64,000 nt of DNA, taken from assembly GCA_965644295.1 (NCBI GenBank), contig CBFFRP010000182.1, positions 124,001-188,000 on the forward strand, given 5' to 3'. Shown here piece after piece: positions 1 to 64,000 of the stretch (its first letter is position 1; the number at the start of each line of letters is the position of its first letter). The notes beneath the pieces were generated by a model. It was given only the letters and a program-made list of their open reading frames with translations, had not been told where the DNA came from and searched no databases. Made by a program: the position numbers and the translations under genes. Origin of the DNA: Paraphysomonas bandaiensis (Eukaryota; Protista; Chrysophyceae).

Positions 1-10
1 TAAATGCTTT

Positions 11-2728
11 GTGAATATCGATTCCAGTCTCCGAAAGAACAACTGGGACAGACATAGCTGGCCTGGGTATTTTATGGGCTATCGAGAGGATGGTCCTGGA
101 TATATAGCCTTTGTTCCCGCATTAAGAGATTTTGTTATATCAGGACATGTATTTTTCAACGAATGTGTTCCACCAGCGGATAAGAGATATTTTAAGGAGA
201 TAAATGAGATCTTCAGGGAGAATGAGACCACCAGGACAGTAGAAAGTTTCAAATATCTCATAGGTCTAGCTCATGTAGATCCAGACGATGGATTAACATA
301 TGTAACGACTCAAATAAAGCTCAGAAAAGGATTAATCGCAGCGTATCGTGGTCTAGTGGACGACAGCGGTGACACTACACGACTAATCCAGCTCGACGAC
401 CCCATTCATGCTGCAGACGTCGAAAAGTACACTGAAGAATACATAGAACTCAAAGCAGTTGGTCTCAAATGTATTACGTCTCGATCGAAAACCCCAATAC
501 ATAAATCCAGCAAATCAGATCAAAACCCCGATACAGTTATTGGATCTCCAGCGCCAGCCGCTACTTCCAGGGGGAGTGGCGAGAATCTCAGACATCATGA
601 TGCCGCGCAGGAGAGAATCAGCAGCCATCGGTGTGAACCTACCCACTCCGATGCAAAGATAGCGAAGACTCGCCCTCCGAAACAATTCAATGGGAATCTA
701 GTGCCGAATCCGGCACCACACGGTCAAGTGGATCGTGTGCACCAGCGTATGGCCAAACGCGGTAACAAGTCTGCTGATTCATCGGGAGATTGGGAAAATC
801 AGGGTACACCTGAAGGGCCAAGTAAGGTCCGTGCTACAGCAAAACAACAATTTTTAGCTGGTAAAAAGAGTGTTCTCCGAAGCAGGAGAATGGCCAGGAA
901 ACGGGTAATTGTAAATATACATAAACTTGGTGATGGTGTATATACATGTGATGTAAATGCTAAACATGTAGCTAATCATATGGCACATGACACACAATGT
1001 ATATCAAAATTACATACAAACAATATTGATATTGTTATGCATGCTATCAGTAATTGCGATGACATTGACGAGCTAACCGATACACCAAAGAGTGTTCAAG
1101 ATGCTATTTCAGGTAAATATAAACAGCAGTGGATCGATGCTATCAATAGAGAAATATCCACTCTTCAGAGGAAAGGGTGCTGGAGATACACTGCGTTACC
1201 ACCTGGAGCAAGAGCCATAAAGGGGAAACTCATATTCAAAATAAAAAGAAAACAGAATGATATCAAATTCAAGGCTCGACTAGTCGCACAGGGTTTTACT
1301 CAAATCCAAGGCATCGATTACAATGATACATACAGCCCCGTCGCGAAGGCTACATCACTACGTACAATTATTGCCCTTTCGACTATTATGAAACTCAAAT
1401 TGCACCAAATCGATTTCACAACTGCGTACATCAATGCTGACCTCGAAGAGGACATATACATGCATCCCCCTCCTGGCATGGACGTCCCTGACGGAAAAGT
1501 CCTCAAACTGATGAAAAGCATCTACGGTCTAAAGCAAGCAGGTCTTAACTGGTATAAGTGCTGTACAAATTTTATGCTAGATATGGGTTTCACCAGACTA
1601 ATATCTGACCCGTGTATATTCAAAAAGCAGATTAATGGCAGGATTATGCTAATAGCCATGTATGTGGATGATATTATTATAGCATCTACATCCGACACTG
1701 ATATCCAACAATTCAAAGACCATTTATCCAAAAAGTTCGAAATTACGGATCTCGGACTCCTAGACTATTACTTGGGCATCTCCATTCATCAAGATTTTGA
1801 CAAAAATATCACAACTCTCAGTCAGGAGCAATATGTCAGAAAACTACTTGACAAATTCAACATGTCCGACAGTAAACCCATGTCAACACCTATGTTACTG
1901 TCTTTCAACTATGATTTACATGAATACAATCATCTTTCAGAGTCAAATCAAAGTTATGTTCAGAATTTCCCTTACAAGGAGCTCATAGGTTCCCTGATGT
2001 ATCTAGCTGTATGCACTCGACCGGATATCGCCTATGCAGTCAATACTCTTGCCAGATTTTCTGATATGCCTAATCTAACTACCTGTAATGCTGCGTTACA
2101 TGTTCTTAGGTATCTCAAAGGCACTGCTAAGCAAGGATTGATATATTCTGGATCCCACATAACATTATCAGGATACTGCGATAGCGATTGGGCACGGTGT
2201 CACCTCACTCGACGGTCCACTACAGCTTTTACATTCTTCATAGGTAATTGTCTTATATCATGGCAATCTCGATTACAGACAACTGTGGCATTGTCATCTA
2301 CTGAAGCTGAGTATATGGCTCTATCATCAGCAGCTCAGGAAGCATTATGGCTACGCTCTTTATTATCAGAAATTGGTTTCAAACTTCCATTCTCAACAAC
2401 TATTTGGTGCGATAATAAAGGGGCAGTCCAATTATGCTACAATCCTACTCATCATCGTCGTACGAAACATATTGCGATACGGTATCATTTCATTCGAGAA
2501 AATATTGCCGAAAACCAATTGACTGTTGACCATATTCCCACCACGTCAATGTTAGCCGATCTTCTCACGAAACCACTAGGAGCCACTAATTTTCTTCAAT
2601 TGCGAACTACATTGATGGGGGGAGCTGGGTTCGACATCCCATCCAGCAACAACAGAAAGCGATCAACAATATCAGAGACACCTAAATCACAATTAACAAG
2701 CCACAAGCGACCTAGGTGGCTAGTTTGA
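11..2728 (+). mobile_element. Ty1/Copia LTR retrotransposon pol, 3' part (post-integrase region, RT, RNase H); continues past the window start
   Basis: Copia RT motifs KARLVAQGFTQ, QIDFTTAYINADL, KSIYGLKQAG and YVDD; RNase H motifs GYCDSDWA, SSTEAEY, RTKHIAIRYHF and ADLLTK; uninterrupted frame. Confidence 0.97.
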
Positions 2729-2927
2729 GTTACACGGAGTTTTTACCATTTTTTTTACTTTTATTCAATACATGATGCTGGACTAGAAGGATGGTCTCAC
2801 AATATGGCATCTCTGCAGTTCGCTTATTATTGACTAGTGACTGCTACTCTGGTTTTTACTCTCAGTGTGCATAAGTTCATATTCTCTCTATTATCTACGG
2901 TTCACTAATTATTTCATTGAGGGGGCG

Positions 2928-3150
2928 TATTAGGATTCAGCTTAACACATGATTGTATCTGTGAGTTATAATGTTCAATGAAATATACCATGAACTGAAT
3001 TAGAGAGAGTATCTGTCGAAGATACGTGATCGTCATCATAACGTCGTCATTATCAGTTACACTTCTAACTATTCCGTTGTGCATGATAGTACGTTCTATA
3101 TTGTTATTCATAATTTTCACTCTATCGTGTTCATTACTTACACTCTAATA
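2928..3150 (+). repeat. Putative 3' LTR (~223 bp) with TATTAG...CTAATA termini, preceded by a polypurine tract
   Basis: PPT gaggggg at 2919-2925; TATTAG at 2928-2933 is the reverse complement of CTAATA at 3145-3150; the 5' LTR is outside the window. Confidence 0.65.
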
Positions 3151-3469
3151 ATCACAACATTGTTTTACTATTATAAAGATCAATTCTTTATTCTGCTGCC
3201 ACAGACATTGCTCGACTAAAATCCGATTCCTTCTATAAACTCGTATAGATGGGTGAAGATAACTCAATGTAGATGTGACGATTCGATTGTCTATTGGTAA
3301 ATAATTTCTGTTGGTACTTTCATTATTAGAGTGATGTAGCATGAAAATTAGAGCTGTACATTGCACAATTTATACAACGTGGTCGCAGAGCTGTAGAAAT
3401 TAACGGAAGCACATCACTTTGCACGACAACGATAACGGCATTATATAGCAACACTACATCTGCCTTTCG

Positions 3470-5090
3470 TCACAAGAATATAAACGTTGTGCAAACTGGA
3501 GTTATCAAACACCCTAAAAAGAATACGAATATAGCTCCATAGAGCCTCCAGTCCATACTCTTGTTTTCTTCGACGTGCATCTTATAATAGGCCGCACCAG
3601 GTAAGATCAAGCTAATCATCGTTGCGCTTGTCGCTCCAACGAATGAAAAAATTACACCAAGATCCGATACTAGAAGAGCCACACCCAAGCTCAGACCCAA
3701 ATAGGAGGCCTGTATGAACAAATTTCAATGCAAAATACAATAATTACACAAAGGCGATTGTCAATACCGTGACTATTATGTATCGAAACTTGTTATATCT
3801 AAGCCACGAGTCATCATCAGCATCACACCCTCTCCAAAGTCCCAGAGCGGAATTCCTTCCAGGATGAACCAAAAGTGGATACGAGAATGCCACAAGCAGA
3901 GAAACAAATATACGGGCAATTGTAGTAACGGCAGTTTCTGCATCACACTAAGGAAATATAGTACAAGGCTGGGAGATACTGGACATACATACATATAAAG
4001 AACATGTGTGATACATACTCGGGTAACTAATGAGGATATTCGAGTTAACAGCGTCTCCGTAGGTGAGAAATCCCGCAATGGCGACAACAATGTATATCGC
4101 AAGAGCAGTGCCAAGGGACACACCTATGACGCTATCTACTCTATATTGAGATGGATTGCGAAGTTCATTTACCACCGGGAAGATATTCTATGTAATATAT
4201 GAGTGCATACATATCATCAGCTAATCATCCACTCAACAACGTAGAATAATGAAAAACACAAATATATGCCAAAAAATATAAATATCTCGTACCGGCTGAA
4301 GAGATAAACCGTAAACGAATATACTCAACACACGGAATGTGTCTTTATTCACTGAAACAACGGGGCGATCACCAACGCATTCGTCATCTGCATCCGTATC
4401 TGCACAGGGATCGAGATTGTCTCGAGGAACTGCATAGAGAAGCACCAAGAAGGTAAGAAAGATCACAAACATGACCGATAACCCTGATGTGTACTTGAGT
4501 GCGTCCACTTTCTTGAAGCAGCTCAGCGGTGCCACGATAGCAAACCCGATAAAAATCCATGGCTCACGATTCAGCCAGATTCCGTCTAGACCAATATTTT
4601 CCATAACATCTGGCATTAGACCTCCTACAAAAGTGGTATGAATACATACACAAATATCTTCTAAATAAAACGCACCGATAACAATTAAATATGAAGCACA
4701 TACACCAAAGCTCTGTATAACAACAGAAAAATCTATTAAAAAAGTGAGTTGTGGTACGCTGGCTTCAGTAACGGCATAGAAAGATGCAGGTGGAGGTACC
4801 CGTCCTGCACATAGAGATAATAGATGACATGATAGGACATTACATGCACCAAAAAAGAGGATAAGTGCAGTTCCAAGTACTCCCCCACAATATGCCACTG
4901 CATAAGGGAGACCAAGTACACCACTACCAACAATTGTATTAAGTAAATTGATGTAGCATGATAATGTCGAAGATTCGTTTAATGAAACGTATTGTATGGG
5001 TTCATCTGGATCAGTATACTGAGAATAACTTGATAAAGTTCTTGATTTCTTACGATCACCATCCGATTGTAGTATATTATCTAACAACAT
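3470..5090 (-). CDS. Amino-acid transporter, AAAP/Aa_trans family (AVT5/6-like), multi-exon
   Basis: NLLNTIVGSGVLGLPYA, VGATSATMISLILPG and many TM segments spread over ORFs 4233-5090, 3948-4175 and 3470-3721, separated by short GT-AG introns. Confidence 0.9.
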
Positions 5091-5666
5091 GTTTGTATAT
5101 AGAATTATGCCGTCAAATTCTAGTACATCTCAGTGATGTGACCATATCAGTTGGGGGAAAACTGGATGGTGATGTACAGCAGAGTATGAATTGTAGGTAT
5201 GGTCTCTTAGGGGAAAAACTAGGGTTATTTATGTAATTCCCGGTTATTTTTAGAATTGGGATATGGAAATAGAGGAGTTTTATAGTTTTAGAAGTTGGAA
5301 ACTTGTATTTTATAGGATTAGGATAGTAGATTATGTAGCTATGCATCCATATCCTCGACGAATTCTACTGTATACCTGGTATACACACCTGTACAATTGA
5401 CCAGCACTATATGGATGTATGTATACTGCTTCGTAATAGATATTAGGTGCCGATTGGTGGGTTTTTTGGTGGTTTGGTGCCAGAATGGACACGTTGGAGG
5501 TTTTTTTGCTTTTTTGGGGGGTTTTCTGATCATTTTCCTTTCCAACATTCAGCACACTCGTATCGGCAGTCAGCATCTTATTTTTCGGGAATAAATTGAA
5601 TCAAAACTACTCTATCTCTTATCGCCTCTAATGCGACTTGAAATTTTTTAGCACCTGTATATTATT

Positions 5667-5886
5667 GGGTGACTACCTAAATTGCACAAACACATAAATG
5701 CATAAAAAATAGGCTGCATAAACTCATGAATTTATGCAGATTTATGATTTTTTAGGAGACCCCTCCGGACCCCTCGTACAAACTATCCTATATGCATAAA
5801 CATATGCAGAAACTGGGTCTGAATAGATTTTTATAATCCCAGACTTTTTATGCATTTATGTATTTATGCAATTTAGGTAGTCACCC
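5667..5886. mobile_element. 220-bp MITE (PIF/Harbinger- or IS5-like) with ~42-bp TIRs and a 3-bp ATT TSD
   Basis: gggtgactacctaaattgca(c/t)aaa(c/t)acataaatgcataaaaa in inverted orientation at both ends; ATT at 5664-5666 and 5887-5889. Confidence 0.85.
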
Positions 5887-6079
5887 ATTGTTTTCTACTC
5901 ATAATACCCTCCAAAAACTAATCTTATCATAACGATTAAATAATTGGGAGCATTTAAATAGTATTGATGATCGCAAAAATAGTACACATGCAAGTCTTTA
6001 CATGCTATTATTATGGGCACATTTAAACATGAATGTACTTAAACTTCATAGGTACTTCTTTTTATAAAGTCATTTAAAG

Positions 6080-8500
6080 ATGAGCAACTTACCTCAAAGC
6101 ACCAAAGAAATTTTAATCGATTTAAAAAATGCATATCAACAAATCCAAGACCCGTCTACTCCCCCTGATGAGCTCATGACTGCGCTGAACGCGATAAATA
6201 TCGAAAGCTCATCTCTTGAAGATTTATGGCATATCTATAGCGCTTATTCTAACTATACCGAGTCACATCACCAAACGCCATCTGACGCTTTTAGCGTGAT
6301 TTCTAACGGCCTCCATGCATTCACAAATCTTTTTTATAACACTCATTCCAACGAGACAGAGTATCGACAACAACATTTTTTTGAGGTTCTTGGCCGTTTT
6401 TCTAGCCTTGGTCCTATAAAGATTCTCGATAACATCCAAAAAACAGGTCTTTTAACTGGAGAGCACGCGCAGATTAATTTCTATGCCATCGTCCGACATA
6501 GAAACCCATTAAGTGTTATACGAGCCCTTTATGGAAACGAAAGATTTGTTGTCGGGGAATATGGGCAAGATAATTTTGATGCCATAAGCAAGCACCCGAA
6601 TCCAGGAAGCGTTCGTGCGGCCCTTTATTCAATAGAAAGAAACCCTTTTTTCACCGGAGATAATGCACGACTTAATCGCACTGCTGTAATTAACCACAAG
6701 TTCCCAGAGAAAATTGCCGATGGCCTCGCCTGGCTTCAAAAACAAGGCCTTTTAACCGGAGAACATGCGCAGGCTAACTTCAATGCTGTGGTTACACATC
6801 AACACCCTCTCGTTGGGCAGACCTTTTGGTCTTGGGTTAATCAACACCTTTTTACTGGAGAGCATGCGCAAGTTAATTTCAATACAGTGATTAAGCATCA
6901 AAATCCATGGGCCGTTTCGCAAGCCCTTTGTCACTTCAGAGTTTTACCTTTTTTAGCTGGAGAGGATGGACAAGTAAATCGTGATATCGTAACTGGGCAT
7001 CAGAAGCCATGGAAGGTTTCCATGTCCCTATGCTATCTCCAAAGATCTGGCCTTTTAACCGGAGAGCAGGCGCAAGCTAATTTCAATACGGTGGTTGGAC
7101 TTCTGGACCCATCAAGCGTAGCCCTCGAATTCCTCGAAAAAGCAGGTATTTTAACGGGTGATAACGCACAGGCCAATTTTAATGCTGTGGTCAGAGTTCA
7201 AAATCCACAGCACGTGGCTAGACTTATGCAAAAGATAATCAATATGAATTTCATGATGAATTTCATAGGATGGCAAACGGAAAAAAATCAGACTCAATTT
7301 AATCAATTGATGAGTTATTCAAATATACTATTTGCTGAGGATACGGGTCCCTTATGGGACGAGATACCTAAACGTATTTTCACGGAAGAAGTCTTAAATC
7401 GCATATTCCAAATTTGTCGCGCAAACCAAGTAAACCCTGTTGTGGGTCGAGCGCATCTCTCTAATTACATTAATATCGAATTATTGGGTATGAGAGAGGG
7501 TCAGCGGCAACATTTTAACCGGGCTCAAAGCACCCATACGGCAAGTGTACATCAAACCGTGTCTGAATCTGCAACACGCTTAGAGGAAATGTATGGAGAA
7601 GAGATTGATGATTTAACTGAGAGATTAGGCGAAATACATACCTGGGTTTGTTCTATAACAGACCATGAGCATGAAAAACGCGCCATTAAACAACTTGTTA
7701 ATTCCCGATATGAATTTAAAGACCCCGCGTCCGGCGTAACCACAAAAATACTTTTAGTGCTTAGTTGGATAGCTATACATGATGACTCGATGAGAATAGG
7801 TACCTTGGAAGATGCAAAAGCATTATTACTAGAAGGCCTTTTGGATATACAGCGGGCTTACAATTTAAATGATGCATTTGAGGACCGGGGTGGGAGAGAT
7901 AAAACAAGCTGCGCCTCTGGAACGTTCAATAAAATTATCGAAAAGCTTGTCGGTGTGCATCCATATGTTGAGATGAAATACATTACCAAACAAGGGGCAA
8001 TGCTTAAACTAAAACCTCTTATTATTGAAGCTGCAACCTACTATTTAAGGAAGGAAAGCCATGAAGATTTAACAGTTGAGTTGCTTAAAAAAAACATTCT
8101 CCCCATTGTACGAGAGCAACTCTTCTTTGAATATGGAGAAAGTACGCTTGCAGAACTAACAAAAAATCATGAAAGCTTTGAAGATTTTAAAGCTTCTAGC
8201 AATTACACACCCTTTCAAAAATCACTTGAAAATGAGCAAGATACTGGTCTTGAGCTCATGATAAGTTACAAATTATCATGTCCTGATGAGGAACTTGATG
8301 AGGAGCTCAAAATCTTAATCACATCTGCTGTTAATGAGCCGAAGGAAGTGCCTGATGAAACCAGTGATAAGCCTGCAACTCGAAAAGGATTAAGAGCTAA
8401 GCGTCTTGCATTTTTTGACCCTCAAGAGAGCCAAGACAACCAAATCAATACAGTTCAGCATGCAGGCGCAGAAAGTCATATTGCAAATATCAATATCTAA
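6080..8500 (+). CDS. Bacterial effector-like protein: 8 tandem ~31-36 aa repeats plus a C-terminal QSTHTASVH...CxxGxFNK domain
   Basis: Repeat consensus (G/P)LLTGEhAQxNFxAVVxHxxP at ~6446-7207; QSTHTASVHQTVSESA and SCASGTFNKIIE motifs; acidic tail ending near RLAFF; intact 806 aa. Confidence 0.75.
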   Translation: MSNLPQSTKEILIDLKNAYQQIQDPSTPPDELMTALNAINIESSSLEDLWHIYSAYSNYTESHHQTPSDAFSVISNGLHAFTNLFYNTHSNETEYRQQHFFEVLGRFSSLGPIKILDNIQKTGLLTGEHAQINFYAIVRHRNPLSVIRALYGNERFVVGEYGQDNFDAISKHPNPGSVRAALYSIERNPFFTGDNARLNRTAVINHKFPEKIADGLAWLQKQGLLTGEHAQANFNAVVTHQHPLVGQTFWSWVNQHLFTGEHAQVNFNTVIKHQNPWAVSQALCHFRVLPFLAGEDGQVNRDIVTGHQKPWKVSMSLCYLQRSGLLTGEQAQANFNTVVGLLDPSSVALEFLEKAGILTGDNAQANFNAVVRVQNPQHVARLMQKIINMNFMMNFIGWQTEKNQTQFNQLMSYSNILFAEDTGPLWDEIPKRIFTEEVLNRIFQICRANQVNPVVGRAHLSNYINIELLGMREGQRQHFNRAQSTHTASVHQTVSESATRLEEMYGEEIDDLTERLGEIHTWVCSITDHEHEKRAIKQLVNSRYEFKDPASGVTTKILLVLSWIAIHDDSMRIGTLEDAKALLLEGLLDIQRAYNLNDAFEDRGGRDKTSCASGTFNKIIEKLVGVHPYVEMKYITKQGAMLKLKPLIIEAATYYLRKESHEDLTVELLKKNILPIVREQLFFEYGESTLAELTKNHESFEDFKASSNYTPFQKSLENEQDTGLELMISYKLSCPDEELDEELKILITSAVNEPKEVPDETSDKPATRKGLRAKRLAFFDPQESQDNQINTVQHAGAESHIANINI

Positions 8501-8529
8501 GGCATACTCAAAAACTAGTTATCGAATTT

Positions 8530-8570
8530 TGATCTTGCCACGAAAAAACGGACACCTCACTAAGCGACCA
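8530..8570. mobile_element. IS3-family terminal inverted repeat remnant
   Basis: TGATCTTgccacgaaaaaacGGACACctcaCTAAGCGA follows the IS3 end pattern TGATC-N-GGACAC-N4-CTAAG; no partner end or transposase nearby. Confidence 0.6.
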
Positions 8571-8616
8571 TTTTAACTTTGTTGGCTTTGAGCGATACAA
8601 CGCCACATCTTGTTAA

Positions 8617-8646
8617 GTTGACATTCGTCAACACGCTTGCTAGACT
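8617..8646 (+). promoter_or_regulatory. sigma70 promoter with an overlapping palindromic operator
   Basis: TTGACA (8618-8623), 17-bp spacer, TAGACT (8641-8646); palindrome GTTGAC-attc-GTCAAC at 8617-8632. Confidence 0.8.
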
Positions 8647-8669
8647 TAAAATAAAGCAGTGGAATTGCG

Positions 8670-8912
8670 GTGAGACCAAAACATCCTAATAAAACAATTG
8701 AGCAAGCTATAAAACATGCTGAATCAAAAGGGTGGCGATATCAGTCGTCCGGACAATCTGCTCATGCATGGGGACGTTTGCTTTGTCCATATAAAAGCAG
8801 AGAAGGGCATGCTATGAGTGTATGGTCTACGCCAAAAAGTCCTGAAAATCATGCGAGACAAATTAGACGAAATATTGATGCTTGTGAACATCAAGGAGAT
8901 AAAAATGAATAA
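8670..8912 (+). CDS. HicA-like putative toxin
   Basis: 80 aa, basic; GW...SAHAWG and STPKSPENHAR motifs; GTG start; overlaps the downstream HTH gene. Confidence 0.7.
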   Translation: MRPKHPNKTIEQAIKHAESKGWRYQSSGQSAHAWGRLLCPYKSREGHAMSVWSTPKSPENHARQIRRNIDACEHQGDKNE

Positions 8913-9456
8913 CTCATATCAATTTACTCTAGTTCTTGATGGTGTTGATGAGAAAACATCTGGCCTAGAAGATGCTTTGTTTGAAGCAGGATGTGATGAC
9001 GCACTAATTAATTACAAAAATGGCGTTGTATATCTTGATTTTGATAGAGAGGGTGAGGATCTTGAGCGAATTATTATATCAGCCATAAAAGATATTGAGT
9101 CAGCAGAGATTGGTGCGAGGATTGTCAGTGTTGCTCCAGAGCATTTAGTTAGCTTATCTGATATTGCTGAGCGTATATCTATAACAAGACAAGCCGTTTC
9201 GCTTTTAATGCAAGGGGCACGTGGGTCAGGAGATTTTCCTAAACCGATATTAAAAATAACTAACAAAAGCCCATTATGGCGTTGGAGTGCGGTTGCAGAA
9301 TGGTTTTATCAACAGGGTAAAATTCACGATCACGATGTAATTGACTCGGCCAACGTAGTTGAAGATATTAATGCGGCACTTGAGTTAAGAAATAAAAAAT
9401 CATTTGCGCATAAAAGAAAAATACTCAGTGAGCTTACAAGGGTACGTGCTGCATAA
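8905..9456 (+). CDS. Putative antitoxin / DNA-binding protein (HicB-like N-terminus, AlpA-like HTH)
   Basis: AAGGAG SD at 8893-8898 before ATG 8905; ALFEAGCDDA; HTH LVSLSDIAERISITRQAVS...FPKP...PLW. Confidence 0.8.
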   Translation: MNNSYQFTLVLDGVDEKTSGLEDALFEAGCDDALINYKNGVVYLDFDREGEDLERIIISAIKDIESAEIGARIVSVAPEHLVSLSDIAERISITRQAVSLLMQGARGSGDFPKPILKITNKSPLWRWSAVAEWFYQQGKIHDHDVIDSANVVEDINAALELRNKKSFAHKRKILSELTRVRAA

Positions 9457-9510
9457 TTTAAAATTAGGTCTTCACCGTAATTCTTAACTTAGCTTCTCTT
9501 AGATTCAAAA

Positions 9511-9544
9511 ATTAGTGGTGATTATCCAGGTAATCACCAGTAAT
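9511..9544. terminator. Hairpin between the two convergent TA operons
   Basis: attagtggtgatta-tccagg-taatcaccagtaat, a 14-bp stem with one mismatch. Confidence 0.5.
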
Positions 9545-9605
9545 AGGTTGTGTGGAGAAACCAGTCCGAATTCAACTAACTAATGCAACCAAGTTTATAT
9601 TGCTA

Positions 9606-10019
9606 TTATTGAAGTGGCTTATTTGTTATTTCAGTCAATTGACCCGGATGATTATGTAGATTTGTTAGTAATTGACTTAGAGGCCTCGGCACAGGAAGTC
9701 TTCCTTTTTCATAACGGTTAAAAGCATTAACGCCACCGCCAAAGATACTCGCTGCCTGTTTCTGGGTTAGCTTTAATTGCTTTCTCACTTTCTTAACCTC
9801 ATTGGGTGTAAGTAGCCCATCAATCCTCGCCTTCTCTTCCTGAATTAAATGTGCAACTGCATTACTATCTTTCGAGCTAATAATACCTTCACCACAAGAG
9901 TTGCACCATTGCGCAGGCTGATTTATGACAAACTCAACTTGTTTATAAGTATACGTTACCGCCTTAATTTTGTGCTCTTGCGTAGACTCACCACATAGAG
10001 GGCATGGTTGTTTTTCCAT
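9606..10019 (-). CDS. mqsA: MqsA-family antitoxin (zinc finger + HTH)
   Basis: CPLC...CNSCGEG zinc motif; LTQKQAASIFGGGVNAFNRYEKG HTH; directly downstream of mqsR. Confidence 0.93.
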   Translation of the reverse strand: MEKQPCPLCGESTQEHKIKAVTYTYKQVEFVINQPAQWCNSCGEGIISSKDSNAVAHLIQEEKARIDGLLTPNEVKKVRKQLKLTQKQAASIFGGGVNAFNRYEKGRLPVPRPLSQLLTNLHNHPGQLTEITNKPLQ

Positions 10020-10020
10020 C

Positions 10021-10329
10021 TTACTTCTCCTTAAAAGATAAGATAAGCTCTCTTTTTACATTCACTTGAAATTTAATATACAAATCAACCTCATTGAAAT
10101 TAGTTTTATATACATCTTGCCAAGCAACAAACTTAGGATTTATCGGTGGCCTTGATTTATAAAAATTACGCTCTTGTAGCCCCTGGATTGCATCAACAAC
10201 ATCCTCATTAGAAAAGTTAAGTGTAATTTGACCTTGCTTCGCAGAAGATGTCATCAATAACTGTTCAGGGTTTAAAAATGCTTTTTTTATGCTATTAAGA
10301 TCATATGTTGGTGTTAATTTAGCAGGCAT
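10021..10329 (-). CDS. mqsR: MqsR-family mRNA interferase toxin
   Basis: PTYDL, FYKS, WQDVY, LYIK and terminal SFKEK motifs. Confidence 0.93.
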   Translation of the reverse strand: MPAKLTPTYDLNSIKKAFLNPEQLLMTSSAKQGQITLNFSNEDVVDAIQGLQERNFYKSRPPINPKFVAWQDVYKTNFNEVDLYIKFQVNVKRELILSFKEK

Positions 10330-10346
10330 TAAAAAACCTTAATAAC

Positions 10347-10396
10347 TAACCTTTAAAGTTATTTTAACTCACCTTTAAATTAACCTCAAGGGTTAA
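10347..10396. promoter_or_regulatory. Two MqsA-type operator palindromes upstream of mqsR
   Basis: TAACCTTTAAAGTTA (10347-10361) and TTAACCTCAAGGGTTAA (10380-10396) resemble the TAACCT-N3-AGGTTA MqsA box. Confidence 0.7.
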
Positions 10397-10585
10397 CTTA
10401 AATAAACAGCTATTCCCGCTTAAATTAAATTTACCTGTCCAAAACAGGAAGATGTTTTATTTTTGAACTATCCATGCTTAAACGCTCTAAAACTCGTTTT
10501 TCAAAGTAAGCAAATTTGTCCTAAATTAAAACTTTTTTGTTTTTTTATGCATAGAAGTTCAAAGAAACTTAAATTCGGTTCTAAA

Positions 10586-11161
10586 CTACCCTTGAAATGC
10601 AAGCCCTCCTTTTTCTCCAGGTGGAGGGCGCTCTTTAGGCACGCCTATAAATTTGTATAAATCATGCCAAGTCACCCATGTACTTATGGTGAGAAAGGCA
10701 CGTATTTTTTCAAACAAAACACGCAAACTACCTAAGCGATTACGTACATGTTGATAAACCTTACAGCAAAGCTGTTGCACCTGGTCAATTAAAAAAGAGA
10801 GCACCATAAGCATGGTCATTACCGAGCAAAGGTTGCTATATCCATGCCCATAATTATGCCCAAAATTATAACCTTGATTTTTTAGAGTGTTGAACGTCTC
10901 GTTTTCAATTTTCCACCGAGAACGTCCAGCACGCATGATTTCATAAGCATTCTTAGGGGAGATTTTAAGCTTGGTGACCCAGCTAAATCTTTGTGTTTTC
11001 CCATTTTTTTAAATTTCCGTGTATTCTAAAACATTAACGCGATAATCATGGTTGGCGTCGTTAAGCGGTACATCGGTGTAGTAATGAAAATGGTGGGTTG
11101 AGCCATCATCTGTTTCTTCAATATGTGTTTCTCCAGGCAGATCTTTTATCCAGTCAAAAAG
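10586..11161 (-). pseudogene. 5'-truncated bacterial DDE transposase (IS4-clan/ISNCY-like)
   Basis: LFDWIKDL...VPLNDANHDYRVNVLEYTEI*KNGKTQRFSWVT...GRSRWKIENETFNTLKNQGYNFGHNYGHG; in-frame TAA at 11009-11011; cut at the insert junction. Confidence 0.88.
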
Positions 11162-11389
11162 ATTACTGCAATACAACTACGGCTGGAATACAGATAATTG
11201 TTGTCTCAGTATTAGAGGCATCTTTGAACAAAAATATACATAGGATGCCGATACGCTCAGCAGATAGGCAGGCTAGCTAACGTATCCATACACCAATTCG
11301 ATCTGTCAATCTTAATACAGCCATATGTATCCACTTATTTAGTGATGAATTGTGATCTTGAATTGACTATGATGATATTATTTTACTTA

Positions 11390-12673
11390 TGCACGTGATG
11401 GAACTCACAGAGGAAGATCAAGTGTTTCCAGACTTTGCAACAGATAGTCAGTTATGGAGGCACACGTACAGGAAAACAACTGCGACACGACCCACATGTA
11501 GCGCAAGGAAGAAATAGAGTTACTATGATATGTATGAATCCATCATGTGCTTGGTGTAAGCGTCATAAAACATACTATATGGATAGTGCTGCAAGTATTA
11601 AGGAGCACTAGGTGTTGAGCGAGGATGTTATGAGAATTCCTTGTGTCGTCTTCGGAAAAGCATCACAGGTATATATATATATATATATGTATAAACTTTT
11701 CATTATTCAGTACTTCAAGAACGAGGTGTTGAACAACGAAGAGTTTGCAGTGATCATGAAGGATATTGGAGTCGGTCGTCGTAATATTAGCACTACCCGC
11801 ATTCAGGTGAGAAACACACAACAGCACTTTCATGTAATATCGCACATGTAAATTGTGCAATAGTAAGCTTACTATGTTAGGCAATGTGTATAATTGCTTA
11901 CGTTCTAATATTTTATACTTGATAGGATATACAGAAAGAAGTCAGACATTGTCCAATGGAGGTTCACATTTTCGATACTGTGAGCGAGCGAGGTATTGTG
12001 CATACCATCACGTATACAGTGCATAGAAGCGAGTTGGGAAATGTGGACTTGTCTAAGCAGAAATGGGACTGTGGAAAGTACCAACAAACAGGGCTACCGT
12101 GTAAGGATGCGTGGTTTCTGCTTAAAGAGTTGTATCCGAATGGAATGCCACAAGACCTATTTTCGGAGAAATACTTTCATAAAGACTGCTTTACTATGAG
12201 AGTAAAAAATATGCTTGCAGACGTGCCTGAAATGTTAGGCACGATTCACTCTACTTCAGAAGTTGATAATCGATTGCGATCCAAATCGTTTAGGACTATC
12301 AAAGCTCCTCTTTACTAATGATTCCAAGTCTTACAGGAGTTCGAAACGATGGACTAGCACCGGAGAAAGTTCTAGCAGGTGTTGTTGTCATATCCGCGTC
12401 AGATATATTTATTCTTATACATTTATAATGTACAACAGTTCTACTAGTCAGGCTTTATTCAAAAAGAAAAAAAAACAGTGTCCCGACTGTCACCAGTGGC
12501 TCTCGCGCAAGACCCTGCATCCCACCAGTGCATGTAGCAGGTATTGTATTCGTAATGGTATCAGTCCGCCTGAGGTTTTTCTTTCCGGTTATATTGACGA
12601 GTTGAATCACCCTAATGATGTCGCTGAGCTATCAGAATCGCCTGCTGAAGAAACTGCAACACTTTTTAGTTAG
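11390..12673 (+). pseudogene. Degraded MuDR/MULE transposase fragments
   Basis: VDLSKQKWDCGKYQQTGLPCKDA is a degenerate SWIM finger; C-terminal CPDC..H....C knuckle; stops and frameshifts; no DDE core visible. Confidence 0.7.
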
Positions 12674-14226
12674 AATATCTGTTGTGTATTCCATATTTTT
12701 TATGGCCGCATGTATATTATCGTTTAGTTGGACAATTACATATCTTTAATTTTAAAGAAATGTGTCTTTACTGTTGTTGCGTTGTTGCTCAGTGATAAAA
12801 TTCATGCACGGTGTTGAGATCTGAAGATTCTATATACTTGCAATTGAGTGCAGTATTATGTGAGATGCAAGGATCGAAAGATATACTGTATATGTAATTA
12901 GTACATTATATTGTGTAGTATGAAACTGAAGTAGAAGATTAGTGACTATACAGGATACGATCACTGAGTGTGTGGTTTGTACATTATAGTAGTAAATGAA
13001 TGGTGTTGAACACATCGAATACAACTTAGGAGAATAGTAAGCCCTAGCAAATAATGTCAACTTCTAATACACGGTAGACGGTAGTGTTTAGTGTTTTACA
13101 CTGTACTTGACTAGCTAGAACCTTTGACATACTACTAATAATAAATGATCACATTAACCACTGCATGTAATATTCTAGCTAGTTGAAATAACTTTTGTAA
13201 TTCTGTTATAGCTAGATACTAGATCTGATGTAAAAGAGTTTGAAAATAGTCCTTATCTACACAGTCATGAAAATTTACATGTCATACACCCTGATAATAC
13301 TAAACTGAAACCAAGACTATACACACAGAAAGGGGGAGGGGTCCTGGGGGCATAACAAGATTAATTTAAAAGGAATAAAACAGCTATATTTTATTCAAAA
13401 GAATATCAGATATTAGTGCGTAGTCAAAAGAATATCAACACGCGAATTACAATATCATTAACAGAAGCAGACAAATTCACTGTTAAAAAGTATACATAAA
13501 ACCAACTGTATGGAACTATTCAAGCAGTCACTAATCTACCTTCTACGAGTTACTTGTGCTCTTGCATGGAATCATAAGATTCGTTTGGCAACAAAGGCAG
13601 GGGATGTCAATCAAAGAAGATTATAGATATGCCAATATTTACTCATATATTTCTGATTCCTACACCTGTTCATCTGAAAGACTCTTATATTCGATCTCAT
13701 CGGAGTATAAGAGTGGCTAGCAGGACTATGAATGCATGTTCTTCGAGATCTAGCAACTGCTCCACGTTGGCCTTCTTTAGCCCTAGCTGTGTCGATAGAG
13801 CATCGAGCTGGGTCCCTCGTCCAACAGGAAAGCCATTCACAGGGGAGTTGTGAACACAATGTACCTTCCTGTCTTCTAGATGTTGGCAGTGAGTGTGCTG
13901 TATGTTGGAAAGGAAAATGTCAGAAAACCCCCCAAAAAAGCAAAAAACCCTCCAATGTGTCCGTTTTGGCACCAAACCACCAAAAACCCCACAAAACCGT
14001 GTCTTGATCGGCACCGGGCTCTATTATGGTCGGGCTTGTCTTATGAAGGAATACACATTCAGCTGAAATTCGGTCGTTTGTTTCATCTGCTGTTTGACCC
14101 GACTGATTAAAATTATTTAGACGAAAAAATTCATCTTAGCTGAATAAATGTAGAGCGGAAACTCCGCAGTAGAATATTCCTGTATATAGGTGGCTGTACA
14201 GCAGAATATATGGCGGGGGTATATCC

Positions 14227-14275
14227 AGTTTCAGTTTTCAGTTTTCAGTTTTCAGTTTTCAGTTTTCAGTTTTCT
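14227..14275 (+). repeat. (TTTTCAG)n minisatellite, about 6 units
   Basis: Read directly from the sequence. Confidence 0.9.
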
Positions 14276-14538
14276 TTTCAAATATACTATTCTGTACCGT
14301 ATACGGGTTTTCCGAAATAAGACCCACCCTCAGTAATAAACTTTCAATTCTCTGTATTTGCACTTTCAGTATGTGGGTGTGGACATACAGTACAGCAGCA
14401 TACAAATCCTCAATATATATACAGGTTTCATTGCACTCTGTTCCCTTAATATGCAGAGATTTATACATATAGAGATAATATTATAACGTATGTATACTCT
14501 CATCTACTAATCACTTATCTCTTGCTAACATAAGCTTC

Positions 14539-16040
14539 ATGTGGACCAACCCCACCCACTTTACCCTCCTTCTACTCCTCCCCTACATACATACCGTACA
14601 TACACTCTCCTTCCAGCCTCAAACAACTTATGAATATGCAGGTGTATTAAACGGTGTACTCCAACCAGGCTGTACGGCAACATCCGGATTCTATTCCCCA
14701 CAGGGCTATTATTACATAGCAACTGTAGGAGAGTTTCTTGAATGGACCCTTCCAGTAACATTCACTGGAGATTTTATTATACAATCTGAAGTACTTTTTG
14801 AGACAATTGATGCTACAGCTGCTGCATTTATGTTTGTTAATACAAATTCTGGTGTTGAACGATTTGGATTTGATGGTGGTGGCGAACGATACTTCATAGA
14901 AGGATCAAGTTTTCCACTTCGTTTTGGTGCACCCAGTCCTCCGCCTAATGTCTATCTCAATGTTGAAATCGTTCGTTTCAGTAATATTATGGAATTCCGG
15001 GTGAATGGTGACCTTATATTTAGTGAATATTACGACAAGGACATAACTCTCATTGGTTATCGACCACATAGAAGTTCTATGAGAATACGCTCACTATACA
15101 CCCAGTCGACAACAACTGGTAAGCAATAAATAAAAAAGAAATGTATTTGCGTTAATTGTATTTTAAATGTTCAGATAGTCCTACACATTTTCCAACTACG
15201 TCACCTACGCGATCTCCGACATCGTTACCAACAAAACCTCCCACTTCTTCACCAACAGTACATCCGACATCGACACCAACTAAATCTCCAACTTCCTCAC
15301 CAACTCCACTTCCGACATCGTTACCAACAAAATTTCCCACTTCTTCACCAACAGTACATCCGACATCGACACCAACTAAATCTCCAACTTCCTCACCAAC
15401 TCCACTTCCGACATCGTTACCAACAAAACCTCCCACATCTTCACCAACAGTACATCCGACATCGACACCAACTAAATCTCCAACTTCTTCGCCAACTCCA
15501 CTTCCGACATCGTCACCTACGGAATCGGAGCCCACAATCGGCCCCACTTCCTCATGTCAGTATGAAAGTTATGCCCTTGTGAATTCCACCTCTGGTGAAT
15601 CGATTTTTGTTCATTACAGCTTTGGTAAGCCGAAATTATATGTATACCATCGTGAATATGTATATCATGTATGTGACTATTACTGTGTTTAGTAAGCTAG
15701 AAATAACTTTCATTTTTCTCTAGATGATATTGGAAGGGTTCGATACTACACCCTACCTGTTGCTACATGGAAGCTCGCAATTGCAAATATAGATAGAAGT
15801 AGTAATGACTCTGTTCTTCTCTATCAGCAAGAACCATCTAGAAATGATTGCTATGGATGTACGTTCTATTATTGATATATATGGATGTTAGTGTTACTTT
15901 GGATGTAGGGCAGCACAGCTGGACACAAGTAGTGGAGCTGGATGGGGCCAAGTTAGGCAATTTTAAATTTTGGTCAATTAATTTTGAAATAGATGCCATT
16001 GACGGTGTGGCTTTTCAAGGTTAGCATTCACCTCCATAGT
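14539..16040 (+). CDS. Secreted protein with a beta-rich N-terminal domain and a mucin-like Pro/Thr/Ser stalk, multi-exon; 3' end uncertain
   Basis: Hydrophobic signal peptide MWTNPTHFTLLLLLP; PTxxPT repeats; GT-AG introns near 15119 and 15624. Confidence 0.7.
15217..15513 (+). repeat. 96-bp coding tandem repeat x3 (32-aa PT unit)
   Basis: ccgacatcgttaccaacaaaa recurs at 96-bp spacing. Confidence 0.9.
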
Positions 16041-18024
16041 ATTTGACGACATTTTTGTCGTTTATTCTATTTTCGTCGTCGAGGTTTAATCATTTTTGTA
16101 CTCAGATGAAGTATCAAAGGCCATATTGTACTATTCATTGGATTCTAAAACAATGAACTCACCCGATATTCTCGTGGCTTATCCATATCGTAATAGGTGG
16201 CTTCCAGCAATATCTAAAAATGTGGCCTTGGTAATGTTTTAAAATGTGTTGCGTGGCACTGTTTTGGTATGGTGCATGTTGTGGAGTTATAAGAGATACG
16301 TTTATGACATCAGCTTTGTGTGTCAATTGTGTTCATCACCGCAGTACATGTTATTATAAATTAATAATAGCATATTATTTTTGGTGGAAACGAAACAAGC
16401 CGAGTGTCGTCTCACAGTGTAACAGTTAAATCGTGCTTCAACAAAATTGGCACTGAGCCGAGTTTAATTATGCAAATAATAATCGAATTAAGGCAACAGG
16501 GTTCAGTGTACTTCTTTGCTGCGTTGTTAGCAAACTATTTTACCACACTCTATGGCTGAGGTTCCAGATATTATGATTATTTTCCACCAAATTGGGTAGT
16601 TATTTTGTTGTTTTGGTTTACTTTTATATGACTTACCTTCATCTCGTATTATCTACTAATCGGATATAATTTTGTTGTCTGGGTTGAACTGTGCATAGCA
16701 GTTAGTACTCACCTACATTGTATTTCTCACAATCTGTTATAGTAGCTCGTAGCTTTGTATTCTGTATATATAGTTTGAATTGGACATAAATAAGTAGGCT
16801 GAACCGCTGAAGCTAGCTTTGCACTACGAATAGCTCAAATTTTCTTTGTTGCACACTAATATACTTAACAAAAACTATGAGCTATGATAATTAAACAATT
16901 CACCTGATGTTCTACTTCACATTTATGTAGAAGTTCACTAGCCAATTCTACATCCACACGTACCTATGAGTTCGTTTCATGACTTTGCAATCAATTTACT
17001 CCCTTTAATTGTACAATACATATATAACATCACACATCAGAGCTCAACACATAAGATTCGGTGTTTTTGAAGCAGTAAATTAGCAGTATATAAGAGCACA
17101 ACTAATAGATTAAAAAATAGCCCACTTCAAAGAATGTCTGCATAAGCAAGTAGAAACAGAGTAGATGATGAAACAAACGTTCATGAAATATAAATTTTAT
17201 CACACAAATTAAATGATCCAAGAATTAAACCCAAGTCTCAACATAATACAAGCAATAAGGCGTTACCAGAAGATGTATCAGGAGGAGGTGATAGCAGTCT
17301 TTCCTGATAAGATTCCAGTCAAACTTGGCGCTCACCTCTCACGCTTCAGATGCTTTGATTGCTTCAAGATTCTTTCCAATGTAGTGCTATGATCTGTATT
17401 ACTTCATCTATTTGTCAGTAAACCCATGCAATGTATATGTTTATGTGAGGATGAAACTGAACTCCAGTATTTCCTCGAAAATAGATGCTAGCATATCATT
17501 ATAGCGAAGAACAATGTAACCATGAACACAATTTGCTAATATTATGGAAGAGTATGTGGATATTTGTCACACATATCTTCCTACGTCGTAAGATATAGGA
17601 GTGTATAGCCATACAGTGCTATGATTATGATATGCATACTTCAGTCTTATTTTTTTAAACGTATTTTTGTATATAGACAAAAAAACTCTGTTTTCCACAA
17701 TCGTACTTGGCACTCTCCCTAAAAACCAGTCACAATATACATCCTAAACTTCACTTTTTTTTATCCTTCGTATTGTGTGGTATTTACATACAGAGTATGT
17801 ACATATAGAGTGACTCGAAGTGAGTTTATATATAGCTATCTGTGTACATATATGTGTATGTATATATTCAGTGAGATGGAACAGTGATATATATATACAT
17901 AGTTATGCAATTCATTTCTATTCATTTCTAGTTCTCATACAACATAAATACAGTCATAAGTAGCTTATGATAAACTCTATTAAATAATTCAACATACATA
18001 GAATAGATATCACTGTATCTTGAA

Positions 18025-21000
18025 ATGCTATCCAGGCCTAATGAATCACAGTGTATTGATATTGTGAAATGGTGTATTCATTATTTATTAGAAAATTCAT
18101 TACATGAAAAAGGATTATTTCGATTATCACCATCTATGAATGATATACGTCGATTGAAAACACAGTTGTGTGAAGGTATGTGTCGATAGTCGGAGTGTTA
18201 TGTATGTATGTATGTATGTATGTATATATATGTATATATGTATGTATGCATGTTACAATATGTATGTCTATATATATGTATATATGTGTATGTTATAATA
18301 TATATGGATTTGCAGGCAATCGACGTCGTCAGAATAATGAATTTGACTCTCATGTTATTGCTGGTGTACTTATTAGTGCACTGAAAGATATGAACCTTCC
18401 TCTCCTCCATGAGTTGTTTGATGATATACTAGAAATAGGTAAGGAATAGTATGTAACTCTTTTACAGGTGTAATACACCCGCAGACATTAACGATGATTC
18501 GGACGAGAATATAAACGGCATAGCAAGAAACTTTGCCAAGCTGCCTGCACAACGCATAGAGATTGTAAGTTTTCAATAAAGTTGCACGAGTACATCGTTA
18601 TAATATGTGTAATGCAGTCGCGTATGCTTTTTTCGTTTATATACCGCTTGGCCCGAACTCATGGAAATGACGCCAATATCGCTCAACTCATTATGATTAT
18701 CTCCCCAGTCATATACCGCCCTGTCGACACTTCTTACATGTCTATTAGACATGCGGAGGCGCTGAAACAAGCCCGACCTGTGCTACAGTTTATAGTAGAA
18801 CAGCACGCAGATATCATGAAGTGTGTAGGCCCATCCAAGTACCAACCCCCTGCTCCTCGCAATCACGTGACTACAAGAGATGTTCATACAAGTAAGTACG
18901 CAGTTATGATTTCTGGTAGCTATGTGATGTGTTCTGTATGAGTAATTGTATGACCTGAACTTTAAATTCCTTATTTCTTATCTTGATCCAGCCCACCATT
19001 CCACCCACAAGTCCCCTGCCCTAGATCCGAATAAACTAGACTTCATGTCCCAGCTTCAACTTTCAATTCCTCGTGCTCATTCGGACAGTGTGTCGTCGAC
19101 ATCATCCACCAGCAGTCATGGGAGTGTGGGGACTGTACCCACATCTGTGGCCATGGAAGTAGAACCCGAAGATATATCAACTCACTCCCCTTCTCACACG
19201 CACTCTCCCAACTACAACTCGTGGGAGTGGAAAGTACTTGAGGCCCTTGTCACATCCCGCATTGATGTGTGGCTTAATCGGAGCGGAAACTGGGAAGAAG
19301 ATAGCGGTGTGCGGTATGGATTTGGCAGTGGGACAACCGGAAGTTCGTCATTAACACCCGTCGTTCCCATTCAACCCAACCTCGGCAGCCGAGCAATGGA
19401 CGATCTTCGTCTGGGTGATAGTGATGAGGACGAGCACGATATCGACTCTAATAAGACCAACAGAGGGCCAAGAAACACAGATAAACACCATAAAATGATG
19501 GCACCTGTAGAGCACCGCACTAATGGGGAGATTAGGAAATGCCTTATCGTGGAGTGTAAGCTACTACGTCAGGAGGTATTCTGACATCTGTTACCTTCCG
19601 AGTAGCTATGTTCTCATATAGTAAACGTAATCTAGATACAAAACTTTGAGGAGAAGTGGATACAAGAGCACAAACGTCCGCCAGCGGTGGGTTAATATTT
19701 TGCGAAATTGCTTTAGATGCATGATGATTAAGTGTATCAGCTGCTAGCACAATAGTATCATGATTTAATGTTATAACTTTCGACGTATTACAATAATGCA
19801 CTTGCCGCAGTCCCATGAGAAAGGTCACATGCATGGCACTTATTCAAGATATAAAGAGCTGAAGCGTCTCATCCGCGACCAGGCCGGAAAGGATATACAG
19901 CGTGTGTTTCGGGGGTTTCGGGCACGAGAAAGATGCAAGAAATTGCTCAACCCCTCTGACATCTCGAAACAAGATTTATCGGAAAATAACTCTGATGACG
20001 TAAGTTGCATGACTGATTTAAACAAAATGATGAGTGCGCACCTTTACTTTATACTACCCTATATATCTTTCTGCGCGTGGATGTGCTGCCCTAATACGTG
20101 TTATGCAAAGTGTGGCGAACCAATGGATACGGAGCACAAGCGCCCAGTCTCTGCCGGTGGTCAGCCTCATTCCAATGTAAAACCTGTGGGGATGATGATG
20201 AATTGTGACCAAAAGTCCGCCAACTCGTGGTTTATTAGTGAGTCCGATAACGTTATGGACTCAGATAGTCACAGCGCTGGGTCTAAGCACAAAACTGGAG
20301 GTGCTGATATTGGTGTGTCGATATCTCAGGCACAGCAGCGATATAGGGAGTGCATGGAAATGAAACGACAACTCAAGCGTAACCTCAAAAAGTATGTCAC
20401 TCAATGTCTTGCATGTGGAATTTGATATAATTCATGCACTTAGATTCGACGACGATTTCTTTGCGAGGAAGGGGCGTGTTCCACGTAAGGCAGATAAGGA
20501 GGTATTCAAGTTGTCTATTGAAGTTTACGCTTGACACACATTTAACTGTTAGACTATCAGATATTGTTAACTTTTGTGTATTTGCTGGGCAGGTGATGAG
20601 ACCGCAGTACCAGAAATACCACGAAGTGCGGGCGGAGCTAGAGCGGCTAAAGGAGGAAATCATTGGGGCTCTTGGCCACTTTCCGTCGGAACTAGAAGAC
20701 GGCCGGGGAGGAACACTGTCATCAGCTCCGTCGCCTTCTGGGTGGGCTGAGCATTTTTCTCGGGGTGAGCACTTGTGTTAGTATGTTATTTATGCATTTA
20801 TAACAGCTTTTATCTCTCTCTAATTTACTGATTATTACCAACAGAAAGTAGCATTGATACAATGTCCGAGGATGACGATATGGGATCTGGTAATGGTATG
20901 ATGATGAGCTCAGATGCGGAGCAGGATCAGCCACGGTGAGCCGGTCGTATCTCATTCTGCTTTTTCCTCATGTGTGGTGTGTATTTATTTATGAAGGAGC

Positions 21001-21328
21001 AATGGAGCAAACTCAACTCCTGCTACAGCTCCTGCAAAAGGTGTTGACGCTCTCATCAATGAGAAAAAGCAACTGCACGCTTACTTAAAAACGTTCGAAA
21101 AGTAAGTAATATGGGCATGTTGATGATGCTAATGTTAACTTATGTGTAACAGAGAATTTAATCGTGTCAACGGTCGTCATGTGATGCATCCAGAAGACAT
21201 CAAGCCTGTAGCTGAAGAGTATCAACGGTACAAGGTATGGTCTTTCGTGAATCCAATTTATAGTTCAAGGTGTAATTATTCGATAGGAATTGAAGAAAAT
21301 ACTAAAAGATCTCCGAAACACTTTATAA
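18025..21328 (+). CDS. RhoGAP / FAM13-like protein with an IQ motif, multi-exon
   Basis: Exon 1 (not in the ORF track) reads ...HEKGLFRLSPSMNDIRRLK, the RhoGAP arginine finger; IQRVFRGFRAR; FAM13-type C-terminus EKKQLHAYLKTFEK...VAEEYQRYKELKK. Confidence 0.85.
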
Positions 21329-21719
21329 ATACTTGACTCGTTTCTCTGGATTTAAATATCGCGGTAGCTATATTAGTTATTATGTATGATTCTACATAAT
21401 ATGCTTTTGTCAATGCATGTAGTTCATGTATTGATAGCATTTGTCTTGAATCTGTATTATGTATAAGTGATAGAAGCTCCTCTTATGTCATTACTAATAT
21501 ATTGAACATATGACTCCCTTTTTTGCATAGTTATCTGCGAATTGTATCCCCTGGTGTTCCATACTATTTTATAAATAGTCATTAAGCCGATAAGAAACTA
21601 TACTGGATATTGAACCTACATGCTTATAACATCTTACTTCTTATAATTAACCATATATCTAATTAAATCAACATACAAGCTAAGCGCGCTCGATTAGATT
21701 CACTCCGCCACGTCAACAA

Positions 21720-22304
21720 TTACTTCTTTTTCGGTTGTTCTTTTATAGGCTCTTCTCCGATTACCAAAGGAGTAACAACAAGCTGTCCCACTTCATTCGT
21801 AGAAATAACACCAATGCTGTATTTATTACATGAAGTCATTTTATCCACTCCCAGCACTTTCAGATCCTGTACAACAAGTCAGTACAAGCAGAAATACAGT
21901 ATAAATGCTACCTCTTGGCAAGATAAAACTGCATTCCCCTCAAGCAACTCCAAAGTTGAGACTGAAGCCTCCTGTATACTACTACGTATCTGCATCAACT
22001 TACTCTGTATATCCACTAGTTTCTCCTTATCATCTTCAGTCTTCTGTGCCCCGTCAGTGTCGCTGCCATCTTTCATTTGACTTACAATATCTTGAATGGC
22101 CTCATTCATACTTTCTATTTTACGATCCAACTTTACAACTAAGTTCCGTTTCGCAAAATCAAGTATAATATCTAAATAGCAGTTCAGGTTCACTTGAACA
22201 CATGTTAAGTTATCAGGATCTCCTGCTACTATAGATGCAATTTTAGCTCCCATTGCATTATCACTCTTCTTCGGTTGCCCTTTGGCATTGGGTTTTGGAC
22301 CCAT
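21720..22304 (-). CDS. Hypothetical coiled-coil protein, 2 exons
   Basis: 141-aa ORF plus a second exon ending ...EQPKKK*. Confidence 0.6.
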
Positions 22305-22392
22305 GGTTTAGATAGTAACTTTCAGGTAACTGATATAGAGACCTCTATCAGTTTAATGTGCACTCTTCCATACAAGTAACTGCCACCTACTG

Positions 22393-22393
<1 letters not shown>

Positions 22394-22424
<31 letters not shown>

Positions 22425-23042
22425 TGTATGTATATGTATGTATGTTTGTATGTATGTATGTATGTATGTATGTATGTATGTATGTATGTATGTATGTATG
22501 TATGTAGGTAGGTAGGTATGTATGTATGTATGTATGTATGTATGTATGTATGTAGGTATGTATGTATGTTTGTATGTATGTTTGTATGTATGTATGTATG
22601 TATGTATGTAGGTAGGTATGTATGTATGTATGTATGTATGTATGTATGTAGGTATGTATGTATGTATGTATGTATGTATGTATGTATGTATGTATGTATG
22701 TATGTATGTATGTATGTATGTATGTATGTATGTATGTATGTATGTATGTATGTATGTATGTATGTATGTATGTATGTATGTATGTATGTATGTATGTATG
22801 TATGTATGTATGTATGTATGTATGTATGTATGTATGTATGTATGTATGTATGTATGTATGTATGTATGTATGTATATTATGTATGTATGTATGTATGTAT
22901 GTATGTATGTATGTATGTATGTATGTATGTATGTATGTATGTATGTATGTATGTATGTATGTATGTATGTATGTATGTATGTATGTATGTATGTATGTAT
23001 GTATGTATGTATGTATGTATGTATGTATGTATGTATGTATAT
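22394..23042. repeat. (TATG)n microsatellite
   Basis: Read directly from the sequence. Confidence 0.99.
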
Positions 23043-23100
23043 GCAGGTATGTTTACTGTGTTAGCATATCCATATATTAGCCCTTCTCTACACTTCCATC

Positions 23101-25421
23101 ATGTCTAACATATACCTCACCGAACCTCCAACTCAAGGTAAAGTTCTCCTCCACACCAGTGGTGGTGACATCGATATCGAGTTATGGTCGAAGGAGGTGT
23201 GTATGTATGTCTATATGTATGTATGTATGGTTACTTGTATTTCTATATGTTAAATAGGCCCCTCTGGCTTGCCGGAATTTCATCCAGTTATCACTGGAGG
23301 GATACTATGATAACACCCCTGTTCATCGAGTGATTAAAGATTTCATGGTGCAAGGTACGTGTATAGCCTGCAATACAGCCACTATATGTATGTATGTAGG
23401 TAGGTAGGTAGGTATGTATGTATGTATATATATATGTGCATGTGTATATATGTGTATGTGTATATATGAAGTAATGTATATATATAGCCGGGGACCCCAC
23501 TGGGACTGGGACAGGAGGTGATTCCATATGGGGCAAACCTTTCAAAGACGAGATTCACGGGCGTATAAAGTTTAACCATCGTGGTCAAGTGGCTATGGCG
23601 AATGAGAATCGTCCAAATACGAATCGTAGTCAGTTCTTCATAACCCTTGGTCCTTGTGAATGGATCAACCGTAAGCACACTATATTCGGGAAGGTAACCG
23701 GAAACACGGTTTTTAATTTGCTGAAACTTGGAGAAGTTGAAACGGGCCCGGACGACAAACCTGTTGACCCAATAACCATTGAGTCCGTGGAGGTGCTTTG
23801 GAACCCTTTTGATGATATCGAACCTAGGTATAGATATACGTGAATGGAATGGTATGCACATTGTATGGATATTAACATATGTTCTAGAGCTAAGGTCGCG
23901 AATAAAAAGCAAGAGTCGACACGGGTCGATCCAGTTGCCGAGCGAAAGAAAAACCGCAAGGTAGGTGTATCTCAATCTGCATGAGTTTTATCCTCTCTCT
24001 CTATATATATATAATGGCTTAAAGTATGCGTGACAATATGATGCGTAGGGAGCAAAGGACAAAAAACTACTATCGTTTGGCGAGGAGGAGGAGGCTGATG
24101 ATATTTCCGGTTAGTTGTATCCCTATTAGTTTTTGCTTGTTAAAACATATTCGTATTCTACTCAGTTCCTAAAAAAAAAATGATGAGTGCACATGATATA
24201 CCACAAGATACGCTGAGTGCAGAGGTGGGATCTAGTTCATGTATATGGGTACATAAGTGATGAGTACAATCACAATAGGTGGATGAGGAGCTTCTTTCCA
24301 TTGCCCGTATGGAGGAAGAGCGTCGTAAAGAGAAGAAACACCAGCAGAAAGAATCTGACATACCAGTTGAATCCAAACAATGCATAGCAAAAACAGCTAT
24401 TCCACAGGGTAGCGCAGAAGATGAGGAAGAGGACTTCGAATTGAGGATGCTAAACAAGATTCGTCAGCAGGTTGGAAATATAATTCAAGGCGTTACAGGG
24501 ATTAACTCTTATACGTCATACAGCGCTTGAAGAGTAAGAACAAGCCCATGTCCAGCACTAGCAGTACTTTGAAGGCCACTCGACCCCCCCCCAGCGATGA
24601 TGGTAGTGACAAAGAAATAGATCTATATGAGCATGAGAAACAGAGTCGAAATGAGGGTAGAGATAAGGAAGCAGATGAAAGAAGTAAGGAGTTTAGCCGC
24701 ATTAAGCGGGAGATGCTGCAGTCTAGGAGAGCAGTTAAAGTACTGACAGGAGAGGAAGCGAAGCAGGTCAGTTGTACATTGTAGAATTGTAGCTCAATAG
24801 GATATCTACTTTGTTATGTACTCAATTCAATGTCATATCGCTTTACCTTAGTAGATACGTAATTCGTCGTTGTGATTGCAATGTAACATATTTCTTCAGC
24901 GACGTGATGACACTGCGTACCATGAGCTTGTGACACCTCTGGAACAGCGACGACAGAGGTGGATATTTCACTGATGTTTCTTTCTCTACTGAATTTATTT
25001 CACGTCGATGAACGTACAGGTATATTAAGCGAAAGAAAGATCATGGTAATAGACAAGAAGAGGTGAATTTCTACAACATTGTGTTTACGTTTGCTCATCT
25101 TGATGGCTGTAGACACTGGCCAGACTGCAAGAGTTTACGAATAAGCTGAAAAAGGTTAAGAAAGAGACACCTGCCGCCGAGAGTACTGGGAAGAATAAGA
25201 CACAGGGCATATACTCTGAAGCGTACACTGGACAGGTTCTGGACAATGAAAATGACGACGAGGCTGCTGGGAATAGTGCAGACTGGCACACAGGGAAGTT
25301 GAAGTTTAGAAAGCACATTGATGATGCCTATCGAATGGGCGGAGACGGGAGGTCTCTAGATGACTACAAAGTAGAAGATGCAGCTAAGAGGGGTAGTCAT
25401 ATGCCCAGTTTTCGTTCTTAA
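23101..25421 (+). CDS. CWC27: Spliceosome-associated cyclophilin CWC27, multi-exon
   Basis: MSNIYLTEPPTQGKVLLHTSGGDIDIELWSKE; GDPTGTGTGG; HTIFGKVTGNTVFN; LWNPFDDIEPR; C-terminal DWHTGKLKF. Confidence 0.93.
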
Positions 25422-25790
25422 ATAAGAAAATGTGATAATATGCTTACTTGATTTGAGAAGCAAGATGCCGGGGCTTAATATCTTGTATATAGCGCATAGC
25501 GCAACAATACCTTTATTGATTCTGTATTTAGAAACAGGATATATAGTATGCTTTTCATATTTCATTTACGTATACAAAATTTTCAGCCACTAAATCTTCT
25601 CCACTATTTCGCCACTGTCAAGTTATGACACAATTGGATGATTTACTAAGTTAACTGGACGTGTATTCACTCATTAATCAAGTTAAGATAAGAGAAGATT
25701 ATAATAAATATAATAAACTATATATCACGTTATCTCTACTACCACTCATTTCTAGTACGATCTTATATCGTCATGATATCACTTCTCATA

Positions 25791-28700
25791 TAGTGAATGT
25801 CTGATTATTTAGCAATAGGCGTTGAGACCTTGCATCAATTAGTGGCTAGAAGAATGCTAGTCATACTAGTTAGACCACTACCCGTAACTAATCAATACAA
25901 ACTCTTTTATCCTACTATTTAACGCTACAGAAGCTGCTTGTGCGTCGCCGCAAGCACCAAGGTGCAACCACTTCCGTTCTTAGTGTGTGTTATGAGGCTC
26001 GCCATGATCGTGTGTCCTGGGACTCACCGGCGCTATTGATCTGGGGGTCTCCCTTTGGGATGGGTCTCCATTGGTTTTGGAGGGGGCTCAGCGTTCTGAA
26101 TTAGGGTCTTGAGTGCACCTAGTTCCAGATGTGTGGGTTGAGGGTGGTGGGGATTGTTGGGAGGAGGGGTAGGGTTTGTAGTCTGTGTTACTGTGCTCCT
26201 GTGGGGCCGCGGGTGTAGATAGAGTTGTCGAAGCCGTCGGCGTTGTGGAGGTCTGGGCAGTCCAGTGCTCTGTCGGGTAGGACCTGTGAGGTGTGCACGT
26301 GTGTCTGGAGTCGGATACGCTGTGGGGGGTCGTCGTTGGACCCCTAGTAAGCGAAGGACTCTCGGGCGTTGTCTTGACTGACTGCGTTTCGGACGGGGTC
26401 TCGGGAGTAGCCTGGGCGGCCTTTTGGACATGGTGATATAGCGACAACCGCGATCCTGTAACATAAGCTTCGCTGCAGTGTAAAGCGGTTGCAGGAGATT
26501 AATAACCGCTGTTTCTAGGTTCCGTAGACTGTGTGCCGTCAGGTGGTTGTGTATGGCATCTCCGAAGACCGTTTCCAGTTGGGCTGCTGTGATGGTTCCA
26601 GTCCAGTATCTCTCGACCTGTGGGATGGAGGGATTCCAGGCTCTGCTGGAGAGTCTCCGTAGTGCAGATGTGATCCAGTTGGGTAAGGTCTGAGTTCTCT
26701 GTATTTCGTGGAGCACATTTTTATGCGATTGAAATGCAGTTTCCCTTATTTGGGTGATGGATTCATGTGTGCAGTCGAGGCACATATGTTTTAGGGAATC
26801 TAGTCGAAACCCGCAGTCAGAGCATGCGGCTTTGGTCAGGTCAAGCCCCTGTTTGGTTTTGGCCCGGTTCCTCCCTATGCAGAAAGATTTGTCCCATGTC
26901 AGTGCCGTGTTGAGTATTCTTTGGCGTAGATTTGAGCTGAGTTTGTCTTTGGATGCACTGCCATCCGCTTGAGCGAGTTTGCGCGGGAGGTGTACTCCGC
27001 TATTGGTCCAGTAGCCAGGCGCTCGATCAGGATTGTGTCCGTAGCGTTGATCTCTGGTTGAAGTGTAGTTCTCAAGTGTCCTTAGGTCGCAGAGATCCTG
27101 GAAATTAGTAAGGAGTGGGCTAGAGTAGTATGGCCGTCTTGTACTGTGCATACGCCAGTGCCATAATCCAGCAGTTAGTAAGCGTTCGATGGCACTGTCA
27201 ATCGCAATTGTACAGACAGTGTAGTTATTTTTTCCAAGGATGCGATCGACTTCATGCCAGTCTTCACCCGCAACTGCGTCAGCAATATAGATGCCCTTGT
27301 CCTCAAACGTCCACTCCGTTTCATCTGTGGTACGTCGTTCGGGATGAGACCTCACCCAGGTCACCTGTCGTTTGCAATCTCTGCTGGCCGCGATGCTTTC
27401 GAGTAGTACCCCTTTTGCACGGTGACCGAGAGCTCTGCGTCTTGTGGAGAGTGCTTCCTCAGTGCGGGTGCACACTGCCTGACAGTCTGTGTGGCTTCTT
27501 ATGTGTTCGGGAATACGTGTTGAGAGTATAAGCCCCATGGCTGTGCCTATGAGTTCATATGCGTATGAGTCCAAACCGGGCACGTCACGAAAGGGTGTAT
27601 CTAGTCGTAGTATTGTGGTTGTACCATCTTCCCAGGCATTTTCTGGGGGTAAGTAGACGACCGCTGCACCTCCTCGGTGTGTCCATCGTGTTCGCGGATT
27701 GACATGAGTGAGGCGACGCGTGGAGAGCGCACTGGCTGTGTATGATCCATCTGTGAAGATAGCCTTGAAAGTATCTGGTTGGACACTATTAAAGGCCGAG
27801 TTCTTGTTTTAGGTTGGTCAGCATGTGTTCATCCTGTGGTTCGGGGGGCTCAGGTTCCTGAAGGGTAAGGCCCAATTCCGTTCCCCATTCCCTGAGGCTG
27901 AGAACATAGTGGTGGTATTGGGGCTGTGGCTCTGTTGTCTGAGTGAGTAGAAAATGTGCTGCTTGACCTGCTTCTCCCCCGAGAGTTATTGCGCGCTGTA
28001 GAGATCCCCATTTTTGCTCCTGCGCCGAGTCTGAGAAACGTTTCATACCTAATCCGTTGTGCTTGAGTGAGAGGTAGATCAGTTCCGTGGGGTATCCAGG
28101 GCCTAGACTGAGGGCCTTTCTGTAGAGGGTTGCACAAGCAGCGTCAATTTCTCTGTACCAGTGTAGCGGCCATGAAGCTTTGGTGGCTCTATAGAGCAAA
28201 GTCGGTATGATTTGGGTCTCGATAACCATGACTTTACAGCCGGCTGAGGCCTGTTTAATCCCTAGGTGTGTGGTCACGACTTTCAGGTATTTTAGACACC
28301 AGTCATGGGAGGCCTTGTCTGTGATTGTGAGAGGAAGGTCTGCTCCGAGGTAATGTATCGACTCTAGTGATGTTTGGATAGGGACTGGGTGTGGGCGCCA
28401 TGACCAGTCGTAGAGAATGATGTAGCCAATGGGGTCGGAGGACTTGTTGGAATCCTGTAGGATCGGAAACACTGTGCAAACTACTTTGGGGATAGAGAGT
28501 TCCATTCCCGAAAGTACGCAGAACGCAGATATTTGTTGGGCAATGAGTTGGGCAGCGTGTATGGATTTAGCTATTGTGTTAAGATCATCCGCGAAGGAGA
28601 TCTTTATTTCGCCGGTAGTCGGAGTCGTGAGTTGAATAGTTGGTAACGTTGGACTCGTTGTTGACAGTTCAATGTCCAGCCACGTGAGAAGGATGTCGTA

Positions 28701-30237
28701 GAGTGCCACCCAGGCGCATGTGGATTTTGTGCCCCCTTGGGTGATACCCCTTTCGGCTTCGAAACCCAGACTGAATAGTGCAATGAAGTGGCCGTCTGCG
28801 GACAGGAGGTCAAGGAGAGACCGTGGCTCTATGTTGTTTGCCATGAATGGTGTCCAGGGAAATGTTAGACCGCCGGCATCTAAGTTGCCAAACCAGTCAA
28901 CTACATCGTCCGGAACGCCCAGTCGTGCCCACGCGATTGAGGTTAGGCGCAATTGAGTCGAAGGCCTTCTTGAAGTCCCAGAGTGTACATATATGCTGGT
29001 CGCCTTTTCGTCTTGCTTCTTCTGCAGCCGCGAGTACCCTTAGTATCGCTGTGTCCGTCCCGTTCCTCCAGCGATAACCATGCTGGGACGGATGCAAAAC
29101 TTTCTGTTCCTCCCATACGGTAAGAATTCTATGAGTGATTATCCTTGTTAATATTTTCCTACTGACTTCAAGCAGACCAATCGGTCGGAGATTAGTGAGG
29201 GAGGATTCTCCTGGTTTCTTGAGAATGGGAGACATTACCCTGTCTCTCCACCAAATGGGCACATGTGTATGTTTCCAGAGAGATCTGGTGAGGATGTAAG
29301 CCTCTCGCTGAACTACCGGTGGCCAGGATTTGACCATGTTGGAGGAGACCATTGAGGGTCCAGGCGCGCGGTTGAAGGAGAGAGAGTGAAGTGTGCAGTA
29401 GAATTCATCCTGGGTGATGTCTTTTGCAAGAGTAGATTTGAGTGTGGCTGCCATGGCCGGAGTGGTCTTGGTACAAAGGGCCCGTCGTAACCCCAGTTGC
29501 AGGGGAAGAGGGATTTTCGAGCGGGGGTGGAGTGGTTCCTGGCATGTCGCTGAGCCCGGATCAAGAAGGGATTTCCACCATGTAGGGTCATCCTGGAGCT
29601 GTTGTGCTACAGGGTCAAGTCCAGGAGGTTTGGCATGATGTTCACGGAAGTGCGCATTAATGCCTTCATGAATGTCTTGCGGTGTGTTGTGAGGATGTGT
29701 CCGTCAGTTGTTTTCACCGTGGTAAGTCGGAGTGGTGTTTTGACCTTGAGACCAATTTTCTGAAGAATTGCTTGAAGTCTTTTCTGCTGTAGCAGTGCCT
29801 CCATCTGATTGGTGCGAGCCGTGAGTCTAGTCCGCATTTCTGTCCTGGCTCTTCCATGAAGAAGTCCTCTCAGTCGCAAGGCAATTCGGAGGAGGTTTTT
29901 CTTGGTGGCTTGCTTTGCGTTCCAACCCAGGATTACTCGTGGGTCCGCGTTGCGGTGGCTGCACCAGAAGTTGATGTCTGATATGCCTTTGATGTGACCC
30001 TGAGAACTCCTGAGATAGGAGTCCCATCGGGCGAACCATGCAGTGATGATTTCGTTGGGTGGGGGTGGTTGCCGGGGGGCCGCGCCATCCATGCCGTTTG
30101 TATCCGGCAGAATTGAACATTTTTTGGATAATCCGCAAAACCATGAGCATTCCTTCCTGTATTACTCTCATTTCCGGGGAAAAGCCATTCTTGAACTTTG
30201 AGCGTGTGCGCTGACAACGTTCGTGTAGGCGTGTGCT
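25791..30237 (-). mobile_element. 5'-truncated, frameshifted non-LTR retrotransposon (RT + RNase H + Zn finger) with a 12-bp TSD
   Basis: RT motifs RAPGPS, LRPIGLLE, DFKKAFDS, GITQG and FADD; RNase H motifs AYELIG, HTDCQA, WVRSH and ADAVA; CxxC...H...C; TSD TCACTTCTCATA at 25779-25790 and 30238-30249. Confidence 0.93.
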
Positions 30238-30541
30238 TCACTTCTCATAATACAGCTCATCATTACTGTATACTTCGACTAACGGTCATAATTTCAACAC
30301 CTTAGAATTACAGCTTTTAATTGCTCAAACAGCAAAACTCAACAGCCACGCTATACCTCCTCCACATACATTTTTTGTAATTTATCCATACTGTACTAGA
30401 GGTATGGAAAGTAGATATACTTCTAATAGTATTAGCCTAATGATACCGCTGTAAGACTGACCTAGCTATTATAAAATATAAATTGAGCAACAACATCATA
30501 TTATAATTCATCATATTATTACTTATTACTTACATCACTTA

Positions 30542-31503
30542 TCATGTATTCGTGTTATCGTTAGATAATGCTACTGTACCTGACTCGAAACTACTACTAC
30601 TATTTGAATTACTTTTCTTGAACACGGGTAACTTGTTCTTCTTTGCAAGTCTAGCGCATGTCTTTCCTGATTTATGGAATTCAGTTGTAGGTACAAACAA
30701 AACCTTTTTGGTTTCATCACAACCCGGAACGAGTTCTCCAATAGAAAACACAAGGTGTCGCTGGATACTGGCTGCAACAAGTTCAGAGTTAAAATCCCCT
30801 CCTTTAATATACAACAATCCTCCGGCTGATGAAAAAGAATATTAGGTATACACAAACCGTCATCATACATACCTATTCGTCTTAAGTTGGAGTGACCTTT
30901 CTCCTTTTTACACAAATGATGAGTTTGCTGCACCAAAGTTGGAAGCGGGGCTACAGCCCGGCCAATAACGAAGTCGAACTTTTCTTTAAAATCCTCCGCC
31001 CTGTGAATACACGTTATATTAGACGCTCATTCCATAATACATAAAGCACTATCGGAGCCGTACCTGCTATGTACAATGCGCACATTCCTGAGTCCCAGTT
31101 GCAATACAATGTCCTCAAGTACAGTTGTTTTTGCTTTGAGTGATTCGATCAAAGTAAATTCAGTATTAGGGTTTAAAATAGCTAATGGGATACCAGGCAG
31201 GCCGTTACCAGCACCTGCATCTGCAATCCTCTCCTCTGGAAAGAAACTCCTCACCAAATACACAGACATGCATGGTACAATATGTTGAGGAAAGATATGC
31301 TCTATAGACTTACGAGATACCATATTGACTTTTTCATTCCATTGTTTTAAACAATGTTCATATGCAATGAGGGTATCCCATTGTGCAGCAGTTACTGCAG
31401 GAAAGTGTGATATCCAGGGTGATATGGAAGGTAATTGAGTAGTACATAACCCACGCAATAGGGTTTTGCATTTAGTTGTTGGAGTATGTAGTATTCGGTG
31501 CAT
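30542..31503 (-). CDS. rsmG: RsmG/GidB-type SSU rRNA m7G methyltransferase, probably organelle-targeted, with introns
   Basis: WNEKVNMVS, ADAGAGNGLPGIPLAI, RAEDFKEKFDFVIGRAVA, LYIKGGD; N-terminal transit-like extension. Confidence 0.88.
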
Positions 31504-31704
31504 TGATTATTGTATGGTGTAGAGGTATGTTGTCTATGGATGGTCTTACAGTTAAAGCACGTTAAGAGTATAGACGTATGTGTGTATGTCTATAGAGAGT
31601 TGTGTCCATATACGCAGGCCCACATACACAACATGTACAAAGCATACATTCTGGACGTACCTATCTACACACCTACCTAATACGTACAGAGTACGTACTA
31701 CATA

Positions 31705-31983
31705 CCATGCATACATACGTACATACATACATACATACATACATACGTACAGAGTACGTACAGCAGTACATGCATACATACATGCATACATACGTACATA
31801 CATACATACATACATACATACATACATACATACATACATACATACATACATACATACATACATACCTACTGTACATACATACATACATACCTACATACCT
31901 ACATACCTACATACCTACATACCTACATACATACATACCTACATACATACATACATACATACATACATACATACATACATACA

Positions 31984-32015
<32 letters not shown>

Positions 32016-32629
32016 GAAACACAAAGAAATACATACATACATACATACATACATACATACATACATACATACATACATACATACATACATACATACATAC
32101 ATACATACATACATACATACATACATACATACATACATACATACATACATACATACATACATACATACATACATACATACATACATACATACATACATAC
32201 ATACATACATACATACATACATACATACATACATACATACATACATACATACATACATACATACATACATACATACATACATACATACATACATACATAC
32301 ATACATACATACATACATACATACATACATACATACATACATACATACATACATACATACATACATACATACATACATACATACATACATACATACATAC
32401 ATACATACATACATACATACATACATACATACATACATACATACATACATACATACATACATACATACATACATACATACATACATACATACATACATAC
32501 ATACATACATACATACATACATACATACATACATACATACATACATACATACATACATACATACATACATACATACATACATACATACATACATACATAC
32601 ATACATACATACATACATACATACATACA

Positions 32630-32661
<32 letters not shown>

Positions 32662-32958
32662 CATACATACATACATACATACATACATACATACATACAT
32701 ACATACATACATACATACATACATACATACATACATACATACATACATACATACATACATACATACATACATACATACATACATACATACATACATACAT
32801 ACATACATACATACATACATACATACATACATACATACATACATACATACATACATACATACATACATACATACATACATACATACATACATACATACAT
32901 ACATACATACATACATACATACATACATACATACATACATACATACATACATACATAC
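31705..32958. repeat. (ATAC)n microsatellite, about 1.25 kb
   Basis: Read directly from the sequence. Confidence 0.99.
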
Positions 32959-33161
32959 AATCGTACGTAAGAGTTCTGCATCAACATCGTTGTATTCCTC
33001 CCTCTCTCCACTCTACACCGCTACACATACACAACCCTCCTACACAATCACATACACCTAAACAATCACAACTATTCAAATCCTCATTCAAACCCCCCTC
33101 TACACACATACATACATACATACAAATTACTTCAAACCATCACATATATAATCAAACAAAT

Positions 33162-33560
33162 ATGAATCTCATTCCAGGTGATACTGAATATGATGGTCCA
33201 GAAATAACTGAAGCGATGTTTCAAGAACAAATGCATGAAACTTTACATAAATTTTGGATGGATCAAATTAGAGAAATGGAAATTTTAGGGATTGGTACAG
33301 AACAAGATTTTAAAAATCATAATGATTTACCACTTGCACGTATTAAACGTATTATGAAATCAGATGAAGATGTACGTATGATCAGTGCAGAAGCGCCTGT
33401 TTTATTTGCTAAAGCATGTGAAATGTTTATATTGGAATTAACTTTACGTGCATGGGGTAATTCTGAAAAAATGAAACGACGTACTTTACAAAAGGATGAT
33501 ATTGAAGCTGCAATTAAGAACACTGATATATTTGATTTCCTTGTGGGACTTCAAGCATAA
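33162..33560 (+). CDS. NFYC: NF-YC/HAP5 histone-fold transcription factor subunit
   Basis: [43 protein letters not shown]...RRTLQKDDI...DIFDFL. Confidence 0.95.
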
Positions 33561-33859
33561 AGGGGTTTGCTATACAGCTACTTGTGACTATTTAAGTTGA
33601 GAATGAATAGTTACTCTTCGTTTGTATTGTGTGCAAAGTCGATGTCAGAAAGTTATAGCAATGATGTGTTTATCCGTTCCAAAATCATGAATGACATGTG
33701 TTTACTTGTCTAATTGGCTAATTAATTCCATTCATTTCGAAAAAGCACCGTCATAATGCAATTTGAAAAGTTTGTATTTATTTTAGTTCATAGATGCATA
33801 GCGATAGACTATTATATAGCCAATTTTTAAAACTTTTTCGGAAATAATATCAATATCAT

Positions 33860-34100
33860 TCCAGTAATTCTCAGTGCGGCAACTCCTCGCTTCGTGTAAA
33901 GATGTGTATGTGTTCGGTAATTAGTTACTGCTTCAGAACATGCGTAGCGGCTATGACTTCGTAGCTGGAACAATTTCATATAAGTTGAGGTACTCTTAAA
34001 TACTAGATATAAAAGGTTGAGGTTCGCCGTGATCGTGTGGCGGGTGTGATCAGGGGGTCTCCCCTTGAGATGAGATTCCACCGGGCTGTGTGGAGGTTTA
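33860..34100 (-). mobile_element. Short 3' fragment of a related LINE; boundaries approximate
   Basis: MESHLKGRPPDH matches the LINE C-terminus METHPKGRPPDQ; shared ggggtctccc(c/t)tt. Confidence 0.6.
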
Positions 34101-34601
34101 GTTTTAACACGTACATACCTCTTGCTAAATAATCAAACATTATATATATATGTATATTATTATCTTCTCTTAAAAATGGTCTGAACTAGAAATAACGGGA
34201 AACCTTAAGATCCTACTTACGTAAGTTTGCTTCCTTACACGTGAGCATTATGTCAAAGAATGAGCTATATTCATCGCATATTAAGGTTGCAGCTAACGTT
34301 CCACGACATTTCTGGTGACACTAGTCAATGTAACGAAAATTCTAAAGAAATGTGAATAAGATTATCATACCGATCACATATTAAACTGCAGACCAAAACA
34401 AATCAATAGAATAAAACAGCCACAACAACCTCACACTACCACACACAACATAGATACTTCACAAAACACAATTTTGAACCTGATATACTATATTTTTACT
34501 AGAAAAGCCAGTCTGAACACATGAAACCTACATAAATTTAAATTTTATATTTTTTTGACTTCTGCGTACGAAGTTAGATACAGATACCAAGGCCTGTACA
34601 G

Positions 34602-37600
34602 CTAACCTTTAAGAATTTCCTCCACTCTCTGCAGACGAATAGGCTTGGACGCTACTATGTTAACACCAGCTGCAAGCATGGCATCTCTATCCTCTGCCGA
34701 CACGTTTCCCGTTACTGCGACTATCGGTGTCGAGACACCAAGGCTTCGTATAGCTTCGGTAGTTTCTATTCCCCCCATAGTAGGCATCACTCCATCCATA
34801 AATATGATATCATATGGAGAAGCACTCGCCAGACTCTCCTGGACACTGCGCAAGGCTTCCGAACCATCCGCTGCCTGTATTCAGCATCATAAAGTTATCG
34901 GATCACTACTGGGACACATACCTGGTCAATAACAGTGTACCATGACTTCAGCATAGAAACGAGCATTTTCCTATTCATTAGCGAGTCGTCAACCACTAAT
35001 GCTTTCGGTGTATTTATCACAGCCATTTCAACATATTTCGTTTGTGGGTCAGATTCATGCTTCTGTGATAAACTAGGTGGTGTCTCAATTGATCGCCCTG
35101 AATCTGATTTCGATCCTAGCCCCCCTCTATTTTCCTTGGCACTCACTCGCGGGACACTAGAAATTTTAGTTGCTGGTACAAAAGTAACATTAGTGGAACG
35201 TAGATAACGGGGCGAATACATACATAGCAATATTTCTTCAAGTTGTTGTAAACGAAGGGGCTTGGTGGCGATTGAATTAACACCCGCATCCATCATAAGG
35301 GTGCGATCGACTGGCAACACATTACCAGTAACAGCAATTATAGGTGCCCGTACACCCAGTGCCCTTATCGCCGCAGTTGCTTCCACACCGTCCATCACCG
35401 GCATCACATTATCCATGAATATGATGTCATAGGGTTTACCGCGTTCTTGGGAGGTCTTCACGGCTTTCACACTTTCTTCTCCATTTTCAGCCTGGAAAGA
35501 CATCACTCCCATGTGTTTATACATATGATCCGCTCACCTCATCAATAGTGGGAAACCACATCTTTAAGATCGACACCAACATCTTGCGGTTCAATGGCGA
35601 GTCATCCACCACAAGAGCCCGTTTACCAGATTCTAATTTCGAATGGTCAGTTTCACTCATTTCATTATCTGATGATGCCTCGGGCTCGGACATCTGGCGC
35701 ACTACAAAGGCTTCGCGAGGTGGACTCAGATCAACAACCTCTCGTCCTCTGGGTGGAGTTGTTCTAGCCTCCAGGTCAATAGAGAACACACATCCCTTGC
35801 CTGGTACTCCTTCGGAATGAACAGCGATACTGCCGTTATGTCGCTCCACAATTGACTTCGAAACTAAAAAGTATCAGAAGCATTCTGTTAGTTATCGTGC
35901 AGACGGTGGGATATGCTACATCGGTCACACACTGATACAAATATCCATATCATAGGCATAAAAAAATAGTACTCACTGAATAGACCCAGACCAGAGCCGC
36001 CACCACCCTGAAGCTCCGCGGCGTTAAACTGAATAATCTGGGTAAAGAGTTTCCTCTGGTTCTCCTGTGAATTCAAGGACAGCGTCATCACAATTTCACA
36101 TCATATACACGACAATATGTATATGGGTGTGAAGCTATACCAGTGATATGCCGGGACCAGTGTCCCTCACTTCTATCCGGAGTCGACCGGTATTCCGTTT
36201 CTTGCTGGAAATACAAATAGCAAAGGTCGTTACACATGACGAAGAAAATAGTAGAATGCTACCTGCAGAGCTTACGGTATTGAGACGACGAAGAAGTGGA
36301 AGTGCAAGGTTGTTCAATATCAAACGACGTCGTGGTTGAAACAGAAACGTCGTCCACGGGAGGGATAAAAGTACAGCTCTGCTCCTTACTATCTGAATCC
36401 TAAAAACGAAATGAGGAGGCATTCGGCAACGCTGAAATTCTTACCAGGTAGGGTTCATAAAAAACACACACATTCACCTCCCCGCCAGATGGGGTAAACT
36501 TAATTGCATTGCTGACAAGGTTCCGCACTACTTGTGACATCTTCTTGATGTCCACATCTACAAGCAACTCTGACAGGTCACGCAGTGAACAGTCTGTGCA
36601 TCCGTTTTGCAAGGAAAACGTGAGCTGTATGCTTTTTTGCAGGGCTTGCACGTAAAAAGGCGAAACACAGGAATTCAAAAGGTCCCGTAGCTTCACCAGA
36701 CGCTGTTCAAGCACCACCTTACCCTCCTCAAGCTTATCAAATAGTAACAGGTCGTCTAATATCCCAACAGCTGTATCACTGGACTCGGCCACGGATTCAA
36801 GAATTTCTGCTACATCATCTTTGGAAAAATCTTTCAGTAGTCGTGACAAGGCTAACTCAACGCCCATAGTTACCGTGTTGAGAGGGGTGCGGATTTCATG
36901 AGATATATACCGCACAAAATCTTTCTTCTTATCTAATTGTAACTGTATGAAAATGTCAAGTGAATAACGCGTAACAAAAGCGTCACATACCCGTGTGATT
37001 AGGGATTCAAACCTGGCTATGCGTCCCGGCACAATAAAGGACACTGTGACAGTAATGACGTCTACGTAGAGTGTCAGAACCACTCCTAGGGTTGTTTCTG
37101 TAGTTGGCTGAGCGTTGTTGGCCATGAAAATCGCTGTCTTTATGACGAGACTGCAAGTCAGGAAAAATATGTAAAGCGTCGCGCATCGCCTACTGGTGGA
37201 AAGATTATTGGTCATGTCAAACACTTGACCCAGCATATTGTCCGCAATGAGGTACACATAGGAGCAGAAGAATATGGCTGCGCATACTATCATTGCTAGT
37301 ACCCAAACAATTGCTAGAAAAGAATCAGGTGCTGCAAAGAAAGGCCTCCATGCACCCATATTCACAACCACTACCAGAAACACCGTCGTTAAAAACATGC
37401 CATAAGCCCATAGCGTTGATCGACCAGTCTCTATCATAAAGCTGAGTAAAGTACCCGTATAAAGACATGCCCGTGCCTGATATGCACATATAAATAATGG
37501 AGCAATACGATATCCAAGATTTAAGGGAATATATATAGTTAAACTAGGTATAAATAGAGCTGATACAAACACCCAACGAGGTAATGTGAATTCCCATGAT

Positions 37601-37857
37601 AATTCTGTGTCCATTACAGCATCACAAATCATTGGAAAGCTTACAGCAATAGCACATACAAGTGCATCAAGAAAAAAACGTGTATGAAGTCTGTTTTCTA
37701 ATTCATTTTCATCTACAGCTAATTTATAGTTTAATATGACAGGTAAGTAACATGTAAAAGCACAGAATACAACCATAACAATGGATAGTTTCTTTAATAA
37801 TGAATTACTATAAAGATATTGTGATTTCATTGTGTTATATATGTCTACTATATCCAT
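34602..37857 (-). CDS. Membrane hybrid histidine kinase (multi-TM, HisKA, HATPase, two receiver domains), multi-exon; 3' end approximate
   Basis: RYISHEIRTPL, NLVSNAIKFT, DTGPGI, GGSGLGL; two sets of LVVDD...DIIFMD..MP...KP. Confidence 0.93.
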
Positions 37858-38668
37858 CTATTGAATGAATAAGTTAGTTATGAGTTGAGTAGGACTGTGT
37901 ATGATAGTTATGATGTGTGTCGTATCTCATCTATATGAAATCCCTCATATGATATCTAGGTATATATATCGTCATTTTGACATGTGTATGTTTGGACTTC
38001 GAAGTCGAAGTTACGTGTGAAGTTTTTGTTTCGATCGAACTCCACTTGATTTCTATTGTGAATATATATGAAATACAGTGGAATACGGAGAGTACTGTTG
38101 AACTTTTGTATAGGTTAGAGAGATAAATACTGTAGAATACCGAATACTATGCATATGGTATGGAATGTTGGGTGAAAAAAAAGGGAAGGCATGTGTACTG
38201 GTGTACTGCTGCTGGATAAGAACTGTACAGCTCAATACATGTACTGGAGTATACATGTACTGGAGTATACATGTACTGTACTACATCTGTCATTCTAAGA
38301 ATACATGTACTGCAAGATCCATGTACTATTGCATTTATATTGAACATAGATATAAGTACTACACTTCTTTCTCTACATACACCTGTATGAATGTATGTAG
38401 TTTGAAGTTCTGTCATGTATAGTACATACATACATACATACATACATAGAAGTATGTTGATGTCTCTCTATATATTCGATGCTTCGATTTCATAGTCTCC
38501 ACCTTAACATTCCTATCAGATGATACAATAATAAAATAGAGGTAAGAAGCATATCTGATACAGTGCATTGATAAGACTTCATGAAATCAACCCTCATAAG
38601 CCTTTGAATAGTCTTCATAGTCAATATATAGATAATCCTGTTGATAAGTACATACTATATAGATAACA

Positions 38669-41622
38669 ATGAATAACAGTCATATATATGAGTTACAAGA
38701 GATTAATCATTGTCATTTACATGATTTTCCTTATCATCAAACCCCATATGAAGGATCTGATAGTGAAGAGCACTCAGAGACCACTACTAACGACATCAGT
38801 AATGAGGGATACAGTTATTACAACCCTCATACACATACTATGTGCCCAGTTGCTAATAATCAAAGATATCATGATTATATGGATGATATAAACAATAATG
38901 GGGATCGGGATGCATCATCTGGAATTCATGTTGTGCCTTGTCATTCGGGATATTCTCCTCCTAATGAAATTGATTCAGTGATAGTTGACTCGGAGAGTGT
39001 TTTGGTATACCCTGAAAATGCTGCACTACCACAGTCTCAAGTGAGACATGAGTTAGTGGCAATTCGTGAAATATTTCCTGGTGAAACAGACACTGTGTTG
39101 ATAGAGTGCTTGGAGGCGAATGACTGGAATCTGGATGCCGCTGTTCTAAAGTTATTAGACCAGCAGCAATCCTCTACTGTTGCACTACAACCGCAGGAGG
39201 GGACAGAAATTAGGCATGATATGTCTCAAGCCTCTGCTAACTCTGGCGCATCACGACCTGGGCATTTGAAGCGCCATTTGAAGAACTATCGCCCGCAAGA
39301 GTTGTCTCGAACCAACTCCCCACAACGGCGACACAATTCTCGTCGGGTAGCATCATTCACGACTCTACCAGATGATTTCATATCCGTGCCCCGTGTACGT
39401 ACAGTAATTCACTCTCCATTTCCCTTACGCAAAGCAAACAGTATTGATTTCACTGTGCACTTCAACCGCACCGGTGCATCGCTCGACCTCAACGTTAAAA
39501 CTCAGGGTGGCAATATTGTGGTCAATGCGCTGCATACTTCGTCATCAGGGGGGCCAGGGCTCTCTCAGCAAGCAGGAGTACAAATTGGGGATGTGCTATA
39601 CGGTATAAACTTTGAGTACTTTAACGCCGGTGTTACACTATCCGACGTGACTAAGGTGGTGGCAGCTGCCGGGCCCTTTCTCTGCCTCCACTTTATTCGT
39701 TTCATGGATACGTCCACAATACCTTGCACTGACGGAAGCACACCGCAGCATGTCGTCTCTCTACGTAAAATTCATCCCTGTGCTTTAATGCTACTTGATC
39801 AAGAGGTGTTGGAAGTTGATGACATGGAGTCTTTTTGTGAGTCTCTGAGTAGATTGAAGGCGCGAACTATGGATTGGTGTACAGGAACTATTACAGAACG
39901 GCGGAGGATTAGAGACTTAGCGGTTGCTATGCAATACGAGGGATTCGGGACGACAAATGGGACAGGGACGAGAGATGACTCTATGATTTGGCTTGGGTCT
40001 CATAGCAGTAGAAGCAGTACTGACTCTTCTGAGAAGATCCGAAAGAAGCGCTGGTCTGTCACGACAGGCTCGTCCACTCCAGCACCATCCCCTGTTAACC
40101 CGTGCATTGGGGATGCTTGTGATGTGAGGCAGAACTGGTACAAAGAGGTTACTATGAGTACGCGAGATATTCAACCAGCCGTATCCATTCGTATTACGGG
40201 AACCAAAGTAATTGAAGATCACACGGAGTATGTAATATGGGTACAAGATGTTGCTACGGGCCTACAGTGGTATACGAGAAGGCGATTTCGTGAGTTTTAT
40301 AGGCTTCGAGAGGTGAGTAATTACTATACCATTTTTATCGAGTGTGTGCCTAAAATATCTTGTAGACCCTGATATCTTTGTGGGGGGCATTTGAATCACT
40401 TCCCTTTCCCGCCCGACGGCTTTCTGTGGGGCGCACCGACCCATCAGGCTCCCTTGTTTCAGAACGCCGCCCTGTGCTAGAGACATTCCTTCGATCAGCT
40501 TACCAGATTTTGGTTTCCGAAAACCTAGTTCACCCCGCAACGAGAAAATTATTCTTGCTTATATATCACTTTGTGGATGTGCCTTATTACATGCCCTCAA
40601 TATCAGCTCTATATGCACAACAGAAGAAACTACATGATGCACACATTAGCCGGCTTCTCGAAGATCACACATACGTTGGAACCTCTCATTGCGATGACGA
40701 GGACGATACACTGGACTTGGTAAACGATCCTTTCATTCATGTGCGCCGCTGGGCGGAGGTCTACATTCACTCTGTACTACAGCTACCGGTCTTCCGAAAG
40801 ATCGTTGGAAGATTTGTTCGCAACTATATTAGAAATAGTAGACTTGATAGTTCGAAACCTTGGAGTGAGGATGAGGCTGTGGAGAATGTGAAGTCTTTGG
40901 GTGAGTTTATTGACAATCTACAGGACGTTTTGTCTACGGGCATGCGTGCAGATATCGCTGAAGTAATCGAACACTTTGTGCACGGTAACACTCGTGGTAG
41001 ATACGTAGACCAGCCCAGACAGATTCAGGAAGTCGATATTGAGGACGATATGCCATACGTGAACGCGATACTGAAGCTGGATCGGGTAAATAGCATAGCT
41101 CGGGTAGCAGTTAGACGACAAATAGAGACGGAGGTGTATGTACCCTGTGTGAATGCTGCGAGAGCTGTTCTGGCTGAGGGTTTTGCGAGAAGAGATAGCC
41201 AACTGGCCGCTAAATGCAGATATCTGAAACATCAACCGCAGTCTTTTTTCGGTATACCATTAAACCACATTTCACCCTCGAGCTGGGAGGAGGTGATACA
41301 TGCATTCGACAGAATACCGAATATGACGATTCCATTTGATAAGCTGCAGTTACTTGTAGCAGCTGCCAAGCAGATCCCTGAGTGCTACCGCGAAGAACAC
41401 CCAGATGCCTCCCGGTCCCTTGGAGCAGATGATATGCTCCCAATATTTATATACTGTCTGGCTATGTCGAATATTAGCCAACTATCTGTCCTCTCCAAAG
41501 AGCTAGAGAACGTATGTGACTCGGAATGCAGAGTTTCTGAGATAGGATACTATACCGCAACACTTGAGGCATCATTACAGCATATACTAGACATGAATGA
41601 AGTTGACGGCGATTTTAATTAA
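38669..41622 (+). CDS. CUE-PDZ-PX-VPS9 domain protein (putative Rab5 GEF), 2 exons
   Basis: CUE-like EIFP...LEANDWNLDAAVLKLL; PDZ-like AGVQIGDVLYGIN; PX RRRFREFYRLRE...FPARR; VPS9 GADDMLPIFIY...GYYTATLEA. Confidence 0.85.
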
Positions 41623-42315
41623 AACTGTTGGTGTTAGATAGGTCTGAAAAGCGTTCAAGTTTTGTAAATACTGTTATTTTACAGTGTTCCTTTTTATATT
41701 ATGAATTCGCTATGATATTTGTTATCTAAGATGCGCTAATAATTTTCTGTACTCTAGCACTTTCCCTCTACAGTATTATAAAGTATGTATGGTGATCAGG
41801 AATCAGGACTGCGTAGCAATTACTTGATTGCAATTAATCGGCAATACATGAATTACGAACCCTTTACGCTTTACAATCGATATGAATGGGCATCCAGGTA
41901 TTCATGCAGTTTTACAAACTGGTATGACATAATCGTGAATTCTTTTTTTTTGCAATTGTGTGAGATATGGAGATGTTTCCTCTACTACAGGTAATCTTGT
42001 ACTATGGCGGTTTAATGATTGCTCATAATATGTATATAACTGTAGGGTATTGTCTTCGTAATTGCTACTATTCTAGAATAGAGATTATCGTTTGTGTTTT
42101 TGTGTAAAGCTGTGTACTATATATTTACACTGGTAACAGGTATCAGAGCAGAGAGATCCGACTCTTTCTTATCACAGAACTCTAACACGTAGTACACTAT
42201 ACTAATATATATCCTGCATTGTGAAGGATGGAACAGTAAAAATACTTCGACGTAGCACAAAGTGGTGGTCAAATGAGAATAATATTAATAATACAATAAA
42301 TTCTCACAATACCTA

Positions 42316-43907
42316 TTAAGCTGCAGAAATGACAGGCTTTCCTGTAACAGGATCGTCATCGACCCACCATGATGGTCTAAATAGACGAATCTTATGACTC
42401 GAATTGTCCATATCGCTACGAGTAACTATCTCCGGGACTTCGCTGGTATCAGATTGCGGAATTAGAGATCGCAATTTTACCACTGCAAGTCCCAACGGAG
42501 AGTCTAATAAAAAATAAAATTAGCATATTAAATTCTATAATCAGGTAGTACACGACCACATACATTCTCCTGAGCACAACACATGGCCTATTTCCTCTCC
42601 ACTATCGGATATGCATATCTTATGTCCAGTCAGGTCAGCCACAGGACACTTGGATTGAGGACTATTCAATGCTTCCAGCTCTTCCTCATTGAGTGGGGAA
42701 AACAGGGCCTCTGGAGGTGCTGAGGGATTGAGAAGGAAAGGAATGACACGCTTTCTTACAACTCCCTGTGTAAACCATTACGTGGTCATGTGTATGAAAA
42801 AGCCAATAGAGGATTGTGTAACACAGGTTATTAAGCGCCGAACTAGCAACCATCACAGCACAACGCAAATGCTAAATAACAATGTAGAGATCATAATTAC
42901 CTTATATTTAGTTCTTGCAGTTAGCTCTTGTCCGAGATAGCAGCCCTTCTTGAAACTAATAGCATTTAGTAGGTCAAGGTTGCATTCAAGAGGAATGCGT
43001 CCCTCGATTTCTGACCCCTCCGCCAAGCCATGCTGCAACCTATACATCTCATACGCCTTCAGATCCTGATGTGCGTCATGCTCTTTACTCTCTTCAGGCT
43101 CTCCTAAGAAGTACATATGCATATAAGTTATACAATATAAGTCGTAGAAGTCATATGATATAGTATCTATACATGTCATATATATGCTATGTTATATATA
43201 CATGTTATATATACATGTTATGTTATACATATTACGTATGTTATGTGTGTGTGTGTTATGTATGTATGTTTACAGAGAGGATGTGCACTCACTCTTCTCC
43301 GTATCAGTATCCTGTTCAAAGAGCAGACGTGTCCCAAGACCCTTCGCACGTGGATCTTCAGCCATAACAACAGCAGATGGATATTCATTCTCCATTTCAT
43401 GTTGATTAGCAGTGTGTATATATGTCTAGTAACGTAACTGTATTATCATACATATACAAGAGTCTACATAGATCACCTGATAATATTTTAATTCAAACTT
43501 TACTTTCGATCGTAATTTATAGAGGGATAGCATTTGTTTAATGGTTTTCATATGTGTATCATGTATCTCAAGTAATACACGATCCTTTATAGTTATATAT
43601 ATATATTAATGTATAGAAAGAGACGTATGATGATAGATATACGTACCTCTTCACATGTATTTGTAGATAGTAAATACATAAATACATCCCCTACAATACG
43701 ACCTTTAGGGTTTAATACAGCACATGATATAGCTGGTTGCTGTGTAGTTAGTGTGTCTATATCGTTAGTAACAAGACCCTGTAAAAACTTTTTTGTATCT
43801 GGACCCTTCACTTCGATGAAGTGACGATAGAATACAGGTATCAAACTGTAGTATCGTGAGTTCCTTAGTTGAGATATACCATACGGGATCTTAGAGAGGT
43901 AAATCAT
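42316..43907 (-). CDS. IBA57: IBA57/CAF17 (YgfZ family) Fe-S assembly factor, multi-exon
   Basis: KGPDTKKFLQGLVTND, LNPKGR, DPRAKGLG and the signature KGCYLGQELTAR. Confidence 0.93.
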
Positions 43908-44020
43908 AGTTGATATATGGAGTATTTGGAGTACTGTGAAGTGTGAGGAAGAATGAATTTAGAAGTATGCTACACAGAACACACCATTCCATACCAATCT
44001 ACACACTGTACATGTGTATA

Positions 44021-44109
44021 CGTACATACATACATACATACATACATACATACATACATACATACGTACATACATACATACATACATACATACATACATA
44101 CATACATAC
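44021..44109. repeat. (ATAC)n microsatellite between divergent genes
   Basis: Read directly from the sequence. Confidence 0.95.
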
Positions 44110-44298
44110 CGTATTCTGTGGTGTATACTGTGTCTGTGCATTCTGTTATTCGTCACTCTCAAGCATGTATGTATTGTTTATATTCTCATCTTGTTGTTGT
44201 GATACATACATTATCACACCACACTCACATTCCAGTCTAATTCACTTACTCTCCCGAGTAAGTTATACTTTCACTTCGTTTTCACTTACTTCTATATA

Positions 44299-45913
44299 AT
44301 GTCATTGAAATTTTTATCCAAGAAAAGTTGGCATACAACTAATTTAGATAACGTTGAGAAAGTCTGGTTAGCTGAACAAAATGCTGAAAAAGAGAAGAAA
44401 AAGGTGGATTTTAATGTTTTTATATATAATATTAAACACATTTAATAGAGTTTTTTATATTATAGTTATTAGAATTACAAAAACAAATTAATGAAGAAAG
44501 ACAAATACAAGAATTACGTGAATTACAAGTTGCAAGTGGTCAAACTGTAAAAACTGTGGATACGACATTAGATTGGATGTATGAAGGACCTGCAGCACAA
44601 TCAGAACAAACAACTGAAGAATATCTATTGGGTAAAATCTATAAACCGAAAGGAGGGGTAGCGGATGAAGTTAAGGAAGTGGGTAAGTAGATACATACCA
44701 CTTACTGTAGTTGGTGTATTCTTACTCTACCATATATGTGTATATATGTCTGTGTATGTATATATGTGTGTATATATGTCTGTGTATGTATGTATGTATG
44801 TGTGTATATATGTCTGTGTATGTATGCATGTGTGTATATATGTCTGTGTATATACTTATATATGTATATATAGCACAGAAACCAGGATCACTATGGATGA
44901 ATAAAATCTCATCAAAGAACGATACGTTTACTCGATTACATGAAGATCCAATGCTTGTAATTAAAAAAAACGAGAAGGAGGTATGTCTAAATATCTCTGT
45001 ATATATATGTATTAACTCATTTGTTTAGGCACGAGAGAAGGTTATTAATAATCCTGTTAAGATGGCACGTATACGACATCAATTAGCTGCTGATTTAGAA
45101 GCCAAAAATGAAAAAAAACGTTTAAAAAAAGAACGTAAGAAAGAAATGAAGAAGGATAAAAAAACACAACGTGATAGTCGTGATCGGGATAATCGACGTG
45201 GTGGTAGTAGAAGTAGAGAACGAAGAAGGAGTCGTAGTCGGGATAGAAGAAGACATAGTCCTATCAGAGATAGGAGAAGCAGAAGTCCTATCAGAGAGCG
45301 TAATGGTAGTCCGGATCGACGTGATTACCGCCGTAGAAGACGAGACGTTAGTTCCAGCAGGAGTCGCAGTTCTAGCGAGGGTCGCAAGCGGTCAAGGCGA
45401 GATGATCACCAGGATCGCCGTGAAAGTGGGTCGGGTAAACGGGAAGGATATGGCCTTATTCGCACAGGCGGTAACACTGAAACAAGTTCGACTACACGTG
45501 AGCGCAAGGACCATTTAGGACCGCGTCTCGATCTTTTGGCTAAAAAGACGCAGAGGGAAGCAGAAGAAGAGGAGGAGCGTCGCCGCCGCATCGAGAAGGC
45601 AAAGGGGGGAGTTGGGCAGAGTCGTAATATGGATGCTGCAGAAAGAGAAAAGCGCCTCAAGGAGATGATGCAGGACGCTGCAGTAAATGATGATATCCGT
45701 GCCACTCGCCATCGCAGACCGGCTACTACGTCCAAGACGGAGGACGAGCCCAAAGAGGGAGGAAGTAAAGGTGGATTTCTTCAAGCGATGCGTACAGAGG
45801 TATATAACTCAGAAAGTGGTGGAGGAACTACTATGGAGGAAAGACTTAGTAGGAATAGGCACTACCATCAAAAAGGGAGTGATCTGGATAGCCACGGGTT
45901 TATGAAGCGCTAG
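44299..45913 (+). CDS. CWC25: Pre-mRNA splicing factor CWC25, multi-exon
   Basis: MSLKFLSKKSWHTTNLDNVEKVWLAEQ; LDWMYEGP...EEYLLGK; HEDPML; RS-rich tail. Confidence 0.92.
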
Positions 45914-46116
45914 ACAATTAGATTAAGTCATCGAGTAAGATGAATGATAATGTATGTGACGATGAATCGTTAGACATATGGAAATCTTAAGTATCTATTA
46001 ACTTCATATAGTACATTAAATCCGTATGTGGATGAAAAACAAATTGTCGACAACGTGACATCCCCTATTACTATTCACACTTAGTACCCTACATAAGACT
46101 TAGTAACACTTACTTC

Positions 46117-46919
46117 CAGGGCTAGGAAATATTATATTGAATTGCAATACATTGTACAAAATATTGTAAAATATATTGATTGGTCGACCAGCCAAAAATC
46201 CCATCAATATTGTTTCTGTTAAAGTAGCTCACAATACTATTGCGATATATTGCAATCAATATTAATATTATGATAGTCATATAAGAGAAGATTCTCAACT
46301 GTAGGGTGCAAAATGGATATAAATAACCGAGAAATTGATTACAACATTACAGAGGATGATGAAGCTGATGTTGACTATGCGACTAAAAATCTTCAGTCAG
46401 CTCAAAAAATTAAAAAACGTACAGATCCACGAGTCATTAACGGTTGCCTGGCCCTGGTATGTACTTCCAATACATGGGAACGTCTGTTCAGCACAGCTAA
46501 ACATATTATATCAGTGTTGCGCAAAAGTATCCATCCTACTTAAGATGCTGTTGTTTCTGAAAGCTATTCGACAGTTATGGCCGGATACTAGCATATTTCA
46601 ATTAATTCTGTGGATGAATATGGTGATGTTGACGCCACCGATGATGGTTCAGAGAATGATGACGAGGTGGATTTTTAGTAGCTATAAACAGCAGTTGGTT
46701 TGGTTGTCATGTGATCTTGATGACTAATACTTAAAATGGAATCTACGGATGTGTTTACTTACTGATTAGTCATGCATATATATTGCAATACATTGACAAT
46801 ATATTGCAATACATTGACAATATATTGCAATATATTGTAATTGTATTGTTGGGCCTGTTTTATTGATGGAACGCTGCCTCTCTAACAATAGTATTGCAAT
46901 ATATTGTTTCCTAGCCCTG
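46117..46919 (+). mobile_element. Non-autonomous hAT element (803 bp) with an 8-bp TSD
   Basis: TIR cagggctaggaaa / tttcctagccctg; TSD CTTACTTC at 46109-46116 and 46920-46927; ATATTGCAAT subterminal repeats; hATC remnant TSNTWERLFSTAK. Confidence 0.95.
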
Positions 46920-47875
46920 CTTACTTCTACTTCTATTCACACTTCATTATAATACTATTCTCAACTACTATCATATCCTACAGGTAACTATCATACTTCT
47001 ATAGCTAGCACAACAACTGACAATGTGAGATATAGCATATCTACTTTATCGGTACTTATATGCATAGATATAGGACATTATCAAGCTGTATAGTAGCGAT
47101 TTAGGTAGGAAGTATAGATTTTTGAAGAGGTCCCACCTATAGGTGGTGTCGATTCGAATATCTGTTGGGTTCGGATTTTAGTGAAACAATAATTATAAAA
47201 TTTAAGAAAGAAGAACGGAACTGAGTAATGAAATATGCACTCTATATAACGGGATATATTATTCAATCTCGTCATAAATAGTATATGTCTCGTCATATTT
47301 TGATTACAACTTATTTACAACAATGATGAGGCAGAGTTGATGTTCATGATACCGACCTCGTCAAAATCAAAGTATATGCAATTATTGGAGGGGTATTGTA
47401 ATATAAGATGAGAGATAATACAGGAGTAATAGAGGATTAGAGGGTATATGAATGTCAAGCACTGAGTGTCATACAGAGAGGTACATAGTGTGTATTAGAG
47501 GGGTAGGAGTGATCTATTGCAATAGTATTGTTAGTTAAGTGGTATCAATACAATTGAAATAGATGTTTAGAACCCTGAAATATATATACAAGTGTATGAA
47601 TATGGTAACATATAGACATATAGCTATACAAACAAGAAGGAGTGTGTGTACTATTAAAGTTAAAGATACATATATACACACAGGCTGCATGGAGGAATAT
47701 GGACAGAGTATGTACTGCTGTTGTATACAGACACAAAAACCATAGTTTTTTTAATCGAAACTAAAAAATAACTGAAATTATGACACTATCTCCCACTTTT
47801 CTATCCGTTTATCTCTATACAAAAGTACGTCGTCGTTTAGTATACATAAATATCAGTAACAGACACTTCTCTCTA

Positions 47876-48010
47876 TCGTATTTTTCGGAAATAAATTGAA
47901 GCAAAATACTTCTATATTACTAATATACAACTACGGCTGGAATACAGATAATTATTATCTCAATATACGAGGCATCTTGGAACAAAAATATACAAAGGAT
48001 GCCGATACGA
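47876..48010 (+). repeat. Solo fragment of the MULE subterminal sequence, an empty-site paralog of the bacterial insertion point
   Basis: First part matches 5575-5615 and the rest matches 11162-11255. Confidence 0.85.
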
Positions 48011-48185
48011 TATATATATACACTACTGCTTGACTGTTCCTTTAAGACACTCACTCTATCAGATAACATCATAAACATGAACAGATATATAATCACTGTA
48101 TACTGTATATAGATTAATTATCAGTAACCGTTACTTGTTATTCATATATACATATATCAGTTGCTCGTTATATACATACATACAT

Positions 48186-49884
48186 ATGGCGTCTATGAAT
48201 ATAATCCGAGGAACAAGAAACACAACCACAAGAACAATAGCTGAAGGAACCCGTCCCCCTCAGGGTTATTCATCTTTTCGAAATGATTTCATACATACAA
48301 TTGATGCAGCTGCATTACAGAGTGATATAGCACAGAGATACAGTCTTCCAGGAAGTCGATTAGCTATACAGGTATACATACATACCTACATATACTTATA
48401 TATGTATATAATCAATTATATAAATGAAATTTATAGAAACAAAAAAAATCTCGAATTTCAAGTAAAACTTCTGTAAAAAAGGCTATGAAAGCGTGTAGTA
48501 GTTGTCATCAGAATAATCCTGCGACTAATGCTGTGTGTGAGCATTGTGGTTACTTTATGAATGGGGCACCCACTGCACCTATTTCTCTTGCACAACATCG
48601 AGGATTAGTGAAATCAACTGAAGAAAAGATACCTACATTATCACTTTCGGAGTGGAAAGATATAGAGGATAGCTTAGCACTACGCCTTGATGCTCATTGT
48701 CCGATTTGTATGGATGGATTCAACCGAGGAAGCGAGGTCTTGCTTAGCTGTAGTCATATGTTTCACAGGTTTGGGATCTACCAGTTGTGTGCGTTTAGCC
48801 TTGATGTGTATGACTTAGGACATGCCTTCAATCCTTTGAGAAGTTTATGAAGACCTCAGAGAGGTGCTGTCCGATATGCAGGTATGCTTTCATAGCTTGT
48901 ATATCTTGTTCTGATCAGATGCTACAGAACGGCAAACTATCAAAAGAAGATAACACACGTAGGTACGACTGCTTACGAGAGGCTCTGTGCTATTACTATT
49001 CAGAAGAATTGGCGTGGGCATTGGTACTGTTTTCCCTGTATCTTTACTCCTCCTTTTCTTTACCATATTCGCCCAGGTGTCGTAGTGTCAACTACCGCAC
49101 ACTTAGAGACTTTTACAAACGAATACGGAGTAATACTGGTTCGTTGTTCAAGAAGAATTTTTTTCAGAAAGAGCTTTCGAACTATACAAACAAACTTGCC
49201 AAGGAGGTAGTTTTCTGTACATTTATGTGTCTATGACATGGGTGTACACAGATGGAGTGATATTTGCCGCTTCACTTATTAACCAATATATTATTTATAG
49301 GCAAAGGATATTGACGGAGAGGTGCGTACTATGTTCGATTCTATGGATCAAACGATGGCAGCAAACCGTCAATTGGATCTTGAGTTTGAGCTGATGATGA
49401 TGGAGCGGCGAAACTACAGCGAATTGTTTAACAACAGAGAAGAACGGGATGGTACTGTCGATCATAGTCACCTGGATTCTGGATGTCATGACCTGAAGGC
49501 TGAAGGGAAGTCTGAACTCACGGTTAGCGAGTGGCAAGGTATACAGGGATTGTGATGTAGAGATTGAGTGGTAACAGATATGTGTGTGCTTTTACTAGAC
49601 GTGCTGAGAAAGTCACGGGCAAGAGGAGATGACGTTGTGGAGTGCGCGATATGCATGAGTGAGATACACAAAGGGAACCGTCGAGTTGTACTTCTGAGTT
49701 GCTCCCATTTGTACCACCAGAGATGTATTATGACCTTAGAGAACTTCGTGAAGTCAGATACGGTAAGGAGTTGCTCACTTTTTCACCACATTTAATACTG
49801 CTTTAGGAGAATACGTGCCCAATGTGTAGATGTCCTTATGAGAAGAGACTACTCTCCAGGTGTTTACAGACGTTTGATAGGTAG
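48186..49884 (+). CDS. RNF32-like double RING-H2 protein with an IQ motif and an N-terminal Zn finger, multi-exon
   Basis: PISLAQHRGLV...LSLSEW; CPIC...LLSCSHMFH...CPICR; IQKNWRG; second RING CAIC...LLSCSHLYHQRC...CPMCR. Confidence 0.85.
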
Positions 49885-50391
49885 TGAACTGGGCGTTACA
49901 TGTGCCCGTTTTGTGAATATTGTAACAATTAATATATTTGGCATCCGTGATAAGTGATAATATATTATTTACTCTTCAGCTGTTGTAGTCGGAGTGAAGT
50001 GTAGTAGGTAGTAGTTACGATACGATAGTATACAGTATACTGTCTTGTATGGCTGATTAGAGTTATGTCTAATGTCTAGAGCTGTACACTATACACAAGT
50101 AGTTTAATTCTATTTTGAGTCTATGCTGTATGCCAAGTGTAAAGTTATACTGATACTAGTCCCTGTTACATCTCTTTATATTTGCATGTGAGTTCACATT
50201 TGACGCAATAAGAATAAGTATTCCTCTTTATTCGTGTTATATAATTACCGGCAGGACTATCAATCACATTGCTGACGTAGTTGTTTTGGCATAATTGACT
50301 GCAAAATAATCGACCAGAGATAATATAACCTAGATGATAAATCTTTATTACAACTGTGACAGATGTATAAACAACAATTAAGATATCACAA

Positions 50392-50742
50392 TTACTTTCT
50401 TCTAGTAGACGGCATTGGATCCTTTTCTAAATCAACTACCCAATCATTACTCTTCATATCTAGATCACAGTATTTGCGTAGATGGGATATCCCCAGAATA
50501 GCTTTCTCCTTTGCATGTTCCAATTCTTCAGATTCTTTTAAATTTCTATTTTCACGGAATTCAATTTTAATTTGTTTAATCACTTTATCTCTTTTAATAC
50601 TTGGATATACAGCAGCATATCTGAGTATATGACGATAGATATGGAGGATATTAATATCTTTACGTACTGTACAGAGAGATCGTTGATAAGTACGTATTAA
50701 TGGTGTTTTACTTAGTTTAAATATATAGGTATTGAGTTTCAT
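50392..50742 (-). CDS. Mitochondrial LYR-motif protein
   Basis: ILHIYRHILRYAAVYPS...IKIEFRENRNL; targeting-like N-terminus. Confidence 0.8.
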   Translation of the reverse strand: MKLNTYIFKLSKTPLIRTYQRSLCTVRKDINILHIYRHILRYAAVYPSIKRDKVIKQIKIEFRENRNLKESEELEHAKEKAILGISHLRKYCDLDMKSNDWVVDLEKDPMPSTRRK

Positions 50743-51464
50743 AGTTAGTATGTGATGTTATATGGTTTAATGTGTGTGAGGATTGATATGTATGAGAGGT
50801 AGATATATATGTATATATATATATGTATATATACACCAGAATGTATGTACTGTACTGCGTGTATATGGTACTGCTGACCACAATGTATATTTAGTACTGT
50901 ATATATGTACAGAGTACACTCTACAGAGAACTGCTGTATTTGTAATCATAAAATATACCTTTTTTTACACAAAATATATTAAAATCAACTATTTTAACAA
51001 AAACATGCTCTATATACACAGAGAATGTAGGAATTCCTACTATATTTTCACACTGACGTAAATCACCATATCCCAAAAAAATCATTTTTCTAGAAACTTG
51101 AAAGCATACCTTTTGTGTACCATACTACAACAAAAACATACTATTTCTAGAAAACCCCTCTTCACTCGAAACTGAAAATGTCGTTTGAAGATGCCACGAA
51201 ACTATCGGTATTTGTAGTGGTATATTCGAACTGCATAAGTTGTGGCATATACAGCACATGAATTCTGTGTTGTTACACTATAGTTTATCAATACATATAT
51301 TTGGAGGTGTGGTATCACTCATCCCTACGTGGTGTTGCAAGCCTCTGCATATTTCTTGCATTGCTGTGCTAACTTTGGAATTGGAACAGTGTCTTTTGCA
51401 TTGCTTATCGCTTGCATTTATATCTCATATAACACAATTTCCTTACCAATAAGAGTAAAGCATA

Positions 51465-52030
51465 ATGTCGTTTGTTTCTTCACGTAGATTCATTCGATTG
51501 GCGAGTGTATCTGTTCGTAATGCAGCATCTTTTGCTAAACATAACCATGCTGGTGCGAATGCCCCATATATACAGCACTATAGAAACACATGGCCTGAGA
51601 CTGTTAACACTCTACCACGGCATGTACCAGAGCCTGAGCTTCCACCGAGAACTGTCCCTGACAGTGTTTTACGGTTTGAACTCACTGGCAGATTTGATAC
51701 AGGAGCATCAATATTTTATCCTCATATGAACAGTCACCCAGCTGATTTTAAAGTTGCTCTAAAAGTAATAACGGATATGTGCAGTATCTGTCCAATTCTA
51801 ATATTTTTATGTAGGTTTCCATACAAGACCTCAACCTTAATCCTGAGGAACTTAAAGTTTTCCTTCGTATGGTGGGGCCCCGTTATAATCACCACAGACG
51901 GGAGGTCAGAATAGTTTGTAAACAATTTCCCAACCGCATTGAGAACAAGAGGTTTGCGGTTCTAACTCTAGAAAAGTTGTTGAAGGAAGCCCGAAACATC
52001 GCAGCGACCTGCATAGAGTACGAAGAGTAA
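51465..52030 (+). CDS. Mitochondrial ribosomal protein mS35 (MRPS35/Rsm24-like), 2 exons
   Basis: HPADFKVALK|VSIQDLNLNPEELKVFLRMVGPRYN...IVCKQFPNRIENKR; mitochondrial-type presequence. Confidence 0.8.
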
Positions 52031-52594
52031 GTGTACAGCATATACCACCTGTAGAAATCAGCAACGCTTTCAATAGCACCTCGGCTGTTATGTGTACACA
52101 AACGTTGCTTTAGCTATTTTGATATCCTTTTCTTGAGATGTGAGAGAGTGTTGGCGCGTTGGTGTTCAGCAGTTAGCACTTGTGCTTTGCAGACGTAAAG
52201 CGCCAATGTAATGTCGTGTGAATGTTATATAAGACCACGACCTGCAATATGATGCTTCTTTTTTATTGTATGGTGCACGAGGTAGTCGTACTGTGATAAT
52301 AATAGCATGAAAATCACAAGAAATGAATTATAATTTCTTCTGTACTTACAAGCGAGATAGCAATTTGAACAGAGTACAACAGGAATGTACACACGGTTGG
52401 TAAAGTAGGAAATCTAACTCTTCAAATACTTGGAAAGTAAGCAAGGTCCTAAGTTAAGTAGTAAAGGAAGGGAATAAGGAGACCACGTAGATTGTTTAAA
52501 CGTTTTTTATATACTTTATTCAACTAAGAAAGTTTGAATTACTACTATGCAACTATATGACAGGCATTTATTATACGGAGTGGATATATATTTA

Positions 52595-53719
52595 CTACGG
52601 GAGGGATGCCGTTTCCAGATTATCTAGCACTCTCTCATGAAATGCAGCTGTGCTCGTCGTATGGTCAGAATAAGAAATACTATACATGTCATACGATCGC
52701 ATAGAAATATTAGATTCTAACGAATGGCTTCTCATATTTCTATTATGTTCACGTACACGAGAAGCGGAGAGTTCAGAGATTTGGTAGACCAGTTCTAAAG
52801 AGTTATCATCTTGGTAATCCCTTCGATGCCTCAAATTTACAAATCTTGCTGCAGTAAGCACAGGTACGGCAATCGTAGCTGCAGCAAGTCCGGTTCCCAC
52901 AGCAGCACATCCTAGACCAATCATTGCACCAACTCCAGCAAAGGCGATGGGAGCACAGAGACTTTTTCTTAATCCGCGAGTGAGAGTAGATTCGCCCCAT
53001 GCTCTGTGCTTCCATGTGCCTAACATATAGCATCTCTTACCTCCATAACAAGAGGCATAATCCATCCCACATCGCCAGCAGAATTCATGGTGACAAAATG
53101 TGCAAGTCATATGTCTACATCCACCATCTTTTTCTATATATGATCGACATGATGGACATCGTTTGCATCCTTGCCTTGTTGATTTCTTCCATTGTCGAAA
53201 GCTGTTTTCTTCAACACGAGAACAGTTTATGATACGTGAGTGACTACTACGACATTTTATACAAAAATTTAATTGACATATTGAACAATATGCTCTGTAT
53301 CTTGAGACTCTTGTTGCAATAGATGAACACATTAGATTAGGACACCATATTTGATTGGAATCATTTAAAACTTGTACATTCTTTAAAAAATAATGATATT
53401 TTGTAAGTAATTCTTGTTCATTTTTCAATGTTTCTTTAATAAAATCAAACTGGAAATTAGATTTACAGTTTTTATCTGAACACATACAGCGAATTGATCC
53501 ATCAATATGAATTCTTGATGAATTTATTTCTGTTTGTAAGTATGAATGAAGACAATTATTACATACACCATTCGATCCATCATCATCTCCATATAGTGTT
53601 GGACATGCTGACCATCTAATATCTATAATATTGGTATTATTACAGCATATTGAACATTCTATTTCATCATATGAGGTGGTTGAATTATCCATATTACGAT
53701 TGTTATCAATATCAGTCAT
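52595..53719 (-). CDS. RBR (RING1-IBR-RING2) E3 ubiquitin ligase with a C-terminal hydrophobic segment
   Basis: IWCPNLMC...CSICQLNFCIKCRSSH; KRCPSCRSYIEKDGGCRHMTCTFCHHEFCWRC. Confidence 0.93.
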   Translation of the reverse strand: MTDIDNNRNMDNSTTSYDEIECSICCNNTNIIDIRWSACPTLYGDDDGSNGVCNNCLHSYLQTEINSSRIHIDGSIRCMCSDKNCKSNFQFDFIKETLKNEQELLTKYHYFLKNVQVLNDSNQIWCPNLMCSSIATRVSRYRAYCSICQLNFCIKCRSSHSRIINCSRVEENSFRQWKKSTRQGCKRCPSCRSYIEKDGGCRHMTCTFCHHEFCWRCGMDYASCYGGKRCYMLGTWKHRAWGESTLTRGLRKSLCAPIAFAGVGAMIGLGCAAVGTGLAAATIAVPVLTAARFVNLRHRRDYQDDNSLELVYQISELSASRVREHNRNMRSHSLESNISMRSYDMYSISYSDHTTSTAAFHERVLDNLETASLP

Positions 53720-55426
53720 TGTTATGAATGTATGTGTTAATAGGATGAGTTTATATTGATGTCATGTATGGATCCTTCCGCTGTTTATATGAAGCAATAT
53801 CTTGGGTTTTACTGGTTTTATGGTAAATTTCTGGGATATTTTCACATCTGGAAATGGGATAAGTGATATTTTTCCTTCCTAGAAATTTCCATCACATTCT
53901 CTTAAGTGTACGAAGTCTACCTCATGTACAGCAATGCAAGTACAGTGTGCTGTACTTATACAAGTGTACTGCTGTACTCTAACGTACTTTTATACGACGT
54001 TACGGAGAGCGATGTTCACGCACTTAGACAGTTTGATCTAGACATTCGCATTGTATCTTTACAGTTCCTCTGCCTTTAACTCAAATCTTCATATATCTAT
54101 GCACTTTACAACTCTATGACGTTACTAGTTAAGTATCCGTTGGAATGCTGTCGTAACCTGACTTCCAACTCAGTCTTCTCGTTGCAATTATACTGCGATT
54201 GTAAACAGTCGTCGGTTTTTATTATGAATTGCTTGAACTGCGTGATTAATACCTAACATAGTCAATGTATTAGCCCCATATTATTATAGGACATTGTGTG
54301 GCTTACAGGGACATTCATATTGCACAGAGATCAATATGAATGGACATTATCTCATCCACTATGATATATGACTTAAGACTTAACATAGGCATATCGCTAT
54401 ACTACATAGCCAACCTTCACGACATCTCATATTACACAGTCTACTTCCTGTGCTCTCTGTATTTGGTTGTTTTATACGCCCTGGTTCTACACTGTAGTCT
54501 ATATTACTGTTTATCCAACGCCCCCCTGCATGCAATTTGCTCTCTCTGTGAGCCATACATAGCTAGTCCTTGATAATACGTGGCTATAATAGTGGCTATT
54601 TGAAGGAATTAAATGCATAGTTCTAACACTTTATAATAATAACGGGGATTCTTTTCAATCGCAGGACAATTGTAACGAGAAGGCATAGCAGGAAGTAAGC
54701 TTACCGCAACATTCCAACCTCATATTACACAACGTTATTGCGCGTAACATATAACATACATCAGGACTAGGTAGACCGTATAAAATACCCTCTATATTGT
54801 TACTCTTGAGCTATCTCAAATCAATATATCGTAACTTCTACACACAGAGTTGCAATGGATGCTCATTTTCATCAAGTACATCTATAATCTATATATCTAT
54901 ATAAGAATTGATAAGTAATCAACCACACGCAAAACATATGGTTCGTGTATTCGAACTAAGCACACATAAAAGCAGCGTAGACGCAAAGACGTAGGTTATG
55001 GGGAATTAAGGATGTAAACATGGACCTACTATAGAATCTGCGCGAATTACATAGATAAGCTTGCATAGCTAATGATAGCGAAGGTGAACACGGGTGGGGC
55101 GGAAAATGCGCGTGATCTATGGTAAAGTAATGCAGGGGAGTGGTAGAATCAGCGCATAATCTCGGTGTTATATGTGGTGAACCAGCGAGCCTACATTATG
55201 GCCACGCTCTCGGAGCGGGACAGAAGGCCCAAAGGTATGATACACATACTAATCGATGCCTTACTAGTATTAACATATATCTAAAAGCAAGCTTCATCAA
55301 ATGCAATATGCAAATTCCCAAAGGCAGTGAATAGTGTAACGTATACCATAAGCGTTTAATGACACTTGAGTTCAATACAGTAAACGTTTTAAACACATTG
55401 CACATGACTTCAAAGCAGTACGCAGT

Positions 55427-56306
55427 CTATTTGGTTTTAGAGCTGGACAAAGAAACTTTAATAGCTTCATATTCGTCAACAGGTGGATAGCTCAACTCTG
55501 TTGAAACAGTTACGTACCGTGTTTGCACCACATTCATTAATAAGATTTACCTGAGTAATCCCGCACACATAACCATCTCATAACAGGATGAGAGCATATC
55601 CGTGATATATACTTACAGAGTATACGACTACATATTAAGTCCCACACCACTGCAGCCAGAACTCCGATAGCGGCTCCAACATATATCTAAAGGAAGTGAG
55701 AGAAAAACAGAAAATATTGAATAGTCCTACCTGATCCGGGTAGTGATATCCCAGGTAGTACCTGTCACTATTGAGTTAGAATTAGAAACTCTGTTGTATG
55801 AGTTTAGCACCTGGAATAGCACACAGCAAAGGCGAGCACAAAGTTTCCGGTAGCATACAGAAAACGATAATACCACTTCAACTTTGAGCATCTTCGAATA
55901 AGGTGAATAACATATATTCCACAAAAAAATGCAATGAATTGTGAGTGATTAGATGGCATACCCTCGTCATCCAGTCCACTAAATAGAATACATTATACAT
56001 AGCAATATACATCTAAGCTACATGTTACCATGCTGCAGGACGTGGATCAGATATAACTTTCTTGAGAATTAAGTTAATAGTAAGATTAATAAATTGGCCG
56101 AATACGACATAAACAGTTTGAATATCTCTCCTATACATAACACATTGTTATACGTGATATGTATGTTATATAGAGTACCTAGTTGCTAATAGTGTGGCAT
56201 ACATGACCATAATATATATTGGAGAGAGTGTAACAAGTGCAAGTAATTTGCCGATAATGTCACCATCATGATACTGTACATGCGTTAAACTAAATGACTT
56301 TAGCAT
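55427..56306 (-). CDS. DOLPP1: Dolichyl-diphosphatase (PAP2 family), multi-exon; largely missed by the ORF track
   Basis: Manual translation: MLKSFSLTHVQYHDGDIIGKLLALVTLSPIYI...LKKVISDPRP...GMPSNHSQF...CYSR...IYLRY. Confidence 0.85.
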
Positions 56307-56529
56307 TCTATCAGTATGTATATCTGTCTATGTATGTATGTATGGCAATTGAAAGAAATGAAATATGAAACTTATCTCTACTCTGATTAGAAGGGTTGTG
56401 GTTAATAGAGATGAGATGATGTCTTGTCATGGTAATAGAAGCAAAGACTTATAACTTTAACTATGAGATGCTGTGATGACCAATCATAATTCAATAACTC
56501 CGTTTAGACGTAATTCATTCGTAGTTGTT

Positions 56530-56997
56530 AGCCTACTTACCTACTTACCTACCTACCTACCTACATACATACATACATACATACATACATACCTACCTAC
56601 CTACATACATACATACATACATACATACATACATACATACATACATACATACATACATACATACATACATACATACATACATACATACATACATACATAC
56701 ATACATACCTACCTACCTACCTACATACATACATACATACATACATACCTACCTACCTACCTACCTACCTACCTACATACCTACCTACCTACCTACCTAC
56801 CTACCTACCTACCTACCTACATACATACATACATACATACATACATACATACATACATACATACATACATACATACATACATACATACATACATACATAC
56901 ATACATACATACATACATACATACATACATACATACATACATACATACATACATAGGAACATACATACATACATACATACATACATACATACATACA
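56530..56997. repeat. (ATAC/CTAC)n microsatellite
   Basis: Read directly from the sequence. Confidence 0.99.
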
Positions 56998-57962
56998 GCC
57001 GGAAAGAAGAAATGTGACTCGGTGGTCTTCAGCATACAACATGCTGGTTAAATACGTAAAACTGCATCCTTTTCTTGGTGAATGTAATTTCCCGAGAACC
57101 CTGGAAGATAAGATTCTTACTCCAGCTAATTTCGAGATCTGAAATAATATTTGACGCAACTTGAAAAGTTGCAAAGTGTTACGCTGGCTTTACAAAGAGA
57201 TGGAACCAATTACTACCAAGCCCGCCAGTTATTTGATATGTTGCTACAAGAATTTCCAGAGCTGCATCCATACCTTTCCCCAAATGCAAGCATTGTTGCC
57301 AGTGCAAATTTTGAGAAGGCAGTGGCTAAAATTCAAGGGAACGATGAAAGAGAGTTGACAGGCAATGAGAAAAGAGCAGTTAGACATTTGCAACTGGATT
57401 CGTCCATGGAGGTTGGTGTACCCGACAGAAATAACGAGGACGAGAGTGAAGGAACTGATTTTGCACAGCGTGTTCTAGACAGCGCCGAGGTCACCAAGAG
57501 AGCTCGACTTGGTACCTATGAGTCCAACTACCGCTGCTTGCTTCATATTGAAGCACAATCTAATGTTGTTGAGAGGCTCTTTAGTCGTGCAAAGTTGATT
57601 ATGACACCTGAGCGTAGAAGCATGAATCCATATCGTCTAGAATCGTTGCTATTCCTACGAGCCAATTACATGTTGTGGGATGTTTATACCCTCCATGAAG
57701 CCCTGCAAGAAGATCCTGATGTGCCAGTAGAGAGCGAGAAGTAGTTAAAATTTGTAGTCTGCTATTTAACTAAAAATTTGTAATTAAGGGAGCACAACAC
57801 TATCTATTATCTATTACATGAGTGGTGTTATCTACTTTAAGTTAGAAGGTATTAATGGCCATTAATGGCCATTATAGTTGCCGGGACTTTTTTCATTAAT
57901 GCCATTATAATTGCCGGGAACTGGACTACCATTAATGGGCCATTAATGGTTACCAGGCCCTG
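56998..57962 (+). mobile_element. 3' half of a hAT transposon (pseudogenised transposase + right TIR)
   Basis: NVTRWSSAYNML; QSNVVERLFSRAK...RRSMNPYRLESLLFL (hATC); cattaatgg subterminal repeats; end ttaccaggccctg. Confidence 0.9.
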
Positions 57963-57990
57963 GATATTAGAAGTTACACTAAGAAATTCA

Positions 57991-59091
57991 CTAACCATCA
58001 CTTATAGCAAGGGTTACAATTACTCTAACTATAGACAAACTTATAGCGAGAGCAATTCCCATTCCTCTATTTCTTAGTTCTGATTTCGTTAAATGTACAC
58101 CAGCGGTCTTAAATTGTATCGGAAACGCCAGCAAAACCTGGATAGTATCATGCCTATTTATTTCTTTACTGGACATAGCTGGCCACTTTGCCGATGCCAG
58201 TGTTCGATGCAATTGAGTCGCAAGGATATTAACTTGTAAAATTTCTGGGCATATGAATCCAAGAAACATAGCATCTGGAACACAGATCAATACCACAACG
58301 AAAAGAACAAACGCAACAGCATAACTGACACTATGATTATCAATAGCACCATTGTAATGAAATGCTACAATGATGATACACAATGCATCACACAGCATTC
58401 CAATTAACAATAAGCCATGAATCCAAAATGATTTCTCTGCGATACTTTCGATCCGTGCTTGTGTACGTGTATACACAGATGGGCTGAGCGTACCATCTGA
58501 AGCGGATGCAATTAAGGACTGGGTGAGTCTTTGAGCATGACGCGCATCTGCAATAGTAACTAACACAACTGTTGCCATATACCCTGTAAATGCGTATGAT
58601 CCTAAATAGAAAGTAACCGCAGCCGCATTCGGATAATACGCGACATAAAAACTTAAAGCGAAAATATTAGCAAATTCAGTCACAAAGAAGTATAACTTAG
58701 AAGAATCCATTGATGTATAAAGTTCTTCAATAAAAACAGAATCAACCTCTGATTGAAAATGTTTTCTAATTGTAATTATTGCAACACGTAAAGCGATGCA
58801 TTTTAAGAGAGTTATAAACTGAAGAACCCACCAATACTCTGTTGCATCATAATATACAGCGAGAATACCAGCCAATAAAAAGAAGAATGTATAACATAAA
58901 AGTGAAAAACTAATAAAATAGTGCCATAATAATACAGGCAGAGAATAGTCGTGACGAGATGGACGATAAGATCCAAACAAATTAAGATAAAATAATATAT
59001 CAGATGATTCTGATAGAAGAGTTTGTTGAAGAGATGGACCGGTTAGAGACAATGGTTTGTCCATCTGATGAGTGGGGTCTTCTTCTGGCAT
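57991..59091 (-). CDS. Intronless ~366-aa multi-pass membrane protein, GR-like/7TMIC candidate
   Basis: About 7 hydrophobic segments; C-terminal FPIQFKTAGVHLTKSEL before the last helix; likely start MPEED at 59091. Confidence 0.7.
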   Translation of the reverse strand: MPEEDPTHQMDKPLSLTGPSLQQTLLSESSDILFYLNLFGSYRPSRHDYSLPVLLWHYFISFSLLCYTFFFLLAGILAVYYDATEYWWVLQFITLLKCIALRVAIITIRKHFQSEVDSVFIEELYTSMDSSKLYFFVTEFANIFALSFYVAYYPNAAAVTFYLGSYAFTGYMATVVLVTIADARHAQRLTQSLIASASDGTLSPSVYTRTQARIESIAEKSFWIHGLLLIGMLCDALCIIIVAFHYNGAIDNHSVSYAVAFVLFVVVLICVPDAMFLGFICPEILQVNILATQLHRTLASAKWPAMSSKEINRHDTIQVLLAFPIQFKTAGVHLTKSELRNRGMGIALAISLSIVRVIVTLAISDG

Positions 59092-59139
59092 TAGACTCAC
59101 CGTTATGATGAGGAGGATAATGATGCATGTCCACACTAT

Positions 59140-60091
59140 CATACATACATACATACATACATACATACATACATACATACATACATACATACATACATAC
59201 ATACATACATACATACATACATACATACATACATACATACATACATACATACATACATACATACATACATACATACATACATACATACATACATACATAC
59301 ATACATACATACATACATACATACATACATACATACATACATACATACATACATACATACATACATACATACATACATACATACATACATACATACATAC
59401 ATACATACATACATACATACATACATACATACATACATACATACATACATACATACATACATACATACATACATACATACATACATACATACATACATAC
59501 ATACATACATACATACATACATACATACATACATACATACATACATACATACATACATACATACATACATACATACATACATACATACATACATACATAC
59601 ATACATACATACATACATACATTTACAAACATACATACATACATACATACATACATACATACATACATACATACATACATACATACATACATACATACAT
59701 ACATACAGACATACATACATACATACATACATACATACATACATACAGACATACATACAGACATACATACATACATACATACATACATACATACATACAT
59801 ACATACATACATACATACATACATACATACATACATACATACATACATACATACATACATACATACATACATACATACATACATACATACATACATACAT
59901 ACATACATACATACATACATACATACATACATACATACATACATACATACATACATACATACATACATACATACATACATACATACATACATACATACAT
60001 ACATACATACATACATACATACATACATACATACATACATACATACATACATACATACATACATACATACATACATACATACATACATACG

Positions 60092-60122
<31 letters not shown>

Positions 60123-60272
60123 CATACATACATACATACATACATACATACATACATACATACATACATACATACATACATACATACATACATACATACA
60201 TACATACATACATACATACATACATACATACATACATACATACATACATACATACATACATACATACATACA
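59140..60272. repeat. (ATAC)n microsatellite, about 1.13 kb
   Basis: Read directly from the sequence. Confidence 0.99.
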
Positions 60273-60390
60273 TGGACTATAGCAATTGCTGTATTATTAA
60301 TAGGTCTCTGCATTATAAGTATTTTAATAATCCAATAACGGTAACCCCAATTCAGCCGCTTTACTCCACCTAGTGGACACTTTATCCTCA

Positions 60391-61223
60391 ATGAATTTTA
60401 ACTCCTCTCAGCAGAGGATGAACGCTAACTTCTCTAAACAGGTACACTCTGCTATATATTCACATACATACATACATACATGTATGTGTATAGCCTCTAC
60501 ACTTATATATATATTCTATATGCTCTATATCATGTATGTATGTATGTATACGTGTGTGTGCTCTATATACATCTATATACACTGATGTATATGTATGCAA
60601 TATGTGTGTATGCCATATATATGAGAGAGATACATACATATGTAGATACACATATATGCCTATATATACCTAACATATTGTGTTTATAGTTTAAGAGTCG
60701 ACGACAAGTAGAAAGTGAACCCAAAACAATGGTATGTCAGAAATGTCTTGGTGTGGGTCACTGGACATATCAATGCAAAGCCACACGAGCATATGTACAT
60801 CGAGAGTCACGATCGAAAGCTTTATTTGAAAATCAGGAGAAGGTTTTTAATTTAGATCTTCCTCCTGGGGAGACTAGAATTGAAAGTCCTACTGAGGAGA
60901 ATATTAAACATCTAAGAAAGAAGCGTCGCTTAGATAATGGACGACCGTCACGACGACGAAGGTCTCGATCTTCATCGTCCTCTTCTTCCTCATCGTCCTC
61001 TTCATCATCGTCTTCGTCCTCATCATCTTCTTCTTCATCATCATCTTCGTCCTCATCATCTTCTTCTTCGTCGTCCTCATCATCTTCTTCTTCGTCGTCG
61101 TCGTCATCGTCTTCTTCTTCTTCATCGTCTTCTTCTTCATCATCGTCTTCTTCCTCATCATCTTCTTCCTCTTATTCCAGTAGGTCGTCATCATCGAGTA
61201 GTTTTTCGTCAAGGAGTAGCTAG
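60391..61223 (+). CDS. ZCCHC10-like zinc-knuckle protein with a poly-Ser tail, 2 exons
   Basis: CQKCLGVGHWTYQC...YVHRESRS; intron ~60442-60689 joins the exons in frame; long Ser run. Confidence 0.85.
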
Positions 61224-61427
61224 GTATTCGTACTAGTTTGTTGATGCCTATTAGTAATTTCACTGATGGACCATATCATTGTAGTATTAATGACAGTGTT
61301 ATGAAGGGTTATGTGTATTTCATACGGTACACAGTACAGGGTACAGGTTAACTACTCACCAATACACCACAACTGCGATTTCTGTTGTTGCTGTTATCTG
61401 CAATTTTACGACTACTATGTATTGCAG

Positions 61428-61462
61428 TAATGGCCATTACCATTAATGGTTACCAGGCCCTG
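61428..61462 (+). mobile_element. Orphan hAT right end
   Basis: ccattaatggttaccaggccctg is identical to 57940-57962. Confidence 0.8.
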
Positions 61463-61549
61463 AAGCAAAGTATTTACTTACGATACTATTATCCATTTTA
61501 CTATATATCTTAATGCTTCAATGCACGGTGGTTACAACTACTAACACAT

Positions 61550-61884
61550 TATTGAATGTCTTTTTATTTAGCAATAGGCGTTAAAAACTCGTTCCGATTT
61601 AGTGGCTAGTTGAATACTAGTCTACTAGTTAGACCTCTACCCATAACTAATCAGCACAAATTCTAGTATCCTACTATTTAACGCTACAGAAGCTGCTTGT
61701 GCGTCGCCGCAAGCACCAAGGTGCAACCACTTCCGTTCTTGATGTTGTGTGTGAGTTCGCCCTGCTCGTGTGTCTGAGGACTCACTGGCGCGTGTTGTCC
61801 GGGGGTCTCCCCTTGGGATAAGGTTCCGCCTGGCTCTGAGGTACCGGGTTCTGTATTAAGGTCCTGAGTGTACCGAGCACTAGA
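61550..61884 (-). mobile_element. Heavily 5'-truncated LINE copy (same family as 25791-30237) with an 11-bp TSD
   Basis: Aligns with 25794-26130; TSD TACTAACACAT at 61539-61549 and 61885-61895. Confidence 0.92.
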
Positions 61885-62209
61885 TACTAACACATAAACA
61901 TTTCAAAATAATGAAACTATTACGACCTTATGTGAGCATATTCGTAGTTAGAAATAGGTAAATTTCCATCTATAAATCCTGTATATAGCTGCAGTTCTTT
62001 GCTGCAAAATATGTACACTATTTTAATGATATCCATAGCGGTAAGTCAAATATCTCTAGAAAATTATCAAAAGAATTCTATCTCAGTATTTTTATGAACA
62101 AAAACTTATTTCAGCATTATAAACCAGCAGTTCTACTGAGGAATGAATGTGAACTCATAGTATGAACAATTAGCTGCAGTGTTCAATTAATACAACCAAC
62201 ACCACCATT

Positions 62210-63373
62210 TCACGCAATATCAGCATCGTCATCGGAATACATGTCCTGCGTATCATCACTCTCAGGATCCATGCTTTCAATGCTACAGAGACTTGAGGTC
62301 CTTCTATCCCGTGCTCGACGAACTTCCGCTGTGGTGCTTGAGAGCTGCATCTGTAGCCGTCGCACAGTTTCTTCTAAAGTCTCGGATTTGTGCTTTTCAA
62401 CAAGAAGTTCACTCTCCAGTTGCTAAAACCAACATATTAGTACGGTATATTAGTACATGCGGAGTACCTCAATTCGTTTCATTGCGTATTCCTGGAGCTG
62501 CGACATTCGTGCAGACATTTCTTCGACCATTGCATTCGCTCTGCTTTCATATTCTTCATTCTTAGACTTCAGCTTTTTAATTTCTTCTTTGTGTTTAGCG
62601 GTCTTGTTGTACTCCTTTTCGCTGGTGTGCATGCGGTTGAGGTTCAGTGTGGATTCAAGTTCCGCAACCCGCTGGCATAAGATATCATTCATGAAAGCCC
62701 AGGATTGGTTTTCTTCAAGGCTCATTTTAGCACTTTCCAGAGATTGCGACATAGCCTTCTGCGTTTGAGTTAATGCACCATGAAGTGACATATTTTGTTC
62801 TTCCAATTCTGTCAATCGGCGCCGTAAATTGATTGTCTCTTCATCAGGTGTCGCAGCATCATACTGCGCTCGATTATCAGTATATTCTGATTTAAGCTTC
62901 TTACAGCGAACTGGTGTATTCTCTGGACTGAAGTCATCGTTAGCAGTTACATATCCTTCGATTATAGAGCTTCTTCTACTGGTCTCTGATTTGTATTGTG
63001 GTGTTGATTGTGTGGATGATTGAGACCCCTCATCTGATCGATCATGTGAGATTGATAACTCATTAAAGTCTTTCGTAAGATTTGATTCTGTATGACGTCT
63101 CTCATTTGGATTATTATTCTCTGTTTCATGTCGTTGTAATTTACATGACTTATGAGTGGCTGTAGTCACACATGGAGTGCCTGTATATGACTGTGTTTTC
63201 TTAAATGTACATTGAGAGGAATCAAAATACTTCATCTTTCTTCTTGTTCTTTTATTTTGATTGGTTCTTGTGTTGGATGGAGCAGATGTTGAATTTTCTG
63301 CTTTTTTCGATTGTTTTAATGCTTGCCATAACTTGAGTCGTTCGGCTCGTGTGAGTGTGGGAGAGGAGCTCAT
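62210..63373 (-). CDS. Hypothetical coiled-coil protein, 2 exons
   Basis: 307-aa ORF with heptad-rich C-terminal half; second exon ends ...DDADIA*. Confidence 0.75.
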
Positions 63374-64000
63374 AGTTACTTATATAAGATCGTACAAGGT
63401 GTTATATATTATAGGATAGAAGATATATTCATTACAATATGAAATATAATGCAATATAATAGTTATCAAGTGATAGTTTATGTTCTATTGATTGCTTGGT
63501 GCATATATATATATATACACAGATGTCTCTATAGATCACTGCATTGATTGCATTGCAACAAACACTCGAATTAATTTCAACGGCCAGATTTCACATACAC
63601 AGCAACTTATGAAAGGTACACATATTACAAAATCGTGAAATATTGTGTCAGAACATCACAATATAAGGTTTTTTTCATAAAAGTGGTAGTTTATATATAG
63701 TCCCTAGGATTTTTTATTATAAAAACTCGATCATTGGAGGAATTTTAGGACATCCATACAATGTACGTCAGGATCTTAGAGGACATATTTGCTGTGTTGT
63801 TATGGTGCTTGCAAGCAGCAGTATGCATGCATGTATATATATGCATGTATCTCCACTAATCACAATATTATCATCCTATCTACTCATACTACTCTTCCAT
63901 ATGAATAATATCCCTCTCTCACCATATATTGATCTTAATCAATCCTCTGTTGTCTCTGATGTTCTCCATATCTATCAAACAGGGTGTCCAGTCATACTAG

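What the first reader, a model, noticed from the sequence alone, without database searches (positions are those of the whole stretch)
5575..11255. Empty-site paralog in the same window pins the insertion breakpoints
Seen: the left flank tttttcgggaataaattgaatcaaaactactctat (5581-5615) and the right flank attactgcaatacaactacggctggaatacagataatt...ggatgccgatacg (11162-11255) occur as one contiguous sequence at 47881-48010 (...tacttctat|attactaatatacaactacggctgg...). The insert therefore splits a host repeat almost exactly, with no TSD or deletion, and its right end cuts through a bacterial transposase. Inference: capture by end-joining at a double-strand break rather than IS-mediated transposition. 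A random mis-join would be unlikely to restore both halves of the repeat.
Basis: partly seen in the sequence, partly recalled or inferred. Interest (0 to 1): 0.85.

Follow-up and report, generated by a model that had tools for sequence, protein, structure and literature searches.

The report
Bacterial DNA block end-joined into protist transposon
A 5.3-kb piece of Legionella-like bacterial DNA really sits in this protist's chromosome, inserted cleanly into a small host transposon with nothing lost or duplicated, and it has drifted without selection since: a well-resolved but not new kind of bacteria-to-eukaryote DNA transfer.

Summary
The two flanks (5559-5615 and 11162-11255) are the two arms of one 157-bp host MITE, here called MITE-A, which has at least 900 candidate copies. 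Against the paralog at 47875-48010 and a 31-copy alignment, the join has no gap, no duplication and no shared letters.

MITE-A itself lies in a long-TIR, MULE-like transposon. Two 97%-identical sister copies of that transposon lack everything from 5559 to 11255.

A 220-bp host MITE (MITE-B, 5667-5886) entered it later.

An independent run under another species label has one contig at host single-copy depth. It crosses the left junction by 50 reference letters and reaches 30 letters past the right one. It lacks MITE-B. An assembly artefact is therefore very unlikely.

The right end cuts a roughly 430-residue IS4/ISNCY-type transposase gene down to its last 191 codons.

Between the two alleles, 13 of 14 coding changes alter the protein. 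Each allele has its own damage: a stop in the transposase fragment here, two deletions in mqsR there. That is neutral decay.

End joining at a chromosome break is the best explanation. This scan already noted other bacterial patches elsewhere in this genome (s1-452809, s1-452788).

The parts
5446..5558 (.). Left terminal inverted repeat of a MULE-like host DNA transposon. Its outermost ~10 bases are lost.
   Evidence: Inverted repeat with 13891-13995 at 81-87%. Sister copies at C260 and C457 are 94-95% identical here. Outer ends compared.
5557..5558 (.). CT target duplication of MITE-A, left copy. The right copy is at 11256-11257.
   Evidence: Sister transposon copies read ..CAGCACA CT CAGCAG.. 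with a single CT and no MITE-A.
5559..5615 (+). MITE-A left arm: 57 of 157 bp, starting with the TIR CGTATCGGCA.
   Evidence: 31-copy family alignment. At least 900 candidate copies in the genome.
5616..5666 (+). Left end of the bacterial block, including the ATT target of MITE-B at 5664-5666. There is no match elsewhere in the genome for its first 30 bases.
   Evidence: In X5 it is continuous with 5887 onward in a single contig (record 17). Own-genome search.
5667..5886 (.). MITE-B: a 220-bp host MITE with 43-nt TIRs and a 3-bp ATT duplication. It inserted after the bacterial DNA arrived.
   Evidence: TIRs (I3). 98-100% identical copies elsewhere. Termini and target duplications of 6 other copies. 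Absent from the X5 contig.
5887..11161 (+). Main part of the bacterial (Legionellaceae-like) block.
   Evidence: Single copy in the genome. Gene affinities.
6080..8500 (+). Intact 806-aa ORF with roughly 33-residue repeats. It matches no Pfam family. Closest relatives are in Legionellaceae MAGs (up to 51% identity).
   Evidence: Internal repeats (D2). Nine missense differences and no silent ones against the X5 allele.
8670..8912 (+). 80-aa ORF with no family match, overlapping the next gene by 8 nt.
8905..9456 (+). 183-aa plasmid-type DNA-binding protein gene.
   Evidence: 48% identity to genes annotated 'DNA-binding protein' on enterobacterial plasmids, which follow a small upstream ORF in the same way.
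9606..10019 (-). mqsA antitoxin gene, intact.
   Evidence: PF15731, 116 bits against a cut-off of 30. The only one in the genome. Named relatives are Legionella species; the nearest overall is an unnamed 90%-identical metagenome protein.
10021..10329 (-). mqsR toxin gene. It is intact here. In the X5 and X8 allele it is broken by deletions of 5 nt (at 10035) and 7 nt (at 10133).
   Evidence: PF15723, 74 bits against a cut-off of 26.2. Deletions, table 4.
10586..11161 (-). C-terminal 191 codons of an IS4/ISNCY-type transposase gene, cut off at the right junction. There is an in-frame stop at 11009-11011, which is a lysine codon in the X5 allele.
   Evidence: Translation. NF033591 at E 8e-5, below its cut-off. 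tblastn hits to 426-443-aa genes, the best on a Legionella israelensis plasmid at 56%. Variant at 11011.
11162..11255 (+). MITE-A right arm: 94 of 157 bp, ending with the TIR TGCCGATACG.
11256..14021 (.). Rest of the MULE-like element, with its right TIR at 13891-14021.
   Evidence: 97% identical over its full length to C260:19199-21962 and C457:99142-101904. Ends compared.
47875..48010 (+).

Best explanation
A linear fragment of about 5.3 kb from a Legionellaceae-like bacterium was ligated into a chromosomal double-strand break by the host's end-joining repair. The fragment probably came from a plasmid or genomic island: it carries two small two-gene modules (one is mqsRA), an effector-like repeat-protein gene and part of an IS. 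The break lay after base 57 of a 157-bp MITE that already sat just inside the left TIR of a MULE-like transposon.

Both joints are blunt: no letter is shared, and the target lost and gained none. Classical Ku-dependent joining is therefore the most likely sub-pathway. Polymerase-theta-type joining is not excluded.

The event predates the split of the lineages sampled as 'organism A' (this assembly) and 'organisms B and C'. Afterwards a still-active 220-bp MITE jumped into the block in the A lineage only. The bacterial genes have since accumulated changes as unconstrained DNA.

Shown here: the nested anatomy, the exact breakpoints, the presence in an independent run, the later MITE, and the pattern of changes. 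Inferred: the repair pathway, the donor's lifestyle and how its DNA reached the nucleus.
For: Exact split of MITE-A, with no gap against the paralog or the 31-copy consensus, and no shared letters at either joint (left T|C, right G|A) (table 7).

Second-level empty site: sister MULE-like copies at C260 and C457 join ..CAGCACA-CT-CAGCAG.. directly.

Independent run X5: one 5,377-letter contig lies on 5566-5660 and then 5887-11191. Its depth is 99, against 90-118 for neighbouring host contigs. It crosses the left junction and stops 30 letters past the right one.

The right end lies inside a transposase gene with about 240 codons missing. There are no tRNA genes in 5000-14500 and no transposon ends at the block's edges.

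The block is single-copy, and no bacterial contig in the assembly matches it.

Donor affinity: the 806-aa protein, MqsA and the transposase all have Legionella or Legionellaceae among their closest named relatives. The closest homologue of the 806-aa gene lies beside a Tn3 transposase, a resolvase and a TraY-like gene.

Neutral decay: 13 of 14 coding differences between the alleles are non-synonymous (P = 0.17 if neutral, 1e-4 at omega 0.2). The same mqsRA genes show omega 0.04-0.11 among bacterial relatives. Damage is lineage-specific: a stop codon in A, two deletions in mqsR in B.

The host has two Ku-domain loci above the Pfam cut-off.

Precedent: NUMTs enter at breaks by NHEJ, often blunt and without deletion (PMC2820518).
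Against: The pathway is read from two junctions only; there is no genetic or biochemical test.

The X5 contig has 11 gap letters somewhere in 5566-5660 that I could not place. The left junction in the other lineage may therefore not be letter-identical. It reaches only 30 letters past the right junction, one short of the tool's 31-letter bridging rule.

An imperfect direct repeat (CTCTAT / CTCTTAT) abuts the left joint and could be a templated filler, as in theta-mediated joining.

All runs were Logan contigs, which break at the high-copy MITE arms. They could show neither the MULE context in B nor an empty allele.

The donor is not in any collection: the best relative is 51% identical for the large protein and 85-91% at nucleotide level for mqsRA. 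The breakpoints therefore cannot be checked on the bacterial side.
Confidence: 0.8

Rival explanations
1. Order-of-events alternative. The bacterial DNA was first captured in a MITE-A copy elsewhere, and the 5.5-kb composite then transposed as a unit, using the MITE-A ends, into the MULE-like element.
For: MITE-A has intact 10-bp TIRs and a clean 2-bp CT duplication around the whole composite. Cut-and-paste movement would leave no second copy.
Against: The genome has only one copy. A composite 35 times the normal element length would have to be mobilised. This does not remove the need for an end-joining capture step; it only moves it elsewhere.
Confidence: 0.08
2. Pack-MULE-type capture. The Mutator-like element acquired the bacterial DNA by template switching during its own transposition or gap repair, as proposed in another note of this scan (s1-446400).
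For: The block lies between ~110-bp TIRs 8.4 kb apart. Sister copies show 9-10-bp target duplications typical of MULEs.
Against: The block is not joined to MULE backbone. It lies inside a nested MITE, at blunt joints that restore the MITE exactly. The 97%-identical sister copies lack both the MITE and the block. The left TIR has lost its outer end. I found no transposase domain in the element's ORFs.
Confidence: 0.03
3. Assembly artefact: a chimeric read or contaminant bacterial sequence wrongly placed in a host contig.
For: Intact bacterial ORFs and a G+C content (0.34-0.41) close to the host's own make contamination a fair first suspicion.
Against: Two precise junctions restore one repeat. 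A host MITE with its own target duplication lies inside the block. An independent run under another species label gives the filled form at host depth, without that MITE and with 16 substitutions. Lower-depth pieces carrying the same variants are in a third label, X11.
Confidence: 0.02
4. IS-mediated transposition of a composite bacterial transposon into the eukaryotic chromosome.
For: An IS4/ISNCY-type transposase remnant lies at one edge.
Against: The gene lacks about 240 N-terminal codons. The surviving IS end lies inside the block, not at its boundary. There is no second IS at the left edge, no inverted repeat at the block's ends and no target duplication.
Confidence: 0.01

Closest known systems
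NUMT/NUPT insertion by non-homologous end joining at chromosomal breaks (Hazkani-Covo et al. 2010, PMC2820518)
   Same: Foreign DNA fragment with arbitrary ends, two repair joints, no target duplication, blunt joints without microhomology and no target deletion. That review reports all of these as common for recent NUMTs.
   Different: The source here is a bacterium, not an organelle. The fragment carries whole bacterial operons and an IS remnant.
Wolbachia-to-arthropod/nematode lateral DNA transfers, and foreign genes in TE-rich regions of bdelloid rotifers
   Same: DNA from an intracellular or ingested bacterium lands in repeat-rich nuclear DNA. Most of it is non-functional and decays, and some is transcribed.
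   Different: The host is a free-living unicellular flagellate, so there is no germline barrier. The donor is Legionellaceae-like. Breakpoints are resolved to the base by two nested empty sites.
Other bacterial patches noted in this same genome by this scan (s1-452809, an Oceanisphaera-type 1.05-kb patch; s1-452788, a kinase gene beside an IS66 relic)
   Same: Same host. Those notes also read their patches as recent captures, in one case at a repaired break, and one names a Legionella-like donor.
   Different: Different loci and donors. I did not re-test them. The present case is larger, multi-gene, and dated by a strain-specific MITE.
Pack-MULEs (Mutator-like elements carrying captured gene fragments; from my own knowledge)
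   Same: Foreign DNA lies between long MULE-type TIRs.
   Different: The cargo sits inside a nested MITE with blunt joints. It is bacterial and single-copy, and it is absent from the sister elements.
Agrobacterium T-DNA integration (polymerase-theta-dependent end joining; from my own knowledge)
   Same: Bacterial DNA is joined into a eukaryotic chromosome at a break, without a bacterial integrase.
   Different: T-DNA junctions typically show microhomology, filler DNA and small deletions, and have a defined border end. Here both joints are blunt, and I found no border, oriT or relaxase.

Membership tests
End-joining capture of foreign DNA at a double-strand break (NUMT-like) | No target-site duplication and no transposon-type ends on the insert | tested here: met
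   The joined flanks align to the paralog and to the 31-copy consensus without a gap. There is no inverted repeat at 5616 and 11161.
End-joining capture of foreign DNA at a double-strand break (NUMT-like) | Joints with 0 to a few bases of microhomology; little or no loss of target | tested here: met
   Zero shared letters at both joints and zero target bases lost (table 7).
End-joining capture of foreign DNA at a double-strand break (NUMT-like) | Arbitrary fragment ends with respect to donor genes | tested here: met
   The right end lies inside a transposase ORF with about 240 codons missing. The left end lies in non-coding DNA about 240 donor bases upstream of the 806-aa ORF (464 window bases, 223 of which are the later MITE-B and its duplication).
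End-joining capture of foreign DNA at a double-strand break (NUMT-like) | Dependence on Ku/ligase IV (or on Pol theta) | not testable with these tools
   I could show only that the host has two Ku-domain loci.
IS4/ISNCY transposition | Complete element with both terminal repeats at the insert's boundaries, plus a target duplication | tested here: not met
   Truncated transposase, no boundary repeats and no duplication.
Pack-MULE | Captured DNA joined to the MULE backbone and mobilised with it (several copies, 9-11-bp duplications) | tested here: not met
   The cargo sits inside a nested MITE. It is single-copy, and the sister elements lack it.
Mutator-like element (the carrier transposon) | Long TIRs and 9-11-bp target duplication | tested here: met
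   TIRs of about 110 bp. The C260 copy has a 10-bp duplication with one mismatch. The C457 copy lies in an ATGT repeat, which is consistent but ambiguous.
Mutator-like element (the carrier transposon) | MuDR-type transposase | tested here: not met
   The two internal ORFs I tested (11956-12315 and 12263-12670) gave no significant Pfam hit. The element looks non-autonomous.
MqsR/MqsA type II toxin-antitoxin module | Adjacent genes matching PF15723 and PF15731 above their gathering scores | tested here: met
   74 and 116 bits. Same gene order as bacterial contig L071.
Functional (domesticated) horizontally transferred gene | Purifying selection after the transfer | tested here: not met
   13 of 14 coding differences between the alleles are non-synonymous. 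Omega of 0.3 or less is rejected at P < 0.002.

The most novel reading that the evidence does not exclude
The locus is one visible instance of a continuing flow of DNA from intracellular Legionellaceae, or from their plasmids, into the nuclear genome of a bacteria-eating flagellate. The DNA is captured at breaks in transposon-rich regions. Because the block is present in RNA libraries, including poly(A)-selected ones, and its 806-aa effector-like ORF is still open in every allele seen, it could be the earliest stage of a bacterial effector gene being taken over by its former target. Delivery could even have been by the donor's own type IV secretion system rather than by digestion.
Probability: 0.15. 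Interest if true: 0.75.

Novelty: new member of a known kind. Interest (0 to 1): 0.55.

Why it matters
How foreign DNA first enters eukaryotic chromosomes is mostly inferred from old, eroded cases. Whether bacteria-to-eukaryote transfer is ongoing is still argued.

This locus resolves every step to the base:
- the target, from two nested empty sites;
- both joints, which are blunt with nothing lost;
- the fragment's arbitrary ends;
- a later strain-specific MITE that gives relative dating;
- two alleles whose differences show drift rather than selection.

It supports the view that phagotrophic protists keep taking up bacterial DNA through ordinary break repair, and that most of it arrives non-functional. 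With the other patches noted in this genome, it would allow a quantitative survey of junction types and of the fate of such DNA.

Tried and rejected
Looking up the window's own proteins (the 806-aa ORF and the 212-aa ORF) in public assemblies found nothing. I therefore could not fetch the other lineage's contig to place its 11 gap letters.

An exact 29-base pattern across the right junction found nothing in JGI metagenome contigs.

Pfam and NCBIfam gave nothing usable for the 806-aa protein, the 80-aa ORF or the first 50 codons of the transposase fragment. The transposase call rests on a sub-threshold NCBIfam hit plus tblastn.

One host protein search did not name the host.

Literature searches found no description of this insertion.

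The many 'joints' from 5615 to 11162 in the laid contigs are other MITE-A copies, not an empty allele, so I did not count them.

tRNA genes as a possible integration target: none in 5000-14500.

I used a SWIM-like motif seen by eye at 11956-12318 as a lead for a MULE transposase. Pfam did not support it.


Full report

Yes. The left flank ending at 5615 and the right flank starting at 11162 were joined in silico. They align to 47875-48010 as one 136-column block at about 88% identity. The alignment passes straight across the join..CTCTAT|ATTACT...

This is not chance. The paralog belongs to a high-copy family, with 42 scored matches from 902 candidates at E 1e-38 to 1e-54. In a MAFFT alignment of 31 copies the joined window copy shows no gap at the join. 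Contigs of other copies laid just before 11162 give the consensus ..ATACTCTAT (table 7). So the target lost nothing and gained nothing. The letters on either side of each joint differ (left T|C, right G|A), so there is no microhomology.

**2. What the repeat is, and what it sits in**

The family consensus is about 157 bp, with 10-bp terminal inverted repeats (CGTATCGGCA / TGCCGATACG). I call it MITE-A. In the window it occupies 5559-5615 plus 11162-11255.

MITE-A is itself nested just inside the left TIR of a long-TIR element. The TIR arms are 5454-5559 and 13891-13995, and the element spans about 5446-14021. Two sister copies, C260:19094-21962 and C457:99037-101904, are 97% identical over the whole 2.77 kb to the right of MITE-A. 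They join ..CAGCACA-CT-CAGCAG.. directly. This gives a second, independent empty site and shows a 2-bp CT duplication made by MITE-A (5557-5558 and 11256-11257).

The sister copies have 9-10-bp target duplications, which with the long TIRs is Mutator-like. I found no transposase domain in the two internal ORFs tested. The window copy has also lost the outer ~10 bases of its left TIR.

**3. The 'insert' is not all bacterial**

Positions 5667-5886 are a 220-bp host MITE, which I call MITE-B. It has 43-nt TIRs, an ATT duplication, and many copies at 98-100% identity elsewhere in the genome. Six other copies show 3-bp duplications of the form A-N-T. The bacterial DNA is therefore 5616-5666 plus 5887-11161, about 5,323 bp.

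**4. Content of the block**

- An intact 806-aa ORF with internal repeats of about 33 residues. It matches no Pfam or NCBIfam family. Its closest relatives, up to 51% identity, are unnamed metagenome proteins; those that carry names are mostly Legionellaceae MAG proteins. The best relative lies beside a Tn3-family transposase, a resolvase and a TraY-like gene.
- An 80-aa ORF overlapping a 183-aa gene. The latter is 48% identical to plasmid genes annotated 'DNA-binding protein', which have the same small upstream ORF.
- mqsA and mqsR, both well above Pfam gathering scores. Named relatives are in Legionella, and a metagenome contig carries the same gene pair at 85% nucleotide identity.
- The last 191 codons of an IS4/ISNCY-type transposase gene, running on the minus strand up to the right junction. 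Full-length relatives are 426-443 residues, the best on a Legionella israelensis plasmid at 56%. The family assignment is weak: the NCBIfam hit is below its cut-off.

mqsR, mqsA and the transposase fragment are each unique in the 62.5-Mb assembly. No other contig matches the block.

**5. Is it really in the chromosome?**

- **X5** (another species label, 'organism B') has one 5,377-letter contig lying on 5566-5660 and then directly on 5887-11191. It starts in the MITE-A left arm and crosses the left joint. It skips MITE-B, runs through the whole block and ends 30 letters into the right arm. That is one letter short of the tool's 31-letter bridging rule, and it is where a k=31 assembly must break in a 900-copy repeat. 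Its depth of 99 matches neighbouring host contigs at 90-118. It differs from the window by 16 substitutions and a few indels.
- **X11** ('organism C') has low-depth pieces carrying the same variants.
- **X8** (a guessed RNA run of organism B) has one 4,185-letter contig on 6040-10236 and nothing on 10380-10979. This looks like a transcript, but RNA status is only a guess.
- **X12** (a poly(A) marine metatranscriptome) has contigs on 7066-9930 with the B-type variants. None touches a junction.

Taken together, an assembly chimera is very unlikely. The insertion predates the A/B split, and MITE-B entered later in the A lineage only.

**6. What has happened since**

I translated the listed differences.

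- All 9 changes in the 806-aa ORF are missense.
- Overall, 13 of 14 coding changes are non-synonymous.
- The stop codon in the transposase fragment (11009-11011) is a lysine codon in B, so it most probably arose in A after the insertion.
- B has 5-nt and 7-nt deletions inside mqsR.

With 79% of coding sites non-synonymous, 13 or more of 14 is expected under neutrality (P = 0.17). It is very unlikely under constraint (P = 1e-4 at omega 0.2, 0.002 at omega 0.3). The same mqsRA genes compared with bacterial relatives give omega 0.04-0.11. The block therefore evolves as unconstrained DNA, whatever its transcription.

**7. Mechanism**

- **IS transposition** is excluded. The element is truncated, its surviving end is internal to the block, and there are no boundary repeats and no duplication.
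- **Pack-MULE capture** (note s1-446400) does not fit. The cargo is inside a nested MITE at blunt joints, and the sister MULEs lack it.
- **Composite transposition** of MITE-A with its cargo cannot be excluded. It still needs a prior capture step.
- **End joining at a break** is the simplest reading: a linear bacterial fragment ligated into a double-strand break. Blunt joints without loss suggest the Ku-dependent route, and the host has two Ku-domain loci.

The same anatomy is documented for recent NUMTs (PMC2820518).

Earlier notes call the host the bacteria-eating flagellate Paraphysomonas and report other bacterial patches in this genome. I did not test the name or those patches. If the name is right, ingested or intracellular Legionellaceae are a natural DNA source.

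**8. Open points**

- The X5 contig has 11 gap letters somewhere in 5566-5660, and X11 seems similar. I could not place them. They may lie in the MITE arm, in the first bacterial bases, or at the joint.
- By the reported coordinates, the empty MITE-B site in B appears one ATT shorter than predicted.
- An imperfect repeat, CTCTAT/CTCTTAT, abuts the left joint. It may be chance or a templated filler.
- An empty allele could not be tested, because contigs break in the MITE arms. The assembly itself holds no second contig joining this TIR to MITE-A.

**9. Verdict**

This is a clean, recent, multi-gene example of a known process, not a new one. The scan has already met the same kind of event elsewhere in this genome.

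Noticed in passing
window 5667-5886; copies such as L033, L034: MITE-B looks currently active. Copies elsewhere are 98-100% identical (two at 100%). This copy is absent from the allele of another species label, so it inserted after the lineages split.
   Followed up: partly
window 5566-5660: The X5 contig covers these 95 bases with 84 letters (11 gap letters, no substitutions), and the X11 contig seems similar. The position of the gap is not reported and it might touch the left junction. By the reported coordinates, the empty MITE-B site also looks one ATT shorter than predicted.
   Followed up: no
window 5610-5622: An imperfect direct repeat, CTCTAT | CTCTTAT, straddles the left junction. It may be chance, or a short templated filler of the kind made by polymerase-theta joining.
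   Followed up: no
L070:1183-1600 (ENA metagenome scaffold): A bacterial scaffold carries a 5'-truncated mqsA that is 91% identical at nucleotide level and 99% at protein level to the window's gene. It lies between a HigB-type module and rpsO. It is a relative of the donor lineage in which the mqsRA module is itself a remnant.
   Followed up: partly
contig of P0001 (JGI; no DNA served): The closest homologue of the 806-aa protein (51% identity) lies next to a MerR regulator, a resolvase, a Tn3-family transposase and a TraY-like gene. This gene family therefore travels on mobile elements in bacteria.
   Followed up: no
window 7066-9930: A poly(A)-selected marine metatranscriptome (X12) holds near-identical contigs with the organism-B variants plus one of its own (9613 A>G). 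The block, or its host lineage, is present in natural seawater RNA samples.
   Followed up: partly
window 5446-5470 versus 13995-14021: The carrier MULE-like element has lost about 10 outer bases of its left TIR and has an internal TIR deletion. This copy is probably immobile.
   Followed up: partly
window 15152-15692: A 24-nt tandem repeat (9 or more units) encodes a Pro/Thr/Ser-rich stretch on the + strand. It lies just downstream of a 196-aa ORF and looks like a host mucin- or cell-surface-like gene.
   Followed up: no
window 26001-30000, 32001-33000, 59001-60000: Composition outliers. A 4-kb stretch has G+C 0.51-0.54 against about 0.38 around it. Two 1-kb bins have very low G+C and extreme negative GC skew (-0.93 and -0.70).
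   Followed up: no
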